From NCBI GenBank assembly GCA_947062475.1, contig CAMSQA010000003.1, positions 31,990 to 95,989 of the forward strand: a DNA stretch of 64,000 nucleotides. The letters are read 5' to 3'. The DNA is from an uncultured Clostridia bacterium. Lineage in GTDB: Bacteria > Bacillota > Clostridia > Christensenellales > UBA1242. Made by a program: the position numbers and the translations under genes. The notes below the pieces were generated by a model. That model saw nothing but the letters and a program-made list of their open reading frames with translations. It ran no database searches and had not been told where the DNA came from. This document shows, piece by piece, positions 1-64,000 of the stretch. Each line of letters begins with the position of its first letter. Positions within the stretch are counted from its first letter, which is position 1.

Positions 1-366
1 GTGCGGATAGGGTTTTTAAGTTCAATTCTTCTTTTATCCACATCAAAGCCCTTTTCACTGAGTGAGTCAGCGATTTCCTTTGCTGTCACCGAGCCAAAAG
101 TCTTTCCATTTTCACCACATTTGATTTTGACAGAAAATTTTTGCCCTTTAAGCTTTTCCGCTAATTTTACAGCATCCTGTCTTTCCATCTCTTTGTGATA
201 ATCATTTGCTGCCATTTTATTTTTATTTTCACTTATTGCACTATTGTCAGCTCGTTTTGCTTTGCCAGTTTTAATCAAAAAGTTGTTTGCATAGCCATCG
301 GCGACCTCTTTGATTTCTCCTTTTTTGCCTGTGCCTCTTACATCTGTAAGTAATAAAACCTTCATA
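1..366 (-). CDS. rplI: 50S ribosomal protein L9; the C-terminus runs off the window edge
   Basis: Open-ended, so absent from the ORF track. Reverse-strand translation from the ATG (366-364) gives [39 protein letters not shown]...[13 protein letters not shown]...[12 protein letters not shown], a canonical L9 sequence. AAGGAG RBS (reverse complement of 374-379). Confidence 0.95.
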
Positions 367-495
367 AGTTTGCTCCTTTTTTTTCTTCTACAATTTTTAT
401 TTTAATTAAGATTTTTTTATTTGTCAAATAAATAGAATAACCAAGTGATTAAATCACATGATTTTGTCAATAATTTTTTTTAAGGAGGCGTTTTT

Positions 496-810
496 ATGGA
501 TATTAGATGTAGAAAGGGGCTTTGCAAGTATAATGATAGATTCACTTGCAAGGCGAAAAAGATTTTGGTGGATGGAGAAATTGTTTGTTCAACTTATGAA
601 AAAGAAGAGGGGAAAGAGGTGCAAGACGTGACTAAAAACATGTTTACGCAGGTGCCAGATTATGCTCCTCAACGTGACAGCAAGGCTCTTGAAATAAAAT
701 GCAAGGCTGATTGTTTATTTAATCATAATGGAGAATGTGTTTCCAATGGCATTACCTTAAATTCAATCAAAGAAAAGCCCTTTTGTGTGTCTTATTTGAG
801 GAAAACTTAA
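496..810 (+). CDS. Small Cys-rich protein, DUF1540-like (two repeats)
   Basis: GGAGG RBS before the ATG at 496. Two C..C...C-type segments (CRKGLCKYNDRFTCKAKKI / CKADCLFNHNGECVSNGI) resemble the DUF1540 pattern. Confidence 0.5.
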   Translation: MDIRCRKGLCKYNDRFTCKAKKILVDGEIVCSTYEKEEGKEVQDVTKNMFTQVPDYAPQRDSKALEIKCKADCLFNHNGECVSNGITLNSIKEKPFCVSYLRKT

Positions 811-819
811 AAAAATATT

Positions 820-848
820 TTGACAAAAGTAAACTTTTAGTTTATAAT
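820..848 (+). promoter_or_regulatory. Sigma-A type promoter for the 903 gene
   Basis: TTGACA (820-825), 17-nt spacer, TATAAT (843-848). This places the ORF-track starts at 735 and 855 upstream of or at the TSS. Confidence 0.7.
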
Positions 849-902
849 AATTTTATGAAAATTTTTAAAGAAGTTGGCTTTGCTAGCGAGCAGGAGAAAT
901 CT

Positions 903-2294
903 ATGGCAAGTGCGAATGATGTGAAAGATGAAAAAAAAGAAGAAAAAGTGTCCGAGCAGGTAAAACCATATCCAGTTTTTGGAAGTGATTTTCAGGTGAG
1001 TCAACCTGATTTTATCATTTATTATAAATACAGAATGAGAATGATGAAATTGAAATATAAGCTTGTTGGCAGGGTGGATGAAAATGGTCAATATGTAATT
1101 GACAAGCTCATTATGAAAGATCTCATCAAAATGGAAAAGGAAATTGAAGATCAGGGCGAGAATTTTTATAAAGCCATTGCTCTTTATATGAAAAAACATT
1201 TTTATTATACAGTAAAAATTCAAAAGAAAGAAGATGGAAAAGCTGTTGCGTCTCTATATCTGGCTGAATATGTTGACAATTTTTTGGGTCATGAATATAT
1301 TGTCTCTCATATTGCCAATTTTTCTGACGTGTATGATCAAGATTTTCGCGTTAAAGTGAGAAAGGCCTTTAATCTAGTTGATGTCAATGTCAAGGTTGAC
1401 GATTTTGCAGTGCCAGATCTTGCGGTGATCATGCAAGACGCGTTTGATTTCGAGCTTATTGCTGGCGGTCTTTACGATTCTGCATCACAAATCTTTGTTA
1501 TGAGTATGCTTAAAGAGCTTGAAGGGGCAGGTGATATTGGAAAAGAACTTCTTGCAAAATATAGGATGCTTCTTTCTCAAAGCGATATTGAAATAAATGA
1601 AAAATTTAGATATATCAGCTATAAAGCTCTGCTTGACAGGCTTATTGATGAATATGGTGGATATGAAAAAATTGGTCTTGACCCAAAGAAAGTGCAACAA
1701 ATTGTCCTTGAGATGAACAAAACCTTGATGCAGATTGACAAAGCATCTGCAAGAGGACCAATGGAAATGGAAGTCCACAACAAATCTGACAAACAAAAGG
1801 TGCTTTCTGCTGGAAAAAAGAATGCAAGCAAAAAGGCCTCGGGCAAAAAATCAGACTCATCAAATGCAGAAAAAAAGAAGGATGCTAAGAAAGATAAAAT
1901 AGAGGCAAAAGGTCCTGGTGTGACTCTTGACAGTTCACCTCAAACTTCAACGGCTGGCAGCAGTGGTGGTGTGGTTGAGTTTTTAAAGGATATGGCGGAT
2001 ATTGCACTGGGTGCGGCAACAATTGCTTTGGGTGGCGGTTCAATACTATCAGATTTAAAAGATATATTCAGTTCTGGATTAGGTAGCCAAAAGCTTACTG
2101 GTGAAACGGACTCTGGCAAAGGTAATGATGTGAAAGAGCCAGAAATCAATGAATTTGATATTGACTATTCCGTTCAACCTTCATCGGCACGTGAAGCCGA
2201 AATTGAAGTTGAAACTAATGGCCCTCAAGTCACAGCTGGTAGTATGGATGCTGAAAACGTTGCAAGTTCTCTAGGTCCAGAAATTACGCTTTGA
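903..2294 (+). CDS. Hypothetical protein with a Lys/Ser-rich low-complexity C-terminal half
   Basis: Long ORF. The start was moved to ATG 903, which follows an AGGAG RBS (891-895) and lies downstream of the promoter at 820-848. No recognisable family. Confidence 0.6.
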   Translation: MASANDVKDEKKEEKVSEQVKPYPVFGSDFQVSQPDFIIYYKYRMRMMKLKYKLVGRVDENGQYVIDKLIMKDLIKMEKEIEDQGENFYKAIALYMKKHFYYTVKIQKKEDGKAVASLYLAEYVDNFLGHEYIVSHIANFSDVYDQDFRVKVRKAFNLVDVNVKVDDFAVPDLAVIMQDAFDFELIAGGLYDSASQIFVMSMLKELEGAGDIGKELLAKYRMLLSQSDIEINEKFRYISYKALLDRLIDEYGGYEKIGLDPKKVQQIVLEMNKTLMQIDKASARGPMEMEVHNKSDKQKVLSAGKKNASKKASGKKSDSSNAEKKKDAKKDKIEAKGPGVTLDSSPQTSTAGSSGGVVEFLKDMADIALGAATIALGGGSILSDLKDIFSSGLGSQKLTGETDSGKGNDVKEPEINEFDIDYSVQPSSAREAEIEVETNGPQVTAGSMDAENVASSLGPEITL

Positions 2295-2353
2295 TATAAA
2301 TTGAAAGAAAATATAATCTTTCATTTCATTCTGAAATGGAAAAAACCGAAGAG

Positions 2354-2389
2354 AAACCTAAACCAAAACACGGCTTAGGTTTTTCTTTT
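2354..2389 (+). terminator. Rho-independent terminator
   Basis: AAACCTAA (2354-2361) pairs with TTAGGTTT (2375-2382), followed by a T-rich run. Confidence 0.6.
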
Positions 2390-2610
2390 ACAAGCAAGTT
2401 TTGGTTTTAATAATTTCTAAATGAAAAAGTCCAAGTTTGTGCCACTTATATTAATAATAAGTCTTTTTAAAAAGAATAAATTTATCGTTTTATGTTTTAT
2501 TTGTTGTAAAAAAAATGCGTATGTTATAATCAGTTTTTATCGAAGATTTTTAATTATAATTAGAAAAAAATTATTTGCATACTTTTTTGTTGTTTAGACA
2601 TCATAAAACC

Positions 2611-4137
2611 ATGAAAAAGAGTGTTGGACATGGGGCTTTTATTTTAATTTTAAGCGGATTAATCTGCAAATTTTTTGGTGGACTTTTTCGCCTTCCTCTT
2701 ACAAATATTATTGGAATGGAAGGAATTGGCATTTTTCAGATGATAATGTCAATATATTCTCTTGCTTTGGTTTTTGTATCAGGTGGTGTGACCAACGCTC
2801 TTTCAAAGTTGGTGTCAAGTGCAAGGGCAAGAGGTGATCACAAAATCATAGGCTCGTATCTCAGATATGGTCTTTTGTTCAGTCTGGGACTAGGAATACT
2901 TTTTGCTGTTTTATTTTTCTTGCTTTCAAGACCCCTTGCAGCAGTGCAAGGTATAGACGAAGGGGCAAATTGTTATCTTCTGGTTGCAATAATCCTTCCG
3001 CTTGGAGGTTTTGTCGGAGTAATGAGAGGACTGATGCAGGGCTATAACAATATGACGCCAACAGCAGTCAGTCAAATTATCGAGCAGGTGGCAAAATTCG
3101 GCTTTGGTCTGGTGTTTGCATATCTACTTAGTAGAGCAGGAGTGGCTAGAGGGGTGTTTGGTGCATTTTTGGGCATTTTGACAAGTGAAGTGCTTGCTTC
3201 AATCTATCTTGCTTATCGTGGTTTGCAAATAAAAAATTTGGAATTTAATAAAGCTGGCAGAAGGGAGTTTTTTGTTGCCTCCTTGCCTCTGTCATTTGGT
3301 GGAGTGATTGTGCCATTAGCACATGCAATTGAAGCCCTCTTTATCATATCCCTGTTGACGCGAGCGGGGCTTTCAAAGGCGGTTGCGACCTCCCTTTATG
3401 GGCTTCAAACTGGAGTAGTTGGGGCGATTTTAAATTTTCCGCTTATTATATCGGTGGCGGTTGCTGTTTCGCTTTTGCCAAATATATCATTTCTTGTTGC
3501 GAAAGGTGATAGGCAGGGACAGAAACTTCTGATTGAAAAATCATTTCTTGCAATGTGGTATATCTTGCTTCCTCTTGTTGTCGGGATTATGGCAGTTGCT
3601 GGAGGGCTTTATCCAATCATTTATCCAGGTTTGCTTGACGGCTTCAATAAAATTGCTTTGCAGCTAACATACTTAAGTGGTCTATCAATTATTCTCACTG
3701 CAATCATGCAATTTTTGCTTTCTATTTTGCAGGCCAATGGATATTATAGTTATTCCTTAGCTTTCAGTCTTATAGGCGGAATTGGAAAGATAGCATTTAT
3801 CTTTATTTTCGCACCTATGCCTCAAATTTCCATATATGCAATTGCAATAAGCAATATTGTGCTTTCACTTATCGTTTCTATTTGTGTGCTGATTAAACTT
3901 GGTTCACTTATCAAACTTCCTTTTTTTGACAGCGTTTTGCCTATATTGTCAGCTGCAATAATGTTTATGATTGTCAAAATTTTTCTTTCTTTGATGAGTG
4001 GATATTTTGCTTTATTTATTGCTGTCATTCTTGGCATGGCGACATATTTTATTTTATCACTTCCGCTCACTTCAAAATATTTTAAAATAGTGGTTGATAA
4101 ATTTAATCGAAAAGATGAAAAACTGGAGGAGCAATAA
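2611..4137 (+). CDS. MOP-superfamily flippase (MurJ/SpoVB-like polysaccharide or lipid II flippase)
   Basis: About 14 predicted TM segments. The N-terminus, MKKSVGHGAFILILSGLICKFFGGLFRLPLTNIIGMEGIGIFQ...GGVTNALSKLVS, is typical of SpoVB/MurJ-type proteins. The start (2611 vs 2575) is uncertain. Confidence 0.75.
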   Translation: MKKSVGHGAFILILSGLICKFFGGLFRLPLTNIIGMEGIGIFQMIMSIYSLALVFVSGGVTNALSKLVSSARARGDHKIIGSYLRYGLLFSLGLGILFAVLFFLLSRPLAAVQGIDEGANCYLLVAIILPLGGFVGVMRGLMQGYNNMTPTAVSQIIEQVAKFGFGLVFAYLLSRAGVARGVFGAFLGILTSEVLASIYLAYRGLQIKNLEFNKAGRREFFVASLPLSFGGVIVPLAHAIEALFIISLLTRAGLSKAVATSLYGLQTGVVGAILNFPLIISVAVAVSLLPNISFLVAKGDRQGQKLLIEKSFLAMWYILLPLVVGIMAVAGGLYPIIYPGLLDGFNKIALQLTYLSGLSIILTAIMQFLLSILQANGYYSYSLAFSLIGGIGKIAFIFIFAPMPQISIYAIAISNIVLSLIVSICVLIKLGSLIKLPFFDSVLPILSAAIMFMIVKIFLSLMSGYFALFIAVILGMATYFILSLPLTSKYFKIVVDKFNRKDEKLEEQ

Positions 4138-4222
4138 AAAAGAGACTGATTTTTCAGCCTCTTTTTGTTTTAAAATGCAAAAATATCACAAATATAATGA
4201 GAGTATAATAAACTCGAATTTA

Positions 4223-5842
4223 TTAAAGTGGAAGGTCTTTCTTTTTGAATTTAAAGATAGAAATTACAAAGCAAACTATTCCCACGGCAAGAAGGATTGC
4301 TCCCTTCCAGATAAAGGCAGTTGTTCCATGAAGGATTGACAGACAGTCAAACAGGGTGATGATTGAAAGATAATTGAAAAAGTCCATTGCACCCACTCTC
4401 ATCATGCTTGGCACTGTTGGAGAGCCAAATAAACCAAGTATAGTCGCTACAAAGAAAAACATTGAGAGACCGCCACCAATTGACATAGCAAGTTTGCTTC
4501 TATTAAACCAGCTGGAAGTCAGAAAGCATATTCCTGCAATTGCAAACATTGTTATGAAAGCGCCTAGATTTAGAAGTATCATTTGAGAGTAAGTGATTGA
4601 GATTGAACTTCCTGCAATTGCAAGACAAACAAGCCCCACAATCGTTGTGCAGAAAAACATTGCAAACAGTGAAAGGACAAGAAATGCCATTTGAGTGAAT
4701 GAAATTGTCGTTCTCTTTGTAGGCGTTGAAAGCACAAATGCCATTGACCCGCTGTCAACTTGGGAGGAAATGAGGTTGTTTGAAGCCATTATTATATAAA
4801 CTATTGGCAATAAAATACCAGCCATTTTGAAAAACATTGAGCCTATTACAAGTTCACTCATATTCATATTTCCAAGTTCTTGAAGAGAGGATGAAACATC
4901 AGCAGGGAGGCTGTCAAGCATGCTGCCAGATAGAGAATTTATGTAATTTAATTTTTCTTGTTGCACTCTCTCAAAAAGCAATGCTTCAATTTCAGCTTCA
5001 CTAAGCTCCGGATTTGACAATGTAAGTTCATTTTTGATTTCATTTGTTTTATAGTCGATTTGTGCTCTGTAAGATAATATGACTGATAAAGAGCTTTCGC
5101 CTATTTGAGCTTTGGAAAAATAATCGCTGACTCTTATAATTTGTCCTTGATTATCAAATTCTTGAGTGAAAAACACCTCTTTTAATACATTTGGAATATA
5201 GCCAGTGGCAAAGGTTGTTGGGTCTGCTGTCTGCCCAGAAGGAAGGGCAGATGAATAGCTTATGTAATCATTTACAGCCTGATGTATAAAAATTTTGGCA
5301 GAGTTTGCCATTTCTTCTCCACTTTCTTCCAAAAGCTTTTCATAGACAGTAATTTCAATCTGTCTAAGCACATATTCGTTGATAGAACTTTTATCATAGT
5401 TTTCACCCATGACACGATAATAATCAATAAAGGTAGAAACGCCAAGCTTTTGCTCGTTTGGAAGATTGGCAAGAATTGTATCTTTGGCCTCTTCTTCATC
5501 TTTGCCTTGCTCTAAGAGTGTGTTATAGAATGAAATGATTATCGTTTTTTGTTGAGATGAAAGAGCTTCATTTAAAAGCTGATCAAGAGAATTTGCATTG
5601 TCATCAAAGTTGACAAGTGCCTCATCTGTCAAATTAAAATAGGTAAGTGATTGTTTTTTAATGGATGCTTCCACAGAGTCTTTGACAAACATATCAACCA
5701 TGCTCTTGCTTACAGTGCCAACATTTAAGTTGCCAATCACAAGGATAAGCACTGCAAGAATAATGCAAGTGATAACTGTTACAAAGCTCCATAGACCAAG
5801 ATTTGCCTTGCAAGATTGTTTGAAAAGTGGCTTGCTAAACAT
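4223..5842 (-). CDS. ABC-2 type transporter permease with a large extracytoplasmic loop
   Basis: N-terminal TM, a soluble loop of about 300 aa, then about 5 C-terminal TM segments. Overlaps the upstream ATPase gene by 8 nt (operon). Confidence 0.7.
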   Translation of the reverse strand: MFSKPLFKQSCKANLGLWSFVTVITCIILAVLILVIGNLNVGTVSKSMVDMFVKDSVEASIKKQSLTYFNLTDEALVNFDDNANSLDQLLNEALSSQQKTIIISFYNTLLEQGKDEEEAKDTILANLPNEQKLGVSTFIDYYRVMGENYDKSSINEYVLRQIEITVYEKLLEESGEEMANSAKIFIHQAVNDYISYSSALPSGQTADPTTFATGYIPNVLKEVFFTQEFDNQGQIIRVSDYFSKAQIGESSLSVILSYRAQIDYKTNEIKNELTLSNPELSEAEIEALLFERVQQEKLNYINSLSGSMLDSLPADVSSSLQELGNMNMSELVIGSMFFKMAGILLPIVYIIMASNNLISSQVDSGSMAFVLSTPTKRTTISFTQMAFLVLSLFAMFFCTTIVGLVCLAIAGSSISITYSQMILLNLGAFITMFAIAGICFLTSSWFNRSKLAMSIGGGLSMFFFVATILGLFGSPTVPSMMRVGAMDFFNYLSIITLFDCLSILHGTTAFIWKGAILLAVGIVCFVISIFKFKKKDLPL

Positions 5843-6749
5843 GTTTTACCTCCTTTTGTTGTTTGTTGAGAAAATTTAAAAAGTGCCTTTCCAGATTATA
5901 TTTGATTTCAGAAATAAATTTGATGTTTTTGTTTGATATATATTTAAATAAATTTGAGATATCATCTCTTTCGATTTTGATTGTGACCTGATTATATTGT
6001 GGCTGTTTGCGTATGATTTCAAATTCGCTTTTGCAAAAGTCAAGATAGTCTTGCTCTGAATTAAATTCAATTTTGTATTCTCGCACCGATCTGTTTCTTA
6101 ATTTATCCATGTCTGTGATTTCAATAATATGACCTTTATCGATAAGAGCAACATAGTCACAAACTTTTTCAAGCTCTTCATAGAGGTGAGAGCTTATAAA
6201 AATGGTCTTTCCTTTTTGTTTTTCTTTTTCGATTAATTCTAGAAAAGCCACTCGCATAAGTGGGTCAAGTCCTGTTGTTGGCTCATCTAAAATCAAAATC
6301 TCAGCATCATAAGATAGGGCAGTGACTATTGCAGTTTTTTGTTTCATACCTTTGCTCATTCGTTTAAGATTGGCTGTGGGGTCAAGATGAAGTGTTTTTA
6401 AGAGTTCATTTAGATTATCAAACTCTTTATTCCCACGAAGCTCTGCCTGAGATTTTAAAAATGCTGTTCCACTTTTTAAATCTGGAAATCCAATTTCGCC
6501 AGGCACATAACCAACAAAAGCTTTGATTTTGTCAGATTGCGTCCAAGAGTCAAAGCCTTTGACATGCACCTTGCCTTTATCAGGTTTAATAAATCCAAGA
6601 ATTGCTCGAATAGTTGTTGTCTTTCCTGCTCCATTTGCACCAACAAAGCCAAGTGTAACCCCTTTTTTTATAGAAAAGTTTAAATCAAAAACGCCGCGAC
6701 CATTGCCATAATCTTTGGTGAGATTTTCAACGGTTATGACCTCTTCCAT
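5835..6749 (-). CDS. ABC transporter ATP-binding protein
   Basis: Walker A GANGAGKTT, signature MSKGMKQK, Walker B ILILDEPTTGLD. Confidence 0.9.
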   Translation of the reverse strand: MEEVITVENLTKDYGNGRGVFDLNFSIKKGVTLGFVGANGAGKTTTIRAILGFIKPDKGKVHVKGFDSWTQSDKIKAFVGYVPGEIGFPDLKSGTAFLKSQAELRGNKEFDNLNELLKTLHLDPTANLKRMSKGMKQKTAIVTALSYDAEILILDEPTTGLDPLMRVAFLELIEKEKQKGKTIFISSHLYEELEKVCDYVALIDKGHIIEITDMDKLRNRSVREYKIEFNSEQDYLDFCKSEFEIIRKQPQYNQVTIKIERDDISNLFKYISNKNIKFISEIKYNLERHFLNFLNKQQKEVKHV

Positions 6750-6761
6750 AACTTTTTCCTC

Positions 6762-7655
6762 CTATCTATAAAATTTCATAAAGTATTCTTCAAGACTCTC
6801 TTTATTATGACGAAAATCAGATATCTTTCTTTTTGAGAGTGCATTTACAAGCAGGTTTATGTTCTTGTCATTGATAGAGACAACAATTTCTGACTTTGTT
6901 TCTGACAAAATCTGCAACTTTTCAAGCTTGCTGATTGACAAACTGAACTTCTCTCTTTCTTGTTCGCTAACAAAAATTATAGAATAGACCTTTTCATTGT
7001 TGTGCGTTAGGCTTGAAGTGGCAAATTGACTGACAATTTTGCCCTCTTTGATGATTGCAATACGATCGCATGTTGCTTCGACTTCACTGAAAATATGACT
7101 TGAAAGAAGAATTGTTTTGCCCCTCTTTTTTTCTTGTTTGACAAATTCAATAAACTTTTGCTGCATTTCAAAATCAAGTCCGCTGGTCGGCTCATCTAAA
7201 ATCAATATATCTCCATCATTTAAAAATGCTGCCACGATTGCAAGTTTTCTTTTATCACCAAGACTCATTTTTTTTGTTTCGCCTTCAGGATTTAATTCAA
7301 AATATTCAAGAAGAAAGTTTAGACGCTTATCATCTTTTACGCCCTTAAGTTTTTTCATCATATCAATAAATTGCCAACCTGACAATCCGCTCGGCAATGC
7401 AATTTCACCAGGAAGGTATCCAACATTTGCCATAAACTTGTCAAAATGAGAAAAACTTTCAAGACCAAGAATTTTAGTTTCTCCACTGTCAGGATGGCTG
7501 AAGCCTAAAAGATGGCGGATTGTGGTTGATTTTCCTGCTCCATTTGGCCCTAAAAATCCAAAGACTTCGCCTTCGTCAATCTTAAAAGAAACATCAAAAA
7601 CGCCGCGACCATGTCCATAATCTTTTGTGAGGTTGTTTACTTCAATTTTTGCCAT
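6762..7655 (-). CDS. ABC transporter ATP-binding protein (second ATPase of the operon)
   Basis: Walker A GPNGAGKST, signature MSLGDKRK, Walker B ILILDEPTSGLD. GGAGG RBS. Confidence 0.9.
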   Translation of the reverse strand: MAKIEVNNLTKDYGHGRGVFDVSFKIDEGEVFGFLGPNGAGKSTTIRHLLGFSHPDSGETKILGLESFSHFDKFMANVGYLPGEIALPSGLSGWQFIDMMKKLKGVKDDKRLNFLLEYFELNPEGETKKMSLGDKRKLAIVAAFLNDGDILILDEPTSGLDFEMQQKFIEFVKQEKKRGKTILLSSHIFSEVEATCDRIAIIKEGKIVSQFATSSLTHNNEKVYSIIFVSEQEREKFSLSISKLEKLQILSETKSEIVVSINDKNINLLVNALSKRKISDFRHNKESLEEYFMKFYR

Positions 7656-7884
7656 GAATCTCCTCCTAAGTAATAATAATTTTTAGACATATGTATATTT
7701 TTTTGACATCAGTATAATTATATGGTAAAATATTATAAAACTCAACTTTTATAATGGACGACAAAAGATTATTTGTAAAATAGTTGACAAAAAGTAAAAT
7801 TATGTCGAAAAAAAAGTTATTTAATTTGAATTTTTTAGGTTATAAAAAATAATTGAAGTGAGATAAAACAAGGGAGAAAATTTT

Positions 7885-8457
7885 ATGGAAAAAGAGGGAG
7901 ATTTGAGAATAAGAAGGACGAAGAAACTTTTGCTTGACTCGCTTATGCAACTTTTGCAAGAACATGCTTTTGAAAAAATTGGTGTCAACGATATATGTGA
8001 AAGAGCAATGGTGCATAGGGCAACATTTTATAATCATTTTGACGACAAATATGATTTGTTTAATTATGCTCTTTCCCAACTTGAAGATGAAATGTATTTA
8101 AGCACAATTGAAAAAGGAAGTTATACCTCCTCTGTGGAAATGTATTGCAGTATTTTGAGAAGTGTTTTTGATTTTATTGAGCAAAACAAATTAAAATTCA
8201 AACTTATAATAGATAATAATTCATCAAAATTGATATTTTTAATTTCGACAACAGTAAAAAGAAGTATAACTTATTTGATCAAACAAAATGAACTTAATCA
8301 AGAGTTTGTTGTGCCTCTTAATATCATAATTGACTTTTTTATGGGAGGAGTCACCTTTCTCTGCCTTGACTGGATTCAGTCAGATCTCTATTCTAAAGAA
8401 GAAATCATAAAATTTTTAGAGGTGTTTATTCAAAATGAAGAATTCTTAAAAAAATAG
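7885..8457 (+). CDS. TetR/AcrR family transcriptional regulator
   Basis: N-terminal HTH, RRTKKLLLDSLMQLLQEHAFEKIGVNDICERAMVHRATFYNHFDDKYDL. Divergent from the ABC operon. Confidence 0.85.
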   Translation: MEKEGDLRIRRTKKLLLDSLMQLLQEHAFEKIGVNDICERAMVHRATFYNHFDDKYDLFNYALSQLEDEMYLSTIEKGSYTSSVEMYCSILRSVFDFIEQNKLKFKLIIDNNSSKLIFLISTTVKRSITYLIKQNELNQEFVVPLNIIIDFFMGGVTFLCLDWIQSDLYSKEEIIKFLEVFIQNEEFLKK

Positions 8458-8468
8458 GCAACAACTGC

Positions 8469-8876
8469 CTATTTTTTATTATTAAAATCTTCATAATTAC
8501 ATTTCTTGATTGGGTGTGAAAGCAATTCCTCATCAAAATAGACCCTTTCAAGAAAATTAAAAGAAGAGACGCATCTTGAAGGATTGACGCCATGAAAGGA
8601 ACGAAAAGCTCGAGAGAAACCTTCACGTGTGTTGTAACCACATGCGATGGCTACATCAATAATACGATCATTTTTTATCATAAAAACTGCCTCACTTAGC
8701 CTTCTTTTTCTGATATAATCTTTTATGGTATAGCCAACAAAAAGTTCAAACACTGGGTTTGCAACCGAACTATTGAGTTCTAAAATTTGATATATCTTCT
8801 TATTGTCATGATCTTCAAACAAATTGTTTTCGATGTAGTCTATTGCAGAATTTAATCTTTTATAAATATTTATCAT
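8469..8876 (-). CDS. AraC family transcriptional regulator (small, MarA/SoxS-size)
   Basis: Double HTH: ELNSSVANPVFELFVGYTIKDYIRKRRLSEA...DVAIACGYNTREGFSRAFRSFHGVNPS. The start was trimmed to M24 (MINIYKRL). Confidence 0.8.
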   Translation of the reverse strand: MINIYKRLNSAIDYIENNLFEDHDNKKIYQILELNSSVANPVFELFVGYTIKDYIRKRRLSEAVFMIKNDRIIDVAIACGYNTREGFSRAFRSFHGVNPSRCVSSFNFLERVYFDEELLSHPIKKCNYEDFNNKK

Positions 8877-8989
8877 ATATTTTATTATAAGAAAAATAAA
8901 AACCTTGTCAAGAAAAAATGACATTTCTAAAATAAAAAAAGTCATTCAATTGCATTTTTGTTATGTTAAAATATATGCGAGGTAAAAAA

Positions 8990-9493
8990 ATGGAACAAAA
9001 ATTTCAATTTCATGGAAAAAGTTATGATTTCTCAGAGATGTGTATTGTTGTTGGCAAGGCTTTAGAAGAGAAGGTGAAAAGTTTCAAAGAGATGAAAGAA
9101 GTTCTTGTCAAATTGAAACAAGATTTAAGATTTTGCTCTATAAGCAAAGGATCTGATTCGCACGTTAAAGCGGTATTGAAAAAATATAATAGACTAATGG
9201 CACTTACTGATGAGCATGCAGTTGAGTCTATAAAAAAAATGAAAAAATGTTTATATACCGAAAATTATCCACTCATATTAGAGGGGATTGAAAAAGATTT
9301 AGACCGTCATAATGATATGCTTCTTACTCTTAACAGACATTTGCATAAATATATAATAGAAGTTGTTGACAAACGTATTGTTGAAGTGGCTTTAGAGCAT
9401 GACTTAATGATTATTGATATATCACTTAAAACTCTTGATATGCAAAAAGAATTTATCAGTGGCGAAGCTAAAGAATGTGAACATATAATGTAA
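8990..9493 (+). CDS. Hypothetical helical protein, paralog A
   Basis: GAGGT RBS + ATG 8990 (MEQKFQFHGKSYDF...). Paralogous to the 9589 gene, including its upstream region. Confidence 0.65.
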   Translation: MEQKFQFHGKSYDFSEMCIVVGKALEEKVKSFKEMKEVLVKLKQDLRFCSISKGSDSHVKAVLKKYNRLMALTDEHAVESIKKMKKCLYTENYPLILEGIEKDLDRHNDMLLTLNRHLHKYIIEVVDKRIVEVALEHDLMIIDISLKTLDMQKEFISGEAKECEHIM

Positions 9494-9588
9494 AAGTTTA
9501 GTAAAAAGATAAAAAGTGATATTTTTGAGACAAATAAAGTCACTCAAGGCTCTGCAAATTATGCTAAAATATTTGTGAGGTGAAAGCT

Positions 9589-10095
9589 ATGGCACAAAAA
9601 TTTAAATTCATCGGTGAAGAATATTCCAAAGAGGAACTTGCAAAAGTTCTCAAAGAGTCTTTGCTGTCAATGAAAAAAGATATTGATAAAAGACATAGTG
9701 TATATCTTGAAGCGAAAGAACTTTTAAAGGGTGGAGCAATTGTTGAAAACTCTTATGAGATAAATATGCTTTTGAATTTGAATAAAGAGCTGGCAGATTT
9801 TATAGCCAGCACTCACAAAAGAACTATTGAAAGATTGAAAGATGATATAAAAAATCATGATATCGCACATTTTGCAAAGATGGTAGAGAGAGATGTTGAA
9901 AAGCATCAAGAAACTCTTAGTATGCTTGATTTAAATATAGCAGATATATTAAATGAAGAAATCAATCAACAAATCCTTATGGCAACAATAAATAATGATA
10001 TGAATATTATGGAATTTGTTTTAGACAAACTTCAACTTCAAAATGAATTTGTTGATGAGCTTTCTTCTTCAAGAGAAGACGGAATGTCATTATAA
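9589..10095 (+). CDS. Hypothetical helical protein, paralog B
   Basis: GAGGTG RBS + ATG 9589 (MAQKFKFIGEEYSKEEL...). Same N-terminal pattern and similar length to 8990-9493. Confidence 0.65.
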   Translation: MAQKFKFIGEEYSKEELAKVLKESLLSMKKDIDKRHSVYLEAKELLKGGAIVENSYEINMLLNLNKELADFIASTHKRTIERLKDDIKNHDIAHFAKMVERDVEKHQETLSMLDLNIADILNEEINQQILMATINNDMNIMEFVLDKLQLQNEFVDELSSSREDGMSL

Positions 10096-10311
10096 AAATA
10101 AATCAAAATTTTAGTATACTTTCAGATAAAATATTCATAGATTGTCTATGTATAACTTTTTAAGGCTTGTTTTTCTAGGTTTAAAAAGATTACAATGTGA
10201 ATAGATGTTTTTAAATTCCCTTATGTTTTAAGCTATTTTTTAAGCATTACAAAAGGGAATAGTTTCAGTATTAAAGGCAGATAAAGGGAAATAATTACAA
10301 AGGGAGTTAAT

Positions 10312-10485
10312 ATGAAAGGCAAAAACAAGCTAAGTTCAGAATATGACATGATAAATCAGTATATTGAAGAGGCGATTAGTCTCGTTTTAAAGAAAAAAGA
10401 AATTGAGTGCATAAGAGTGCTTGAAAGTTTGAAACTTTTCAGTAGAAGCGTTTTGATGTCTCACTCAATTTTTGATGATGATTAA
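10312..10485 (+). CDS. Small hypothetical protein (57 aa)
   Basis: Below the track cutoff. AAGGGAG RBS (10300-10306) then ATG 10312: MKGKNKLSSEYDMINQYIEEAISLVLKKKEIECIRVLESLKLFSRSVLMSHSIFDDD. Confidence 0.4.
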   Translation: MKGKNKLSSEYDMINQYIEEAISLVLKKKEIECIRVLESLKLFSRSVLMSHSIFDDD

Positions 10486-10604
10486 TTTTTATTTTAAATG
10501 ATATTTTTAAAAAGAGTTTTAAATAAACCCTTTTTTAAATTTAATATTGACTTACTATGAATTTTTTGTATTATATTAATATAACAAATAAAAGGAATTG
10601 TATT

Positions 10605-10964
10605 ATGAATGATATTTTGGGAAATCCACTTTTAAAATCATTGAAGAAATTTAAATTAAGTTTTCAGTTGGCACTGTCAAAATATGGCTTTAAGGCTTTT
10701 TATGTTGCAGCGGCTATCGCAACTGAAGTGGTTGGTATTGAAAAAGAGCCATCATATATACCAGGATCTGCGAGTGTAATTATGGCAATGGGAATTGCTT
10801 TGGATAATGAGATCGACAAATTAAATCCTGAAAAAATTCAATATCAAAATCAACTTAAAGAAGAAATTGATAATCTTAACAAAAAACCTATTATAGACAT
10901 AGTCAAACCAGAAGATGAAATTGAAGAGTTTGATGAAGAAAAAGAATATGAGAGCGAAATTTAA
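10605..10964 (+). CDS. Hypothetical protein with an acidic C-terminus
   Basis: AAGGAA RBS before ATG 10605 (MNDILGNPLLK...). No family recognised. Confidence 0.5.
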   Translation: MNDILGNPLLKSLKKFKLSFQLALSKYGFKAFYVAAAIATEVVGIEKEPSYIPGSASVIMAMGIALDNEIDKLNPEKIQYQNQLKEEIDNLNKKPIIDIVKPEDEIEEFDEEKEYESEI

Positions 10965-11127
10965 ATTCTATTTACATTAAAGCGGATGATAACTGAATTG
11001 TCTGCTTTTTTTGATATAAAAAGACAATTTTCTTGCAGTTTCCAAAAATTTCTTGCCTTTTAAAGTTGAATAGTGATCAAAAATGCGTTATAATTTAAAT
11101 TAAGAAAACTACAAAGCGAGGTTTTGC

Positions 11128-12477
11128 ATGAAGTCATGCGAGCAATATATCTATTGTAACAATCTCTTTGAAAGAGGTGATAAAATTGGAGTTGGGTGCA
11201 GTGGAGGAAGTGATTCTATTGCACTGCTTCATTTTTTGTCAAAAAATCAGGATAAATTTGGCATTGAAGTTTCAGTAATTCATGTGGATCACAGCATTCG
11301 AGAAAATAGTGGAAACGATTGTGAGTTTGTCAGAGATTTTGCTGAAAAACTTGGTCTGCGATTTCATAGTTTTAAAATTGATGTGCCAAAACTTGCAAAA
11401 GAGGATAAAAAAAGTCTCGAAACTGCTGCAAGAGAGGCAAGAGCAAAGGTTTTCAATGCTCTTGTTGAACGCGGAGTGGTAAATAAAATTGCTCTAGCTC
11501 ATCATAAAAATGATCAAGCAGAGACTATTCTTATGCATCTTTTCAGAGGTTCTGGTCTTGCTGGTGCAAGAGGAATGGAATCTGTCAGTGGATATTTTAT
11601 CAGACCTATGCTTGATACAGGTAAGGATGAAATTTTAAAGTATATTAAAAAAAATAAACTTAGATTTGTCGATGATTACACAAACGTAGACAATGTTTAC
11701 AATCGCAATTATGTGCGTAATGTGATTATGCCAAACATTCTTTCTCGCTGGCCAAATGCAATTGATTCTATCGTAAATTTTGGTAGATCGGCAAGTGAGG
11801 ATGATGAATTTATAAACAGTCAAATTTATCAAGATGCGGTGATATTTGAAAAGGCAGTTGCAAAAATACCTACGTCATATTTTGTCTATTCATCTTCAAT
11901 TGTGTCGAGAATAATTTTTAAAGCGATGAAGGGGCTGGGAGTGAACAAAGATATTGAAAGAAGGCATATCTCACTTATCAGTAAACTTGCACTAAATGGC
12001 GATAATGGAAACAAACTTAATTTGCCATTTGGATTTTGTGCTGTCAAAGAATATGATTATATCACCATTCATACAGGGCACGCCGCTCCAAAGAAGGATA
12101 AAGAATTTCAGCGAGCATTTAGGAGCGGCGAATTTAATTTGGCAGGTTTTGGCAGGGTGATTATCAAAAAAGTGAAGAAGGAAAATGTCTTTCAAAGTGA
12201 TGAAAACACTCTCTTCATTGATGGCGAGAAGTTGCCTAAAGGTGTAGTATGGCGTTTTAGACAAGAGGGTGATAAGTTTTGCAAGTTTGGCGGCGGAATG
12301 AAAAAATTAAAATGTTTTTTAATTGATAAAAAAGTGCCAGCAAGACTTAGAGATTTTATTCCTGTGCTTGCAAGTGAAGATGAGGTATTTGTCGTTGCTG
12401 GAATGGAAATTTCAGAAAAAATAAAGGTGACAGAAGATAGCAATAAAATTTATATGATAAAAGCTATACCTAGTTAA
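11128..12477 (+). CDS. tilS: tRNA(Ile)-lysidine synthase
   Basis: PP-loop GVGCSGGSDSIALLHFL, then IHVDHSIR and ALAHHKNDQAETILMHLFRGSGLAG. Length is typical for TilS. Confidence 0.92.
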   Translation: MKSCEQYIYCNNLFERGDKIGVGCSGGSDSIALLHFLSKNQDKFGIEVSVIHVDHSIRENSGNDCEFVRDFAEKLGLRFHSFKIDVPKLAKEDKKSLETAAREARAKVFNALVERGVVNKIALAHHKNDQAETILMHLFRGSGLAGARGMESVSGYFIRPMLDTGKDEILKYIKKNKLRFVDDYTNVDNVYNRNYVRNVIMPNILSRWPNAIDSIVNFGRSASEDDEFINSQIYQDAVIFEKAVAKIPTSYFVYSSSIVSRIIFKAMKGLGVNKDIERRHISLISKLALNGDNGNKLNLPFGFCAVKEYDYITIHTGHAAPKKDKEFQRAFRSGEFNLAGFGRVIIKKVKKENVFQSDENTLFIDGEKLPKGVVWRFRQEGDKFCKFGGGMKKLKCFLIDKKVPARLRDFIPVLASEDEVFVVAGMEISEKIKVTEDSNKIYMIKAIPS

Positions 12478-12548
12478 AAATTAATTTTATATAATTGTTT
12501 ATATAAGAATTAATTGAATAATCATAAAATTTTTATGACAACTTTAAA

Positions 12549-12582
12549 TGCAGGCGGAATAATTCAATTCGCTTGCATTTTT
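12549..12582 (+). terminator. tilS rho-independent terminator
   Basis: TGCAGGCG (12549-12556) pairs with CGCTTGCA (12570-12577), followed by TTTTT. Confidence 0.7.
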
Positions 12583-12601
12583 GTCTTATATATTGTATAA
12601 T
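12573..12601 (+). promoter_or_regulatory. Sigma-A promoter driving the large ncRNA
   Basis: TTGCAT (12573-12578), 17-nt spacer ending in TG, TATAAT (12596-12601). The predicted TSS at about 12608-12610 coincides with the 5' strand of the closing helix. Confidence 0.7.
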
Positions 12602-12609
12602 CTATTTAT

Positions 12610-13206
12610 AGAAGGTGCAGTATTCTAGTCAGAAAGTTGACTTAGGAAGGTGAAGTAATAGCACCGAAGGGCATATCTGTGAAGTTTCTGGTGCTGGCTT
12701 TGGTTGCCCAAACTGGGGCTGGTGCTGGAAGTTAAGAAATTTGGGCGAGCTGTAATGGCATACAGAAGCCGACCCATTTTTCGTGGAGACCTAGTTTAGG
12801 TGGATGTCAAATCATCTACTTTCTAGGAAGAACCTGCATTGCGATAAAAGTTGTGTGCAGTGTAGCCTGCTTTGAGTGAGTGGTAAGGGATATGGCGTAA
12901 ATGATATAGTTTGTAAAGCGCTTATCAAAGGATATCATTGTCATTGAAATTTCACTTGCAAAACAAGCTAATAAGTCTTCTGCCTGTCAAGGAAAACTTC
13001 TAGACTGTTGCTTATGCAGATACATTGAGGATTATAGTGCGACCTAAGTGGCGATTCGGTGTTATGTCTTGCTTAAAAGGAAACTGCTTAATCGGTGACG
13101 ATGAGTGCGAGAATGGGAAATCCGACCGAACCTATGGCGCAAGGTTTACTCAGTAGATTGCCTTCTAAAAAGGGGAAAGGATAATAAGTCGCTTCCTCTT
13201 TTTTTA
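12610..13206 (+). ncRNA. Large (~560-nt core, ~600 nt with terminator) highly structured ncRNA; OLE/ROOL size class, family unresolved
   Basis: It has its own promoter and terminator (stem 13171-13199 + T7), no credible ORF, and visibly higher G+C than the flanks. Closing helix 12610-12617:13159-13166. Nested hairpin CCTAG/CTAGG (12790-94:12823-27) with GTGGATG/CATCTAC (12800-06:12813-19). Perfect 8-bp AATGATAT/ATATCATT (12900-07:12932-39). CTGTA/TACAG (12750-54:12761-65). GNRA hairpin ATCG-GTGA-CGAT (13091-13102). Long-range TTCGGT/ACCGAA (13055-60:13125-30). Confidence 0.75.
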
Positions 13207-13346
13207 AACTTTTTGGCAGTTTTTTATTCATTTTTTATTGATTTTTATATGTTATATTTAAATTTATTTTTTTATTTTTTGTCTTTGATAAAATCTTATC
13301 TTTAAATTTGAGATTTCTTAATATTTTAAATATTTTAAATTAGACC

Positions 13347-13373
13347 TTGACAATTCCCCCCCCCATGTATAAT
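13347..13373 (+). promoter_or_regulatory. Promoter with a C9 homopolymer in the spacer (phase-variation candidate)
   Basis: TTGACA (13347-13352), 15-nt spacer ATT-C9-ATG, TATAAT (13368-13373). Homologous to the promoter at 27156-27182. Confidence 0.6.
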
Positions 13374-13401
13374 AGAGGTATGGATATAATGGAGGTGAAA
13401 A

Positions 13402-14409
13402 ATGGGAAGAATAAGAGATTGGTTTGAAGAAGAAAATGGATTTTGTAAAATGGTATTTGGCGGAATTGCATCGGTCGTATTTGCAGGTGTTTTTACTTTT
13501 GTTTCTTGTGTTACCAATGGTATTGTTTCAACTAAATATTTAAGCAAAACAAAAAAAGATTTAGAAGAAAAAAGGGTTGTTTTGCAAGAAAATATTGCAA
13601 GTTATGTGAAAGATATCAATGATTTTGAGCTTGCATCTGTAGAACTTCTTCACAACAATGAAAATTATATTTGCAAAGCTTTTGGTAGGACTGGAATAAA
13701 ATCAGTGCTGGGACTTGAAGAAGATAAATATGTCAACATTTTTTTCAATATTTCACAAGATAAAGCTCAAACAATTTTGGATAAAATCGAAGCCTTTGAT
13801 AAGACAGGGCGAATGAAGAAAAATGATAGCCCAGAAAATTCTTTAGTAATTAAAGGCGGAATAAAATGTATAGATTTATCAGTAAAAGGTAAATTGAAAA
13901 AGTCAGTTGATGCTTGCATGCAGGTGTTTGATGCTATAGACAATGCTGTCAAGAATGCTTATGAATATAAAATTGAAGAAATTGCAAATTCAAAACAGTT
14001 TAATGAAAAATTGGCAAAAGATTATAGATATGTAAAAAATGAAATTTCAACAAGAGTCGATGGTCTCTTCGTCCATTCAAAATTTGTAAATAGTGGAATT
14101 ATGACAACAGGAATTTCAAGCGTAGCGAGAAATGAAGAAACAAATGAGAGCTATTTTTATGTTGACACACTTCAAGCAATCGCAAATGGAAAGCCTGGTG
14201 AAAAATTTGATAAATTCAAACTTGAGACCTGCAGAACAATGGTTGTTGTAGATGGTGCAAACCTTACAGATGAAGAGGTTTATGCAAAGTTTATCAGAGG
14301 TGAGCATAAGGAATTTCTTGAGCTTGTCAGAAATACAAATAGTGAAAAAGTAGGTATTTTTAATGGCAAAGTTGAAGAAGATGTTGAAGAAATCGAATTT
14401 TTGTTTTAA
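13402..14409 (+). CDS. Hypothetical membrane-anchored or possible lipoprotein
   Basis: GGAGGTG RBS. N-terminal hydrophobic segment MVFGGIASVVFAGVFTFVSC with a lipobox-like FVSC. The rest is soluble, with no family recognised. Confidence 0.6.
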   Translation: MGRIRDWFEEENGFCKMVFGGIASVVFAGVFTFVSCVTNGIVSTKYLSKTKKDLEEKRVVLQENIASYVKDINDFELASVELLHNNENYICKAFGRTGIKSVLGLEEDKYVNIFFNISQDKAQTILDKIEAFDKTGRMKKNDSPENSLVIKGGIKCIDLSVKGKLKKSVDACMQVFDAIDNAVKNAYEYKIEEIANSKQFNEKLAKDYRYVKNEISTRVDGLFVHSKFVNSGIMTTGISSVARNEETNESYFYVDTLQAIANGKPGEKFDKFKLETCRTMVVVDGANLTDEEVYAKFIRGEHKEFLELVRNTNSEKVGIFNGKVEEDVEEIEFLF

Positions 14410-14441
14410 TTGAACTGTGAACAAAATTTAAAAATAAAAAT

Positions 14442-14471
14442 AAAAAAACGTGGAAAAATCCATGTTTTTTT
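14442..14471 (+). terminator. Rho-independent terminator
   Basis: AACGTGGA (14447-14454) pairs with TCCATGTT (14459-14466), flanked by an A-run and a T-run. Confidence 0.7.
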
Positions 14472-14687
14472 GTTAATTGTGAAAAATAAAGAAAAAAATA
14501 ATATTTCACAGTAAAAAATTGAAAAAATATCAAATAAATAGCAAAAAAAATAAAAATTGACAAAAAAATAAAAATAATAATTATTCAAACTGCAAAAATA
14601 ATAAAAATTAATTATAAAAAAATCAATCAAAAAATTATTAAATTTAATATAATTTATGATATAATATTTTAAAGGAGTTTTATTTTT

Positions 14688-16481
14688 ATGGAAAGCAAAA
14701 AGGCAAAGAAGGCAAAACCGTCAAAATTTGCTATTTGGTGGAAATGGCCTCTTATTGTGCTTGCATTGTCATTTTCGTTGTCGCTTGCATTTGGTGTGCT
14801 AAGTCAAGTTGCCCTCACAGGAGCTGGTATTGCGATAAGTGTGGCTGTCATTTTGATTTTTATTGCAATCTCAATTGTGGCTGACATGGTCGGGGTTGCA
14901 ATTACGGCAACAAGTTTTGAGCCCTTTCGAGCAATGGCGTCAAGAAAGATAAGAGGGGCAAAGGAAGCAATCAAACTTATTCATAATAAAGAAAAAGTTG
15001 CAAGTGTTTCTGCCGATGTTATTGGCGATATATGTGGAATTTTGTCAGGTGCAGCAGGGGCGTCAATTACCGTTGTTTTTATTGTGAATTATGCTGGCAC
15101 ATTTTGGGAAGTGCTTATTGCATCAATGGTTTCTGCTGTGATTGCCGCACTCACTATATTTGGCAAGGCATATTGCAAAAAATATTCAATTGTCCACTCT
15201 GAGAAAATCATCTTAATTCTTGGCAAGTTTATAAGCCTTTTTCATATTCAGAGGAAAGGCAAAGAGGTAGGCGATAAAAAGAAGAAGGACGACAAAAATT
15301 TACAGCTTGAAAAGAGTGAGATAGGAAATAATATTAAGCTTATTAAACCAGATTTTGAAAACAATATTATAAATGTTTCAGCTTCTTTAGCAAAATTTCT
15401 TAATTGTGGAAATAAAAATGCAACTTTAAAAATACTTGACGAGAAATTTAAGAAAAATTATAAAAATATTATTTTTATAGTCTTTGATGGAATGGGGAAA
15501 AATCCTATTGAAGTCAACTTGGGCGAAGATACTCTTTTGAGGAAAAGTATTGTAAAAGAACTCACTTCGGTTTTCCCTGCAACCACGACAAATGCTGCTA
15601 CAACTTTGCTTACAAACAGTTTTCCACTTGAGCATGGCGTGTTTGATTGGTCGATTAATTTTGAAGAAATTGGTAAAAATGTTGATGTTTATCTTTCATC
15701 AGATTCTCAAACGGGTGAAAAAATCAATTGTAAATTTTTAGAAAACAGGTTGCCAGTTGTCCCTTTTTACAAGGATGCAAAAACCGATTATAAGATAAGC
15801 AATGTTGTCCCTTCCTATTGGCATGATGGAATAGAAAAAAATAGGCATGAATGTTTTGACCTTAAACAATATTTTCAAGAAATAAAACAAATTTGTGAAG
15901 ATGAAGGCAAACAGTTTGTCTATTGCTATTGCCCAGAACCTGATGCGACCATGCATAAATATGGTGTTTCATCAAAAGAGGCAAAAACTCTTTTAAATGA
16001 TATCAACAAAGAAATTGAAAATTTGGTTGAAAGTTGTAAAGATACACTTTTTGTCATAATTGCCGATCATGGTCAGATTGATGTTGAAGGCTATATTGAA
16101 ATATATAAAAATAAAAAACTTTACTCTCTTTTAAGTTGCCCTCCATATTTAGAGTCTAGAGCAACTGCATTCAAGGTGAAAAAGGGGAAAGAAAAGCAAT
16201 TTGAAAAACTTTTCATAAAAAATTATGGTGAAGATTTTGACCTTCACGCAAGTGCAAAGCTTATTGAGGATGGTTATTTTGGTGACCCAGCAACTCAGAA
16301 ACATAGAAAACTTTTGGGTGATTTTGTGGCAATATGCAAAAATCATAAACAACTTGTTTTGTCAAAAGATTCAAATAGATTTAAAGGTCATCATTGCTCA
16401 CTTACAGAAGAAATGATTGTGCCACTTATAATTATTGAAAAAAGTAATTTCACGTCAAGTATTGACATTCAGACACTTTAA
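14688..16481 (+). CDS. Membrane-anchored alkaline phosphatase / nucleotide pyrophosphatase superfamily protein
   Basis: N-terminal multi-TM domain of about 190 aa. The C-terminal domain has FIVFDGMG...TSVFPATTTNAATTLLT...EHGV and IIADHGQ, matching metal- and nucleophile-site motifs of the type I phosphodiesterase / AP family. Confidence 0.65.
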   Translation: MESKKAKKAKPSKFAIWWKWPLIVLALSFSLSLAFGVLSQVALTGAGIAISVAVILIFIAISIVADMVGVAITATSFEPFRAMASRKIRGAKEAIKLIHNKEKVASVSADVIGDICGILSGAAGASITVVFIVNYAGTFWEVLIASMVSAVIAALTIFGKAYCKKYSIVHSEKIILILGKFISLFHIQRKGKEVGDKKKKDDKNLQLEKSEIGNNIKLIKPDFENNIINVSASLAKFLNCGNKNATLKILDEKFKKNYKNIIFIVFDGMGKNPIEVNLGEDTLLRKSIVKELTSVFPATTTNAATTLLTNSFPLEHGVFDWSINFEEIGKNVDVYLSSDSQTGEKINCKFLENRLPVVPFYKDAKTDYKISNVVPSYWHDGIEKNRHECFDLKQYFQEIKQICEDEGKQFVYCYCPEPDATMHKYGVSSKEAKTLLNDINKEIENLVESCKDTLFVIIADHGQIDVEGYIEIYKNKKLYSLLSCPPYLESRATAFKVKKGKEKQFEKLFIKNYGEDFDLHASAKLIEDGYFGDPATQKHRKLLGDFVAICKNHKQLVLSKDSNRFKGHHCSLTEEMIVPLIIIEKSNFTSSIDIQTL

Positions 16482-16511
16482 ATGTAAAATTATAATTATG
16501 AAGGAGAGATT

Positions 16512-17411
16512 ATGAAGAAGAAAGATATTCAAGCAAAAATAGAAAAGTCAATATACTACTCTACAATGATATTTCATGATTTAAAAATGAATATTGAAAG
16601 ACAGGAAATAATAAAAGAAATTAAAGAAGAACAAAAAAAGAGTGAAATAATAAACTATTTTTTAAAGACAGAAGCTAAAAAGTTGCTTGAAAAGAATGAA
16701 AGATATAATAATGCTTACAAAGAGTTTCATCTTCTATGCAAGGCATATGGCATAAATAGAAGTGACTCGAAGAGTAGCCAAGAATATTTTGAAAACTATG
16801 TTTTCGCAACTGGTGGTAGATGGATTGACGACAAAGATTTGTTTTCTAATAATTTCTGGAATGGTTCAAATTCAATAAGTGCTAATATGGTTCGCAATTT
16901 TGCAGAAAGAGCTTATTATGCTGATAAGAGAGTCGCTGAATGGGAAATAAAAAAGGCAGAAATAGAAGCAATGCTTTCTAACACCAGCAAGGATAAAACA
17001 AAAGCGAAGCTGAAGAAAAAAATTAGTCAGGGCGAAGAAAAAATCAAAGACGATATAGAAATTGCTATGGCAAGAAGAGAGGCCATTAAACATTTTAATG
17101 AAGATAGATTATGTTTCCATAATGCTATTTTTCGTATGAGAGAATTAGAAGAGAATGCTGTTGCAGATGTAATCAAAGCCAATTTCAATAATCCAATTAT
17201 CGAAGATTTAAAAAATGATAGAACAAAATTTAACAGTGGAAGATTTCATCAATATGGAAAAGATATTATCAAAAAGATGCCTGAGAAATTATCTTCAGAA
17301 AATATTGAAAACAATGAATTTGACCCCAAAGTTTATTTGGAAGAACTTATAAATAAAGTAAACAATGAAAATACTAAAACCAATGAATCAGATGAAGAAA
17401 TAGAAATGTAA
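16512..17411 (+). CDS. Hypothetical protein (charged, helical)
   Basis: GGAGAG RBS. Long ORF with no family recognised. Confidence 0.5.
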   Translation: MKKKDIQAKIEKSIYYSTMIFHDLKMNIERQEIIKEIKEEQKKSEIINYFLKTEAKKLLEKNERYNNAYKEFHLLCKAYGINRSDSKSSQEYFENYVFATGGRWIDDKDLFSNNFWNGSNSISANMVRNFAERAYYADKRVAEWEIKKAEIEAMLSNTSKDKTKAKLKKKISQGEEKIKDDIEIAMARREAIKHFNEDRLCFHNAIFRMRELEENAVADVIKANFNNPIIEDLKNDRTKFNSGRFHQYGKDIIKKMPEKLSSENIENNEFDPKVYLEELINKVNNENTKTNESDEEIEM

Positions 17412-17457
17412 GTTATACAAAATTAATATTACGACTTTGTTGTTTTTGAGGGTGTGA

Positions 17458-18036
17458 ATGATTAAAAGAAGGGAACTAAAAGAAAAAGCCAAAGCTCTTG
17501 AAAAAGAGGAAAAACAGGCTTTTGATGAAGAAGGTAGAGCCGTAATAAAGCTTACGGTGCTTGATGACAGCAGTTTTCTTTCGCCTTATGACGAGGATAA
17601 TGACATCTTAATAAGCGGTGAAACGGCTGCATTTTTGGAACATTCGACAAAGGCTATCCATTACAATCAAGAGTTGACATTGAAAATTTATAGCAATGTG
17701 ATTGATGACCGAGAAAAGGTGCTTTATGAAAAAGGGATTCGCAACTATTATGAAAATTCCTTTATAGCCCATCAGAAAGAGCTTAAAAATAATTTTTGGC
17801 TGACCATACTTCTTACTTTTATTGGGTTTATCTATTTCGCAGTGCTAATAGTTATATCATTTTTTGTGAATTATGATTTAATTTTGGAAGTGTTATCAAT
17901 TTTTGGTTGGGTGTTTTTGTGGGAGGCGGTTGACATTTTCTTCTTCGAGCGGCCTAAAATCAAGCATGCTCAGTTTCGTGCTTATGCTCTTATGAACGCA
18001 AAAATCAGTTATTTAAACCTTGACAAAAAATTGTAG
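17458..18036 (+). CDS. Hypothetical membrane protein (2 C-terminal TM)
   Basis: GAGGGTG RBS. Soluble N-terminal half, then two hydrophobic helices (WLTILLTFIGFIYFAVLIVISFF / VLSIFGWVFLWEAV). Confidence 0.55.
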   Translation: MIKRRELKEKAKALEKEEKQAFDEEGRAVIKLTVLDDSSFLSPYDEDNDILISGETAAFLEHSTKAIHYNQELTLKIYSNVIDDREKVLYEKGIRNYYENSFIAHQKELKNNFWLTILLTFIGFIYFAVLIVISFFVNYDLILEVLSIFGWVFLWEAVDIFFFERPKIKHAQFRAYALMNAKISYLNLDKKL

Positions 18037-18095
18037 AAAATTTGATTGTGTTTAAATAATAATTAAAATAAAAATTTTTATCTAAGCTTAAATGC

Positions 18096-18281
18096 TTGAC
18101 AAAAGCGATGAAAGATTATATAATACACTTTGCAGGAGTTTGGACAAGGCAATATGTCCAAACAGTGCAAGGTGTTTTTTTTAAGCACCATCCTTGTCTT
18201 TTTAAAAAGATTTACTTTGCTTTTGCGAGTAAAACAATCTTTAAGAAAAAGACCATTTTGTCCAAAAGGAGGTAGAAAAGT
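18096..18281 (+). promoter_or_regulatory. rpsF promoter and structured ~150-nt leader
   Basis: TTGACA (18096-18101), 17 nt, TATAAT (18119-18124). The leader contains the hairpin GTTTGGAC/GTCCAAAC (18138-45:18156-63) and a long hairpin AAAGATTTACT...AGTAAA..AATCTTT (~18205-18243). Confidence 0.6.
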
Positions 18282-18563
18282 ATGAATAAGTATGAACTTC
18301 TTTATATCATTTCATCTGATGTTGCCGAAGAAAAAAGAGAAGAAATAATCTCTAAATTTGCTTCTTATGTTGAAGCAAAGGGTGGCACTGTTGAAGGAAT
18401 TGATAAATGGGGAATGAGAAAACTTGCTTATCCAATCAACTTTAAAAATGAAGGATTTTATGTTCTCATGAACATGACTTTTGACGCAAAAGAAGTTGAC
18501 GCAATGGCAAAACTCATGAACATTACTGAAGGTGTTGTTCGTCAAATGTTTGTTCGCAAATAA
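18282..18563 (+). CDS. rpsF: 30S ribosomal protein S6
   Basis: MNKYELLYIISSDVAEEKREEIISKF...GTVEGIDKWGMRKLAYPI is the canonical S6 sequence. AGGAGG RBS. Confidence 0.95.
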   Translation: MNKYELLYIISSDVAEEKREEIISKFASYVEAKGGTVEGIDKWGMRKLAYPINFKNEGFYVLMNMTFDAKEVDAMAKLMNITEGVVRQMFVRK

Positions 18564-18605
18564 TTGATGTCTGTTGTGGCTTCTGCCACAGGAAAGGAGC
18601 TTATT

Positions 18606-19016
18606 ATGAATAAAATAATTTTAATCGGGAATTTGACAAAAGATCCTGAAATCAATACTACAAATAGTGGTGTTTCTGTCTGCAGATTTACTTTGGCTGT
18701 TCAAAGAAACTTTGCAAGCAGCACTGACAATGGCCCTCAAGCTGACTTTTTTAATATCGTGGTTTGGAGAGGTCTTGCCGACAACTGTCACAGATTTTTA
18801 AAGAAAGGTTCTAAATGTTGCGTAGTTGGAAGAATCCAAAACGTTTCTTATGAAGCACAAGATGGCACAAAACGCTATACAACTGAAATCACTGCAAGTG
18901 ATGTTGAATTTTTAAGCACAAAGAATGCCGATTCAACTGGCGATATGCCAAAGCCTACAGGCGCTGGCTCTGCTGAACTTGAACCTATCGATGATGACGA
19001 CAGTTTACCATTTTAA
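18606..19016 (+). CDS. ssb: Single-stranded DNA-binding protein
   Basis: MNKIILIGNLTKDPE...CRFTLAV...FFNIVVWRGLAD (OB fold) and an acidic tail DDDDSLPF. The start was moved to ATG 18606, after a GGAAAGGAG RBS. Confidence 0.93.
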   Translation: MNKIILIGNLTKDPEINTTNSGVSVCRFTLAVQRNFASSTDNGPQADFFNIVVWRGLADNCHRFLKKGSKCCVVGRIQNVSYEAQDGTKRYTTEITASDVEFLSTKNADSTGDMPKPTGAGSAELEPIDDDDSLPF

Positions 19017-19032
19017 TTAAAAGGAGAATATT

Positions 19033-19293
19033 ATGGCTGAAATGAAAACAGAAGAGAAGGTTTTTGTTAAAAAATTTCGCAGACCTTCTAAGAAAAAAGT
19101 TTGTGCATTTTGTGTAGCTGGTGAAAAGGCTATTGATTATAAAGACGTTGCTAAAATCAGAAAATATATCACTGAAAAAGGCAAAATTCTACCAAGACGT
19201 CAAACTGGTGTTTGCTCTTTCCATCAAAGAGAACTCTGCACAGCAATTAAAAGAGCAAGAAATGTTGCACTTTTACCTTATGTAGGAGACTAG
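19033..19293 (+). CDS. rpsR: 30S ribosomal protein S18
   Basis: KKVCAFC..IDYKD...[33 protein letters not shown] is the canonical S18 sequence. Confidence 0.95.
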
Positions 19294-19349
19294 TAGATTG
19301 CCTAAAGGGCAGTTTTCAAAAATTTTTAAAAATAAATATGGAGGTTGTT

Positions 19350-19556
19350 ATGCAAAAGGAAATTCATCCTGACTATCATGAAGTAAATGTCACTTGTGCT
19401 TGCGGAAATACCTTTAAGACAAAGTCTTGCTCTAAAGGTGAAAACCTCAGCATTGATATTTGCAACAAATGCCATCCTTTCTTTACTGGAAAGAAGAAGG
19501 TTGTTGATACAAGCGGAAATGTTGAAAAGTTCAACAAGAAATATGGCTTAAACTAA
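19350..19556 (+). CDS. rpmE: 50S ribosomal protein L31 (Zn-ribbon type A)
   Basis: [22 protein letters not shown]...[19 protein letters not shown] before ATG 19350. Confidence 0.93.
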
Positions 19557-19570
19557 ATACAAGTGAAATT

Positions 19571-19597
19571 GCACTCAAAATTATTGAGTGCTTTTTT
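19571..19597 (+). terminator. Rho-independent terminator after rpmE
   Basis: GCACTCAA (19571-78) pairs with TTGAGTGC (19584-91), followed by T6. Confidence 0.8.
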
Positions 19598-19711
19598 ATT
19601 TAAATTCTTTAGAAATGTTCTCTAGTTATTAAAAAATAGAAATTAAATGTATTGCTATTTGAATTATTATATGATATTATTAAAATATAGATTTTTAATT
19701 TTTTTATAAAC

Positions 19712-22045
19712 TTGGATGGAGGAGAAGTGCAAACTCAAGAAGATAGACTCGAATATTTTGCGCAAAGAATTATCAATAAGGCAACAGCAGATGAAATTAA
19801 CGAGGATTTAATGGTATTGACGCTTACAAAGGCGCAGCTGATTGACCCAATGCTATTGTCATGTCTCAAAAACAAGGTATTTGACAAGGAATTTGCTGGC
19901 AAAAAAATCAAATTCAAATGTGCAGATGGCGATCTCTTCTTTAAAGCTGGCGAGTTTGAGACTTTGGTTGAAAACTATAAGGCAATAGAAGAGTATAAAG
20001 CCTCTCTTGTCTTTGAAGAGACAATAAATCTTGGCACTGGCTCTTTTCACAATAATGAAGAGCAATTGATTGCCATGTTTAAAAAGCAGGATAAAGTTGA
20101 AAGGTCCTTTGAAGATATTGTGCAGATAAACAAAAAGCTTGCTGATATAGCAGAAAAAATCAATGGCGGCTATGTCGACGAAGATGGAAATAAAAAAGAA
20201 CTTTCGCCACTTGAAAAATATTTTGTATGTTATCAAATTGCAAGAAGCATTTCTTATTTGGTTGAAAATGAAGAAGATAGAAAAAAGGCTGGATATAGCT
20301 TTACGCGAAGCGTAGTTGACTTGATAAAAAATCAAATTGGATGTTGTGTGGGAATTTCAGAATATTTTCGTGCGATACTTGAAATGGTGGGAATAAACAA
20401 TTGTTGTTTAAGTGTTGACTCAGATAGAGAGGGTCTGCTTTATAAGCAAAATTTAAATGAGAATATCGCAGAGTTATTCAGTTTTAAAAAGCTTTTTAAT
20501 AATTATACAAATAGGGAAAGCAATATATTAGAAGAACTTGATAAATTAAATAACTTTCAATATGTTACTTCACACAAATCAAATTTGGTCTATTTAAAAG
20601 ATGAGAAATATGGCATTGATGGTGTTTTTTTGGGAGATGCAACTTTTGGTGACAAATACGATATTGTTGCAATAGGTGATAATTTTGACATACTCTTTAA
20701 TTTTGCGACTTTCTTTCAGTCAGGAGATGATATATCAAATTTATTAGATAAAGCAAGCAAGCTTGATCTGCTTGAAAAGAATGAGAACAGTTTGGATAAA
20801 GATTATTATTTTAATTATGCAAAAAGTTTATTGGTTCAAAGTTTTAAAGCTGCGTTTTATAGCAATACTTTATTATCGCCTCGTTTGTCACTTGATCAAG
20901 CAAGGTTTGTATTAAAGCTTGAAGGCTGCAAAAGTTATGATGAGGTTTTTGATCTGATTGAAGAGAAATGTTCTGAAAAAGACATGACAACAGGACAACC
21001 AAACGAATACGCCGCTGCTTATTTACAAAGCTTTGAAAAGGTGCTGTATGATCAAGACCAAAAATTCTTAAAATCAACAGAAATCAAAAAAATATATGAA
21101 AAACTTGAAAATACAAAATTTATAAAGAAAGTTTCTCAAGAGATAAGCACCGCGTCAAAGGTAAGCCATAAAATCTTTGACCAAATTTTTGAGGGAAGTG
21201 AATATGCTTTTATGAATGGTATAAAAAATATGACGGAGACAAATGATTTTCTCAAAAATGCCTCACCAGATTTAAAAGGAAGTAAAAATATAGTTTTGGA
21301 AATTGTTCAAAAAAATGGGCTTGAACTTGAATTTGCTTCAAAAAATTTGCTAGATGATTATGATGTGGTGTTGGCAGCGGTGAGCCAAAATGCTGAGGCG
21401 CTCAAATTCGCCTCAGAAAGATTGAAAAACAAATATGAACTAGTTTTGAAAGCTGTTCAAGGAAATGGTGAAGCGCTTAAGTTTGCATCAGAAGAAATGA
21501 GGAATAATATTGAAATTGCTTTGACTGCTATAAGAAGTGATTGTTCAGCCCTTCTATATGTGCCAATAGATGGCCGTAATTACAATGAAATCGTGCTTGA
21601 AGCTGTCGATATGGACGGGCTTGCTTTAGAGTTTGCATCAAAAGAAATGCAAGATGATTTATTGGTGGTTATGACAGCTATTCAAAATGACAGGGAGGCG
21701 TTGAAGTTTGCCTCGCCAAGATTTCAAAATAACAGAGTGCTTCAAGAAGGGAAATTTGAAGTTTTGGAAGACATGATTTCTTGTTATGACAGTGTCAAAA
21801 ATATCCAAGATTTTCCACTAAGTTATTTTCAAGAGGAAAATAGATATATCCTTGATTTTGCAATGGAAATCATTGCGGAAAGACTTGAAGATTCAGTCAT
21901 TAAAGAGGAATATTATGAAATGATTGAAGAAATAATTAATTCAAAACTTGACGATCTTGCAAGTTTGGAAGAGATGAAAAAACTAAAAGACGAAATGCAT
22001 TTCTTAGATTTTGAACAGGATTTTGAGCTGGATGACGATGAATAG
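19712..22045 (+). CDS. Large protein: possible transglutaminase-like Cys-His-Asp core + DUF4116 repeats
   Basis: Central repeats NGLELEFASKNLLDDYDVVLAAVSQNAEALKFASERLKNKYELVLKAVQGNGEALKFASEEMRNN... fit the DUF4116 pattern. Upstream, GCCVGISEYFRAILEMVGI ... SHKSNLVYL ... GDATFG is weakly transglutaminase-like. TTG start uncertain. Confidence 0.6.
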   Translation: MDGGEVQTQEDRLEYFAQRIINKATADEINEDLMVLTLTKAQLIDPMLLSCLKNKVFDKEFAGKKIKFKCADGDLFFKAGEFETLVENYKAIEEYKASLVFEETINLGTGSFHNNEEQLIAMFKKQDKVERSFEDIVQINKKLADIAEKINGGYVDEDGNKKELSPLEKYFVCYQIARSISYLVENEEDRKKAGYSFTRSVVDLIKNQIGCCVGISEYFRAILEMVGINNCCLSVDSDREGLLYKQNLNENIAELFSFKKLFNNYTNRESNILEELDKLNNFQYVTSHKSNLVYLKDEKYGIDGVFLGDATFGDKYDIVAIGDNFDILFNFATFFQSGDDISNLLDKASKLDLLEKNENSLDKDYYFNYAKSLLVQSFKAAFYSNTLLSPRLSLDQARFVLKLEGCKSYDEVFDLIEEKCSEKDMTTGQPNEYAAAYLQSFEKVLYDQDQKFLKSTEIKKIYEKLENTKFIKKVSQEISTASKVSHKIFDQIFEGSEYAFMNGIKNMTETNDFLKNASPDLKGSKNIVLEIVQKNGLELEFASKNLLDDYDVVLAAVSQNAEALKFASERLKNKYELVLKAVQGNGEALKFASEEMRNNIEIALTAIRSDCSALLYVPIDGRNYNEIVLEAVDMDGLALEFASKEMQDDLLVVMTAIQNDREALKFASPRFQNNRVLQEGKFEVLEDMISCYDSVKNIQDFPLSYFQEENRYILDFAMEIIAERLEDSVIKEEYYEMIEEIINSKLDDLASLEEMKKLKDEMHFLDFEQDFELDDDE

Positions 22046-22117
22046 CATAAAATAATTTTCACTATTGACAACAATCATAGTAAAGTGATATAATATTTAT
22101 AGATAAAGGAGGGGAAT

Positions 22118-22651
22118 ATGATTTGTATTTTCAAAGCACAAGCACTTAAGGCTGTAAGAAAAAATGGGATGAACCTTTCAAAACTTTCAAAAAAATGGCA
22201 AAATGATTTGGATGTCGTATTGGCGGCAGTAAGTCAAAATGGAAAAGCCATTCGTTATGGACATCCAAGATTTACTCGTGATAAAATGGTGATGATGGCA
22301 GCTGTCACAAATGATGGAATGGCAATCTATTATGGCACACCTTCAATTAGGGGCAATAAAGATGTAGCTATGGTTGCTCTCAAGCAAGCACCTGAAGCAT
22401 TTGATTTTATTTTACCTGAATTAAAAAAAGATGATGAAATTCTTATCGCAGCAGGCATGGCAGTTTCTGAAAAGAAAGAAGAAAACAACACAGAAGAGAA
22501 TGCTGACAAATCAGTAAAAATGGAAAAAATTTTTAATAAATTTAATTCAATGGAAACAAACATAGAAACACTATCAAACCAAGCTGGCTTGCAAAAAAAT
22601 TATTCAAACAATGATGTGCTTGAATTTGATGATGATGAAATGCAAAGTTGA
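22118..22651 (+). CDS. DUF4116 repeat protein
   Basis: Repeats: NGMNLSKLSKKWQNDLDVVLAAVSQNGKAIRYGHPRFTRDKMVMMAAVTNDGMAIYYGTPSIRGNKDVAMVAL. GGAGGGG RBS. Confidence 0.65.
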   Translation: MICIFKAQALKAVRKNGMNLSKLSKKWQNDLDVVLAAVSQNGKAIRYGHPRFTRDKMVMMAAVTNDGMAIYYGTPSIRGNKDVAMVALKQAPEAFDFILPELKKDDEILIAAGMAVSEKKEENNTEENADKSVKMEKIFNKFNSMETNIETLSNQAGLQKNYSNNDVLEFDDDEMQS

Positions 22652-22667
22652 AATCTTTATTTAGGAG

Positions 22668-22701
22668 AAAAAAAGACATATCAATTGATATGTCTTTTTT
22701 G
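22668..22701. terminator. Bidirectional rho-independent terminator
   Basis: Perfect palindrome AAGACATATCAATTGATATGTCTT, flanked by an A-run and a T-run, between convergent genes. Confidence 0.8.
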
Positions 22702-22844
22702 TTGAAAATCATCGAAAATTAATTGAAATAAACGAAAAATAATTAAAACAATCGTTTTTTGCTTAATCAAATCGAAGTTTGCTTAAATAACAGTAGAAAT
22801 ATTTATAGAAAGAGATTTATATTTAATTGTGTCAATTTTTCTTT

Positions 22845-23291
22845 TTATATATTTTCAATCTTATTTTTTGATAGATTTTCAGTAGAATTATTCATTAGTG
22901 TTGCTAAACCTTCATTATGTAATTGATATATCCGTTTGATTGAATAATTCAACGTTTCGGCAATTTCTTCAAATGACATCAATGAGATATATTTCAGATA
23001 AAAGATAGTTTGATAGGGTTGTGGTAATTTGTTTATGTATTCTTCTATTTTCTGTTTCTTATTGAGAATTGTCAATAATTTATTCTCTTCAACAATTTGT
23101 CTTTCTATAAATGAATTGAAATTGTTTTCAATTTCTGTCGAACTTATCTGGCTCATTTTATAAACCTTGTTGCTTTCTGCAAGTTTGGATATGTCGTTTT
23201 TTAATTTGTTTACATCCTTTAATTTTTCATTAAACAATTGCACATCATATTTGTATGATTCGAGCAATCTTTTGATTTTTTCTTTTGTCAT
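22845..23291 (-). CDS. Sigma-70 region-4-like HTH protein (ArpU/DUF1492-like regulator)
   Basis: C-terminal LPQPYQTIFYLKYISLMSFEEIAETLNYSIKRIYQLHNEGLATL resembles sigma region 4. No region 2 is evident. Confidence 0.55.
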   Translation of the reverse strand: MTKEKIKRLLESYKYDVQLFNEKLKDVNKLKNDISKLAESNKVYKMSQISSTEIENNFNSFIERQIVEENKLLTILNKKQKIEEYINKLPQPYQTIFYLKYISLMSFEEIAETLNYSIKRIYQLHNEGLATLMNNSTENLSKNKIENI

Positions 23292-23362
23292 TTTTTTACC
23301 TCTTTAAATTAATTTTTCTTTAGTTTAGGGAAATCCCTTTTTGGTGAAATCTCTTTGAAGAT

Positions 23363-24193
23363 CTAGAAAATATTTATTGCATATGATGCGTCAATGCAAG
23401 AAAGATCGTTGATCCTTAAAAAGCCCATAGAGTCATCACCAAATGATGAAAGCAGATAATTATCAGTCCTTATTAGCTTGTTATCTTTATAAAACTTATA
23501 TTGGCGATAGCCAAATACTGCTGCAACATGGGCATTTGTGCTTTTCTTGCCAATCAAACTACATTCAGTGTCGGCAATATAAGAGCCGCCGTCATAATAA
23601 TATTCATAATTATCCAGAAACACAATTACAGGAATTTGTCTTTCGAAATAGCTGTTTGCTGTTGCAACATTAAATTTGCTTCCGCATGAATTATAAGTGA
23701 TATTATAGCCTTTGCCTTTGACATATGCGGTAAAGCCTTTTTTAAATTGGTCAATACTTGTGCCTGGTGCTATTGTGTTTGTGCCCATAAGGTCATAAAG
23801 CTCTGCTTCAAGGTCTATTGTTGTGTAAGTATTTCCGTAAAAATAATATTTTCCTTCATACTCTCGGCCTGGCTCAAAATCTGGGATTAGGTCGGGCAGA
23901 GTTACATCATAATAGCCTATTACGGTAAGAGCAGCGACGCATGCACAAGAATTTGTTTTTGTCACATTTGAATAAACAGGCAAAAACATGTCAAGGCTTG
24001 TCCCAGTGCTTGTATAATAGTCATATTTAAATTGAAGCGTGGTATCAACCGTGTTGCCGCCCGTGTTGCTGTATGACGTATCACAATAAAAACCCTCTGT
24101 CATCGTATGCAATTTCGCCAGTGGCAAGAAACTGATTGATATTAGACAGAGAGCAATTATTAATAGTGGTAAGTTTTTTAATTTTATTTGCAT
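23363..24193 (-). CDS. Secreted putative cysteine peptidase (C39-like/papain-like fold)
   Basis: Signal-like N-terminus MQIKLKNLPLLIIALCLISISFLPLA. Candidate catalytic Cys (NSCACVAALTVIGYY) and His (TNAHVAAVFGY). The start was set to the ATG after the AAGGAGG RBS. Confidence 0.5.
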   Translation of the reverse strand: MQIKLKNLPLLIIALCLISISFLPLAKLHTMTEGFYCDTSYSNTGGNTVDTTLQFKYDYYTSTGTSLDMFLPVYSNVTKTNSCACVAALTVIGYYDVTLPDLIPDFEPGREYEGKYYFYGNTYTTIDLEAELYDLMGTNTIAPGTSIDQFKKGFTAYVKGKGYNITYNSCGSKFNVATANSYFERQIPVIVFLDNYEYYYDGGSYIADTECSLIGKKSTNAHVAAVFGYRQYKFYKDNKLIRTDNYLLSSFGDDSMGFLRINDLSCIDASYAINIF

Positions 24194-24246
24194 TTTATCC
24201 TCCTTCATATACTAAATGTCATCAAAAGGATAAAAAGGGTCAAATT

Positions 24247-24900
24247 TTAACAAAATTTTTCAAAAAATTCTTGATCATTTATTTCAAAATTGAGATAAAG
24301 TTTATAATTTTTATATTCGAAGAGAGAAAGAAAACGATTGCTTATTAAAGAGATCTCTTTATTGATATATAATTTATAATCTTCAGTTTGAGTTATTTCA
24401 GCATTTAAAATATAATTTTTATGCTGGCTGTATATAAAATTCTTTTCCATAACGAGTATTGCATTACACTTAGTATATGGAATATCATATTTTTCTAATC
24501 TAAATGTCATTGCAAGAAGTTTATTTTCCTTATCAGGGGAAAAATATCCATACATTGATTGCAATTTGCAATCATCAAAGATAAAATTATATTTTGGATA
24601 TTTTGTTGAAATAATATCTTGCACGTATTCCCTTTCAAGCAGGGTTTGTGAAAGTTGGTTGTCTCCATAAGATTTTTTATTTTGTCTTAGCGTCAGGGGA
24701 AGGACAATGCAAGGGGTGATGATCAATATAAGTAGACAGGCTAATATTGATGTCAATTTGAGATGATATCTACAAGGTTTGGCATTTTTATTTTCATTTA
24801 TTTTATTCTTCAGTCTATCTTTCTCTGCATTGTCTAGTTGCGGAATACTTTTATTATCGAAATATGAATTTATCTCATTTTCAAGCTCTTTCTTTTTCAT
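24247..24900 (-). CDS. Putative anti-sigma factor (single-pass membrane protein)
   Basis: Overlaps the sigma gene by 20 nt. One TM (LTSILACLLILIITPCIVLPL) separates a short N-terminal domain from an extracytoplasmic domain. Confidence 0.55.
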   Translation of the reverse strand: MKKKELENEINSYFDNKSIPQLDNAEKDRLKNKINENKNAKPCRYHLKLTSILACLLILIITPCIVLPLTLRQNKKSYGDNQLSQTLLEREYVQDIISTKYPKYNFIFDDCKLQSMYGYFSPDKENKLLAMTFRLEKYDIPYTKCNAILVMEKNFIYSQHKNYILNAEITQTEDYKLYINKEISLISNRFLSLFEYKNYKLYLNFEINDQEFFEKFC

Positions 24901-25411
24901 TTAAGTTCTCCTTTATATAATCGTAGATTAAATTCAATCTTCTTTTGACAGTCGATTCTGAAATCTCTGTCAATTTAGCAATTTCTTTAAGTTTCAATCC
25001 TTCATGAAATTTAAGATATACCAGTTGTCTATCAATGTCGCTGAGATTATCGAGAAGTATTTTGACCGAAAAAGTGTTTAAGTCAATATTATAAATTTCA
25101 CTTGAAAACTTTTCATCCAAAGAAATGGTTCTGTTTTCTTTTCTGATTAAATTTCTCAAATGATTGCGTGCAATTGCTAAAATCCAGTTGTAACAATTTG
25201 TGTAAAACAATTTCGTTTTTGACTTTTCAAAGATAGTTTCAAAAGTTGCGATAATAGCATCCTTTATCACTTCTTCGTTTGACCAATATTTTCTTAGAAA
25301 ACAAAATAAAACGTTATACATTAGAGAATAAATATCATCAAAGGCTTCTCTTTCGCCAAGCGACACTTTCTTGATAAGTTTATTTAATCTTGTTTTATCT
25401 TCTGATGTCAT
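24881..25411 (-). CDS. ECF-type sigma-70 family RNA polymerase sigma factor
   Basis: Region 2-like FDDIYSLMYNVLFCFLRKY...DAIIATFETIF and region 4 LKEIAKLTEISESTVKRRL. Confidence 0.8.
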   Translation of the reverse strand: MTSEDKTRLNKLIKKVSLGEREAFDDIYSLMYNVLFCFLRKYWSNEEVIKDAIIATFETIFEKSKTKLFYTNCYNWILAIARNHLRNLIRKENRTISLDEKFSSEIYNIDLNTFSVKILLDNLSDIDRQLVYLKFHEGLKLKEIAKLTEISESTVKRRLNLIYDYIKENLNEKERA

Positions 25412-25954
25412 AAATCCTCTCTCATTTTTTTTATTTTATAGCAGTCATTCAGTTAAGACTGTTTTTAGTTTGAAAACTTTGATTATGTGTTTATTGCAAG
25501 CCTTAGACGCTGCACAAAAACTACATATATATTTTATAACTCAAGAAAATTAAGTCAAATATATTAAAGGGAATTTTTTTAATATTGGATAAATTTATTG
25601 ATTAATAGCAGTCTTTGTCAATGATTTGCAGATTTTAGAAAGCATAAGTAGTTGTTCAAATAGACTTATCAAGAAGGAAGAAAATTTTTAAAAATGTTGT
25701 CGAATAATAATATGACCTGTTGCTTTTTCTCTAGCTATATTTTCTTCGAGATAAAGAAAGTATCCGTATTTGCTGTGGGACAAAACATTTTGAAGCTCTT
25801 GGTGTAGATGTAGCCTTTGGAGTTGCAAAAAGGTTTAAAGATTTTAAAGCAAAACAATAAATTTTTGACAATCAACATTGATAAAGTTGTTATATCTGTG
25901 ATATTATGATTATGGTTTAATTAAACTTAAATTATAAAAAAGAAAATATAAATT

Positions 25955-26536
25955 ATGGGAATGTTTGACTATTCGATTGTTACACATAATGGAAAGGTAT
26001 TTTTTAATAATTGGATTGAATGGCAAGAGATTAACTTGCCAACCGAGCCTAAATGGTTTAGAATAATAATACAAGGTATTTTATCATTCTTTGGTCATTG
26101 TGGGGAATGCATTGCTATTGGTGGTTGCTATTTTGTTGATAGAAATATGCCTGAGCAACCTTTACACCCTAAATGTCATTGTGGGAAATTGTCAATTGCT
26201 ATTGATAAAGTTTCAGCAAATATAAATGCAAATTGTCCACTAGAAAAATTTATAAATTATATATTTACTGATGATACAAAATCAAAAGGCAAGAAATCTT
26301 TATTTGAGTCTTTGGGATATACACGAGAAAATTCAATGCAATTAAAGTTTGATTATGAAAATCAAGCTAGAGAACAATATTTAAAAGGACTATATGAACT
26401 TGATACATTAGACGAATATGGACAAAGGATAAATATTGAAATAGATTTGAATGGACATAAAATATTATCTGGTTGGATGCTTGAACCGAAAGGTAAAATT
26501 AGAAATATCACACCATTTGGAGGATGGGCAATATGA
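25955..26536 (+). CDS. MuF-C-terminal-motif protein with a DUF6883-like C-terminal domain (toxin-like)
   Basis: GHCGECIAIGGCYFVDRNMPEQPLHPKCHC matches the C.EC..L.G....P..HPNCRC motif of SPP1 gp7/Mu F head-morphogenesis proteins. The C-terminal EKFINYIFTDD..KGKKSLFESLGY... resembles DUF6883. Confidence 0.45.
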   Translation: MGMFDYSIVTHNGKVFFNNWIEWQEINLPTEPKWFRIIIQGILSFFGHCGECIAIGGCYFVDRNMPEQPLHPKCHCGKLSIAIDKVSANINANCPLEKFINYIFTDDTKSKGKKSLFESLGYTRENSMQLKFDYENQAREQYLKGLYELDTLDEYGQRINIEIDLNGHKILSGWMLEPKGKIRNITPFGGWAI

Positions 26537-26805
26537 AAAAATTTGATTTAGTAAAATTAATAGATGCAACTAAATATCTCGAAAGAGGTTTATATAAAGA
26601 TTTGCATGGTGTAGTATTAAATATTGGTATTAATGAAAGTGAAATTTTGTTTGTTAATGAAACAAACATAGGCGAAGCGATTATTGTAAAGGTATCAAAT
26701 AAAGACTTGATTATAGAAAAGGAGAAATTACCAGAATATATAATTGATGAGATACAAGAAAAGTTAGATATTAATAAATTAATGAAAAAAACAAACTTGA
26801 AATAA
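26533..26805 (+). CDS. Small DUF4926-like protein (immunity candidate)
   Basis: The ATG overlaps the upstream stop (ATGA at 26533-26536). GGAGG lies 9 nt upstream. MKKFDLVKLIDATKYLERGLYKDLHGVVLN... Confidence 0.5.
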   Translation: MKKFDLVKLIDATKYLERGLYKDLHGVVLNIGINESEILFVNETNIGEAIIVKVSNKDLIIEKEKLPEYIIDEIQEKLDINKLMKKTNLK

Positions 26806-27014
26806 TAAACTTAAAAGCTTATGATTTTGTAGAATTATTAGTTGAAGATGAAAATTATGCAAAGTTTGGATTACACAAAGGAGATACAGGTTGTGTATTA
26901 GAAGGCGAAATAATAAAAGGAAAGTGTCTGGTTGATTTTACAGGAATAGATAATGCAGGAAATATATATGGTAGTTGTATAAAAGTCAAAGTAGAAGATT
27001 TAAAAAAAATGTAA
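26778..27014 (+). pseudogene. Second DUF4926-like reading frame without a canonical start codon
   Basis: The frame is open from 26778 to TAA 27012-27014 and encodes ..AYDFVELLVEDENYAKFGLHKGDTGCVLEGEIIKGKCLVDFTGIDNAGNIYGSCIKVKVEDLKKM. The 5' end offers only ATT/CTT/ATA/TTA codons. Confidence 0.4.
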
Positions 27015-27021
27015 AATTCAT

Positions 27022-27053
27022 AAAGCCGAGATTTCGTGATGAAGTCCCGGCTT
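27022..27053 (+). terminator. Rho-independent terminator
   Basis: AAGCCGAGA...TCCCGGCTT GC-rich stem. Confidence 0.55.
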
Positions 27054-27155
27054 AACCATCTGCATTAACCTATGCAAACGATACAAGCAACGAAAGGCAA
27101 TATATAAAACCGGAGAATTATTAAAAAAAGTTTTATGTATTTTATAGAAAAATGT

Positions 27156-27182
27156 TTGACAAAATTCGGGGGGGGGTAGAAT
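27156..27182 (+). promoter_or_regulatory. Promoter with a G9 homopolymer in the spacer (phase-variation candidate)
   Basis: TTGACA (27156-27161), 15-nt spacer AAATTC-G9, TAGAAT (27177-27182). The flanks are homologous to the 13347-13373 promoter. Confidence 0.6.
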
Positions 27183-27233
27183 AGAGTAAGGAATGAATTG
27201 TTTTAATCATTACAATTATTAAAAGGGGAAGTT

Positions 27234-27662
27234 ATGACTAAGAAAAATACATTATCAAATAAAATCACTATTTCTATTCTTGTTCTTTTATTGTCAATCG
27301 TCACTTTATTGATGGCATCGTGCGGAGGCACTAAAGATCCAAAACCTTTCAAAGACATCATAAATGATTCGATAAATCAAAGGGTTGTTGTTTTAAATGC
27401 CAGTGTCTCGGCTGAGGAAGCCCCTCAGGCAGGTGGATTTTGGACTTCTGTTGATTATAATAATGAAGATGACTATAAGGCTTATAATATGTATTATGAC
27501 AAAACAGGAAAACTTATCTCTTATATCACATATGAAAATTCTAGATTACAAGGTAATGATTCATGGGTGGGAATTGACACAGCTTTATCAATAGAAGAAT
27601 TCCACAAAAATTCAAAGATTTTTTGGAATTTCATTCTTGAAACATATTCAAGAAACCGTTGA
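27234..27662 (+). CDS. Lipoprotein (possibly disrupted at its 3' end)
   Basis: Signal peptide with lipobox LLMASC. AAGGGGAAG RBS. Protein-like sequence continues in another frame up to 27816 (see the next feature). Confidence 0.6.
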   Translation: MTKKNTLSNKITISILVLLLSIVTLLMASCGGTKDPKPFKDIINDSINQRVVVLNASVSAEEAPQAGGFWTSVDYNNEDDYKAYNMYYDKTGKLISYITYENSRLQGNDSWVGIDTALSIEEFHKNSKIFWNFILETYSRNR

Positions 27663-27816
27663 AGCTGGAAAAGTTTGAAAACAAGAAAATGGCAAATATT
27701 TTGTTTTCGGAGATGCACATTATGAAGTTGAGGCGAAAAACGATTTGATTTCACAAATCACATTCGATATTGAAGATGATTTAGTGATGCATTATATAAT
27801 GAATTTTTCTTATTAA
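27595..27816 (+). pseudogene. Out-of-frame, TGA-interrupted continuation of the lipoprotein gene
   Basis: The +1 frame reads ..QETVEAGKV*KQENGKYFVFGDAHYEVEAKNDLISQITFDIEDDLVMHYIMNFSY* (in-frame TGA at 27679-27681). This suggests a frameshift plus nonsense, or homopolymer assembly errors (A5/T6 runs at 27606-27625). Confidence 0.35.
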
Positions 27817-27837
27817 GAATAGCTGGTGATTTAAATT

Positions 27838-27868
27838 GAAACAACTCTAAAAAATGAGTTGTTTTTTA
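27838..27868 (+). terminator. Rho-independent terminator
   Basis: AACAACTC...GAGTTGTT stem followed by TTTTT. Confidence 0.75.
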
Positions 27869-27937
27869 TTTTTATATAGTCAACTGATTTTGCTCCGTGA
27901 AAAATTTAAGTTTAATTTTAAAATTTGTTTTATATTC

Positions 27938-27966
27938 TTGAAATTGTCGCAAAATTATGATATAAT
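27938..27966 (+). promoter_or_regulatory. typA promoter
   Basis: TTGAAA (27938-43), 17 nt, TATAAT (27961-66). Confidence 0.65.
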
Positions 27967-27991
27967 CGTAAGGTTAAAAAGGATGAAAATT

Positions 27992-29824
27992 ATGAAAAAC
28001 GAAAAAATTAGAAATATTGCTATTATTGCCCATGTTGATCACGGCAAAACTTCGCTTGTAAATGAGCTTTTAAAACAAGGAAGCGTATTTAGAGACAATC
28101 AAGTTGTTGAAGATAGGGTTATGGACTCAAACGCACTTGAAAGAGAAAGAGGAATCACTATTCTTTCAAAAAACTGCTCTTGTCTTTATGGTGACACAAA
28201 AATCAACATCATTGACACACCAGGACATGCCGATTTTGGTGGAGAAGTTGAACGCGTTTTGAAGATGGTTGATGGTGTTTTGCTTGTTGTAGACGCTTAT
28301 GAAGGTCCTATGCCTCAAACTCGTTTCGTGCTTGAAAAGGCACTTGCTCTCAAACTTAAAGTAATTGTAGTTGTCAACAAAATCGACAGAGCTGATGCAA
28401 GAATCAGTGAAGTCATTGATGAAGTGCTTGAACTTTTCCTCGAACTTGATGCTGATGAAGAACAGCTTAATTCTCCTTTCATTTTTGCGTCTGCAAGAGC
28501 TGGAATTGCCAGTGAAAACCAAAATGAAAAGGGCAGTGATATGAGTGCCCTCTTTAATAAAATCATCGAATATGTCCCAGCTCCTGAAGGTGAAGAACAA
28601 GAGGCATGTCAAATGCTTGTTTCTTCTGCTGAGCATAATGAATATGTGGGAAAGCTTGCTGTTGGGAAAATTTCTAGAGGTTCAATCAAGGTTGGTCAAA
28701 GTGTCACTCTTTGCAATTATCATGACGAAAGCAAAAAAACAAGATCAAAAGTTGTCAGTCTTTTTGTTTTTGAAGGTCTCAAAAAAGTGCCTGTTGAAAG
28801 CGCCAGTGTTGGCGAAATCGTCTGCATTGCTGGTCTTGAAGGTGTGCAGATTGGCGATACAATCTGTGACAGCAATGTGGTTGAACCAATTGAATTTGTC
28901 AAGATTGCTGAGCCAAGTGTAGAAATGACGTTTATGGTAAATGATAGTCCGCTTGCAGGACGAGAAGGCAAGTTTGTGACATCTCGTCACCTTCGTGACA
29001 GACTTTATAAAGAGGCAATCAAAGATCTCTCACTTCGCGTGCAAGATGGAGAGACCGCCGAGCAATTTAAGGTGAGTGGAAGAGGTGAAATGCATCTTTC
29101 AATCCTGATAGAAAACATGAGAAGAGATGGCTATGAATTTCAAGTTTCAATGCCAAAAGTTCTCATCAAGGAGATTGATGGTGTCAAGTGCGAACCAATC
29201 GATAGACTTATACTTGATGTCCCAGAAGATTGCACAGGTGTTGTTATGCAAAAAATGGGCGTTCGTAAGGGAGAACTTGTGCAGATGAATCCACATGGAA
29301 ATCGTATTAAAATGGAATTTTTGATTCCTTCAAGAGGTTTGTTTGGATTTAAGAGTGAACTTTTGACTGATACAAAGGGTGAAGGCGTCATCAATTCAGT
29401 ATTCTATGATTATCAGCCATGGAAGGGTGAAATCAAACGTCGTGATGTTGGCTCTTTGGTTGCTCATGAAGATGGTGAAGCAATTGTTTATGGTCTTTTC
29501 AATGCTCAAGAGAGAGGAGAACTTTTTGTTGAAGCGGGAATGAAGGTCTATGCTGGCATGGTTGTCGGCTCAAACCCAAAAGGCGGAGACATCGTTGTTA
29601 ATGTTTGCAAGAAAAAGCATCTTTCAAACTGTCGTGCCTCTGGTTCTGACGATGCACTTAGGCTTACACCAGCAAAAAAGATGAGTCTTGAGGATGACAT
29701 TGAGTTTTTGGCAGATGATGAAATCCTTGAAGTCACACCAAAGAGTTTAAGAATACGCAAGATTATTCTAGACCATAATCTTAGAAATCGTGAACGCGGA
29801 AAGGCTTTAAGAGGTGAAATTTAA
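27992..29824 (+). CDS. typA: Translational GTPase TypA/BipA
   Basis: [18 protein letters not shown] (G1), [14 protein letters not shown] (G3), NKID (G4). About 610 aa with EF-G-like domains. The start was trimmed to the ATG downstream of the promoter. Confidence 0.93.
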
Positions 29825-29897
29825 GATTAAAAAAATCTAAAGAAATCTTATAAAAAATTTTTATCAACAAATTTGTTTTTGTTGAAGGGAGGGTGAT

Positions 29898-30167
29898 ATG
29901 ATTATCAATCCAGAAGAAAAGAGAGATTTAAAAAAATCAAGCAAAAGACTTGCTATATTTCTACTCTTAATCTTTATCATTGATGGTTTTATCGCCTTTC
30001 TCTTTTTTAAATATACCAAAATTCACACCGCACTTTGTGTGTTTATATTGCTGGTTGCTACCACAATATTTTACTTGCTGTTTTTGTGGATTTGTGGTAA
30101 AATTGACAAAAAGCGGGAAAAGCGACTTTCAGAAAGTGGCAAGAAAGACCCATTCACTAAAGAATAA
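29898..30167 (+). CDS. Small membrane protein (2 TM)
   Basis: GGGAGGGTG RBS. Two hydrophobic helices. Confidence 0.5.
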   Translation: MIINPEEKRDLKKSSKRLAIFLLLIFIIDGFIAFLFFKYTKIHTALCVFILLVATTIFYLLFLWICGKIDKKREKRLSESGKKDPFTKE

Positions 30168-30244
30168 AAACTTTAAAATTAAAAATCTTGAAAAGATTAA
30201 AGTTTTAAAGCTTAAGTTTCAAACTTTATGCATAGGAGGAGAAA

Positions 30245-31681
30245 ATGGCAGAATATAAAATTATGCCACACAATATTGAGGCAGAACAGTCAGTTTTGGG
30301 GGCTATTCTCATTGACTTGCAGGCACAAATTGATATTTTTGGCATGATGAAAGAGGATGATTTTTATTCTCAGGCTCACAAAAGCATTTATGCTGTGATG
30401 AACAAAATCTATCAGCGTTCAGAGCCTGTTGATTTTGTCACGCTCACCGATCAACTTGATCAAGACAAGGTGCTTGACAAGGTTGGTGGAATAGAATATA
30501 TTACATCACTGACAAATGTTGTGCCATCTGCAGCAAACTTTAAGTTTTATTGCGAGATTGTCAAATCTGATTCTGTCAAAAGAAAACTCATTTATTCAGG
30601 ACAAAAGATAATTGAAAGTGCTTATGAATTTGAAGATAAAGAAAAATGTCTACAGCTTGCTGAAAAAGAAATCTTTGATATAGCTGAAAAGCAATCACGG
30701 TCAGCACTTGAACATGTTGGCAGCAGTGATGGTGCAGTCAAGCATGTCATAGACAAGTTTGATCAAATAGCAAAAGACCCTTATTCAATTAAGGGTATTC
30801 CAACTGGTTATCGAGACCTTGACGCAATCACAAATGGCTTGCATAACAGCGACCTTGTTTTGCTTGCAGCCCGTCCAGGTATCGGAAAGACATCCTTTTC
30901 AATGAATATACTTGTCAATGCTGCGATTGATCATGGCAAAAAGTGTGCAATATTTTCGCTTGAAATGAGCAGAGATCAGCTTATGCAAAGGGCAATTTGC
31001 TCGCTTGCAAAAGTGCCAATGTCAAGGGCACTAAATGGTTCTATGGATGGTGAAGAATGGAAACGCATATGGACTGCAGCTAAAAAACTTGAATCAAGCG
31101 GACTTTATATAGATGATAGTTCGCTCACAACACCTGCCGATATCCTCACAAAATGCAGACGTCTTAAAGCAAAAGATGGTCTTGATATTGTGATGATTGA
31201 CTATATTCAGCTTATGAGTTCTGCTGGCGGAAGAAAGAGTGATAATCGTCAGAATGAAATCAGCGATATTTCAAGAAACTTAAAAATTGCGGCAAAGGAG
31301 TTGAATGTGCCAATTATTGCTCTATCTCAGCTTTCACGTGGTGTTGAAAGTAGACAGGGTGATCATAGACCTATGCTGTCTGACCTTAGAGATTCTGGTG
31401 CGATTGAGCAGGATGCCGACATTGTAATGTTTTTATATAATCCTGAAAAGTATAACGATGTTGAACAGGAAGATGAACCTGGCACTATCGAACTTATAAT
31501 TGCAAAACACAGAAATGGTGGGACGGGGACTGTTAAACTGCGTTGGATTGGCGAATATACAACCTTTGTCAATCTTGGTGAAAAAACTCAGCCTATAAAA
31601 AAGGCAGAAAAAGTAGAAGTTGATGAGGTAGAAGAAATGCCTATTGACAACATGACTGATGTTGATGTTTTTGATAATTAA
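30245..31681 (+). CDS. dnaB: Replicative DNA helicase DnaB
   Basis: PHNIEAEQSVLGAIL, Walker A ARPGIGKTSF, IDYIQLM, IALSQLSR, IAKHRNGGTG. Confidence 0.95.
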   Translation: MAEYKIMPHNIEAEQSVLGAILIDLQAQIDIFGMMKEDDFYSQAHKSIYAVMNKIYQRSEPVDFVTLTDQLDQDKVLDKVGGIEYITSLTNVVPSAANFKFYCEIVKSDSVKRKLIYSGQKIIESAYEFEDKEKCLQLAEKEIFDIAEKQSRSALEHVGSSDGAVKHVIDKFDQIAKDPYSIKGIPTGYRDLDAITNGLHNSDLVLLAARPGIGKTSFSMNILVNAAIDHGKKCAIFSLEMSRDQLMQRAICSLAKVPMSRALNGSMDGEEWKRIWTAAKKLESSGLYIDDSSLTTPADILTKCRRLKAKDGLDIVMIDYIQLMSSAGGRKSDNRQNEISDISRNLKIAAKELNVPIIALSQLSRGVESRQGDHRPMLSDLRDSGAIEQDADIVMFLYNPEKYNDVEQEDEPGTIELIIAKHRNGGTGTVKLRWIGEYTTFVNLGEKTQPIKKAEKVEVDEVEEMPIDNMTDVDVFDN

Positions 31682-31806
31682 TATAAAAAATTTAAGATTT
31701 TCAAGTTTTCGCTTGAAAGTGCAGTTAAAATGATGTAATATAATATTGTAAAAAAATTGGTTATTCGACTTATTTTAAACTTTAAAAAAATAAAAAAGGA
31801 GGCGAC

Positions 31807-32799
31807 ATGGCAAAAGGTAATTCAAAAAGTTATTCTGCAGGTGGCGGGAAAAAATGGCTTATAGCAATCGCACTTGTTGTGCTTGTTGCAATTGTCGTTG
31901 TGGTGGTTTTGATTTGCATTCCGCCAAACACTTATAATGCAATTCAAACTTTAAATAGGACTACTCAAACTTCCTTTTTGGTAAACTCGTCAAAGGATCG
32001 AGAAATTTATGATGATCTTCAAAAAAGAATAAATGAAAGCTCGAAGTTCAGTGGCTATGCTCAAGAACTTGAAGATCTAAAAAAAGTATCTTATTCAATT
32101 CACGAAGTGCTTGATTTTTACAATAGCAGTCTGATTTTTGCGTCAAACAATAAAAATTTAAAAAAGAATTTCAAACCTATCAAAAACAACCTAAACCAAG
32201 CAAAAGATATACAAGCAAGATTGACAAAGTCATTAAATAAGATGAAGGATATAAACAAGGAATCTGATTCAATAAGAAATGCATTTGTTGACTTCAGGGC
32301 TGATTATATAAGCTGGTTAAAGGCAAATCAAGGTGCAATTCATGCATTAAATTCTGCTTATACAGGCTCTATGGGCAATATTTTGGAAAACAATCTTGCA
32401 AGCAAAAATATTTTGAGAGCGGTTGATGACATGATTAGTGTTATGATTTCAAGTCTTGAGAAAACAAAAGAGGGAGACAAAAAAGGCAGCTCGCTTGCTT
32501 CAGGATATTATAAAAGTCATGAAGTGACATCGCTTTTTGTAGATTTTGTAGCAAACAATTTGTCAAAAAACAAGCCATTGACTCCAATAAAAAATTATTA
32601 TTTTAATGAAACTATTCAAGAAAACTATTCAAAATTTGACAAGTTTTTCAAGTTCTACAATCAAAAAGACCTCACTGAAATAATCTCTTCTGTGCGAAAG
32701 AATGATGATAAATATGTTTTCAATAAAATTTTTAATGATGTAGAAGATACTGAGAATTTATATGACACAGTCAAAGCAATTTTGGGAGGTGCATTGTGA
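31807..32799 (+). CDS. Hypothetical N-terminally anchored protein
   Basis: AAGGAGG RBS. One N-terminal TM (WLIAIALVVLVAIVVVVVLICI). Confidence 0.55.
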   Translation: MAKGNSKSYSAGGGKKWLIAIALVVLVAIVVVVVLICIPPNTYNAIQTLNRTTQTSFLVNSSKDREIYDDLQKRINESSKFSGYAQELEDLKKVSYSIHEVLDFYNSSLIFASNNKNLKKNFKPIKNNLNQAKDIQARLTKSLNKMKDINKESDSIRNAFVDFRADYISWLKANQGAIHALNSAYTGSMGNILENNLASKNILRAVDDMISVMISSLEKTKEGDKKGSSLASGYYKSHEVTSLFVDFVANNLSKNKPLTPIKNYYFNETIQENYSKFDKFFKFYNQKDLTEIISSVRKNDDKYVFNKIFNDVEDTENLYDTVKAILGGAL

Positions 32800-33821
32800 A
32801 AGTGAAAAAGTTTATTTTACCAATTGTGCTTTCTCTTGTGATTGCCCTTTCTGGGTTCACTCTTTTTGGATGTGGAAAAAAGGAAGATAAGCAAGAAACA
32901 TATAAGTTGGTTTCTGGCGTAATAGATACTTTAAAAGCAGATGATACACTTTTTGAAACAAAGACAACGCATGGTCTTTCAACAGAATTTTCAATCAAGG
33001 ATATTGGTTATAAATCATCTCAAAATTCTTCACTCACAGGATATCAATATTATATTTCAGTTTTAGGTGGCGGTCTTAATTTTATAAATGATTACTATGG
33101 CTTGCTTAACACTGAACAGGGTGTAGTGAGAAATCCAGCATTAAATGAAGCAACAAAGACAATGAAGAATAGCTATGACAACATGAAGATTGAGCATGGC
33201 AAATTGCTGGATGCAAAAAATGTTTCAAATCTCAATTATGAAATTTATAATGGATATTTCTATAATTATAGAATTTCAGTTTCAAACTTTATAAGCAAAG
33301 TTTATGATTGTGCTTTCTCGCTTGCAAACTATCTTGACAGATATTTAAATATTTCTGCAAATGTGGGAAAGGAAAGCATGACTCAAGAGAGTTTTGAATT
33401 TTATATAGATTATGAATATTTGAAAGTTTATGATGATTTCAAAGTTTTGTATATGAATTCTGCATGCGGTGCAGATTTGAATGTCAGCCTTGTTGAAAAT
33501 CAAATTAAAAATGTATTTACAAAGTTTAATGAGCTTACAGCAAAAGAAAAAGCACCTGCAGGAGGGCTAAAAAACGCAGAAAGTTTGGTGACGATGTTTA
33601 AACAACTTGCTCAGTCACGCGTTGATGCACAACAGGCAATGAATGGTTTTTCGATATACCGATTTGTCGAAGTTTATGGTCAAGATTTGGCAGCATATAA
33701 AAAAGACAGCGAAAATGCTGAGACATATTATAATAAAATCATCAATTATTTTACAAGTGACTCTTCAACTATAAATCTTTTGATAAACAAACTTGAAAAT
33801 GATGTTGTAAATTCAATATAA
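32796..33821 (+). CDS. Putative lipoprotein
   Basis: The GTG start overlaps the upstream stop (GTGA). Lipobox FTLFGC. Confidence 0.55.
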   Translation: MKVKKFILPIVLSLVIALSGFTLFGCGKKEDKQETYKLVSGVIDTLKADDTLFETKTTHGLSTEFSIKDIGYKSSQNSSLTGYQYYISVLGGGLNFINDYYGLLNTEQGVVRNPALNEATKTMKNSYDNMKIEHGKLLDAKNVSNLNYEIYNGYFYNYRISVSNFISKVYDCAFSLANYLDRYLNISANVGKESMTQESFEFYIDYEYLKVYDDFKVLYMNSACGADLNVSLVENQIKNVFTKFNELTAKEKAPAGGLKNAESLVTMFKQLAQSRVDAQQAMNGFSIYRFVEVYGQDLAAYKKDSENAETYYNKIINYFTSDSSTINLLINKLENDVVNSI

Positions 33822-33911
33822 AAAAACTTTGTGTAAAAAATAAATATAAAGTAAAATTAAATTCTCCTATGAGCATACTTCTTGAAACATTGGATAGAAA
33901 GATAAATATTT

Positions 33912-33944
33912 AAAAAAAATATCGCAACGTTGCGATATTTTTTG
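33912..33944. terminator. Bidirectional rho-independent terminator
   Basis: Perfect palindrome AATATCGCAACGTTGCGATATT, flanked by A8 and T6. Confidence 0.8.
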
Positions 33945-34071
33945 TTTTGAAAGGTATGAAAAACGTATATAATGTGAGCGAGTTATTGTTTTTATTTCAG
34001 ATATGAAGTTAATATTTCTTTTAATTCATTGTTTGCACTTCAAACTATCAAAAATTAGTGAGCTTATATGT

Positions 34072-34099
34072 TTGATTTTTTTTAGTTTTGTGCTATAAT
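34072..34099 (+). promoter_or_regulatory. gltX promoter (extended -10)
   Basis: TTGATT (34072-77), 16 nt including TGc, TATAAT (34094-99). Confidence 0.6.
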
Positions 34100-34125
34100 G
34101 ACAATATATTTTTTAAGGAGCTTTT

Positions 34126-35763
34126 ATGAATTATAATGATATTGCAAATCTTATCTTTCCAGATGTGACATTATCAACCGATGAAATATTTGATAGATAT
34201 CCAAAGCGTAAACTAAAAGAAGGGCAGATGGTGACAAGATTTGCACCAAGCCCAACAGGTCTTGTGCATATTGGTAATTTTTTTCAAGCATTTATAAGTT
34301 ATAATATCGCCAAAAATACAGATGGTGTGCTTTTTTTAAGAATTGAAGATACAGACCGAAAACGTGAAAAGGTTGAGGCAAAAAAGGTGCTTTATGATGT
34401 GCTTGATAATTTTGATATGAAATTTGATGAATACCAAACTTTGGATGGGGCGGATAAGGGGGATTATGGCCCTTATGTGCAAAGTCAGAGGGTGGAAATT
34501 TACAAAGCTTTTGCCAAAAAATTGGTAAGCGAAGGTAAGGCTTTTCCTTGTTTTTGCAAAAAAACAGAGGGCAAGGAAGATGTTTTAAAGTTGAGAGAAA
34601 CAAAATTTGTGGAAGATGATGAAAAAGAATATGACCCTTGCAGAAATTTGAGCTATGAAGAAATAAAAAAACATATCGACAATGGCGAAAGTTTTGCAAT
34701 TAGATTAAAAACAAAAAATCAGGGCAATGAAAGAATCAAGTTTAATGACCTTATAAAAGGAGAACTTGAAGCCAAAGCCAATGCAAAAGATTTTGTAATC
34801 TTAAAGAGTGATGGCACACCTCCATATCCTTTCGCTCATGCCATAGATGATACTTTGATGGGCACAACTATAGTTGTGAGAGGAGAGGAGTATATTGCAT
34901 CAACTCCTGCTCATATAGAACTTTTTGAGGCACTTGGTTTCAAGCAAATTCAATACTGTCACAATCCTCTTATATATAAACTAAATGAGCTTGGCAATCG
35001 TCGTAAAATTTCAAAGAGGTATGACCCAGAATCAAATATGATGTTTTTTGTGGAGAATGGATATCCAAAAGAAGCGGTTTTTGAATATCTTTTAAATATG
35101 ATAAATTCAGGATTTGAAATTTGGAGGAAGAATAATCCAGAAAAAAGCTGGAAGGAATTTAAGTTTAAGCCTTCCCAAATCACAACAGTTGCACCTATAT
35201 TTGACCTTGTCAAGCTGAACGATATTTCAAAAAATGTAATTTCTCTTATTAGCGGAGAAAAGCTTTTCAACTATTGGCTTGAATGGGCAAAGGTCTATGA
35301 TGAGTCTCTTGCAAAAGTGCTTGAAAATGATAGAGAAAAATTTGTCCGTGTCTGCCAAATGGACAGAGATGGAAAAACAAAGCCAAGAAAGGATATTTTT
35401 AATTATGCAATGATGAAAGACAAATTCCATTATTTTTTTGATAGACCTGTTAAGTTTAATATAGATGATGAAGATAGAGAAAAGGCAGAAGAATTTTTGA
35501 GCGAATATAGAAAAAATTTCAAAATGCCATCATCAAATGAAGAATGGTTTGAATCAGTAAAAATCCTTGCAGGAAAACTGGGATATGCCACTGACAACAA
35601 ACTTTACAAGGCAAATCCAAACGAATATAAGGGCAATATTGCAAAAGCATGTGAATTTATACGCCTAGCTATTACTGGCGAAAAGGATTCTCCAACCCTA
35701 TTTACTATTATGGAAATTTTGGGTGAAGAAGAAGTCAAAAATAGACTTAATGTAAAGTTTTAA
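34126..35763 (+). CDS. gltX: Glutamate--tRNA ligase (long form, 545 aa)
   Basis: RFAPSPTGLVHIGN (HIGH motif), KISKR (KMSKS motif), class I GluRS architecture. Confidence 0.85.
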   Translation: MNYNDIANLIFPDVTLSTDEIFDRYPKRKLKEGQMVTRFAPSPTGLVHIGNFFQAFISYNIAKNTDGVLFLRIEDTDRKREKVEAKKVLYDVLDNFDMKFDEYQTLDGADKGDYGPYVQSQRVEIYKAFAKKLVSEGKAFPCFCKKTEGKEDVLKLRETKFVEDDEKEYDPCRNLSYEEIKKHIDNGESFAIRLKTKNQGNERIKFNDLIKGELEAKANAKDFVILKSDGTPPYPFAHAIDDTLMGTTIVVRGEEYIASTPAHIELFEALGFKQIQYCHNPLIYKLNELGNRRKISKRYDPESNMMFFVENGYPKEAVFEYLLNMINSGFEIWRKNNPEKSWKEFKFKPSQITTVAPIFDLVKLNDISKNVISLISGEKLFNYWLEWAKVYDESLAKVLENDREKFVRVCQMDRDGKTKPRKDIFNYAMMKDKFHYFFDRPVKFNIDDEDREKAEEFLSEYRKNFKMPSSNEEWFESVKILAGKLGYATDNKLYKANPNEYKGNIAKACEFIRLAITGEKDSPTLFTIMEILGEEEVKNRLNVKF

Positions 35764-35790
35764 GCTTTCTTTTATAGATATAAATAAAAA

Positions 35791-35820
35791 AATCACAAAC
35801 TTCTGCTTGTGATTTTTTTT
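35791..35820 (+). terminator. Rho-independent terminator after gltX
   Basis: AATCACAA/TTGTGATT stem followed by T8. Confidence 0.8.
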
Positions 35821-35895
35821 GAACATAAAAATTCAACAAAATATTTCTTCTTTGTAAAAAGAACAATTTGAGCAGTATATTTCATAAATAATTTT

Positions 35896-36111
35896 ATGAT
35901 AAAAGATGATAGCTTTGAAAGTAAAAAAGACAAAAATTGCAATAAGACTGCCAAAATATGTTTGACAGGCCCTGAGATTGTCACTTTGGCAGGCAGTATA
36001 GCTATTTGTTTGAATGAAAAATATTGCAAGGATGATTTAAAAAAATTAAAACATCTCTTTTCGACAATTTGTGCAAATATCTCAGTTATTGAGCATGACA
36101 AACATGACTAG
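35896..36111 (+). CDS. Small hypothetical protein (71 aa)
   Basis: The + strand ORF has protein-like composition (PEIVTLAGSIAICLNEKYCKDDLKKLKHLFSTICANISVIE). The overlapping minus-strand ORF looks like an antisense artefact. No strong RBS. Confidence 0.4.
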   Translation: MIKDDSFESKKDKNCNKTAKICLTGPEIVTLAGSIAICLNEKYCKDDLKKLKHLFSTICANISVIEHDKHD

Positions 36112-36618
36112 TTAAATAATTTTGCAAATTAAACAAGCGACAACTGACCCTACTACTGTGGCAATCAGTGCGATAGGAATTGCATACAAAAGACGTTTGA
36201 CTTTTGTTTGTGATGTGTAAACCGCAGTCACATAAAAGATTGTTTCACTGCAGCCTAATATCACACAAGCACATCGTGAAATATAACTATCCGCCCCATA
36301 TTCTATAAGCACATCATTTAAAAGTGCAAAACTGCCTGAGCCTGTGAAAGGTCGAAGCAAAACAAGTTCAATAAGCTGGCTTGGGACACCAAGAAATGTA
36401 AAAATAGGCGAAAAAAATTTGGCAAGAAGTATTGTTATTCCACTTACACGCAAAAGTGCAACCGCAATCATTATTGTCGCGATATATGGAAAGATATCAA
36501 TTACAAGAGGAATTGCTTTTTTCCCGCCTTTGACAAAGGTAGAATAAGTATTGATTTTTTTATATTTTGAATAACAAAAGAGGGCTACAAAGATGATGGG
36601 AAGAATATATGCACTCAT
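36112..36618 (-). CDS. spmB: Spore maturation protein B-like (nucleoside recognition domain membrane protein)
   Basis: Polytopic membrane protein. 4-nt overlap with the upstream spmA-like gene. SpmB-size, with a typical pattern. Confidence 0.7.
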   Translation of the reverse strand: MSAYILPIIFVALFCYSKYKKINTYSTFVKGGKKAIPLVIDIFPYIATIMIAVALLRVSGITILLAKFFSPIFTFLGVPSQLIELVLLRPFTGSGSFALLNDVLIEYGADSYISRCACVILGCSETIFYVTAVYTSQTKVKRLLYAIPIALIATVVGSVVACLICKII

Positions 36619-37226
36619 TTTCTTCCTCCATTATTTTTTATTCTAATAGCTGTTTTTTTATGTTTCAGTTTTTCTCTTATTCTTCCGCAGATTTTTACTA
36701 AAAAAACGCCTACTATGCAGGTGCAAATTGTGGAGATAAGTGTGGGCAAAATGATATCAGCTGGCGTGGCAGAACCTGCACTTGCCCGCAAGCCTATAAT
36801 AGTAGAAGGAAGAAGTTGTATTGATGTTGCATTTAAGACAATAAGCATAATCACAGCATGGGTGGCAACTCCGCTACCGTCGTCCAGTCGTTTCATTGCA
36901 GCTATGCCCATTGGCGTGGCAGCATTGCCAAGTCCAAGCATATTTGCTGACATGTTGAGTGCAATCATTTTTTCGGTTTCTTCGTCATCGATTTTAAAAA
37001 GCCATTTGATTAGTGGATGTAGAAGTTTGGCAAGTTTTTGGCTTAATCCACTTTCTTCAACAATCTCCAAAATTCCAAGCCAGACCATATAAACACCGCA
37101 AAGCTCCACCGCAAGCTTAAGTGCGTCAGAAGAAGCACCAATCATCGTGCTGAGCATAAGCGAAGGATTGCTGAAAACCAAAAAACAAATTGATAAAACC
37201 ACCATTAGCAGCCAAATTAAATTCAT
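36615..37226 (-). CDS. spmA: Spore maturation protein A-like (nucleoside recognition domain membrane protein)
   Basis: MNLIWLLMVVLSI...GVYMVWLGILEIVEESGL...ALNMSANMLGLGNAATPMGI is typical of SpmA / Gate-domain proteins. Confidence 0.72.
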   Translation of the reverse strand: MNLIWLLMVVLSICFLVFSNPSLMLSTMIGASSDALKLAVELCGVYMVWLGILEIVEESGLSQKLAKLLHPLIKWLFKIDDEETEKMIALNMSANMLGLGNAATPMGIAAMKRLDDGSGVATHAVIMLIVLNATSIQLLPSTIIGLRASAGSATPADIILPTLISTICTCIVGVFLVKICGRIREKLKHKKTAIRIKNNGGRK

Positions 37227-37365
37227 AAAATAATTTATTCATAAATTCTATCAATTAGAATAGCTTGTCCATAAAAACGAAAATTTAATGTGCTTAAAAA
37301 ATTGACTTTTGTACTTATTTTATGCACAATATATAGAAAAGAAGTATTAGCTTAAGGGGACAATA

Positions 37366-38169
37366 ATGGAGAATGAAAATACCAGCACTAATAAACTAAT
37401 AGGTTTTGTTGACACTCATGCACACCTGACTGACAAAGCTTTCGATGAAGATAGGGTAGTAATAATTGAAAAAAGTAGACAACTTGGAATTGAAAAAATT
37501 ATTACTTCAGGTTTCAATATTTATTCTTCTATCGAGGCTCTTAAACTTGCAAAGAAAAATGAAGGGATTTATGCGTCTGTTGGAGTTTACCCAGAAAATA
37601 TTTTAGAACTTGACGATAAGGCAAAGACTGAGCTTGAAAAACTTGCACAAAATGAAAAGGTAGTTGCAATAGGTGAAATAGGACTTCAATACATTGGCAA
37701 CATGCCATCAAAAGAGAAACAAATAGAGGGATTTATCTATCAATTAAATCTTGCAAATACCCTTCATCTTCCTGTAGTTATTCATTGTAGAGAAGCAATT
37801 GGCGATATGCTGGAAATATTAAAAGCAAACAGACATCTATTAAATTTTGGTGGAACAATGCACTGCTTTAGTGGCAGTCTTGAAATGTCTAAAGAACTTT
37901 TAAAGCTTGGTCTGTATATCTCTGTGGGCGGTGTTTCAACCTTTAAAAATGCAACATCACTTCAAAAGACCTTGAGAGAAATTCCGATTGAAAGAATTTT
38001 GCTTGAAACAGATTGTCCATATCTTACCCCACATCCTTATAGAGGAAAGAAAAACAGTCCTTGTTATATTCCAACCATTGCAGAAAATCTTGCTAAGATT
38101 AAGGGTGAGGATCTTGAAAAAGTGATAAAACAAACAACTCAAAATGCGAAGGAGCTTTTTAAATTATGA
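37366..38169 (+). CDS. tatD: TatD family metal-dependent DNase/hydrolase
   Basis: DTHAHL, GEIGLQY, VVIHCREA, METDCPYLTP motifs. The TGA stop overlaps the rsmA ATG (ATGA). Confidence 0.9.
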   Translation: MENENTSTNKLIGFVDTHAHLTDKAFDEDRVVIIEKSRQLGIEKIITSGFNIYSSIEALKLAKKNEGIYASVGVYPENILELDDKAKTELEKLAQNEKVVAIGEIGLQYIGNMPSKEKQIEGFIYQLNLANTLHLPVVIHCREAIGDMLEILKANRHLLNFGGTMHCFSGSLEMSKELLKLGLYISVGGVSTFKNATSLQKTLREIPIERILLETDCPYLTPHPYRGKKNSPCYIPTIAENLAKIKGEDLEKVIKQTTQNAKELFKL

Positions 38170-38945
38170 TACAACACAATTTTAAGAAAAAATTTGGTCA
38201 AAACTTTATATCAGATAAAAATTTACTTATTGCAATTTGCTCTGACGCAAATGTGGAAAAAGAGGATGAAGTTTTAGAAATAGGTGCAGGTATGGGAAGC
38301 TTGACCTCCGCTCTCTCTAAAAATGCAAAAAGGGTTGTCAGCTATGAAATTGATAGAGACCTTAAAGAACAGCTTTTGTCACTTAAACTTGAAAATGTAG
38401 AATTTGTATTTGGCGATGTGATGAAGTTTTCGCTTGACCAAATTGAAAATGTCTTTACTGGAAGTTATAAATTGATAGCCAATCTGCCATACTATATTAC
38501 ATCACCTATTATCTTCAAATTTTTAAAATCTGATAAACTTAAATCACTGACCATTATGGTGCAAAAAGAGGTTGCAGAGCGGATTGTTGCGAGGGCAGGT
38601 GATAAAAATTATGGTGTTTTGTCTGTCTTGACAAGTTTTTATGGAAGTGCTGAAATTAAAAGAATTGTATCAAGAAAACTTTTCTATCCTCAGCCAAATG
38701 TTGACTCTGCAATCGTAACAATAATAGTCGATAAGGATAGAAACGCAGCCATTGATGAAAAAAAATTTTCAAAGTTTATCTGTTCGGCATTTGCAATGCG
38801 TAGAAAAACTTTAAAAAACAATCTCCTTCAAAGTGGGCTGTCAAAAGAAAGTTTGTCTGTCCTTAGTCCAGAGATACTTGCAAAAAGACCTGAACAATTC
38901 ACTTTAGAGCAGTTTATAGAAATTTATTTGAAAATATTTGATTGA
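38166..38945 (+). CDS. rsmA: 16S rRNA (adenine1518/1519-N6)-dimethyltransferase RsmA/KsgA
   Basis: KKKFGQNFI, SAM site EIGAGMGSLT, NLPYYITSPI. Confidence 0.92.
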   Translation: MIQHNFKKKFGQNFISDKNLLIAICSDANVEKEDEVLEIGAGMGSLTSALSKNAKRVVSYEIDRDLKEQLLSLKLENVEFVFGDVMKFSLDQIENVFTGSYKLIANLPYYITSPIIFKFLKSDKLKSLTIMVQKEVAERIVARAGDKNYGVLSVLTSFYGSAEIKRIVSRKLFYPQPNVDSAIVTIIVDKDRNAAIDEKKFSKFICSAFAMRRKTLKNNLLQSGLSKESLSVLSPEILAKRPEQFTLEQFIEIYLKIFD

Positions 38946-39082
38946 ATTTCTGACTTTTTCTTGTTTTTTGTATTTTTATTTGTTATAATGAAAATGATAA
39001 ATAGTATAACAAGGGTTAAGTTTGGCAAATTTCTTGACTGGTGTAATTTAAGCAGTGACTTATGCACTAAAAGGAGGAAAAC

Positions 39083-41686
39083 TTGAATAATCATTCGCTT
39101 TTATTAGGTTTTTTTGATTGGGTTATCTCATTACTCGATAATATTCCTAGAGTGGTCTATTTCTTTTTTGCCGCCTTTACAAGTGGAATAGATGCCCTTC
39201 AATGCATGATCCGAAAGCTTGCTGGACTTGATATATATTGGACAAAATCTGTCAGCAGTGATGCAAATGGCACAGTTGTTGATAAAGCCGTGTTCGGACA
39301 AGATCCTCTTACTGAGTTTATTTATGGAATTTTAGGCATTGGTGACAGTTCTGTCGCTTATAAAGCTTTGAATACAGTTTTTATTTCATTATCAATATTT
39401 GCTCTCATTGTGCTTGCAGTGACAACAATGGTTGCAATAATAAAATCACATTACAGTGAAGAATATCAAAATACCAATCCTTGGAAATATATTTACACTG
39501 CAATAAAGTCAGTTCTTACCTATGCGATATTGCCAGTGGTTGTGGTGATTGGACTTCAACTTTCAGGTCTTATATTAAGGACTCTTGATAATATTACTTC
39601 AGGCACAAGTGCAGAAAAAATTGTAGGAATATATGGAAACAATGTTGTGCAAAATCACTTTGTGTCACAAGAAATTCCAGGCTCTGGTGGAAAAAAATCT
39701 TACACGAGGTATGATTTCTTTGGTGCAGGGACTCCTACAACCTCACAGACCTTTGGCGGAATGCTTTTTAATGCGGCGTCATATTCTTCAAACCGAACAA
39801 GAAATTTTGAGATCACACTACAACAAGCTCAAGCAACAGAAATTTTTGGTCAATCTTGTCCCGAATTTGATAAATTAAGTTCTACCGAAGAAAGACAAGA
39901 ATATGTTGCCTATCAAGTTGATTTTGCATTCTCAAATAATATTGGTTTGAAAAGTAGATTAAAGATAAGTGATTTGCAAGATACTTTCGAAGACGTCAGA
40001 TATTATAAGTCAACAGATTTTCTTGGTGGATTTGGTGTGACGGGATTTATTTCTTCATTCTCAAAATACAATGTTCCTCTTGTTTGGATGTTCTATGACC
40101 TATGGAAATTCCAGTTTATTGTTGCCTTTGGTGGCGGTGCATCTGTTTTGGGACTTATGTTGTCAATCATTATCGGTCTAATGTCAAGACTTATAAAGGG
40201 TGCAGTATTATTCTTGTTATATCCTCCTGTGCTTTCAATAGCACCACTTGATAGTTTTAAAGCATTCAAGTCGTGGGGCGGCGAATTTATGAAACAGATT
40301 TTGATGGCCTATGGTATGGTTGTCGGATTCAACCTGTTGATGATTGTGTTGCCGCTAGTCCAAAATATATCATGGTTTGGACCAGGAATGGGCGTCATTG
40401 ACGCATTGATAAATATGATAATCTTAATAGTCGGTCTGCTTATGACAAAAGACATCATCGCTCTTGCAAGTGGCTTTGTTGGAGGCGCGGATGCTGCCAG
40501 CGAAGGTGATAAATACAAAGCTCAAGTCGCAAGCACTGTCAAAACAGGCTTTGGGACAGCTGCAACTATTGGAGCTGGTGCAATCAGAGCGGGCATGGTT
40601 CCAGGAAGACTGGCTGGAGTTGGTGTTAAATCTATTTCCAGAAAAGTTACTGAACATCGTGATAAAAAAGCTTTGGATGCTTTTGAAGGTGCTGATGGCA
40701 AATTAGATAGCAGCAAATTAGATAAAAATTTCAAAGATGCTCATGTTCTTGACAATGAAATTGATAAAATTGCGCAAGCTGGAATTAATAACAATTTCAC
40801 AAGTTTACAGGGAGACAATAATTTATCTAAAGATCAAAAAGAAAACATTGCAAGAGTTGCAAGACAAACCAACAAAGATGCAAAAGCGGCTGGCAAGTCT
40901 AAAGAAGAAAGAGAAAGCATGGTTAGGGCTGCTGTTGAAAATGAGTTGAAAACTACTAAAGGTGCAGATGGTAAATCAGTTTATAAAAATCTTAGTCAAC
41001 AGCAAAAAGATAATGTTGATGCTTACAAGAAGAATAGCAGAGATGGTGGTCTCTTTATGTCCAAAGAAGATAAAAGAATTGATAAAGAATACAAACAATA
41101 TAAACGTGCAGAAAAAGCTCGAGCAAAAACTATTGTTGGTAAAGATGGTAAGACTGAGCTTAAATATGTGAAAGAAAAAGGGACTACTAAATATAGTAAA
41201 ACTAATTATTCTGATGAAGAAAAAGCATTGCATGCAAAAAATAAGAGTTTGGAGTTCAGAGGTCGTCTAAATGCAACTGGTGCATTTATTAAGAATGGCA
41301 CTATGAAAGGACTTGATAAGTTCTTTGATGCTAAGGCTGCAGGAAAGTCTATGGGTGATGCATTCCTTAAGACTACGATGAAGATGGGGCAGACAGCAGG
41401 TATCGACAAGATGATCAGCGGAATGAAAGATATCTTCAAGGATTCTATGACAATGACTACCAAGAAGTTTACTGGTGATAATCTTGCCAAAGAAAATGCT
41501 GCACAAGCTAAAGCAAGTGCAAATAAACAAGCTGAAATTAGCAGTCAGACTAATAAGCTTCTTGAAAAACTCATCAAGAGCAATGATGAAGTTAAGAGAG
41601 CAAACAATGCAAGCTTTACAAATCTTGCAAATATCATGAAAGAAAACAAACCAAAAGACAACAACGATTCAAAATCTAAAAAATAA
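39083..41686 (+). CDS. Large polytopic membrane protein with a Lys-rich C-terminal tail of about 390 aa
   Basis: AAGGAGG RBS + TTG start. About 8-10 TM in the first 470 aa, then a charged, low-complexity K/A/D-rich tail. No family recognised. Confidence 0.6.
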   Translation: MNNHSLLLGFFDWVISLLDNIPRVVYFFFAAFTSGIDALQCMIRKLAGLDIYWTKSVSSDANGTVVDKAVFGQDPLTEFIYGILGIGDSSVAYKALNTVFISLSIFALIVLAVTTMVAIIKSHYSEEYQNTNPWKYIYTAIKSVLTYAILPVVVVIGLQLSGLILRTLDNITSGTSAEKIVGIYGNNVVQNHFVSQEIPGSGGKKSYTRYDFFGAGTPTTSQTFGGMLFNAASYSSNRTRNFEITLQQAQATEIFGQSCPEFDKLSSTEERQEYVAYQVDFAFSNNIGLKSRLKISDLQDTFEDVRYYKSTDFLGGFGVTGFISSFSKYNVPLVWMFYDLWKFQFIVAFGGGASVLGLMLSIIIGLMSRLIKGAVLFLLYPPVLSIAPLDSFKAFKSWGGEFMKQILMAYGMVVGFNLLMIVLPLVQNISWFGPGMGVIDALINMIILIVGLLMTKDIIALASGFVGGADAASEGDKYKAQVASTVKTGFGTAATIGAGAIRAGMVPGRLAGVGVKSISRKVTEHRDKKALDAFEGADGKLDSSKLDKNFKDAHVLDNEIDKIAQAGINNNFTSLQGDNNLSKDQKENIARVARQTNKDAKAAGKSKEERESMVRAAVENELKTTKGADGKSVYKNLSQQQKDNVDAYKKNSRDGGLFMSKEDKRIDKEYKQYKRAEKARAKTIVGKDGKTELKYVKEKGTTKYSKTNYSDEEKALHAKNKSLEFRGRLNATGAFIKNGTMKGLDKFFDAKAAGKSMGDAFLKTTMKMGQTAGIDKMISGMKDIFKDSMTMTTKKFTGDNLAKENAAQAKASANKQAEISSQTNKLLEKLIKSNDEVKRANNASFTNLANIMKENKPKDNNDSKSKK

Positions 41687-41710
41687 GTTTTCTATGATAC
41701 TTGATAAAAA

Positions 41711-41740
41711 AACACATTGATTTCTCAATGTGTTTTTTTT
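41711..41740 (+). terminator. Rho-independent terminator
   Basis: AACACATTGA/TCAATGTGTT 10-bp stem, TTTC loop, T-run. Confidence 0.85.
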
Positions 41741-41831
41741 ATTTAATCTAAAAGTTATCAGACCGTGTAATTTAAAAAGCAGAAAACATTTATAATAAAA
41801 ACAGATTTTTTAATTTTTTTTGAAAAAAGAG

Positions 41832-41860
41832 TTGACAAATAAATTAAAGTTTGATATATT
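41832..41860 (+). promoter_or_regulatory. tRNA-Val promoter
   Basis: TTGACA (41832-37), 17 nt, TATATT (41855-60). Confidence 0.65.
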
Positions 41861-41871
41861 AATAAGGCAAT

Positions 41872-41947
41872 GGAAGTTTAGCTCAGCTGGGAGAGCATCT
41901 GCCTTACAAGCAGAGGGTCATAGGTTCGAGCCCTATAACTTCCACCA
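41872..41947 (+). tRNA. tRNA-Val (anticodon TAC), CCA encoded
   Basis: Manual cloverleaf: acceptor GGAAGTT/AACTTCC, D arm GCTC/GAGC, anticodon stem TCTGC/GCAGA with loop CTTACAA, T arm ATAGG-TTCGAGC-CCTAT, ACCA end. Confidence 0.92.
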
Positions 41948-41954
41948 TTGCAAA

Positions 41955-41984
41955 AACACACCACTATATATGGTGTGTTTTTTA
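41955..41984 (+). terminator. Rho-independent terminator after tRNA-Val
   Basis: AACACACCA/TGGTGTGTT stem followed by a T-run. Confidence 0.8.
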
Positions 41985-42352
41985 ATTATATACTATATAT
42001 TGTATATTTTGTGATATTAATTTTTTTAGGAACAAAAAAGGCACAACTATACTAAATAGGCCATTAGATAATTTTTATTTTTTATTTCAAAATAATTTAA
42101 ATTTTTTTATTCCATTTATGCACTTATTTTACTCAAAATATGCTTAAAAAGCCGTTATATTAAAATAAAAATTAAAAGATTAGCACTAATTCTTACTTTT
42201 TCGCTTATATATTTATACAATACTACGTTAAAAATTATTTTTATACTGTCAAACTATTGACAAAATTTATTATTTAATTTATATTATTTACATGATAACT
42301 TTATCTTATTGGATTTTGTTATACATAAAAAAGTCAATGTAGGGAGGTAATA

Positions 42353-45300
42353 ATGACTTCAATAAAAAAGCATTTTCTTTTACTTTTTATAGCATTATTT
42401 TCAATTTTTACTCTAGTTTTTGGCACAGCATTTTTAAAATTTAATTCAAATGCTTTAGTAGAAACTGATAATGTGAATGCTGGAAAAGTAGATGGCAAAA
42501 AATATTTCTACAACAACTTGACAACAACTGACAGCAAGGGAGACAGGGTAGAATATACTTTAGCCAAAAAATTTTATAAAATTTTAGACAATTTAAATGA
42601 TGCTGGCGATTTTATCAAAGGCAAAGTTTCTTATGAGCTTAGCGATGTTATATCTTCAGCTCAAATAAAAAGTTGGGTCAGAGATGGCAACCTTGAAATA
42701 CCAAAAGCATTTAGTGCTGCTCGTGATTCTTTCTTAATGGACCATCCAGAGCTGTTTTATATTGATATGTATAAACTTACCATAAGTGCTGGATATTCAA
42801 ACGGTGTTTATTCTGCATACATCGATACTGGTAGAGAGGCAAATGTTTATCGTGATAAAACATTTAAAACAGAATCAGAAGTTCAAAATGCAATTATCAA
42901 TTTCAACAATAAAGTTGAAGAAATTGCCGAAAAAGCAACACAATCTGCTAATCTTGATGAGAGTAGTCAAGGGTTTGATTTAAAATTGGCAAAAGCAGTT
43001 AATGAAGAAATTGCAAACAACGTTGAATATGATTTTGGCACATTAAACGATGCAATAAATGGTCAAAACGTTTTGATTTCAAATATGACATTTTCATCAT
43101 ATGGTGCACTTGTTTACAACAAGGCTGTTTGTGCAGGTTATTCATCTGCTTATAAAGTAATCATGGACTATTTAGATATTCCATGCGTTATGGTAAGTGG
43201 ATATAGCAAAGGCAAAGACGATAGCGGTAACAATACTGGCAACAATGTTGGTCATTCTTGGAACTATGTTTGGTTGGAAACTGCAGAAAAAGAAACTGCT
43301 GATCAACAAAGAAATTCAAAAAGTGTGGAAGAAAAAGTTGGAGAATGGTTTGCTTTTGATACCACATGGAATAGTTTAAGTGCAAATAAAAACAAATACT
43401 CTGCCCTTGATTCAATTTCAGAAGCACGTGAACATATTCCTGATGGAGTAGTTTCTTCTTCTGGTTATGAATTAACATATCCTGCACTTTCAAGTATCAG
43501 TTACAACGAAGCAAATAATCCTGAAATATTGGATCGTGAAATAGAATCTTTTGGTTTGAGTTATAAAAGCGAACACATTTATAATATTGATTTAGATGCT
43601 TATAATGTTTATGAATATTTAAGTTATAATGGCAAAAACTCAAGTGAATTATTGTCTCAAGACGGAATGCGTATGATTGCTCGTTCTCAATATATGAAGG
43701 ATGGCGAAATCAAATGGACTAAATGGCAAGATGTTTACAATTCTACTTTGTATGAAAATTCAGGTTTTGAAGATAAAGAAGGATGTACTTCTATATATGT
43801 AAATCAAAATATTTCTCATTCTCAATATGCAATAATCAAAGATCTAGAACCCGATACAGATTCAATAATCACTGGAAATATCTATTATAGTGATGATGAT
43901 TTGGTTGAAGAACATTTAGTGATTAAAAGTCAATTGTTTGTAAATCAAGCATATGGAACTTATACTGCTCCTCCATATATTGTAAATTCTAAGACTTATC
44001 CAAATGTGGGCGCTGGCGTGATTATAAACGATAATATGGCTGGGTCATCTTCAAGTGCAATTGTGTCAGACAAAAATGCTATTCCTTTTAAAATAGTTTA
44101 TGATGAACCACTTCATATACTTGATAAAACTAAACCTATAGGAATAGATTATAAATCAGACCATGAAAACACTAGACAGTATGCAATTTTTGTTCCATTC
44201 TCAGACGGAAAATATGTTCACTTAACTGCTGATGAAAATGGAGTGATGAATACATTAGAATTTAAGTTTAAGCCAAGTCTTATGTATGAACATAATATGG
44301 AAAGCTATATCTTTATGTTCAATAATGTAGGATCTGCTAAAATTGTTGATAAGAAAATAAATGGAGATTTTGTAAGAACTACTTCAGATAAAGCTCCAAA
44401 TTATGCTTATTATAGCTTTAGTCGTTTTTATATGGCTTGCCCACTAGTATTTGGAGACGGTAGATTATGGGTAGACTGCTGTGCTCAACCTGTTTTGGTT
44501 GACAATTCAGACTTGTCTGAAAATAATTTTAAAGATGAAGAAAACAACAACACCTTCAATGATACTTTAAGAAGTCAAATGATGCTTGTTGTTGATAAAG
44601 TTTCAAAAGAAGTTGAAAATTCAATGTTGAATGAAATCGAAGATGCTGATTCTATAAACATAGATAAAAAAGACATTAAGTCAAGTCAAACTTTTGATAT
44701 TAATTTGCAAATTTGCGGAAAATATAAGAAAATTCCTGATGGAAGCTATGTAAAGATAGCACTTGGTTTTCCTGAAGGTTATGGTCCAAAAGATGAAGGT
44801 GTTACATTTAAGCTATTCCACCGCAAACATTTAGGTGGTGATGAATATCAAATTGAAGAAGTTCCATGTGTTGTCACTAAATTTGGAATTGTAGCTACTG
44901 TAACAAGTTTCTCTCCATACATGGTGGCTGTAGTCCCAACCAACAAAGTTGAAGATAAATCTATTTACGCTTCAATTGATGGCAAAGGCGGAAAGCTTAC
45001 GATGGAAGATGGAAAAATCAGACAAATTGAAGAAGGCGGCAGTTACACTTACACCATCAATCCTGACGAAGGCTATAAGCTTTATAATGTTTCCTTAAAT
45101 GGTGAAAACATCACTGATAGAGTAGTTGACGGAAAACTTGAAATCTCTTATGACGATTTAAAATTCAATAATGAATTGACTATTCAATATATTGCTGAAG
45201 AAGCTGCAGAGCGTTTTGAAGCAAATAATATTGTTGACACTGTAAAAGTAGTGGTTTCTACAGAAGGCAAAGTTGAAATATATGATTATGATACTGATGG

Positions 45301-45421
45301 TTTACCTGTCAGCAACTCAAATGTTAAAATTATCATGATTGTATCAATAGTTGCTGCAGTAATAGTTGTTGCTGGTGTTTCTGTTCTTTTAATAAAAAAG
45401 AAAAAATCTGCAAGACAGTAA
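42353..45421 (+). CDS. Large cell-surface protein with a transglutaminase-like core and a C-terminal TM anchor
   Basis: N-terminal signal/TM. AVCAGYSSAYKVIMDYLDIPC...GHSWNYVWL...FDTTWN (Cys-His-Asp transglutaminase-like). C-terminal anchor IIMIVSIVAAVIVVAGVSVLLIKKKK. Confidence 0.65.
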   Translation: MTSIKKHFLLLFIALFSIFTLVFGTAFLKFNSNALVETDNVNAGKVDGKKYFYNNLTTTDSKGDRVEYTLAKKFYKILDNLNDAGDFIKGKVSYELSDVISSAQIKSWVRDGNLEIPKAFSAARDSFLMDHPELFYIDMYKLTISAGYSNGVYSAYIDTGREANVYRDKTFKTESEVQNAIINFNNKVEEIAEKATQSANLDESSQGFDLKLAKAVNEEIANNVEYDFGTLNDAINGQNVLISNMTFSSYGALVYNKAVCAGYSSAYKVIMDYLDIPCVMVSGYSKGKDDSGNNTGNNVGHSWNYVWLETAEKETADQQRNSKSVEEKVGEWFAFDTTWNSLSANKNKYSALDSISEAREHIPDGVVSSSGYELTYPALSSISYNEANNPEILDREIESFGLSYKSEHIYNIDLDAYNVYEYLSYNGKNSSELLSQDGMRMIARSQYMKDGEIKWTKWQDVYNSTLYENSGFEDKEGCTSIYVNQNISHSQYAIIKDLEPDTDSIITGNIYYSDDDLVEEHLVIKSQLFVNQAYGTYTAPPYIVNSKTYPNVGAGVIINDNMAGSSSSAIVSDKNAIPFKIVYDEPLHILDKTKPIGIDYKSDHENTRQYAIFVPFSDGKYVHLTADENGVMNTLEFKFKPSLMYEHNMESYIFMFNNVGSAKIVDKKINGDFVRTTSDKAPNYAYYSFSRFYMACPLVFGDGRLWVDCCAQPVLVDNSDLSENNFKDEENNNTFNDTLRSQMMLVVDKVSKEVENSMLNEIEDADSINIDKKDIKSSQTFDINLQICGKYKKIPDGSYVKIALGFPEGYGPKDEGVTFKLFHRKHLGGDEYQIEEVPCVVTKFGIVATVTSFSPYMVAVVPTNKVEDKSIYASIDGKGGKLTMEDGKIRQIEEGGSYTYTINPDEGYKLYNVSLNGENITDRVVDGKLEISYDDLKFNNELTIQYIAEEAAERFEANNIVDTVKVVVSTEGKVEIYDYDTDGLPVSNSNVKIIMIVSIVAAVIVVAGVSVLLIKKKKSARQ

Positions 45422-45442
45422 AATTTTTATAGAAATTATAAG

Positions 45443-45476
45443 AAAAAAAGTCCAGAATTTGCTGGACTTTTTTTTA
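45443..45476. terminator. Bidirectional rho-independent terminator
   Basis: AGTCCAG/CTGGACT stem, flanked by A7 and T8, between convergent genes. Confidence 0.8.
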
Positions 45477-45512
45477 ACTTGATAAGAATATTATTTTAAT
45501 CTTTAGAAAATT

Positions 45513-46178
45513 TTAATTCTCGATTATTGTATTTTCTTGTTGTTGCATTTGAGCCTGTCTAAGTTCTTTATTCTCTTTTAGCAGATCTCTTATTTCTTTT
45601 AAGAGATATTCGGTTGAATTTTTCATTTTTTCTTCCTCTTCTGCCTTTGCTTTTTCATCTGCTTCAAGTTTTGCCTTTTCTTCTTCTTGTCTCTTTCCCT
45701 CAAGATAAAGAGCAACAGCTTCTTTGTCTTTTTTATTTATTCCAAGTGATTTAAGTTCTTGCTTTTGCTCTTTTGTAAGTCTGCCTTGTTTTGCTTTGTC
45801 GCTTGCCTCTCTAAGTAGTGCAGAACTTTTCATGACTGCCTTTAGAATCATAAAAAGCACAAACGCGATAAGCAAGAAATCGATGATTGCAGTGATGAAA
45901 GCACCCCAATCGATGTAAATACTTTTGCTTAAATCGATTACATCTGTTGCAAGTCCAGTAGTTGGATCAATTTCATATGCCTTTTTAAGAAAGGTATAAG
46001 CAGCATCAAGCCCACTTCCGCCAAGAGCCAACAGCCAATTTATAATAGGCATAATTATTTTGTCAGTCAGGGCTTTGACAATAGTGCTGAAAGCACCGCC
46101 TATAATCACACCGACAGCCATATCAATAATATTGCCACGACTGATAAAGGCTTTAAAATCTTTAAAAAACTTTTTCAT
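45513..46178 (-). CDS. mscL: Large-conductance mechanosensitive channel MscL with a charged C-terminal extension of about 80 aa
   Basis: MKKFFKDFKAFISRGNIIDMAVGVIIGGAFSTIV...IMPIIN is the canonical MscL N-terminus with TM1. At 221 aa it is longer than usual MscL proteins (about 130-150 aa as I recall). Confidence 0.85.
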   Translation of the reverse strand: MKKFFKDFKAFISRGNIIDMAVGVIIGGAFSTIVKALTDKIIMPIINWLLALGGSGLDAAYTFLKKAYEIDPTTGLATDVIDLSKSIYIDWGAFITAIIDFLLIAFVLFMILKAVMKSSALLREASDKAKQGRLTKEQKQELKSLGINKKDKEAVALYLEGKRQEEEKAKLEADEKAKAEEEEKMKNSTEYLLKEIRDLLKENKELRQAQMQQQENTIIEN

Positions 46179-46319
46179 ATACTTTTATATTCCTCCTTAA
46201 TATTTGATAATTTATTGTATAATAATTTAATATAAAAATCAAATAAATTCTCAATTTTGTCACCGCAAATTTTTAAATAATATAATGATATCGTGGGGGT
46301 GGCAAAAAAGGAGGAAATT

Positions 46320-46460
46320 ATGCCTTGCAATTTAAATTTTAACCAATGTTTTACTGGCCGAAATTATCCAGAGCCAATTTTTACATGCGGAAATATATTT
46401 ATTTCCCTTTTCAACAATGCTTCACCAAACGTTATTGTTTTGCCTGATTTGTTTAATTGA
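46320..46460 (+). CDS. Small Cys-containing peptide (46 aa), function unknown
   Basis: Near-perfect AAGGAGG RBS (46308-46314), 5 nt before ATG 46320: MPCNLNFNQCFTGRNYPEPIFTCGNIFISLFNNASPNVIVLPDLFN. Confidence 0.4.
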   Translation: MPCNLNFNQCFTGRNYPEPIFTCGNIFISLFNNASPNVIVLPDLFN

Positions 46461-46516
46461 TTCAAACTTTGCTTTTAGAAAAAGAAGTTTAAAAATTTTT
46501 TAAGTTAAATTTTTAT

Positions 46517-46602
46517 TTGAGTGGCGGAAAAAACTTAAAAGTTTGCAAAGAATGGTAAGATTACCCATTTAAAAGCGAAGGTCTTTTCCGTTTGCACTCA
46601 AA
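46517..46602 (+). other. Intergenic element with a 15-bp interrupted long-range stem (candidate sRNA or cis-regulatory structure)
   Basis: TTTGAGTG (46517-24) pairs with CACTCAAA (46595-602), and CGGAAAA (46526-32) pairs with TTTTCCG (46584-90). Together they enclose an AATGGTA-AGAT-TACC(C)ATT hairpin (46551-69). Confidence 0.35.
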
Positions 46603-46839
46603 ATTTAATAATGGATTAAAATTTTTAATAAGAAACAAATGCGGAAAAGCAACTTTTTTTGCCATTGAAAAAATTTTTTTAACAAAATAATCAAATTTAA
46701 GCATTTTTTCTTGTTATTTTGCATAAACTAAAAATAGACAAGCCAAAAAAACTCGACAAAGTTGTAATAATTTTATCAAAAAAGTTTGTGTGTTTTAAAG
46801 ATTTTGGTATATACTATATTTACAAGGGAGGGAGAAATC

Positions 46840-46998
46840 ATGGAGGTAAATCTAGCTACTGCAAGAGAGAATATGCTTGAATGGTGGGAAATTTTCAGTT
46901 TTACTGGTGATATCGAAGATGCTCGGGGGCTGATTGAAGCTTCAAAAAATTATGATTTACTTCTCTTAGCAGAGGAAGAAGGAGAATTGGAATTATAG
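46840..46998 (+). CDS. YqzL-like small protein
   Basis: GGGAGGGAG RBS. MLEWWEIFSFTGDIEDARGLIE resembles the YqzL W..F..TG.I..Y pattern. It sits immediately upstream of recO, as yqzL does in Bacillus. Confidence 0.5.
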   Translation: MEVNLATARENMLEWWEIFSFTGDIEDARGLIEASKNYDLLLLAEEEGELEL

Positions 46999-47001
46999 AA
47001 G

Positions 47002-47709
47002 ATGGCATCAACAAAAGTTAAGGCTATAGTTTTAAGCGGGATAAATATAAAAGAAAAGGACAAGCTTATTTCACTTTTCACATTAGAAAAAGGCAAAATC
47101 GTTGTTTCGATGAAAGGCGTGCGAGGTGAAAAGGCAAAACTCAAGGCTGCAAAAGAAATTTTCACGTTTGGTGAATATTGTATTGAAGAAGGCAAGACAA
47201 ATGTAATCACTGCAGTCGACATAATTGACAATTTCTATGACTTATCGAAAGACATTGACAAATATTATGAAGCTTGTGCAGTGATAGATATCGCAAACAA
47301 GATTGCCACAAATGAATCAAATCCAACTCTTTTTATCGAAATTATAAAGGCAATCAAAACATTATGTTATGAAAATGTCAGAAAATATTATGTTTTTGAT
47401 AAATTTATGCTTTCAATTTTGAAAAATATGGGTTATGGTTTTTTATCTGATAAATGCTCTTCTTGTGGACGGGAATTGGAACACAAGTTTTTTAATTTTG
47501 ATATAGGAGAAATAGTATGTGCAAGGTGTCAAAATAGTCTTTGTGAAAAGCTTTCTGATGCGACTTACAGTGCTATGAAACTATTAGATAATGTTGGTTA
47601 TGAAAAACTATCTACAGTCAGACTTGGCGGAATGGGTGAAGTGCAAGCTTATCATGTTTTGACTAAAGACTTTCTTTTTAGGACAGGTCAAAATTTTATA
47701 AATTTTTAA
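47002..47709 (+). CDS. recO: DNA repair protein RecO
   Basis: N-terminal OB-fold pattern (KAIVLSGINIKEKDKLISLFTLEKGKI...KGVRG) and Zn finger CSSCG...CARC. Confidence 0.88.
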   Translation: MASTKVKAIVLSGINIKEKDKLISLFTLEKGKIVVSMKGVRGEKAKLKAAKEIFTFGEYCIEEGKTNVITAVDIIDNFYDLSKDIDKYYEACAVIDIANKIATNESNPTLFIEIIKAIKTLCYENVRKYYVFDKFMLSILKNMGYGFLSDKCSSCGRELEHKFFNFDIGEIVCARCQNSLCEKLSDATYSAMKLLDNVGYEKLSTVRLGGMGEVQAYHVLTKDFLFRTGQNFINF

Positions 47710-47846
47710 GTTTCAACTTTTTAGTCTTTTAATTTAATTTTATCAGTTTCAAAATAACTTGGGCGTAAATAATTTACGTCTTTTTTGTTTGTAATTTTTA
47801 TTTGACTGGAAATTAAGATTTTGATATAATAAACTTGGAGAAAAAA

Positions 47847-48194
47847 ATGAATAAACTACATTCACTTAAACTTAAATCGCAATATTTTGATTTGATTGCA
47901 AATGGTTTTAAAACATATGAAGGCAGGTTGAATGATGAAAAAAGACAGCTGTTTAATATTGGTGATAAAATAATATTCATAAAAGAGCCAAAACAAGATG
48001 AAAAAGTTGAAGCAAAAATTATAAATAAAATTTTTTTTAAAGACTTTGAAGAAATGGCTGAGAAACTTGATAAATCCAAATTGGGATTTCAAGATTCAAC
48101 AAAGCAAGAAATAATAAATACATATTATTCTATCTATGACCATGAGCGAGTTGAAAAGTATGGTGTTGTAATTTTTGAAATTGAATTGATATAA
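47847..48194 (+). CDS. ASCH domain protein
   Basis: LKLKSQYFDLIANGFKTYEGRLNDEKRQLFNIGDKIIF is a typical ASCH N-terminal beta-barrel motif. GGAG RBS before ATG 47847. Confidence 0.7.
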   Translation: MNKLHSLKLKSQYFDLIANGFKTYEGRLNDEKRQLFNIGDKIIFIKEPKQDEKVEAKIINKIFFKDFEEMAEKLDKSKLGFQDSTKQEIINTYYSIYDHERVEKYGVVIFEIELI

Positions 48195-48222
48195 ATTTTT
48201 ATTACTTGAAGGAAAAATTGAT

Positions 48223-48795
48223 ATGAGAATAGGAATAGACCTAGATGGCGTAATTTTTAATAGTGAAAGATTGTATAGAACCTATGGTGAAATATTTGAT
48301 ATGAAGAACGGAGGGAGTGGACAAAAATTCCCAGACTCTCCCGATGTTTGTTATTCTTATGGATGGAGTGAAGAGCTGGCAAACGAATTTATTGAAACAT
48401 ATTTTTATTACATTCAAATGCATTCACCTATTATGGACAATGCAATTGAGATAATAAAAAAGCTTAAAAGTGAGGGGAATGAGCTTATATTAATTACTGC
48501 AAGAGGCTGTATCTCTCAACAAGAGATTGATATTTCGATTAAAAGACTGAAAGAGCATGGCTTGGAATTTGATGGCTTTCATTTTGTTTCCACTGATAAA
48601 CTAAAAGTTTGCCAAGAAGAAAAAATTGATGTCATGATTGATGACTGTATTAATCATATCGAAAAAATTTCAAGTGCAGGCATAAAATGCCTCTATTTTC
48701 GAGATATATGGGCAAGGCCGTGTCACAATAAAAATGTCCTTGAAGTGCATAATTGGGGAGAAATATATAGAAAAATCTTGTCTATGAAAAAGTGA
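48223..48795 (+). CDS. HAD-superfamily 5'(3')-deoxyribonucleotidase-like phosphatase
   Basis: HAD motif I IGIDLDGVI, motif II LITAR, C-terminal DDC motif. Confidence 0.65.
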   Translation: MRIGIDLDGVIFNSERLYRTYGEIFDMKNGGSGQKFPDSPDVCYSYGWSEELANEFIETYFYYIQMHSPIMDNAIEIIKKLKSEGNELILITARGCISQQEIDISIKRLKEHGLEFDGFHFVSTDKLKVCQEEKIDVMIDDCINHIEKISSAGIKCLYFRDIWARPCHNKNVLEVHNWGEIYRKILSMKK

Positions 48796-48909
48796 AAGTT
48801 TTTAAAATAACCTCTGTTTTTGCGATAAAAAAAGAGTTGTTGAAATCAAAAAATATTTTTACATATTTAAAAATATAATATTTAAAATGAATTTATTTGG
48901 GAGGGAAAA

Positions 48910-50451
48910 ATGAAAATTGCACTTACTGGTGCGACTGGCAATATGGGACAGGCGACTGTAGATGAACTTTTAAAAATCGAAGAGGTTGAAAAGCTGAAGG
49001 TGCTTGTTTTGGAAGATGATAAACATACAAAGAAAATTTTTAAAAGGCATAAAAAAGACAGAAATAAGATTGAGGTGATTTGCGGAAATTTGGCAGACAA
49101 AAATGCATGTGAAAAGCTTGTCGATAAAGCTGATTATGTGATCAACTTAGCAGCAGTTATTCCTCCTCATTCAGACAAATATCCTGAAAAAGCAGTAGAG
49201 TGTAATGAAATTGGAGTTAAAACTCTTGTTGGTGTTATTGAAAAAATAAAGAAAAATCAACCTAAGCTCATCCACACATCTACCGTTGCATTGTATGGAA
49301 ATAGAAATTCATTGCATCCTTGGGCTCAGGTTGGAGATCCTCTGCTTGTAAGTCCTTTTGACATTTATTCTGCCACCAAATTGCGTGGGGAATTTTGCGT
49401 GCTTGAAAGCGATATTGAAAATTGGGTAGTTTTGAGACAGTCTGCAATGCTTCATAAAAACATGCTAAGTGATAATATGAGTGACGGACTTATGTTTCAT
49501 ACCTGCTTCAATGCTCCTCTTGAATGGGTGACTGCAGAAGATTCTGGCAGACTTATTGCAAATATTTTAAAAGAGGACGCAAGCAAAGATCTGAGCAAAA
49601 CGTTTTGGAAAAGATGCTTTAATATTGGTGGTGGCACTGAAAATTGTCTCACAGGTTATGATACTCTTAATGATGGTTTTAAAATTATAGGAGGCAGTGC
49701 AAAGGATTTCTTTGAGCCAAACTTTAATGCAACAAGAAATTTTCATGGAGTGTGGTTCTATGATGGTGAAAAGCTTGATAATTTGTTTCATTATCAAACT
49801 CAAAAAGCTGAAGATTTTTGGGCGCATTTTGCAAAAAGTCACCGCTATTTTAAATTAGGTAAGATTGTGCCAAAATCATTAATAAAAAAAATTGCAATAA
49901 AGAGACTTTTTAAAAATCCAAATTCTGTGAAATATTGGTTTGATCATGATGACCAACCAAAACTTTTTGCATATTTTGGTGGAAAAGAAAGTTATCAAAA
50001 AATATCAAATGACTGGAAAGAGTTTAATTTATTGATTGACGGTAAAGATGAAAATGGTAGAGAGCTTGATTATCTTTTACTTAAAACAAAAGAAAAAGCC
50101 AATATGATTGACTATGGCTTTGATATTTCAAAAGAAGATGTCACTCTTGAGGATTTAAAGAACGTTGCAGCTTTGCATGGAGGAAAACTTCTTTCAAAAA
50201 ATTTTGATAATATATATCAAAAACTTGAATGGTGCAACAGTGACGGTCAAAAATTTGAAGCCAGAGCATATTCAATTTTGAAAGCTGGCCATTGGGTTAA
50301 CAATACCTATTTTGACAATGTCTGGGAATTTGATCGTCTTGCAAAAACAGACAAAATATATTCTCAAATTTGGTATGATAGCCATGTTAAAAATGAAGAT
50401 AAATATTACTATTTAGATGAAAATTTTACAGCAAGGATGAAAAACTTATGA
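48910..50451 (+). CDS. NAD(P)-dependent epimerase/dehydratase family protein with a long C-terminal extension
   Basis: Rossmann motif IALTGATGNMG. YSATK (Y..xK catalytic motif). 513 aa. Confidence 0.7.
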   Translation: MKIALTGATGNMGQATVDELLKIEEVEKLKVLVLEDDKHTKKIFKRHKKDRNKIEVICGNLADKNACEKLVDKADYVINLAAVIPPHSDKYPEKAVECNEIGVKTLVGVIEKIKKNQPKLIHTSTVALYGNRNSLHPWAQVGDPLLVSPFDIYSATKLRGEFCVLESDIENWVVLRQSAMLHKNMLSDNMSDGLMFHTCFNAPLEWVTAEDSGRLIANILKEDASKDLSKTFWKRCFNIGGGTENCLTGYDTLNDGFKIIGGSAKDFFEPNFNATRNFHGVWFYDGEKLDNLFHYQTQKAEDFWAHFAKSHRYFKLGKIVPKSLIKKIAIKRLFKNPNSVKYWFDHDDQPKLFAYFGGKESYQKISNDWKEFNLLIDGKDENGRELDYLLLKTKEKANMIDYGFDISKEDVTLEDLKNVAALHGGKLLSKNFDNIYQKLEWCNSDGQKFEARAYSILKAGHWVNNTYFDNVWEFDRLAKTDKIYSQIWYDSHVKNEDKYYYLDENFTARMKNL

Positions 50452-51350
50452 AGAAAATTTTGATTTGTTATTTTTCAGGAACAGGAAACACTAAGAAGGT
50501 GGTGGAAAAGGCTTGCCAGAGTTTGCAAGGAATGAACTGTGAAGTGAAATTACACAACATAGATGATGGCGAGTTTAAGGAAAATTTAAACGAGTTTGAT
50601 ATGCTAGGCATTGCCTATCCTGTTCATGCTTTCAATGCACCATCAAATGTAATAAAATTTACTAAAAGCTTAAATAAACTTGAAAACAAGAAAAGCGCTA
50701 AGAAGCCGCTATTTATTATTAAAACTTCAGGAGAACCTCTTGCGTTAAATAATATTTCATCTGTGAAAATAAAATCGATATTAAAGAAAAAAGGTTTTAT
50801 TCTTAATAATGAATATCATTATTGCATGCCATACAACATTATTTTCCGACATACTGATAATATGGCATACAAGATGTGGAACACAGCTGAAAAGGTTATT
50901 CCAATTGATTGCAAGGAAATCGTAGATGGAAAAAAATCTAAACTAAAATATGTTCCTTTTGGAAGATTATTGGCTTGGATCTTTAGAATTGAACATTGGG
51001 GCGGAAGAGTGAATGGAAAACGATATAAAGTCAATGACAAATGTATCAGTTGTCAGTTGTGCGTTAAAAGATGTCCTACTCACAATATCACAATCGAAGA
51101 TGGGGAATTTAAGTTTGGCAAAAATTGTTTGATGTGTATGAGATGCTCTTTCCATTGTCCTAAAAATGCAATTAAGATTGGATGGTTTGAAAAATGGAAG
51201 GTCAATGGTGCATATAATTTTGGCATTCCAAACGAAGTAGAAGAGGAAAAACACAAAAGATATTGCAAAAAGGCTTATAAGAAATATTTTGCAAAAAACC
51301 AAAAAAAGATTGAAGATTTTGAAAAGTCAAACAAGAAAGAAAGTTGTTGA
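50448..51350 (+). CDS. Flavodoxin-like + 2x[4Fe-4S] ferredoxin fusion (EFR1-family type)
   Basis: ILICYFSGTGNTKKV flavodoxin-like N-terminus. CISCQLCVKRCP and CLMCMRCSFHCP cluster motifs. 4-nt overlap with the upstream gene. Confidence 0.75.
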   Translation: MKKILICYFSGTGNTKKVVEKACQSLQGMNCEVKLHNIDDGEFKENLNEFDMLGIAYPVHAFNAPSNVIKFTKSLNKLENKKSAKKPLFIIKTSGEPLALNNISSVKIKSILKKKGFILNNEYHYCMPYNIIFRHTDNMAYKMWNTAEKVIPIDCKEIVDGKKSKLKYVPFGRLLAWIFRIEHWGGRVNGKRYKVNDKCISCQLCVKRCPTHNITIEDGEFKFGKNCLMCMRCSFHCPKNAIKIGWFEKWKVNGAYNFGIPNEVEEEKHKRYCKKAYKKYFAKNQKKIEDFEKSNKKESC

Positions 51351-51556
51351 AAATACAAAATTTTAAATAAAATAATAAAAATAATTAAAAAAATTGAAAT
51401 TTTTTGCAATTTTTATGTTTTTCTACAAAATTATTGCTTAAATCTTAAAATATTTTCAAAATATAAAAATATTCAGTTTTATAATTATGTTTTTGATTTT
51501 GTTTGTTTTTTTTGAAAATAAAGTTTATACTAAATTTATAAACTCGGAGGAAATTT

Positions 51557-52117
51557 ATGGATAGAATTAGAAGGAAGCCTTTTGTGCCTTATAATGAGGC
51601 TCTTGAGAAATTTATGGAAATTCGAAAAGACCTAAATGATAGCAGACTTAAAGATGAAGATCTTTTTCTTGATAAGTTTGAAGAATTGAAGGAGAGAGCG
51701 GCAAATGAAGATGCCATTGCGATGGACGTGCTTGCTTATTACTATAAAAACGGAGTTTCGGGTTTGGTTCCTGAAAACTATTTAAGATATATTAATTGGG
51801 AAATGGTGGCAGCTGCAAGGGGCAACGAACTTGCAATTGAAAAACTTCAATTTTTGATTAATTTGGCTTGTAAAAAGATTATTGATTGTGAAGATTATGA
51901 AACAATAAAATATAAAAATGACATAGATGATTCAAACGAACTCTATGTCGTTGCAAAAAATCTCTGCAAAGTTTTAGTTAAAGAATTTTTAAAAGCATAC
52001 CCAGTAAATCTTGTAAAGCTTGAAGATGATTATCAACCTTTTGAACAAAAGTATTTTGTTACTCTTAGAAGATATATAGAAGAGGCTGTTCCTAAAACTA
52101 TCGAATTTATGAAATAG
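51557..52117 (+). CDS. Hypothetical protein
   Basis: GGAGG RBS. Helical, with no confident family. Confidence 0.5.
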   Translation: MDRIRRKPFVPYNEALEKFMEIRKDLNDSRLKDEDLFLDKFEELKERAANEDAIAMDVLAYYYKNGVSGLVPENYLRYINWEMVAAARGNELAIEKLQFLINLACKKIIDCEDYETIKYKNDIDDSNELYVVAKNLCKVLVKEFLKAYPVNLVKLEDDYQPFEQKYFVTLRRYIEEAVPKTIEFMK

Positions 52118-52134
52118 TTTTTTAAATTAATAAA

Positions 52135-52578
52135 TTAAATGCTTAGAATTTCACTGAGTAAGTTTAAACGCGCATTTATCATATCACGAAGTTGACTTTC
52201 ATAACTTGTTCGTTCGCTAAGAACGATCAAGTTTTTTATTAATTGACATTCTGTTGAAAGAAACTTTAGCAGGCATTTTGTTTTATCACGAGGAGGACTG
52301 ACTTTGAAATCTTTTCCATCGTGGTCAAATAATATAGATAATTTTTTAAGCTGGCGTTCATTCAAAGAATAAAATTTGCTTGTGTTTAAAAAACCTCCTA
52401 GACAAAAAAGATAGGATTTAATATTGTAGATATTATTAAAAACCTCATTAAGCAAAATTCTATTTTCTTCATTATCAACCTGAACAATCATAAATCCTTT
52501 GCTTTTCAAGGCAGAAGAATATGCTTTAGCAAGATTTTCATAATCATTTATGCTTAAAAGTTGTTCATCATTATACAT
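52135..52578 (-). CDS. Hypothetical protein
   Basis: ORF with protein-like composition, convergent with the 51557 gene. No family recognised. Confidence 0.45.
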   Translation of the reverse strand: MYNDEQLLSINDYENLAKAYSSALKSKGFMIVQVDNEENRILLNEVFNNIYNIKSYLFCLGGFLNTSKFYSLNERQLKKLSILFDHDGKDFKVSPPRDKTKCLLKFLSTECQLIKNLIVLSERTSYESQLRDMINARLNLLSEILSI

Positions 52579-52848
52579 TTAAAAGCCCTCTGTTTTATTT
52601 ATGAAAAAAATTAATAAAAGGTGCAAAGGGATTTTCTTAGGTATTATGGCAAGCTTACATAAATGCTTTTAATTAGTCTTAAATTTTAAAAAAAGTATAT
52701 TCTGATAGATAAAAACTTGATTTTAGAAGAGAAATAATTTATAATAAAAATGAAACCAATACAATTTACTATTCAAAGATTTGAAAAAACTATTTTAGCG
52801 GTATTACAGCTAGCCAGACAAGGAAGAATATAAATTAATTAAGAATTT

Positions 52849-52923
52849 GCGTCCATAGTGAAATGGATATCACATAAGTCTTCGGAACTTAGATTTCGGG
52901 TTCGAGCCCTGATGGACGCACCA
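52849..52923 (+). tRNA. tRNA-Arg (anticodon TCG), CCA encoded
   Basis: Manual cloverleaf: acceptor GCGTCCA/TGGACGC, D arm GTGA/TCAC, anticodon stem TAAGT/ACTTA with loop CTTCGGA, T arm TCGGG-TTCGAGC-CCTGA (one G-U), ACCA. Confidence 0.9.
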
Positions 52924-53186
52924 AACATATTGTATAAAAAGTCTTTTTTAAGAAAGGCAAAACCATACTGCATGCAGTGGTGTTTGATTGATTTTGACAC
53001 TGGATACAGTGGTGGAAGAAAAGATAAGACAAAAATTTTGAAAGGAATAAGAAAGTGGCGTCTTTTCTGAATTGTGGGGATTTGATTTTTTGATAAAATA
53101 ATCAAAATTTTATAGAAATCAAAAATCAACCTTTGATTTGACGACAGTGATTGTTTGATTTCTTGAAAATCAAAAAAAATAAAAAC
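52898..53186 (+). repeat. Cassette-boundary module copy 1 (right half only, fused to the genuine tRNA-Arg 3' end)
   Basis: Shares with copies 2 and 3 the core ATAT(T/G)GTATAAAAAGTCTTTTTT (52926-52949), hairpins (52975-79:52998-53002; 53017-24:53061-68), TTTGATTTGACGAC (53132-45) and ATCAAA iterons. Confidence 0.85.
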
Positions 53187-53199
53187 GGGAGTGGAGAAT

Positions 53200-53841
53200 A
53201 TGAGTAAAATTATTTTAACATCAGATGGAATTGATAGTAAAGAATTATATGAATATTTTAATATCATAGTGGACAAGAATCTTAGAATAGGAATAATCAC
53301 TACGGCAAAAGATGAAAAAGAGAAAGCAAATGGACCTCAAAGACATAAAAAATTATTTCTAAATATGTCGGCTCAAACCGTTGATTTTATAGATTTGGAA
53401 GTTGAAAATCCAAAGATTATGCTAAATTATGATTTATTATTTATAGAAGGTGGCAATCCAGTTAGACTAATGTATTGGATTAGAGAAAGCAAAAGTGAAC
53501 CAATTTTTAGACAGTTTTTAGATAATGGCGGAGTTTTAGTAGGTAGAAGCGCAGGTTCTATGGTGTTAGGAAAAAATTTCTCAATTTGCAACTATTTAAC
53601 TCCAGAAATGAATAATGTTGGCATTACAGATTTTTCTGGGCTTGGTTTATGTGATTTAAATATATGCCCACATTATAATGCGTTTCCAAACATGTATGAA
53701 AACTGTGAGCAAAAATTAAGAAAATGCGAAAATGAACAAAACATAAAAATTACCAAGTTATTTGATGGACAAGCGTTTGTAGTATTGGATAAAATTGTTG
53801 AAAAGATAGCGGGAAATGTTGATCCTGAATTAACAAAGTAA
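53200..53841 (+). CDS. Peptidase S51 (dipeptidase E-like) family protein; cassette 1 cargo
   Basis: GGGAG RBS + ATG 53200. IILTSDGI, FIEGGNPVRL, nucleophile elbow GRSAGSMV. Confidence 0.7.
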   Translation: MSKIILTSDGIDSKELYEYFNIIVDKNLRIGIITTAKDEKEKANGPQRHKKLFLNMSAQTVDFIDLEVENPKIMLNYDLLFIEGGNPVRLMYWIRESKSEPIFRQFLDNGGVLVGRSAGSMVLGKNFSICNYLTPEMNNVGITDFSGLGLCDLNICPHYNAFPNMYENCEQKLRKCENEQNIKITKLFDGQAFVVLDKIVEKIAGNVDPELTK

Positions 53842-53845
53842 TTTT

Positions 53846-54276
53846 TTGATTTTCGCAAAATCAAAAGCGCGATCGCAAAATCAAAGTTTGATTTTTATTT
53901 TGATTATTTTGATTATTTTTGATTTTTTAGACCAAAAATTGCCGTCGCGAAATCAAAACTGAAAGATCAAAAATTCGACTTTGTTGTTAGTTGACACAAA
54001 TATATGGTATAAAAAGTCTTTTTTTGAAAAAACTTTGGCACACTGTTTGCAGTGGTTTGATAACGGTTTTGCCACTGGATACGGGGTTGAGAGGAAAAAC
54101 AGGCATAAAATTTTGAAAAAGTTGAAAAGTTAATGTCTTTTCTGGCAATGTAGAATTTTGAATTTTTAATATAATAATCAAAATTTTAAAGAAATCAAAA
54201 ATCAAAGTTTGATTTCGCGACAGAAACTTTGATTTCGAAGAAAAATCAAAATAAATCAAAAAATCAAATTACAAAA
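53846..54276 (+). repeat. Cassette-boundary module copy 2 (complete, ~430 bp)
   Basis: Left arm with palindromes TGATTTTCGCAAAATCA and AAAATCAAAGTTTGATTTT. GTCGCGAAATCAAA (53944-57). Degenerate tRNA 3'-end copy + core (53974-54025). Hairpins (54050-55:54072-77; 54092-101:54134-43). TTTGATTTCGCGAC (54208-21). About 17 ATCAAA/TTTGAT iterons. Confidence 0.85.
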
Positions 54277-54287
54277 GGAGTGCAACT

Positions 54288-54959
54288 ATGAGAAAATGGT
54301 TTAAAGGTTTGAGCGATAAAAAGAAAAAGATAATATCAATTTCATTGACAATCATTGGAATTATTTTTTGTTGTGTGGGAATTGAAAATTATTATTTAAT
54401 TATACCAGGACTTGTTTTTATTGTTCCTGGAATTATTTTTGTTGATTGGTACAATAAAGATAAAAAAGAACAAGAAGATAAAAATATACATAGCGAAATG
54501 GAGAACAATAAGCAAAAAACAGAAGTTCAACAATTTGATGATGAAATAGAAAAAGTTGAAACAACACTCCGCAATGAGAAACCTAATTCAGTACTGAACG
54601 AAGAAAACTTTTTGTATACCCCTCCCGAAGGTTTTGAATTAGTAGATTGGACATATGCAACTACATTAGTTAGAGGATGTAGTAACTATATTGATGAAGA
54701 TTATGAAATTGACATAGATAGCGAGGTAGAAATAATACATGAACCAACAGATAAGTATCCAGAAAATACGTCTATCTATATTGACAATGATAAGGTTGGC
54801 TCTTTGAAACAAGATATGGCAATAGAATGGTATCAGAGGTTTGGAAGTAACTATAATTTTATAGGGCGAGTTGTAGAATATGAGCAAGGAGAATATCCAA
54901 GACTACTGATAGAAATAAAAAAGCCAATTATTAGAAAAATAAAGAAAAAACAAAATTAA
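54288..54959 (+). CDS. Membrane-anchored protein with a HIRAN-like C-terminal domain; cassette 2 cargo
   Basis: AAAGGAG RBS. Two N-terminal TM. C-terminal EVEIIHEPTDKYPENTSIYIDNDKVGSLKQDMAIEWYQRF resembles the HIRAN pattern (EP.N.yD.nAI.V....iGyl). Confidence 0.45.
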   Translation: MRKWFKGLSDKKKKIISISLTIIGIIFCCVGIENYYLIIPGLVFIVPGIIFVDWYNKDKKEQEDKNIHSEMENNKQKTEVQQFDDEIEKVETTLRNEKPNSVLNEENFLYTPPEGFELVDWTYATTLVRGCSNYIDEDYEIDIDSEVEIIHEPTDKYPENTSIYIDNDKVGSLKQDMAIEWYQRFGSNYNFIGRVVEYEQGEYPRLLIEIKKPIIRKIKKKQN

Positions 54960-54982
54960 TATTTACTAAAAGGAGAATTACA

Positions 54983-55180
54983 ATGAAAAATTTGAACGAT
55001 ATTTACAGATCACTTATGCATTTAGTTAAAATTCCTATGAAGCATTCAGAAGAGTTGAAAGAAATAGGATTAGACATTGATGAAGTAATTGAGAAAATTA
55101 GTAAATTGCAACCAGATCTTCAATTTGAAAGTGCTATTTTATTTGCCAAATCAATGCAAAAATATGGACTAATTAAATAA
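54983..55180 (+). CDS. Small hypothetical protein (65 aa)
   Basis: AAGGAG RBS. Helical. Confidence 0.45.
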   Translation: MKNLNDIYRSLMHLVKIPMKHSEELKEIGLDIDEVIEKISKLQPDLQFESAILFAKSMQKYGLIK

Positions 55181-55241
55181 AATTGAGATTCTATTTAGAC
55201 GAAAATGAAATTATCTGTTAATTTGAAGAAGGAGAAAAACT

Positions 55242-56027
55242 ATGGAAGATTTTGAGAACTGTCCTTTATGTGGACATAAAACTGCAAGTATTCTGGGAAC
55301 ACAAGAAGGATTTAATTGGAGCGATGTTAGATGTAAGAATTGCTTTGATTATGTTATTCATCAAAGTGTTTTATTTCAAATTAGTGATGGTGATAAAAAA
55401 GAAATTAATAAACGAAAAAGACTTAATTGTGTTTACAAATTTCTAATGGAAAAGCCATTATTTAATAATAGCTATCTATATCAATTTTTTTATGAAGAAC
55501 AAACTAAAAATATGGAAACATCAGATCCAAGACGTGTAAATGTTGCATCTTTGATGGAAAATCTTCCTTCTAAAACAATTGATAGAATCAATTTTACATT
55601 AAAGAATTTAATTGTTAAATATGATATAGGAAATACGGTTGATGTTAGTGAGATAGATTTTGGATTAGTTCTTATTGACAACGAAAGAGAACTACAGGAA
55701 TTCTTGACTTATTATCAAGGCAAAGATTTGATAAGAATTTTGGAAATGAAGGATGACAAAATTAAAAAATTTTCATTAAATATAAAATCAAAAATTTACT
55801 TGGAGGATGGAGAAAAGTTGAACGAGGAAAAACAAACATTGATTACAAATATAACGAATAATGATAATAGCATAAGTATTGGCGATGTAAAGAATCTTAA
55901 AAAATCTAATATAGGGCAAAATAAAGTTGTTACCGAGAAAGAAACAAAAGTTAATACAGCGTTAGAACTTAATGTTGGCAAAGAGAATAAAAAGGTAGCT
56001 CGAAGAAGTTTTTTTAAGAAAAAGTAA
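55242..56027 (+). CDS. Hypothetical protein with an N-terminal zinc-ribbon
   Basis: AAGGAG RBS. CPLCGH...CKNC four-Cys motif at the N-terminus. Confidence 0.5.
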   Translation: MEDFENCPLCGHKTASILGTQEGFNWSDVRCKNCFDYVIHQSVLFQISDGDKKEINKRKRLNCVYKFLMEKPLFNNSYLYQFFYEEQTKNMETSDPRRVNVASLMENLPSKTIDRINFTLKNLIVKYDIGNTVDVSEIDFGLVLIDNERELQEFLTYYQGKDLIRILEMKDDKIKKFSLNIKSKIYLEDGEKLNEEKQTLITNITNNDNSISIGDVKNLKKSNIGQNKVVTEKETKVNTALELNVGKENKKVARRSFFKKK

Positions 56028-56033
56028 TTGTGA

Positions 56034-56482
56034 ATTTTGATTTTCGCAAAATCAAAACTTCGTCGCGAAATCAAAGTTTGATTTTATTTTTGATTTTTTT
56101 GATTATTTTTGATTTTATGTTAAAATAAACTCGTCGCAAAATCAAAACTGAAAAATCAAAAAACCGACTTCGTTGTTAGTTGACACAAATATATTGTATA
56201 AAAAGTCTTTTTTGAGAAAGGCTTTTTTCATTGCCAAAACCACAATATGCAGGGGTTTAGCATCAAAATTTACACTGCATACAGACCGACATTGAAAAGG
56301 AAGAAAAATTTTTAAATTTTAAGTCTTATTTCCTCTCATCACTGGGCTCGACAAGTTTTGATTTTTACATAAAATTTTGATTTTTTTACCGAAAATCAAA
56401 AATCAAATTTTTGATTTCGCGACAGCCAGCTTTTGATTTCCTTAAAAAATCAAAAATAATCAAAATAAATCAAAAAATCAAA
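56034..56482 (+). repeat. Cassette-boundary module copy 3 (complete, ~450 bp)
   Basis: About 85% identical by eye to the copy 2 left arm. GTCGCGAAATCAAA (56062-75) and GTCGCAAAATCAAA (56133-46). Degenerate tRNA 3' end + core (56164-56214). Hairpin (56298-307:56325-34). TTTGATTTCGCGAC (56410-23). Iterons. Confidence 0.85.
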
Positions 56483-56527
56483 GTCTAATATTTTTTCAAT
56501 TATTTAGGATGCTTTAACTTAAATTTA

Positions 56528-56536
56528 TGCTATAAT
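56528..56536 (+). promoter_or_regulatory. Extended -10 promoter element for the 56568 operon
   Basis: TGcTATAAT (56528-56536), about 30 nt upstream of the AGGAGAG RBS. Confidence 0.5.
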
Positions 56537-56567
56537 GAATTAATAATTATTCAGGAGAGTGCACTAT

Positions 56568-59500
56568 ATGAAACTAATCACAAGCGTACAAATTCAGGAG
56601 TTTTTTAAGGGAACTAGTAGGCGGGGACAGGAGATTTTACCTGAGTTAGTAAGAAAACTTATCCGACTAAGTATAAATAGGAATGGTTCAGTCCATTTCC
56701 CATGTGGCGATGCAATTTACACAAAGGGATGGGACGGAACTGTTCAAGATAATACTATAACAAATGAATATGTGCCAATTTCTAATTCTTTTTGGGAGAT
56801 GGGAACTAATGCTCGTACATTAAACAAAATTAAGGCTGATTATGATAAAAGAAAAATACTTGCTACAAATTATAATAAGAGAGAATATACCTATGTAGCT
56901 GTAACTCCTAAAATATTGGATAGTTGTAAGAAGTTGGAACTTGAAGAGAAGTGTAATAAAGAAAAAATTTTTAAAATTGTTAAGATTATCGACGCAAATG
57001 ATTTAGAATGTTGGATAGAGTACCATATAGATATTGCGTTGTGGTTATTATCTGAATTTAATAAAAAATTTGAAGATATAGGTTTATCATTATTAGTTGA
57101 TGAATGGAACAAAATTTTAGAGTTTGCAGAACCACAGTTAACTTATGATGTAATTGTGAGTGGGAATGAAGCGAAGGCACATAAGTTTTGTCAAGACATT
57201 TCTTGTTTGCAAGGAGATAATATCTATTCAATTTCTTCGCCTTATGGCAAGGAGCCAGCATTTCTCTTTGCTATGGCAAGTTTAATCCAAAATGTGGATA
57301 TATCCATACAAGAAAAGGTTGTTATTGCAAAAAAACAAAATGATTTAGATATTATAAATGTGTGCTGTACTGGAAAAATAATTTTAATTATGTTTAATTG
57401 TTCTGATGATAAAATTAAAATTGGGAACAATAATATTTATGTAGTATTCAATTCGTTGTATAGTGACGATTTAAAATTAGATTATATTAGTTTTGTAGAT
57501 TTTGCAAACGCATTAAAATCTATGAAAATACCGTCTGGCATCACATATAATGTAGCGAAAATGGTAGAATGTAATATAAGTGTATTAAAAAGGTTATATG
57601 CACGAAATCCTTTAGCGAGAATCCCAAAATGGGTTAGGACTAAAGACAGATTGGAACTTATTCCATTAATGTTAATGTCAGAAATAGATCTTGAAGATGC
57701 AAGCAGCATTGAAATACTAAAAACAATAGTCGGATCTAATTATGACGAATATATTGAGAAATTAGACTTTTGGGCGGAGATGGATGATGCTCCCGTATTG
57801 CGTTTTGAGAATTGCTATACGATAAATTCTAGAAAAGAATGTTTTGACTTAATGCAAATTAATATTTATTCAATTAAGGTGGGAAAATTAGAAAAAATTA
57901 TCAAAGCTATATTGTTAAATGAAGATAATGATTCGTCTATAGATGGAATGGTAAACGAGTTTGATCATAATGGAATGATTTGGCATGGCAAAGTTATCAA
58001 CAATATCTTAGATACTTTTATCATTCTTTCGATGAAAAATGCAAAATTCCAAAGACATTATGATTATTTTGTACAAGAAATTTTTAATAGATGCAGTAGT
58101 GATATTAACATGTTAGAGAGATCTTCAAAGTATTTCAGTAAATTAGCAGAATTATCACCGTATGCTATTATCAATTATGTTAAGGGTATGTTATACGATA
58201 ACAATACTTTATTTAGAACATTGCTTGAGGATAAGAGTAAGGGATTTTATAATCATATTAAATGGGCATTGGAGATTTGCCTAAAATTTGAAGACCATGC
58301 TATAGATGCTCTTAGAACGGTGTTAGATTTATATTTTTCTGACATGAAACTTCCCAATTTTGAAAGTTTAAAAGAATTTGTTATACAATGTTTTTCGCCA
58401 ATTTCCACAGGGATAATTCCGATTGCACAAAAATTGAAATTAAATCTCCTGTTTAATAGCATAAATGACTATTATATAGATAAAGCTAAACTTATTGTTA
58501 AAAAGCTAGTAGATGGAGGGGAGAATATTATATCTTATGGTGTATACTATTCGTATAAGTTGCCATATAGAACGCAATCAGATTTATTAATGCAAGACTT
58601 CTATGATACTCAAAAATTGGCTACAAGTTGGTTGATTTCAAATTCAGAGATCCATGAAAAAGCTGAACTTCTAAAAAATATTTTGTCAACAATTCATACA
58701 AATAGTTTAGAGTCTATCACTGAAAAGCTTGCAGAGTTTAAGGAGTTTTTACCTAAGGATATAGATGATAAGATAAAAAGTGAAATAAATTTAGTTGCAT
58801 TGAAAAATATCCATGATATTAAACAGTTTCGTTCTAATTGGACTCATGAGCAAGCATTTTTGCCTTTGTTAGAAGACTTGTATAGCTTTACATTACCAAA
58901 AGATGTTTATATGAAGTATCAATATATATTTAAATTAGAAGGATTCCCGATACTAGACCCTCCAGATTTTGATAGCGATAGAGATAATTGGTATGAAATG
59001 GATAGTGTAAAAAGATGGGATGAGACTCAAAATGCTATTCAAACACTTATTTCGGAATATGGGGATGGTATCATTACTAGAATAATTGAAGATGCTAGTG
59101 GTAAACGAACATATAGATTTTGGTCAATATTATATGATTTTTCAGCCAATCATGATAGGGATTTTAAGAAATTTTTAGAGCTTAAGAATACTGAAGGGGC
59201 CACTGTATATTTACAAAGATATGATGAAAAAAAAGTAATAGATCAAGTTAAAAATTGTGACCAAAGACATAAAGAGTTTTTATATTCTGTATTACCAATT
59301 AATGAATCGCTTATCAAATATTTTAATGGGAAAGAAGATGAAATATTATATTGGAAGAATAAAAGATTTCTATTGCAAGATGTCCCTTGCCGCGAACAAG
59401 TTTTTGAGAAATCGCTTATTTTTAATCCGATTGTTTTGTTAGATTCATATGCCTATAGGAATAAGGATTTTTCTTACGAAGATGGAATAAAGATTTTAAA

Positions 59501-60284
59501 GGCGGTGGTAGAAAAGAGCAAAATCGAAAAGCTTTTCACAGGATCAAATGCCCATGAAGAATATGCTTTACAGGAAATAATTACAAATATGGATAAAAGA
59601 TTCTATACGGATGAATTAGCATTGCTTGAGTTTCAACTTTTGCCATTTTTGCTTAATGGATATATTCAAGATTACCCGATGGGAGTAAAAAATTATTTTT
59701 GGAAAAATCCACAGGAGTTAGGTAAGTTGTTGTGTAAATTGTATAAGGAAAGAGGAAACTTTGATATAAATAGTGTTGGGGCAAAAATTTACTATCAAGG
59801 AATTGTAAACTTAAATAAAAGCTGTTTAATTCCAAGGGAGTATATAGTACAAAAGAAAGATGATTTACAAGAGTGGGTGCAAAGAGTAATTGAGGTTGTG
59901 GATGAAAGTGAAGTTGAAATCAAAAAATATATTGTTCAATCGATAGTTTCCATTATGGCATTATGTCCAGAGGATTCTGTGAATAAAATATGGCCAACAA
60001 GAGAAGTTGCAAAAATACTAGAAGATATAGACAAATTAAAACTATTTGAGAGGGATGCTGTTTCGTCATCATTTTATTTTGCGAAAATTAATTCTCAAGG
60101 TATGAGATGCGTTGGCAATGGAGATTATGAACACAATGAATCTCTAAAATATAAACAGTTTGCAAATGAATATCGTGCAATATATCCTGTTGTATCAAAG
60201 GCTCTTGACTTTTTATCGGATTCCTTTGCCAGAACGGGAGATGAGGATAAAAGGAACGCTGTGCGAGGTAGTTATTATGTTTAA
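56568..60284 (+). CDS. Large (1238 aa) hypothetical protein: conserved-looking N-terminal domain + long alpha-helical repeat region; no P-loop seen
   Basis: AGGAGAG RBS, 8 nt, ATG 56568. The N-terminus, ..GQEILPELVRKLIRLS...FPCGDAIYTKGWDGTV...SFWEMGTN...KADYDKRK, could be a nuclease-like (D...E) domain. I found no GxxxxGK[ST] motif. Confidence 0.6.
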   Translation: MKLITSVQIQEFFKGTSRRGQEILPELVRKLIRLSINRNGSVHFPCGDAIYTKGWDGTVQDNTITNEYVPISNSFWEMGTNARTLNKIKADYDKRKILATNYNKREYTYVAVTPKILDSCKKLELEEKCNKEKIFKIVKIIDANDLECWIEYHIDIALWLLSEFNKKFEDIGLSLLVDEWNKILEFAEPQLTYDVIVSGNEAKAHKFCQDISCLQGDNIYSISSPYGKEPAFLFAMASLIQNVDISIQEKVVIAKKQNDLDIINVCCTGKIILIMFNCSDDKIKIGNNNIYVVFNSLYSDDLKLDYISFVDFANALKSMKIPSGITYNVAKMVECNISVLKRLYARNPLARIPKWVRTKDRLELIPLMLMSEIDLEDASSIEILKTIVGSNYDEYIEKLDFWAEMDDAPVLRFENCYTINSRKECFDLMQINIYSIKVGKLEKIIKAILLNEDNDSSIDGMVNEFDHNGMIWHGKVINNILDTFIILSMKNAKFQRHYDYFVQEIFNRCSSDINMLERSSKYFSKLAELSPYAIINYVKGMLYDNNTLFRTLLEDKSKGFYNHIKWALEICLKFEDHAIDALRTVLDLYFSDMKLPNFESLKEFVIQCFSPISTGIIPIAQKLKLNLLFNSINDYYIDKAKLIVKKLVDGGENIISYGVYYSYKLPYRTQSDLLMQDFYDTQKLATSWLISNSEIHEKAELLKNILSTIHTNSLESITEKLAEFKEFLPKDIDDKIKSEINLVALKNIHDIKQFRSNWTHEQAFLPLLEDLYSFTLPKDVYMKYQYIFKLEGFPILDPPDFDSDRDNWYEMDSVKRWDETQNAIQTLISEYGDGIITRIIEDASGKRTYRFWSILYDFSANHDRDFKKFLELKNTEGATVYLQRYDEKKVIDQVKNCDQRHKEFLYSVLPINESLIKYFNGKEDEILYWKNKRFLLQDVPCREQVFEKSLIFNPIVLLDSYAYRNKDFSYEDGIKILKAVVEKSKIEKLFTGSNAHEEYALQEIITNMDKRFYTDELALLEFQLLPFLLNGYIQDYPMGVKNYFWKNPQELGKLLCKLYKERGNFDINSVGAKIYYQGIVNLNKSCLIPREYIVQKKDDLQEWVQRVIEVVDESEVEIKKYIVQSIVSIMALCPEDSVNKIWPTREVAKILEDIDKLKLFERDAVSSSFYFAKINSQGMRCVGNGDYEHNESLKYKQFANEYRAIYPVVSKALDFLSDSFARTGDEDKRNAVRGSYYV

Positions 60285-60786
60285 TAGTGAAGAGGGTAAA
60301 AGAGAAATGGCATACATTATTACTCGGTATGCTTACAGAGATACAGCACTTGAATATTATCATTCAAAATCAATAATGATGGATATGTTGTTTTATAAAA
60401 AGATTTATAATATAGTCTTTGCTAAATTAAAAAAAGTAGGCTTATTACACAAATATATTGAAAACTATCAAGTAGATGAACTTAAAAATAAAGAAGATTA
60501 TGAAAATTTACTGGCTACAGTGCCAGAAGAACTCAAATTTAAGTTTATGAGATATTTTATTGAAGTTACTGAGCTTTTGCGAGAGTATTTTGAATTTAGT
60601 TGGGACCCTGCGGAAATTGTTGATTGTAATTTGTACGGAAAAAGTCCTGCTTATTATGTTTTATCAGGGCATTTCACTGAGTGTTGTAAAGATGGCGCAA
60701 TTTTAGATGATAAAACAATGTGCTACATTAATAAAGATATACATAACAGAATTTACACCTTGTTGATAAATGGATATTTCAGTTAA
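60277..60786 (+). CDS. Hypothetical 169-aa protein, translationally coupled to the 1238-aa gene
   Basis: ATG 60277 overlaps the upstream stop by 8 nt (ATGTTTAA). MFNSEEGKREMAYIITRYAYRDTALEYYHS... The track start at 60160 lies inside the upstream gene. Confidence 0.6.
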   Translation: MFNSEEGKREMAYIITRYAYRDTALEYYHSKSIMMDMLFYKKIYNIVFAKLKKVGLLHKYIENYQVDELKNKEDYENLLATVPEELKFKFMRYFIEVTELLREYFEFSWDPAEIVDCNLYGKSPAYYVLSGHFTECCKDGAILDDKTMCYINKDIHNRIYTLLINGYFS

Positions 60787-60787
60787 A

Positions 60788-61024
60788 CTATTTGAATAGT
60801 TCTTTGCAGACCTTATATGTAATTTCAATAATATGGTCAATTTCAAGAGAATGAAGTTGACCTTTTTCATTGTCTAAGTTTATATATTCACGCCATTTTT
60901 CTTTTGAAAAACCTTTTGTGAATTTATCTTCTAGCTCACAAATTTTGTTTAATTGAAGTTGTGTTTCGGCACTTAGTTTTTCCGATTCAATTATGTTCAT
61001 AACAATTTCTATAATATGTTTCAT
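60788..61024 (-). CDS. Small hypothetical protein (78 aa), divergent from the Fic gene
   Basis: GGAGG RBS on the minus strand. Helical. Its stop is 1 nt from the convergent 60277-60786 gene. Confidence 0.5.
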   Translation of the reverse strand: MKHIIEIVMNIIESEKLSAETQLQLNKICELEDKFTKGFSKEKWREYINLDNEKGQLHSLEIDHIIEITYKVCKELFK

Positions 61025-61137
61025 AAAACCTCCGTAAATTTTGTTGTGTGTTGTATAGCGTAAATAAAATTCTTTTGCAAGTCTTTTTGTGAAGTTTTTG
61101 AAAATATCTTATCGGCAATAATTATTGTGAAAGTTGG

Positions 61138-61166
61138 TTGACTTTTTGCCGATATCGGTATATAAT
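61138..61166 (+). promoter_or_regulatory. Fic gene promoter
   Basis: TTGACT (61138-43), 17 nt, TATAAT (61161-66). This excludes the track's TTG start at 61138. Confidence 0.65.
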
Positions 61167-61194
61167 AAAGTTAATAAATTTAGGAGAAAAATCA

Positions 61195-62085
61195 GTGAAA
61201 TTTTTATCAGTTGCAGAGATTGCTAAAAAATGGGGAATGAGTGATAGGTCTGTTAGGAACTATTGTGCGCAAGGACGCATTAAAGGAGTCTTCCTAACTG
61301 GAAAAACTTGGAACATTCCAGCAGATGCAGTTAAACCAGAAAGAGAGAATAAAGCAAAATTTAGTGATAATGAACTTTTGAATGTATTGAAAGAACAAAA
61401 AGATATGAAGCTTCAAGGTGGAATCTACCACAAAACTCAAATTGAATTGACTTACAATTCGAACCATATCGAAGGCAGTAAACTTACAGAAGACCAAACA
61501 AGATTTATCTTTGAAACCAATACAATTGGTGTAGTAAATGAAACGATCAATATTGATGATGTTATTGAAACTTCAAACCACTTTAAATGTATTGACTATA
61601 TTATAGATAATGCAAAGAAATCTTTGACCGGATTAATGATAAAAGAATTGCACTTCATCTTAAAAACTGGCACTTCGGATAGTCGCAAAGATTGGTTTAA
61701 TGTTGGAGCATACAAAAAACTCCCCAACGAAGTTGGTGGTGAAGAAACCTGTAAACCAGAAGATGTTGCAACTGAAATGAAAAAACTGCTTGAAACTTAC
61801 AACGCAAAGAAAATGAAAACCCTAGAAGATATAATAGAGTTTCACCAGCACTTTGAAAAAATCCATCCTTTCCAAGATGGTAACGGCAGAGTCGGACGCC
61901 TTATTGTATTCAAAGAGTGCTTGGCAAACAACATCGTTCCATTTATAATAGATGACAACTTAAAATTTTACTACTATCGCGGATTAAAAGAATGGAACAA
62001 TGAACGAGGTTATCTATGCGATACCTGCCTGTCAGCACAGGATAAATATAAGCAGTGGTTGGAGTATTTTGAGATTAAGTTTTAA
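61195..62085 (+). CDS. Fic/DOC family protein (class II, internal inhibitory helix) with an N-terminal HTH
   Basis: AGGAG RBS + GTG 61195. HTH LSVAEIAKKWGMSDRSVRNYCAQGRI. Inhibitory motif SNHIEG (S/TxxxE[G/N]). Fic motif HPFQDGNGRVGR. Confidence 0.88.
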   Translation: MKFLSVAEIAKKWGMSDRSVRNYCAQGRIKGVFLTGKTWNIPADAVKPERENKAKFSDNELLNVLKEQKDMKLQGGIYHKTQIELTYNSNHIEGSKLTEDQTRFIFETNTIGVVNETINIDDVIETSNHFKCIDYIIDNAKKSLTGLMIKELHFILKTGTSDSRKDWFNVGAYKKLPNEVGGEETCKPEDVATEMKKLLETYNAKKMKTLEDIIEFHQHFEKIHPFQDGNGRVGRLIVFKECLANNIVPFIIDDNLKFYYYRGLKEWNNERGYLCDTCLSAQDKYKQWLEYFEIKF

Positions 62086-62125
62086 AAGAAATTACAGCCT
62101 AACTAAGTAAAAGAGCAGAGGTAAT

Positions 62126-64000
62126 ATGCAAAATATATTAAAAAAATACTGTCTAGAAGACAACGAAAATGGAATTATATTAATTGATATGCCCACTGGA
62201 AGTGGTAAGACGCACAATGTTATAGAGTTTATATATAAAAACTATGAAAACTTTGCCAAAAAAGTATTTTTTATTACTCCATTGAAAAAGAATCTAGGAT
62301 ATGATGACTTGAGAAAGAGATTTATTGAAAATGGGAAAGAAGAAATCTTTAATAAGAATGTATTATATATAAAAAGTAATATGGATATGTTGATAGAAAA
62401 CTTTAACGAAGCATATCAAGAAATACCTGATAAAATTAAAAGTGATAAAACAACAAAACATGTTAAAACACTTATAAAAATAATAGATTCCAATGTAAAT
62501 TCAGATTTTAAGACTGAAGCAATAGAAAATTTAAGAGAAGAATGGGAACCTAAATTTAGATCTGTTTTAGAAAATTATGTTATTTTTAACGATAACGGAG
62601 AAAAAAGAAACTACGCAGAACGTTTAAGATTTGTTGAGGAAAACAATCCATGGATTATAAAACTATACCCTTCAGTAATCACAGATAAAGCTAAAATCAT
62701 ATTTATGACCGTGGATAAGTTTTTGTCAATGAACTCAACTATAATTAAACCTTCTTATACTATTCTTAGTGATGATATAGTAAAGGATTCAATTATTTTC
62801 ATAGATGAGTTTGATTCAGCGAAAGAAAATATCCTAAGCAATATAATAAAAAGTTCGCTTAATAACAAAATTGGATTGTTAGATCTTTTTCATTTAATAT
62901 ATGCCGGTTTGACCGTTTGTGATTTTACCAAAAAATTAATGACTCCATCTCAGTATAATATTGAAAAGAAGAAAAATTCTACTAATTATTATAATCCTAT
63001 TGAGATTATTGATAAATTTAAGAAAAGGGCTGATGAAATTAAGGATAAGTATAACTTGCAATTTTTACATAAGTTAATTGGTAATCCCAAAGATAATGCG
63101 TATTTTATGTTTCAGGACTACAGATTTATTAGTATACTGCCATCACAAAATAATTATCTATTGTTAAAAACTAACAAAACTGACAAAATCAATCAAATAG
63201 AACCTATGCCGAATAGAGAAGAAAATAAAGATGAGCTGAAAGATCTTTTATTTGACATTAAGAACTTTATAAATTATTTTCAAATAGGGGTTGGATTTAT
63301 AGCCAATAATTATAAACAGCTCAAGATTGACTTAAAAGAAGATATGAATTTAATTTCGGACGATGCATGTGTAAGAACGGTACTTGCGGAATTTGGTATA
63401 GAAGGGAAATATTTAAGTTATTTAACGAAAGCCATCGTTAGAAGAAAGAAAAGCAAAGAAATGAGTAGTAATTCATTATCTGATGATTTAGATTTCTCTT
63501 TTAATGAAAAAGGTTTTAGATTTTATAGTATTATCGATAGTGACACTCACGACACACAATCAAAAATTCAATATGTAACAGTTGACGACACTCCGGAAAA
63601 AATATTATTGGGCTTATGTAATAAAGCAAAAGTGGTCGGTATTTCAGCTTCTTCATCACTAAGGACATCAACGGGTAATTTTGACATAAAATATTTAGAA
63701 ATTAAATTAGGTAGAAAATTTAAACATTTGAGCAAAGAAGAAAGAAAACAGCTAGAAGAATATTTTGATAGGCAAACCTGTGATTATGGCAAAGTAAATA
63801 TATTCACAAAAGAAATAAACGTTAATGAACTTAATTTGGAAGATAACATAACTAAATTTAGTGAAAATATTCAAGTTATAATAAATAAAAAATTTCAGAC
63901 ATTAAGAGGTTATATAAGAATAAGGTATATTAAATTATTTTTATGTATGCTGGAATTCTTAAAAGATAATAATTTGTATTCCTATTTGTTCTTAACTAGT
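62126..64000 (+). CDS. SF2 helicase/translocase-like protein; the 3' end runs off the window
   Basis: Open-ended, so absent from the track. ATG 62126 is followed by 625 sense codons to the window end. Motif I DMPTGSGKTH, motif Ia FFITPLKKNL, motif II IIFIDEFDS. Confidence 0.7.
   Translation, partial: MQNILKKYCLEDNENGIILIDMPTGSGKTHNVIEFIYKNYENFAKKVFFITPLKKNLGYDDLRKRFIENGKEEIFNKNVLYIKSNMDMLIENFNEAYQEIPDKIKSDKTTKHVKTLIKIIDSNVNSDFKTEAIENLREEWEPKFRSVLENYVIFNDNGEKRNYAERLRFVEENNPWIIKLYPSVITDKAKIIFMTVDKFLSMNSTIIKPSYTILSDDIVKDSIIFIDEFDSAKENILSNIIKSSLNNKIGLLDLFHLIYAGLTVCDFTKKLMTPSQYNIEKKKNSTNYYNPIEIIDKFKKRADEIKDKYNLQFLHKLIGNPKDNAYFMFQDYRFISILPSQNNYLLLKTNKTDKINQIEPMPNREENKDELKDLLFDIKNFINYFQIGVGFIANNYKQLKIDLKEDMNLISDDACVRTVLAEFGIEGKYLSYLTKAIVRRKKSKEMSSNSLSDDLDFSFNEKGFRFYSIIDSDTHDTQSKIQYVTVDDTPEKILLGLCNKAKVVGISASSSLRTSTGNFDIKYLEIKLGRKFKHLSKEERKQLEEYFDRQTCDYGKVNIFTKEINVNELNLEDNITKFSENIQVIINKKFQTLRGYIRIRYIKLFLCMLEFLKDNNLYSYLFLTS

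Follow-up and report, generated by a model that had tools for sequence, protein, structure and literature searches.

Repeat-rich modules behind a clostridial tRNA-Arg gene are probable junctions of tRNA-targeting gene cassettes

We analyzed a 64,000-nucleotide stretch of DNA from an uncultured Clostridia bacterium (hereafter the window), in which three modules dense in the hexamer ATCAAA/TTTGAT (M1, M2, and M3) lie downstream of a tRNA-Arg(TCG) gene. These modules are very probably the junctions of a tRNA-targeting, site-specific cassette system. One of them is attL-type and two are attP-type, and together they would delimit a tandem array of small, recombinase-less cassettes, each placed by a site-specific recombination event precisely on the final CA of a tRNA 3' end. 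Our explanation as a whole, in which these tRNA-CA junctions carry arm-type accessory sites and the protein that recognizes them acts in trans, is one that we hold with moderate confidence.

Results

The initial annotation had described about 17 hexamer copies per full module and named shuffled sequence as the yardstick. We counted 17 in 53846–54276 (10 ATCAAA and 7 TTTGAT) against 1.7 expected; 1000 dinucleotide-preserving shuffles of this segment gave a mean of 1.68 (sd 1.22) and a maximum of 7. M1 (52924–53199), M2 (53842–54287), and M3 (56028–56567) hold 8, 18, and 20 hexamers, respectively, and 46 of the window's 219 fall in the 1262 bp of the modules. The full motif is ~10 nt long, aAAAATCAAAa (164 instances), and its copies have identical order and orientation in M2 and M3. 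Both perfect palindromes that had been pointed out among the hexamers were found, TGATTTT-CGC-AAAATCA at 53847–63 and AAATCAAA-G-TTTGATTT at 53878–94.

The modules also contain a 14-mer, TTTGATTTCGCGAC, which was said to form an inverted pair around the core. That pair is exact, at 53944–57 (minus strand) and 54208–21 (plus). Among the other copies annotated, those at 56062–75 (minus) and 56410–23 (plus) are exact too, the one at 56133–46 has one mismatch, and the one beside the tRNA (53132–45) is present as a site with two mismatches (TTTGATTTGACGAC). Allowing up to two mismatches, the window contains 11 matches against 0.44 expected, a number reached by 0 of 100 shuffles. Two of the 2-mismatch matches, at 20696 and 43701, lie outside the modules and resemble background.

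Profiles of the repeat-bearing arms on either side of the core matched nowhere in the 64-kb window except M1–M3 (nhmmer). The left-arm profile also matched right arms in reverse orientation, which indicates that the two arms are inverted relatives. Many short repeats in an AT-rich region could alternatively be iterons bound by a plasmid Rep initiator, the second reading offered initially. Plasmid iterons are direct repeats of ~17–22 bp beside a rep gene and an AT-rich unwinding element, whereas the motif here is ~10 nt long, runs in both orientations, has no rep gene nearby, and sits in chromosomal arrays beside tRNA genes. A blastn search of the module against 72,556 plasmids and 50,697 phages returned no match, and we regard the iteron reading as extremely improbable.

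The array is anchored on tRNA-Arg(TCG) (52849–52923, plus strand), which was delimited with ARAGORN, Rfam, and junction comparisons; the latter place the crossover dinucleotide at its terminal CA (52922–52923). Two genes upstream of the tRNA (147 and 186 aa) lack a recombinase domain. All units lie on the plus strand in the same order: core hairpin, ~120 nt spacer, right arm, promoter and/or ribosome-binding site (RBS), cargo, left arm. M1 (52922–53199) is an attL-type half module in which the right arm is present and the left arm absent. It begins with CA-N15-AAGTC (52922–52943) and a terminator-like core hairpin, continues with a ~120 nt spacer ending in GTCTTTTCTG and the right arm (53061–53188), and closes with an RBS. 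The cargo of cassette 1 is a Peptidase_S51 (peptidase E-like) gene at 53200–53841, identified with Pfam and found in the same cassette at other tRNA loci.

The left arm of cassette 1 (the P arm, 53842–53998; left-arm HMM, 146 bits) opens M2. It carries nine hexamers in the order - + + - - - - + + and two GTCGCRAAATCAAA boxes, of which one (53944–57) is the 14-mer discussed above and the other (53872–85) has two mismatches, and it terminates in ...GTTGTTAGTTGACA-CA. The symmetric core of M2, GACTT-N15-CA-N15-AAGTC, spans 53977–54018, with the crossover CA at 53997–53998. The terminator-like core hairpin (AAAAAGTCTTTTTTT...) and a fixed-length spacer follow at 54011–54144; the spacer contains one conserved hairpin, GCAGTGG...CCACTGG, and ends in a second box, GTCTTTTCTG (54135–54144). 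Over eight diverged copies, the combined length of hairpin and spacer is constant at 131–133 nt. The right arm of cassette 2 (54137–54284; right-arm HMM, 104 bits) has eight hexamers, a palindrome, AAATCAAAGTTTGATTT, fused to the 14-mer at 54208–21, a second palindrome, TTTGATTT-N7-AAATCAAA, three direct AAATCAAA repeats, and then the RBS GGAGTGCAACTATG.

Cassette 2 carries three ORFs of 223, 65, and 261 aa without a family match (54288–56027). It ends in the full module M3 (56028–56567), which comprises the left arm of cassette 2 (56035–56187), a core of the same form at 56166–56207 (CA at 56186–87), a spacer, a right arm (56340–56486), and an extended -10-like element, TGCTATAAT (56528–36), ahead of the next cargo. 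The third unit (56568–64000) extends past the end of the window, within which its left arm was not found. It encodes a 1238-aa protein corresponding to phrog_18693 (unknown function), a Fic protein (61195–62085) matching the PADLOC candidate defense family PDC-S04, and, from 62126, a ResIII helicase resembling DdmD and Cas3; this cargo looks like defense genes.

The same units occur behind other tRNA genes (loci are labeled L below). Cassette 1 is found after tRNA-Arg in the window, tRNA-Gly (L040), and tRNA-Leu (L041), with M1 and the unit as a whole 95.5% identical between these sites. Cassette 2 is found after tRNA-Arg in the window, tRNA-Thr (L017 and L018), tRNA-Gly (L021), and another tRNA (L022), with 98.3–99.0% identity to the window copy at L017 and L018 and 91.6% at L021 and L022. 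The chromosomal genes of L018 are only ~67% identical to those of the window despite the near-identical cassette, and 99% cassette identity between 67%-identical genomes implies a recent transfer. The initial annotation had missed that these are horizontally mobile cassettes with many different tRNA genes as targets.

More distant relatives follow the same arrangement. The right-arm pattern occurs at five loci in species-representative genomes, all from uncultured Clostridia or Firmicutes, in each case 204–211 bp after a tRNA gene on the same strand (Thr-GGT, Leu-TAA, Leu-CAG, and Thr-CGT twice). A scan of JGI metagenomes yielded three loci, one with a shorter variant after tmRNA (L006) and two with a GC-richer variant after tRNA-Arg(CCG) (L007, L008). 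In viral collections, neither the right-arm pattern nor the 14-mer palindrome pattern had a match, and the eight matches of the left-arm palindrome were all single chance ones without motif clusters. In related species, syntenic tRNA-Arg loci hold long, strain-variable arrays of at least 10 cassettes (L009, L012–L016), and the same locus is empty in L034–37 and L048. Array cargo includes peptidase E, aldo-keto reductases, acetyltransferases, a bile-salt hydrolase-like protein (CBAH), and defense genes. L003 and L041 have a tet(M/O/W)-like gene and a CAT gene, respectively, immediately next to the array, a position that does not in itself imply cargo status.

Some rearrangements within arrays have their ends in repeated sequence. 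L012 and L013 differ by an insertion/deletion flanked by a 24-nt direct repeat, and the variants of cassette 2 in L021/22 and the window switch at TTTGATTTCGCGACAG, inside the right arm. Such breakpoints indicate that homologous recombination also shapes the arrays, and one could go further and regard the modules as nothing but portable blocks of homology, moved without dedicated machinery, with the hexamers as relics of an extinct element. That would have to account for one cassette sitting at four or more tRNA genes with unrelated downstream flanks and a junction that is always CA, where homology to attB is limited to 2 nt. It would also have to account for 99% identity across 67%-identical genomes and for motif columns that are more constrained than the rest of the arm, and we consider it very improbable.

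To map the crossover, we compared attL, attR, and native sequences at three sites occupied by a single cassette (L018, L022, and L041). The attL junction reads tRNA..C-CA+P' and the attR junction ..GTTGACA-CA+B', with B' unrelated between the three sites and, at L041, confirmed as native by a displaced tRNA fragment. All that attL and attR have in common at the three sites is CA (up to CAA(A)T in two of them), which places the crossover at this dinucleotide and the insertion point of the units at the terminal CA of the tRNA's CCA. In five distinct junctions, CA is the exact dyad center of GACTT-N15-CA-N15-AAGTC, against 0.12 expected by chance. Thus, the repeats do bracket a core, as had been proposed, and the core motif GACTT/AAGTC differs from that of the arms. 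A scan reported no sigma-70 promoter across the junction, where TTGACA-N11-TATAAA has the wrong spacing. Compared by eye with the dif sequence, the core matches the XerD half at ~7 of 11 positions, which is unconvincing in AT-rich DNA; TGATTTTCGCAAAATCA, likewise compared by eye, matches the CodY-box consensus at 11 of 15.

Units with multiple inverted sites in both arms, a terminus of ...TTGACA, and a fixed orientation and position beside a conserved class of gene could also be non-autonomous transposons of the Tn7/Mu type, with transposase sites at their ends and a target selector directing them to tRNA genes. The ends of Tn7-like elements have TGT...ACA termini and 5-bp target duplications, and these elements encode tnsABC. 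Here, by contrast, only CA is repeated at the flanks, no transposase gene was found at any locus examined, and ~190 bp of non-repeat sequence separate the 5' boundary from the first site of the right arm, making the two ends highly asymmetric. Moreover, the joined ends give a precisely symmetric core, typical of conservative site-specific recombination. We therefore judge transposition of this kind to be very unlikely.

The arms themselves are conserved in a way that points to the motif. Among diverged copies, conservation is higher in motif columns than elsewhere in the arm (0.95 versus 0.83 on the left, 0.93 versus 0.69 on the right), and the number, order, and orientation of the hexamers are retained. 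A fixed and diverged S51 cassette (L043/44, with 77% amino-acid identity) has lost its arms, as have the distal cassettes of L009, and all of these keep gene, promoter, and terminator; expression evidently does not need the arms. This pattern of conservation and decay is consistent with the arms being the accessory (arm-type) part of a complex attachment site, where proteins bind, and to us the chances that the arms serve recombination in this way are about even.

The same decay bears on a different possibility, that the modules are regulatory arrays, with the hexamers acting as repressor or silencer operators or as UP-like A-tracts and mobility requiring the ~42-bp core alone. A core of the serine-recombinase type would indeed need no arms, the right arm abuts the cassette promoter (a CCGATACAGATTGCAAAGAGTTGTGGTATAATG block in L003, L009, and L013) or the RBS, and terminator-like hairpins before and after the core make each unit resemble an insulated expression module. 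Yet an equally elaborate, inverted arm follows each cassette's stop codon, where no promoter calls for control; fixed or decayed cassettes retain promoter and terminator with the arms gone; and the cargo genes have unrelated functions, which speaks against one shared physiological regulator. We consider a regulatory array unlikely.

Another alternative is a folded single-stranded substrate resembling attC, for which the pairing of left with right arm would matter and the hexamer sequence would be secondary. As single-stranded DNA, M2 and M3 do pair left with right arm (z = -5.4; 0 of 100 shuffles as good), and there are several local palindromes. Such pairing, however, is trivially expected of arms that repeat one motif in inverted orientation. 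What is conserved is the motif sequence itself (0.93–0.95 column identity), as opposed to a pairing kept up by varying sequence, and the crossover lies in the unpaired center, ~150 nt from one outer end and ~270 nt from the other, and not at the base of a hairpin. We rate this folded substrate as quite unlikely, somewhat more so than a regulatory array. The spacer, considered as structured RNA, matched no Rfam family and gave a consensus of -4.9 kcal/mol with one 8-pair hairpin and one covarying pair (RNAalifold); on inspection we saw no guide-like segment varying with the target, and the same spacer occurs at different tRNAs. A guide or bridge RNA was rejected on the weak consensus fold and the lack of an Rfam match.

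To identify the enzyme, we searched most ORFs of at least 110 aa in the window with Pfam, NCBIfam, PADLOC, and PHROGs, together with unannotated array ORFs. Neither the window nor ~45 related loci yielded a recombinase, a transposase, or a candidate binding protein. Specifically, Phage_integrase had no match in cassettes, window, or arrays, and no serine recombinase (Resolvase plus Recombinase domains) was found in the window or the related loci examined. The cassettes thus carry neither a recombinase nor an obvious DNA-binding protein, in line with the initial proposal of a dedicated protein encoded outside them, and the enzyme presumably acts in trans.

Discussion

From these comparisons, a path for cassette movement can be proposed. 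The mobile unit would end in a left arm with GTTGACA-CA, and joining of its ends in a circular form would create GACTT-N15-CA-N15-AAGTC, at whose central CA the strands would be exchanged. The newest unit would enter next to the tRNA and shift older ones downstream. Most likely, the aAAAATCAAAa motif and the GTCGCGAAATCAAA boxes serve as accessory sites of the arm type for a protein encoded elsewhere in the genome, either the second DNA-binding domain of the recombinase or a partner or directionality factor, whose binding would fold the ~430-bp site into a recombination-competent complex.

The initial annotation likened the repeats to phage attP arms, and much of this likeness stands. The attP of lambda-type phages is recognized by a heterobivalent tyrosine integrase that binds arm-type sites, with further sites for IHF, Xis, and Fis. 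As in these attP sites, a short core lies between arms of 150–270 bp (P arm ~150 bp, P' side ~270 bp) with many copies of a second motif (nine hexamers on the left and 8–10 on the right, distinct from the core motif), tRNA genes serve as integration sites, and attL and attR keep one arm each; the attL-type half module beside the tRNA is what a complex attP predicts. The likeness fails in other respects: CA alone is common to attP and attB instead of a 6–8 bp overlap, there are 17–20 motif copies as opposed to ~5, the units are 0.9–2.2 kb long and use many tRNAs, and the present element neither contains nor adjoins a gene for an integrase or excisionase. That an integrase's arm domain binds these sites is something we infer from their layout.

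The clues to the class of the enzyme diverge. The arms suggest a lambda-type tyrosine integrase, and a crossover at no more than a dinucleotide points to a serine recombinase, a class that fits at least equally well given an attP/attB identity of CA only. Serine recombinases, which best fit this identity, are not to our knowledge dependent on arms. Large serine recombinases and SCC arrays (CcrAB at rlmH; TnpX/TndX) share with the present system the central-dinucleotide crossover within a dyad core of ~40–50 bp, the unrelated attB flank, the tandem arrangement, the many units without their own recombinase that would be moved in trans, and the occurrence in Firmicutes. Serine integrase sites, however, lack repeat-laden arms; in addition, no serine recombinase gene was found here, and insertion is directed to the CCA ends of many tRNAs as opposed to one protein gene.

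Other non-autonomous elements are similar in part. The CIMEs of streptococcal ICEs are non-autonomous, att-bounded units that accrete in tandem with integrase supplied in trans, as the cassettes would. They are deletion derivatives of a known ICE adjoining them, whereas no parent element is visible here and the units look like purpose-built single-gene cassettes. In agreement with CIME- or SCC-like movement in trans, cassettes 1 and 2 lie at three and at least four tRNA loci, respectively, with precise junctions, and their sites are presumably functional at present. Tycheposons and other tRNA-integrating islands likewise carry cargo into tRNA and tmRNA genes, with successive integrations displacing older elements and degenerate remnants accumulating (bioRxiv 10.1101/2020.12.28.424599; Islander, PMC4383910). 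PICIs are 10–20 kb long and tycheposons are of similar size (bioRxiv 10.1101/2020.12.28.424599). The present cassettes are ~10-fold smaller and have no integrase or duplicated tRNA fragment, whereas tycheposons are flanked by partial tRNA copies.

A functional parallel may be the integron. Integron cassettes (attC x attI, IntI) are also mostly single-gene and recombinase-less, form arrays on one anchor with newer units proximal, have imperfect inverted repeats able to fold as single strands, and carry adaptive or defensive cargo. An attC site consists of R''-L''/L'-R' boxes with the crossover in R' (G/TT). Our modules differ in size (430–540 bp versus 57–141 bp for attC) and in crossing over at a central CA, and there is no platform of intI, attI, and Pc: the head of the array is tRNA-Arg, with the tRNA 3' end as anchor, and the cassettes bring their own terminator and often their own promoter. 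A literature search found no description of such a system. We tentatively suggest, at somewhat less than even chances, a gene-capture system of uncultured gut and environmental Clostridia that parallels integrons in function and is unrelated to them in parts. Its cassettes would hold one to three genes with their own terminator and promoter and would be moved by a single recombinase in trans, between any tRNA or tmRNA gene, with its generic 3' end (T-arm/CCA) as attB, and an attP of ~430 bp on whose 17–20 aAAAATCAAAa sites the complex would form.

Core and arm motifs are precisely defined, which makes a search for the enzyme directly testable. If our explanation is correct, a recombinase with an unusually generic target, one present in every genome, would be attractive for genome engineering, and a second system would stand beside integrons. 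Clostridia would exchange single accessory genes as cassettes across chromosomal divergence as great as 67% identity (nucleotide level, conserved genes). The 3' ends of tRNAs would be universal landing pads, each tRNA gene a potential cassette array, and part of the hypervariable regions beside tRNA genes in gut Firmicutes would thereby be explained.

A repeat-bearing module recurs after tRNA-Arg(TCG)

The initial annotation had drawn attention to dense ATCAAA/TTTGAT hexamers at 53846-54276, a density that we confirmed: the interval holds ten copies of ATCAAA and seven of TTTGAT, against a mean of 1.7 ± 1.2 (maximum 7) in 1000 dinucleotide-preserving shuffles. It lies within M2 (53842-54287), one of three related modules that follow the tRNA-Arg(TCG) gene (52849-52923), the others being M1 (52924-53199), of which only the right half is present, and M3 (56028-56567). 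The modules hold 46 of the 219 hexamer copies of the window in 2% of its length. The repeated unit spans ~10 nt (aAAAATCAAAa), and its copies agree in number, order and orientation between M2 and M3. The 14-mer TTTGATTTCGCGAC, also noted initially, is exact at four module positions, and 11 matches were found at up to two mismatches (0.44 expected); the copies reported at 56133-46 and 53132-45 are inexact, with one and two mismatches. Arm profile HMMs had no match in the 64-kb window beyond the modules. Plasmid iterons, an early suggestion, were not supported given the ~10-nt motif, and no match to the modules was found in annotated plasmids or phages.

A full module comprises a left arm, a core (GACTT-N15-CA-N15-AAGTC), a spacer and a right arm. 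In the left arm (~155 bp), the palindrome TTTTGATTTTCGCAAAATCAAAA is accompanied by a pair of GTCGCRAAATCAAA boxes, of which the first is fused to AAATCAAAGTTTGATTT, and by TTTTGATT in three phased repeats; the right arm (~150 bp) carries AAATCAAAGTTTGATTTCGCGACAG, TTTGATTT-N7-AAATCAAA and a set of three AAATCAAA direct repeats, and profile HMMs identify the two arms as inverted relatives. A terminator-like hairpin begins at the AAGTC of the core (clearest in the related locus L009, AAAAAGTCTTT...AAAGACTTTTT). The spacer, from AAAAGTC to a second GTCTTTTCT box, measures 131-133 nt in eight diverged copies and contains one conserved hairpin with almost no covariation. After the right arm comes either a conserved promoter block with an extended -10 or the next gene, whose ribosome-binding site and start codon adjoin the arm directly. 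The block (~35 nt, with CCGATACAGATTGCAAAGAGTTGTGGTATAATG as its extended -10) stands behind the right arm of many cassettes, as in L003 (2650-2700), L009 (minus strand, ~8880, 7930, 6690, 6170 and 430) and L013, and persists in arm-less cassettes; M1 and M2 are without it, and in M3 another sequence, TGCTATAAT, is found at 56528-36.

The cargo after M3 (unit 3, 56568-64000) is defence-like and runs off the window. It encodes a 1238-aa protein whose sole match is phrog_18693 (unknown function), a Fic protein (61195-62085) matching the PADLOC candidate defence family PDC-S04, and a ResIII helicase, itself running off the window, that resembles DdmD and Cas3. Elsewhere, a full-length OLE (ornate large extremophilic) RNA at 12596-13180 (plus strand; 388 bits against Rfam RF01071) points to an anaerobic Firmicute.

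Related cassettes lie after different tRNA genes

We searched a single genome of each species for the right-arm pattern and obtained five loci, all in uncultured Clostridia or Firmicutes MAGs. Every match lies 204-211 bp 3' of a same-strand tRNA gene, but not always of the same tRNA (Thr-GGT, Leu-TAA, Leu-CAG and, twice, Thr-CGT); in JGI metagenomes, further variants follow a tRNA-Arg(CCG) and a tmRNA. At the related locus L002, one aldo/keto-reductase gene is flanked on one side by a half module of the M1 type and on the other by a left arm, the layout expected from recombination between the tRNA end and the centre of a whole-module circle.

Cassette 2, between M2 and M3, has a three-gene cargo that recurs together with the whole stretch running from AAAAAGTC to the end of the right arm. 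This unit lies directly after tRNA-Thr(CGT) in L017 (98.3% identity over 2185 nt) and L018 (99.0% over 2061 nt) and, at 91.6% identity, after tRNA-Gly(CCC) in L021 and a fourth tRNA in L022. Conserved chromosomal genes of L018 are just 67% identical to those of the window, and cassette 2 must therefore have been transferred recently between genomes that are only distantly related. Cassette 1 (Peptidase_S51), between M1 and M2, is found at 95.5% identity after tRNA-Gly (L040) and tRNA-Leu(TAA) (L041).

The 5' half of a tRNA-Leu (L002, 2792-2833) and a decayed tRNA-Arg copy (L034, ~9690-9760, minus strand; also L035) each lie just upstream of the intact tRNA. In L041, cassette 1 is followed by a ~230-bp remnant (1209-1470), the scar that a classical tRNA-integrating island left at this tRNA-Leu(TAA). 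The remnant terminates in a displaced copy, 20 nt long, of the tRNA's 3' end, and a CAT (chloramphenicol acetyltransferase) gene lies beyond it. In L003, a 639-aa gene (2873-4792, minus strand) stands right after a module at tRNA-Leu(CAG) in opposite orientation, its N-terminus resembling, by eye, a tet(M/O/W)-type ribosomal protection protein.

A flanking 147-aa gene led to loci in synteny with the window. At the syntenic tRNA-Arg, L009-L016 carry long arrays of at least 10 small genes of unrelated function; the modules in these arrays are complete, partial or decayed and vary from strain to strain. In L034-L037 and L048 the tRNA is followed by its native terminator and no module. The window's tRNA-Val also lacks a module. 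A ~60-nt terminal piece after GTTGACA-CA, comprising TAACAGGGGTATACGAACACCC and the terminator GAAACCGAGTTTTCGGTTTC, closes arrays of different MAGs at tRNA-Leu (L002, 4280-4338) and tRNA-Arg (L009, 4144-4085, minus strand) with 88% identity; beyond it the two loci are unrelated.

Junctions map to the final CA of the tRNA

The crossover was mapped from three single-cassette arrays with both junctions. The tRNA-side (attL) and downstream (attR) junctions read ...CCGCAC-CA-AATATATTG... and ...GTCGACA-CA-AATGAAAAC... in L022, ...CAGCTC-CA-AATATACTA... and ...GTTGACA-CA-ATAGAAATT... in L018, and ...CAGCAC-CA-ACTATATTG... and ...ATTGACA-CA-TACATTATG... in L041, and therefore place the exchange at the final CA of the tRNA's CCA. 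GTTGACA-CA ends the left arm of the cassette. The three downstream flanks are mutually unrelated, and in L041 the native flank is read directly, as the displaced tRNA-end copy and then TACATTATGTG.

Counted independently of this mapping, CA is the exact centre of GACTT-N15-CA-N15-AAGTC at five distinct cassette-cassette junctions (0.12 expected by chance). That the mapped junction coincides with the dyad centre is strong evidence that the recombination is conservative and site-specific and that the enzyme binds symmetrically. We consider it very probable that the modules are the cassette junctions of a tRNA-targeting site-specific system. Were they transposon ends, a reading we disfavour, the 2-bp repeat, asymmetric ends and symmetric joined core would all be out of place. 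Homologous shuffling does occur: two strains of one species (L012 and L013) differ by a 3.2-kb block (L013, ~5140-8400, minus strand; CBAH bile-salt-hydrolase-like, HxlR, cupin and small ORFs) with the left-arm palindrome at either end as a 24-nt direct repeat, TTTTTGATTATCGCAAAATCA, and L021/L022 have a switch point within the right arm. Shuffling of this kind alone, however, cannot yield precise CA insertion beside unrelated flanks.

The copies of cassette 2 in the window (M2, 53999-54010) and in L017/L018 (9712-9723), otherwise 99% identical, differ at six of seven positions 7-13 nt past the crossover CA (TGGTATA versus CTAAACA). This segment varies across all cassettes and may be a second exchange point or a spacer tolerating mismatch.

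The arms as candidate accessory sites

Among diverged copies, motif columns are conserved at 0.93-0.95 and the rest of the arms at 0.69-0.83, and hexamers occur in both arms, mirrored about the core. This conservation, the fixed architecture and the mirror orientation together predict that the hexamers are functional protein-binding sites. It is possible that the module instead acts as an attC-like folded single strand, as the arms do pair (z = -5.4), but it is the sequence that is conserved, not the pairing, and the crossover sits in the middle of the module. For the right arm, which the promoter adjoins, a function in regulation or insulation is plausible, but this would leave the left arm and the loss of arms from fixed cassettes unaccounted for. 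An arm is present after the stop codon as well as before the start, and old cassettes that have lost their arms (the L043/44 S51 cassette, 77% identical, and distal L009 units) retain gene, promoter and terminator, which argues that the hexamers serve mobility rather than expression. We propose that the hexamers would be accessory sites assembling a recombination complex, with a recombinase encoded elsewhere acting on the cassettes; for such a role of the arms we judge the case evenly balanced.

Relation to known systems

The initial comparison with lambda-type attP captured the logic of the site, a core motif (GACTT/AAGTC) plus a different multi-copy flanking motif. Two findings speak against simply placing the site in that family: neither window scans nor gene tables of related loci contained an integrase gene in or near any cassette, and attP (the joined cassette ends) and attB (the empty tRNA end) share a dinucleotide only. 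Serine recombinases characteristically share no more than this, but are not known to use sites with arms. Integron cassettes and SCC/CIME-type non-autonomous elements are likewise tandem, recombinase-less units moved in trans. Classical islands and tycheposons share the tRNA/tmRNA targets, but tycheposons, likened in size to PICIs at 10-20 kb (bioRxiv 10.1101/2020.12.28.424599), have their own integrase and flanking partial tRNAs. The cassette system did not pass the tests that define integrons, lambda-type islands, Tn7-like elements or iterons. Viral contigs yielded no match other than eight isolated chance hits to the left-arm palindrome, and a literature search found no published description of this system. 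We rate the cassettes as belonging with site-specific integrative cassettes, as a variant new to that kind, and there is a substantial chance that they constitute a distinct gene-capture system.

Follow-up and report, generated by a model that had tools for sequence, protein, structure and literature searches.

Two open reading frames in a tRNA-associated island overlap at their stop and start codons, and raise the question of whether they encode a dedicated two-gene defence module and what kind of protein the large first gene specifies. The genes lie within a stretch of 64,000 nucleotides from an uncultured Clostridia bacterium, the whole of which is referred to here as the window. The initial annotation treated them as a translationally coupled pair of unrecognized proteins. 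According to our analysis, the large gene is a distant Avs8-like, single-gene, NLR-like anti-phage sensor-nuclease and the small gene is separate from it, a reading to which we assign a probability of about 0.72.

Gene layout and island setting

The genes and their putative signals are the following:
56528 to 56536, forward strand: extended -10-like box TGCTATAAT, read directly, upstream of the large gene
56553 to 56559, forward strand: Shine-Dalgarno-like AGGAGAG, 8 nt upstream of the large gene's start codon at 56568
56568 to 60284, forward strand: large gene, 1238 aa from its ATG, putative sensor-nuclease of Avs8-like type whose STAND module is degenerate (from family and fold matches)
60277 to 60786, forward strand: small gene, 169 aa, helical protein with 14 homologues, restricted to Clostridia
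60835 to 60872, forward strand: terminator-like hairpin and T-run, 49 nt after the stop codon of the small gene

The coordinates confirm that the 1238-aa and 169-aa frames overlap by 8 nt in ATGTTTAA, where the ATG of the small gene overlaps the TAA of the large gene, with GAGGT positioned 7 nt upstream of that ATG. An alternative in-frame GTG at 56559 would extend the large protein to 1241 aa. For the small gene, the ATG at 60277 and not the TTG at 60160 is the true start, because all homologues begin with the same MFN...

The island has a tRNA-Arg at 52849-52923. Downstream of the two genes follow a Fic gene, which matches PADLOC PDC-S04 at 2e-112, and a DdmD-like helicase, in agreement with the tRNA-linked position and the Fic and SF2 helicase neighbours described initially. 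The repeat modules of the island matched no family in Rfam. Just after module 3 the genes had been proposed to possess a promoter of their own. The box is indeed present, outside the repeated part and in sequence that only module 3 has, but it is a consensus match only, which a consensus promoter scan did not list because it has no -35 hexamer. The hairpin likely marks the end of a bicistronic transcript and counts as weak evidence, given that two terminator-like sites were found where 1.8 were expected. This hairpin falls within a convergent 78-aa ORF at 60788-61024.

Domains of the large protein

Three regions can be distinguished in the large protein:
56568 to 57062, forward strand: putative PD-(D/E)xK (Mrr/MspJI-like) nuclease effector domain, residues 1-165 (AF2 topology, Foldseek, conservation)
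57075 to 57857, forward strand: predicted STAND-type NOD composed of NBD, helical domain and winged helix, residues about 170-430, with neither Walker A nor Walker B (AF2, Foldseek)
57873 to 60281, forward strand: presumed helical C-terminal sensor region, residues about 436-1238 (conservation; sensor role by analogy with Avs proteins)

Residues 1-480 were modelled by AF2 with a pLDDT of 84.9 and a pTM of 0.80. The top Foldseek matches of this model in the PDB were Avs3 (8dgc_B, 6e-6) and Avs4 (8dgf_A, 2e-5), and further matches included SAMD9, CED-4, Roq1, Apaf-1, NRC4, MspJI and EcoT38I. An N-terminal effector and a NOD within the modelled part, followed by about 800 further residues, reproduce the tripartite order of Avs proteins, whose third part is a repeat sensor of at least 400 aa.

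The predicted topology of residues 1-165, alpha-beta-beta-beta-alpha-beta-alpha-beta, corresponds to the PD-(D/E)xK core and matches MspJI (4f0p_B, probability 1.00 over 174 columns) and EcoT38I (7edb_B). D56 and E77 are in place, and their spacing of 21 equals that of D334 and Q355 in MspJI; a D-x20-(E/Q) spacing is common to MspJI- and Mrr-type nucleases and this domain. The beta3 Lys that completes (E/Q)xK in MspJI- and Mrr-type nucleases is replaced by an invariant Gly79, and the invariant K87 on the following helix may plausibly substitute for it in catalysis. D56, E77, K87, D91 and R95 are each at least 97% conserved among 127 sequences, and these most conserved residues of the family are carried by the GWDG, FWEMGT and KADYDKRK motifs to which the initial annotation had drawn attention. 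Its suggestion of a nuclease-like N-terminal domain is likewise borne out by the predicted fold, which matches the PD-(D/E)xK domain of MspJI and, in Avs3 and Avs4, the nuclease together with the NOD; residues 1-165 would constitute a catalytic nuclease. Unlike the MspJI- and Mrr-type restriction enzymes, the protein has its nuclease fused to a predicted NOD and a presumed sensor, and a DNA-reading domain, SRA-like or other, is absent.

Residues 170-430 match the NBD-HD-WHD modules of many STAND proteins with probabilities of 0.84-1.0. The remainder of the protein had been described as about 1000 aa of helical repeat with no P-loop. The second part of this description stands, as no Walker A was found, but for residues about 170-430 the prediction shows, instead of repeats, an NBD of alpha/beta type followed by a helical domain and a winged helix. 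At the expected NOD position, Walker A is absent from all 156 family members inspected (0/156) and likewise from the window protein; the site after strand 218-223 reads SPYGKEP in the window protein and SxEEA in distant members, and no G-x4-GK[ST] occurs. After the strand equivalent to Walker B, whose consensus is hhhhD[DE], the family has no conserved acidic residue.

By analogy with Avs proteins, residues about 436-1238 would form the sensor. Conserved in this region are LAEASP (E528 and P531), P611, W929 and P1048, as well as an N1175/G1185 motif at the C-terminal end.

Family and relation to known immune sensors

The window large protein matched no model in Pfam, NCBIfam or PADLOC v2 at E values up to 1, and no STAND, NACHT or NB-ARC domain was found. 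A match to hemE (E 0.008), obtained when both window proteins were searched against Pfam, NCBIfam and PADLOC, was dismissed as far below the cutoff of that family. Matches of phmmer and profile searches in PDB sequences (RepB, PUM-HD, a designed four-helix bundle) were at chance level, and family profiles found nothing among PDB sequences. IMG/VR scans with the large and small proteins found nothing, and the accessions were not mentioned in the literature and paper supplements consulted.

A word-indexed homologue search returned only 15 relatives of the large protein, suggesting a rare family. This was overturned by an exhaustive HMMER search, which yielded 2269 cluster representatives, mostly of about 1150-1380 aa. 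At 50% identity the family comprises about 1300 clusters or more; phrog_18693 matches the large protein at 5e-31. Family members were seen in Clostridia MAGs, in a Chryseobacterium genome (Bacteroidota) and on plasmids of Pseudomonadota and Arthrobacter. Their distribution is patchy and tied to islands and plasmids, and some relatives sit on conjugative plasmids or at ICE edges. In one context the neighbours are Gabija, an nSTAND protein and an RT-PRTase system, in another an ABC-ATPase, a DUF2971 protein and an SLFN helicase, and in a third a HinfI restriction-modification system. Such surroundings, together with the Fic/PDC-S04 neighbour in the window, make the proposed role as an anti-phage sensor in a defence island very likely. 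Among the other neighbours of the large gene are membrane proteins, an HNH protein and a serine recombinase, as well as HTH domains that are either adjacent or fused, but a recurrent neighbour of any family was not found. In our reading the large gene is a single-gene system with no conserved partner.

Relatives of the large protein suggest a link to Avs8. The PADLOC model PD-Lambda-4_A, corresponding to Avs8A (reference: E. coli ECOR07, WP_000963924.1), was matched by 6 of 38 family members, and no other PADLOC model was matched. In the best match, residues 638-755 of family member P0010 (window residues 521-632) align with model positions 556-663 at an E value of 6.6e-8; a Shewanella protein scored 9.5e-5, and residues 120-180 of member P0006 (window residues 119-181) align with profile positions 131-190. 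The matches of the relatives are weak, although collinear in two separate regions, and the window protein itself is unmatched. The proposed link to Avs proteins is thus drawn from a predicted fold with low global TM-scores (0.25-0.34) and from weak HMM matches in relatives. With an Avs architecture and relatives that match the Avs8A model weakly but collinearly, the large protein can no longer be regarded as one of unknown kind.

Avs8A combines an Mrr nuclease with a STAND NTPase and a repeat sensor, and its cutting of DNA follows the binding of HK97-fold capsid proteins (bioRxiv 10.1101/2025.07.02.662641). The family resembles it in size (about 1250 aa, compared to 1283 positions of the PADLOC profile) and in the order of its parts: a PD-(D/E)xK nuclease of Mrr type stands at the N-terminus, followed by a STAND module and then by a long repeat sensor, which is presumed here. 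EcAvs8A has been described as a P-loop NTPase, in contrast to the family, which lacks Walker A; in KpAvs8, however, the Walker motifs are degenerate (PMC13581612), as they are in the family of the window protein. With its current model, PD-Lambda-4 was reported from Proteobacteria alone (bioRxiv 10.1101/2024.10.26.620412), whereas the present family extends to Clostridia and a Chryseobacterium genome.

Structurally, residues 1-480 are matched best by Avs3 and Avs4 (AVAST types 3 and 4; PDB 8dgc and 8dgf), in which a nuclease is likewise followed by NBD-HD-WHD. Both sense conserved phage proteins, namely terminase and portal, with a single polypeptide, and they tetramerise and cut DNA. At the sequence level no similarity of the large protein to them was found by PADLOC, phmmer or profile searches, and they bind ATP via intact Walker motifs, which are lacking here. 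In canonical Avs proteins defence depends on Walker A, as exemplified by EcAvs2 K348A (PMC13601566), and a module that lacks it might therefore have no function or work in a different way.

In the leading alternative, the large protein would be a nuclease and sensor of the Upx/Dsr1 type, the middle region a mere scaffold, and activation achieved by other means, e.g., ligand-induced dimerisation. Functional sensors without a STAND NTPase do exist: Upx is a PD-(D/E)xK nuclease sensor without this module (PMC13601566), and Dsr1 combines a sirtuin NADase with a sensor in common with Avs7 and has no functional STAND NTPase (PMC13581612). Like the large protein, both join a large sensor to an effector, and they set a precedent for nucleotide-independent sensing that would suit a family with no Walker A or Walker B anywhere. 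Upx and Dsr1, however, are devoid of any NOD fold, whereas the modelled residues 170-430 match the NBD-HD-WHD of Avs3/4, CED-4, Apaf-1, Roq1 and NRC4; moreover, PADLOC gave no Upx match (Gao_Upx) and the relatives match PD-Lambda-4_A exclusively. We therefore consider this alternative improbable.

The small gene and a possible mode of action

Slightly less probable still is the proposal that the large and small proteins make up a two-gene module dedicated to defence or conflict, with the small one serving as regulator, antitoxin or adaptor. Co-expression is likely in the window genome, given the 8-nt overlap and with no terminator separating the genes, and PD-lambda-4/Avs8 was first defined as an A+B two-gene operon (bioRxiv 10.1101/2025.07.02.662641). 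However, neither the 50 large-gene loci nor the 14 small-gene loci included one with both genes. Non-co-occurrence had been named beforehand as evidence against the pair, and a conserved module of both genes is accordingly not upheld. Elsewhere the small gene stands alone or after unrelated proteins, namely a 363-aa membrane protein and a 189-aa GNAT-like protein, and its frequent position 8-17 nt behind an unrelated gene might even be counted in favour of a module. Nucleotide homology to the closest small-gene locus is confined to 60277-60787 and ends exactly at the ORF borders. A polymorphic toxin/immunity-like arrangement was also rejected, as the upstream partners of 363 aa and 189 aa resemble no part of the large protein.

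The small protein itself has homologues in Clostridia only. Its AF2 model is helical (pLDDT 87) and gave no Foldseek match below E=2 in PDB or BFVD; searches of Pfam, NCBIfam and PADLOC yielded nothing useful. A HEPN-like R-x7-H motif was dropped, its spacing being outside Rx4-6H and without support from the fold. Although a small downstream gene recalls the Avs8 operon, the protein is not detectably related to Avs8B and does not match PD-Lambda-4_B in PADLOC. Avs8B is dispensable for Avs8 defence (bioRxiv 10.1101/2025.07.02.662641). In our reading the small gene is not needed for the large protein to function. In the window genome the small gene is an unrelated passenger abutting the 3' end of the large gene and not a conserved partner, and it is probably co-transcribed and translationally coupled with it. 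A weaker reading is that the captured 169-aa gene modulates the receptor at the window locus only. The case also shows that overlapping start and stop codons are not, by themselves, proof that two genes form a functional pair.

That the large protein is a non-immune transcriptional regulator, antitoxin, or DNA-repair or restriction-type housekeeping nuclease is very unlikely: many proteobacterial members do carry an N-terminal XRE-type HTH, and the only member found by blastn in E. coli genomes, an HTH-fused one in strain HS, follows a PIN-domain protein, but the HTH is a 70-110-aa add-on of a subset that is absent from the window protein and from which alone the NCBI labels 'HTH transcriptional regulator' and 'HigA family addiction module antitoxin' derive, and the island- and plasmid-associated distribution, Avs architecture and predicted fold argue against such a role.

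Analogy with Avs3, Avs4, Avs7 and Avs8 suggests a mode of action for the Avs8-like sensor-nuclease. The C-terminal sensor would bind a conserved phage protein made during infection, and the first candidate for this trigger is the HK97-fold major capsid protein, because it is what Avs8 senses. Binding would lift autoinhibition and allow the NOD-like module to drive oligomerisation, probably into a tetramer. The oligomer would gather the nuclease domains, leading to indiscriminate DNA cutting and an aborted infection. Activation of the large protein is probably nucleotide-independent, with assembly driven by the ligand and lacking an ADP/ATP exchange step. As a bolder and still tentative extension, for which the odds are rather against than in favour, the family may represent a pseudo-NTPase branch of NLR-like proteins beyond the PADLOC v2, Pfam and NCBIfam models, in which the NOD fold was kept, nucleotide binding was lost and assembly became purely ligand-driven.

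The assignment provides an annotation for a family whose members have so far been called 'hypothetical' or, mistakenly, 'HTH regulator' or 'HigA antitoxin'. The PADLOC v2, Pfam and NCBIfam models leave the window protein and most of the members sampled without a match. Recognition as Avs8-like would extend this class of immune receptors to Clostridia and to a Chryseobacterium genome of the Bacteroidota. With a predicted NOD fold kept and Walker A and B lost family-wide, the family may serve as a natural experiment on whether NLR-type activation needs nucleotide exchange, the dispensability of which has so far merely been hinted at for KpAvs8.

The overlapping gene pair and its surroundings

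Both ORFs and their overlap were re-read in the window, which confirmed the overlapping gene pair described in the initial annotation. The pair and the features around it are listed below.

Features of the gene pair and its surroundings
12596-13180, +: full-length OLE (ornate large extremophilic) RNA, 388 bits, E 2e-110
52849-52923: tRNA-Arg, 5' of the gene pair
52922-53176, 53842-54289, 56026-56503: non-coding modules 1, 2 and 3, ~70% identical over ~300 nt
56528-56536: promoter box TGCTATAAT, 5' of the large gene, a match to consensus only
8 nt 5' of the large-gene ATG, +: Shine-Dalgarno-like AGGAGAG, read from the sequence
56568-60284, +: large ORF, 1238 aa counted from ATG
60277-60786, +: small ORF, 169 aa, starting within the last codons of the large ORF
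60835-60872: terminator-like site (hairpin 60835-60862), 3' of the small gene and inside a convergent 78-aa ORF
61138-62085, +: HTH-Fic protein, PADLOC PDC-S04 (candidate system) 2e-112, SoFic 4e-21
62126-64000, +: ResIII/SF2 helicase running past the window end, DdmD-like match 7.6e-11

The start of the small gene and the stop of the large gene are combined in one overlap, ATGTTTAA. A terminator scan found no terminator-like site between the two genes and one 3' of the pair. Together with the overlap, this makes it plausible that both genes are co-transcribed and translationally coupled in the source genome. The start of the small gene is fixed by an MFN... N-terminus common to all 14 homologues of its product. 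The region of the pair is AT-rich, with ~29% GC. The 78-aa ORF (60788-61024, -) runs towards the small gene and away from the Fic gene; it has no family match and may encode a Fic-associated small protein or be no gene at all.

Modules 1-3 form a homologous set beginning at the 3' end of tRNA-Arg. Each is followed immediately by a gene on the + strand: module 1 by Peptidase_S51, module 2 by a 223-aa ORF and module 3 by the large gene. TTGACA-17-TATAAA and a conserved hairpin occur in modules 2 and 3, which are flanked by inverted TGATTTT/AAAATCA arrays (arm length 43 nt, spacing 303 nt). The three modules have no match in Rfam and could be MITE-like elements or cassette boundaries. The OLE RNA further 5' belongs to a class known mainly from anaerobic Firmicutes, in keeping with a Clostridia-like source and with the Clostridia MAGs in which relatives were found.

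Separate occurrence of the two genes

The initial annotation had read the pair as a candidate novel two-gene module and had named co-occurrence in other genomes as one check. We ran this check by tblastn with both families, covering 50 loci with a relative of the large protein (metagenomes, genomes, plasmids and one E. coli chromosome) and 14 loci with a relative of the small protein. Both genes were found together at none of these loci, the outcome that the initial annotation had named as refuting; the pair is not a conserved module, and the reading as a novel two-gene module is not supported. Among the loci examined, no family recurred as a neighbour of the large gene. Elsewhere, the small gene lies 8 nt 3' of a gene for a 363-aa membrane protein, 3' of a gene for a 189-aa GNAT-like protein, or on its own after a 130-170-nt gap, and no resemblance to the large protein was found in these other upstream proteins. 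Compared with the closest small-gene locus, the window shows 84% DNA identity over 60277-60787, i.e., the ORF alone. Since DNA homology is confined to the small ORF, the overlap with the large gene represents a local junction.

The small protein itself is real. It has 14 homologues with 50-80% identity, and those found come only from Clostridia-type MAGs. The AF2 model (pLDDT 87) is helical, and an internal duplication is seen in MDMxFYKKIY and KTMCYINKDIHNRIY. Searches gave no family match in Pfam, NCBIfam, PADLOC or PHROGs and no fold match in PDB or BFVD, and nothing was seen in favour of the small protein acting with the large one.

At one locus (L012/L013, 1-7181), a small-gene homologue has a DISARM-like set just 5' of it and genes for an integrase and a reverse transcriptase on its 3' side. 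The set consists of NERD/helicase, a 1145-aa DEAD/Helicase_C protein, a DUF1998/MZB protein and a DNA methylase. Mobile defence islands thus also carry the small gene in the absence of the large one. The closest homologue (locus L009) is followed after 700 nt by a metallo-beta-lactamase-fold protein with a Pfam Anti-Pycsar_Apyc1 match (9217-9954); its surroundings are chromosomal and otherwise hold miscellaneous enzymes.

Architecture and family of the large protein

The large protein of the window matched nothing in Pfam, NCBIfam or PADLOC; in PHROGs it matched phrog_18693 (1258 positions, 5e-31), which is annotated as unknown function. A word-indexed search returned only 15 relatives. With an exhaustive HMMER search, the number rose to 2269 at E <= 1e-3 and 1339 at E <= 1e-10, each sequence representing one cluster at 50% identity. 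Among the 150 best HMMER matches, full-length members have ~1150-1380 aa. The family was found in Clostridia MAGs, in Chryseobacterium, on plasmids of Rhizobium, Cupriavidus, Shewanella and Arthrobacter, and in one E. coli chromosome, that of strain HS.

Residues 1-480 were modelled with AF2 from 16 sequences (pLDDT 84.9, pTM 0.80). In the model, residues 1-165 form an alpha-beta-beta-beta-alpha-beta-alpha-beta domain, followed over residues ~170-430 by a parallel-sheet alpha/beta domain, a small helical domain and a winged helix with a beta-hairpin. The top Foldseek ranks against PDB were Avs3 (8dgc_B, 6e-6), Avs4 (8dgf_A, 2e-5) and SAMD9, then CED-4 and Roq1, then Apaf-1, NRC4 and Dark; the restriction nucleases MspJI (prob 1.00, 174 columns) and EcoT38I were also matched. 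These sub-domains and matches point to the layout of Avs antiviral STAND receptors, with a predicted nuclease effector, a STAND oligomerisation module (NOD) and a long C-terminal region. Global TM-scores were low (0.25-0.34), as expected when multi-domain proteins are compared, so that this is fold-level evidence and not proof.

In many members from Proteobacteria, an XRE-type HTH is added at the N-terminus, which explains their NCBI names 'HTH regulator' or 'HigA antitoxin'. Three examples are given below.

HTH-fused members of the family
L065, 8596-12693: E. coli HS NC_009800.1, WP_000128902.1
L018, 152-4264: Shewanella baltica pS19502
L019, 6668-10738: Rhizobium tropici plasmid

These three proteins (1356-1370 aa) belong to the nuclease-NOD-sensor family and have an HTH fused to them. 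Their database names, 'HigA family addiction module antitoxin' or 'HTH transcriptional regulator', reflect the first ~100 residues only and are misleading. The E. coli HS gene lies 3' of a PIN-domain protein gene at the edge of an integrated conjugative element.

With the Fic/PDC-S04 protein and the DdmD-like helicase encoded by the next genes, the large gene lies in a defence island. A Chryseobacterium relative adjoins Gabija, an nSTAND protein and an RT-PRTase system, a second family member an ABC-ATPase, DUF2971 and an SLFN-type helicase, and a third a HinfI restriction-modification system. Some relatives adjoin resolvases and recombinases, and relatives are also found on conjugative plasmids and at an ICE edge. 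The defence role initially proposed for both genes is thus supported for the large gene, by its Avs-like predicted architecture and by the defence-island neighbours of the window gene and its relatives.

Six of 38 diverse family members scanned with PADLOC matched PD-Lambda-4_A, the 1283-position model for Avs8A. P0010 aligned with residues 638-755 (window residues 521-632) to positions 556-663 (E 6.6e-8), the Shewanella plasmid protein with residues 635-802 to positions 562-726 (E 9.5e-5), and P0006 with residues 120-180 (window residues 119-181) to positions 131-190 (E 0.006), all collinear with the profile. Some of its relatives, and not the window protein, match this profile; the window protein is best placed, provisionally, as a putative relative of Avs8A that is very distant and lacks Walker motifs. 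Avs8, formerly PD-lambda-4, comprises Avs8A, described as having an Mrr nuclease, a STAND P-loop NTPase and a tandem-repeat C-terminus, and a dispensable operon partner, Avs8B; Avs8A has nanomolar affinity for HK97-fold major capsid proteins and degrades DNA after binding them (bioRxiv 10.1101/2025.07.02.662641).

A lost nucleotide site and the proposed mechanism

The initial annotation was right in noting no P-loop in the large protein. STAND proteins carry GxxxxGK[ST] after the strand in question; here, the window protein has SPYGKEP and distant members SxEEA, and a Walker A motif was found at the expected NOD position in 0 of 156 family members. Nor was a conserved acidic residue found in the family after the Walker-B-equivalent strand. 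The P-loop domain is thus present, its loop lost. Whereas Avs8A is described with a P-loop NTPase, Walker A is absent from the window protein as well as from these relatives. The Avs8 homologue KpAvs8 resembles the family, as its Walker A and B motifs are degenerate, 'suggesting a lack of ATPase activity' (2026 Avs-family survey, PMC13581612). Working sensors without a STAND NTPase are Upx, with a PD-(D/E)xK nuclease (PMC13601566), and Dsr1, with a sirtuin NADase (PMC13581612). The large gene probably encodes an Avs-type sensor-nuclease, an already known kind, in a new and distant form that lacks Walker motifs.

In the proposed mechanism, the sensor would recognise a phage protein that is conserved, the first candidate being the major capsid protein. 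Oligomerisation of the NOD-like module would follow, without nucleotide exchange, and would join the nuclease domains for DNA cleavage, upon which the infected cell would die or stall. No polar residues of the large protein are better conserved than D56, E77, K87, D91 and R95 (97-99% each in a 127-sequence alignment). In the model, D56 immediately precedes beta2, beta3 ends with E77, and the helix that follows starts with K87. The putative active site has D56 and E77 where they are expected, Gly79 in place of the expected Lys, and the invariant K87 on the following helix. This non-canonical nuclease site is the weakest structural link of the mechanism. Of all features of the large protein, the loss of the nucleotide site across the family is the one worth an experiment.
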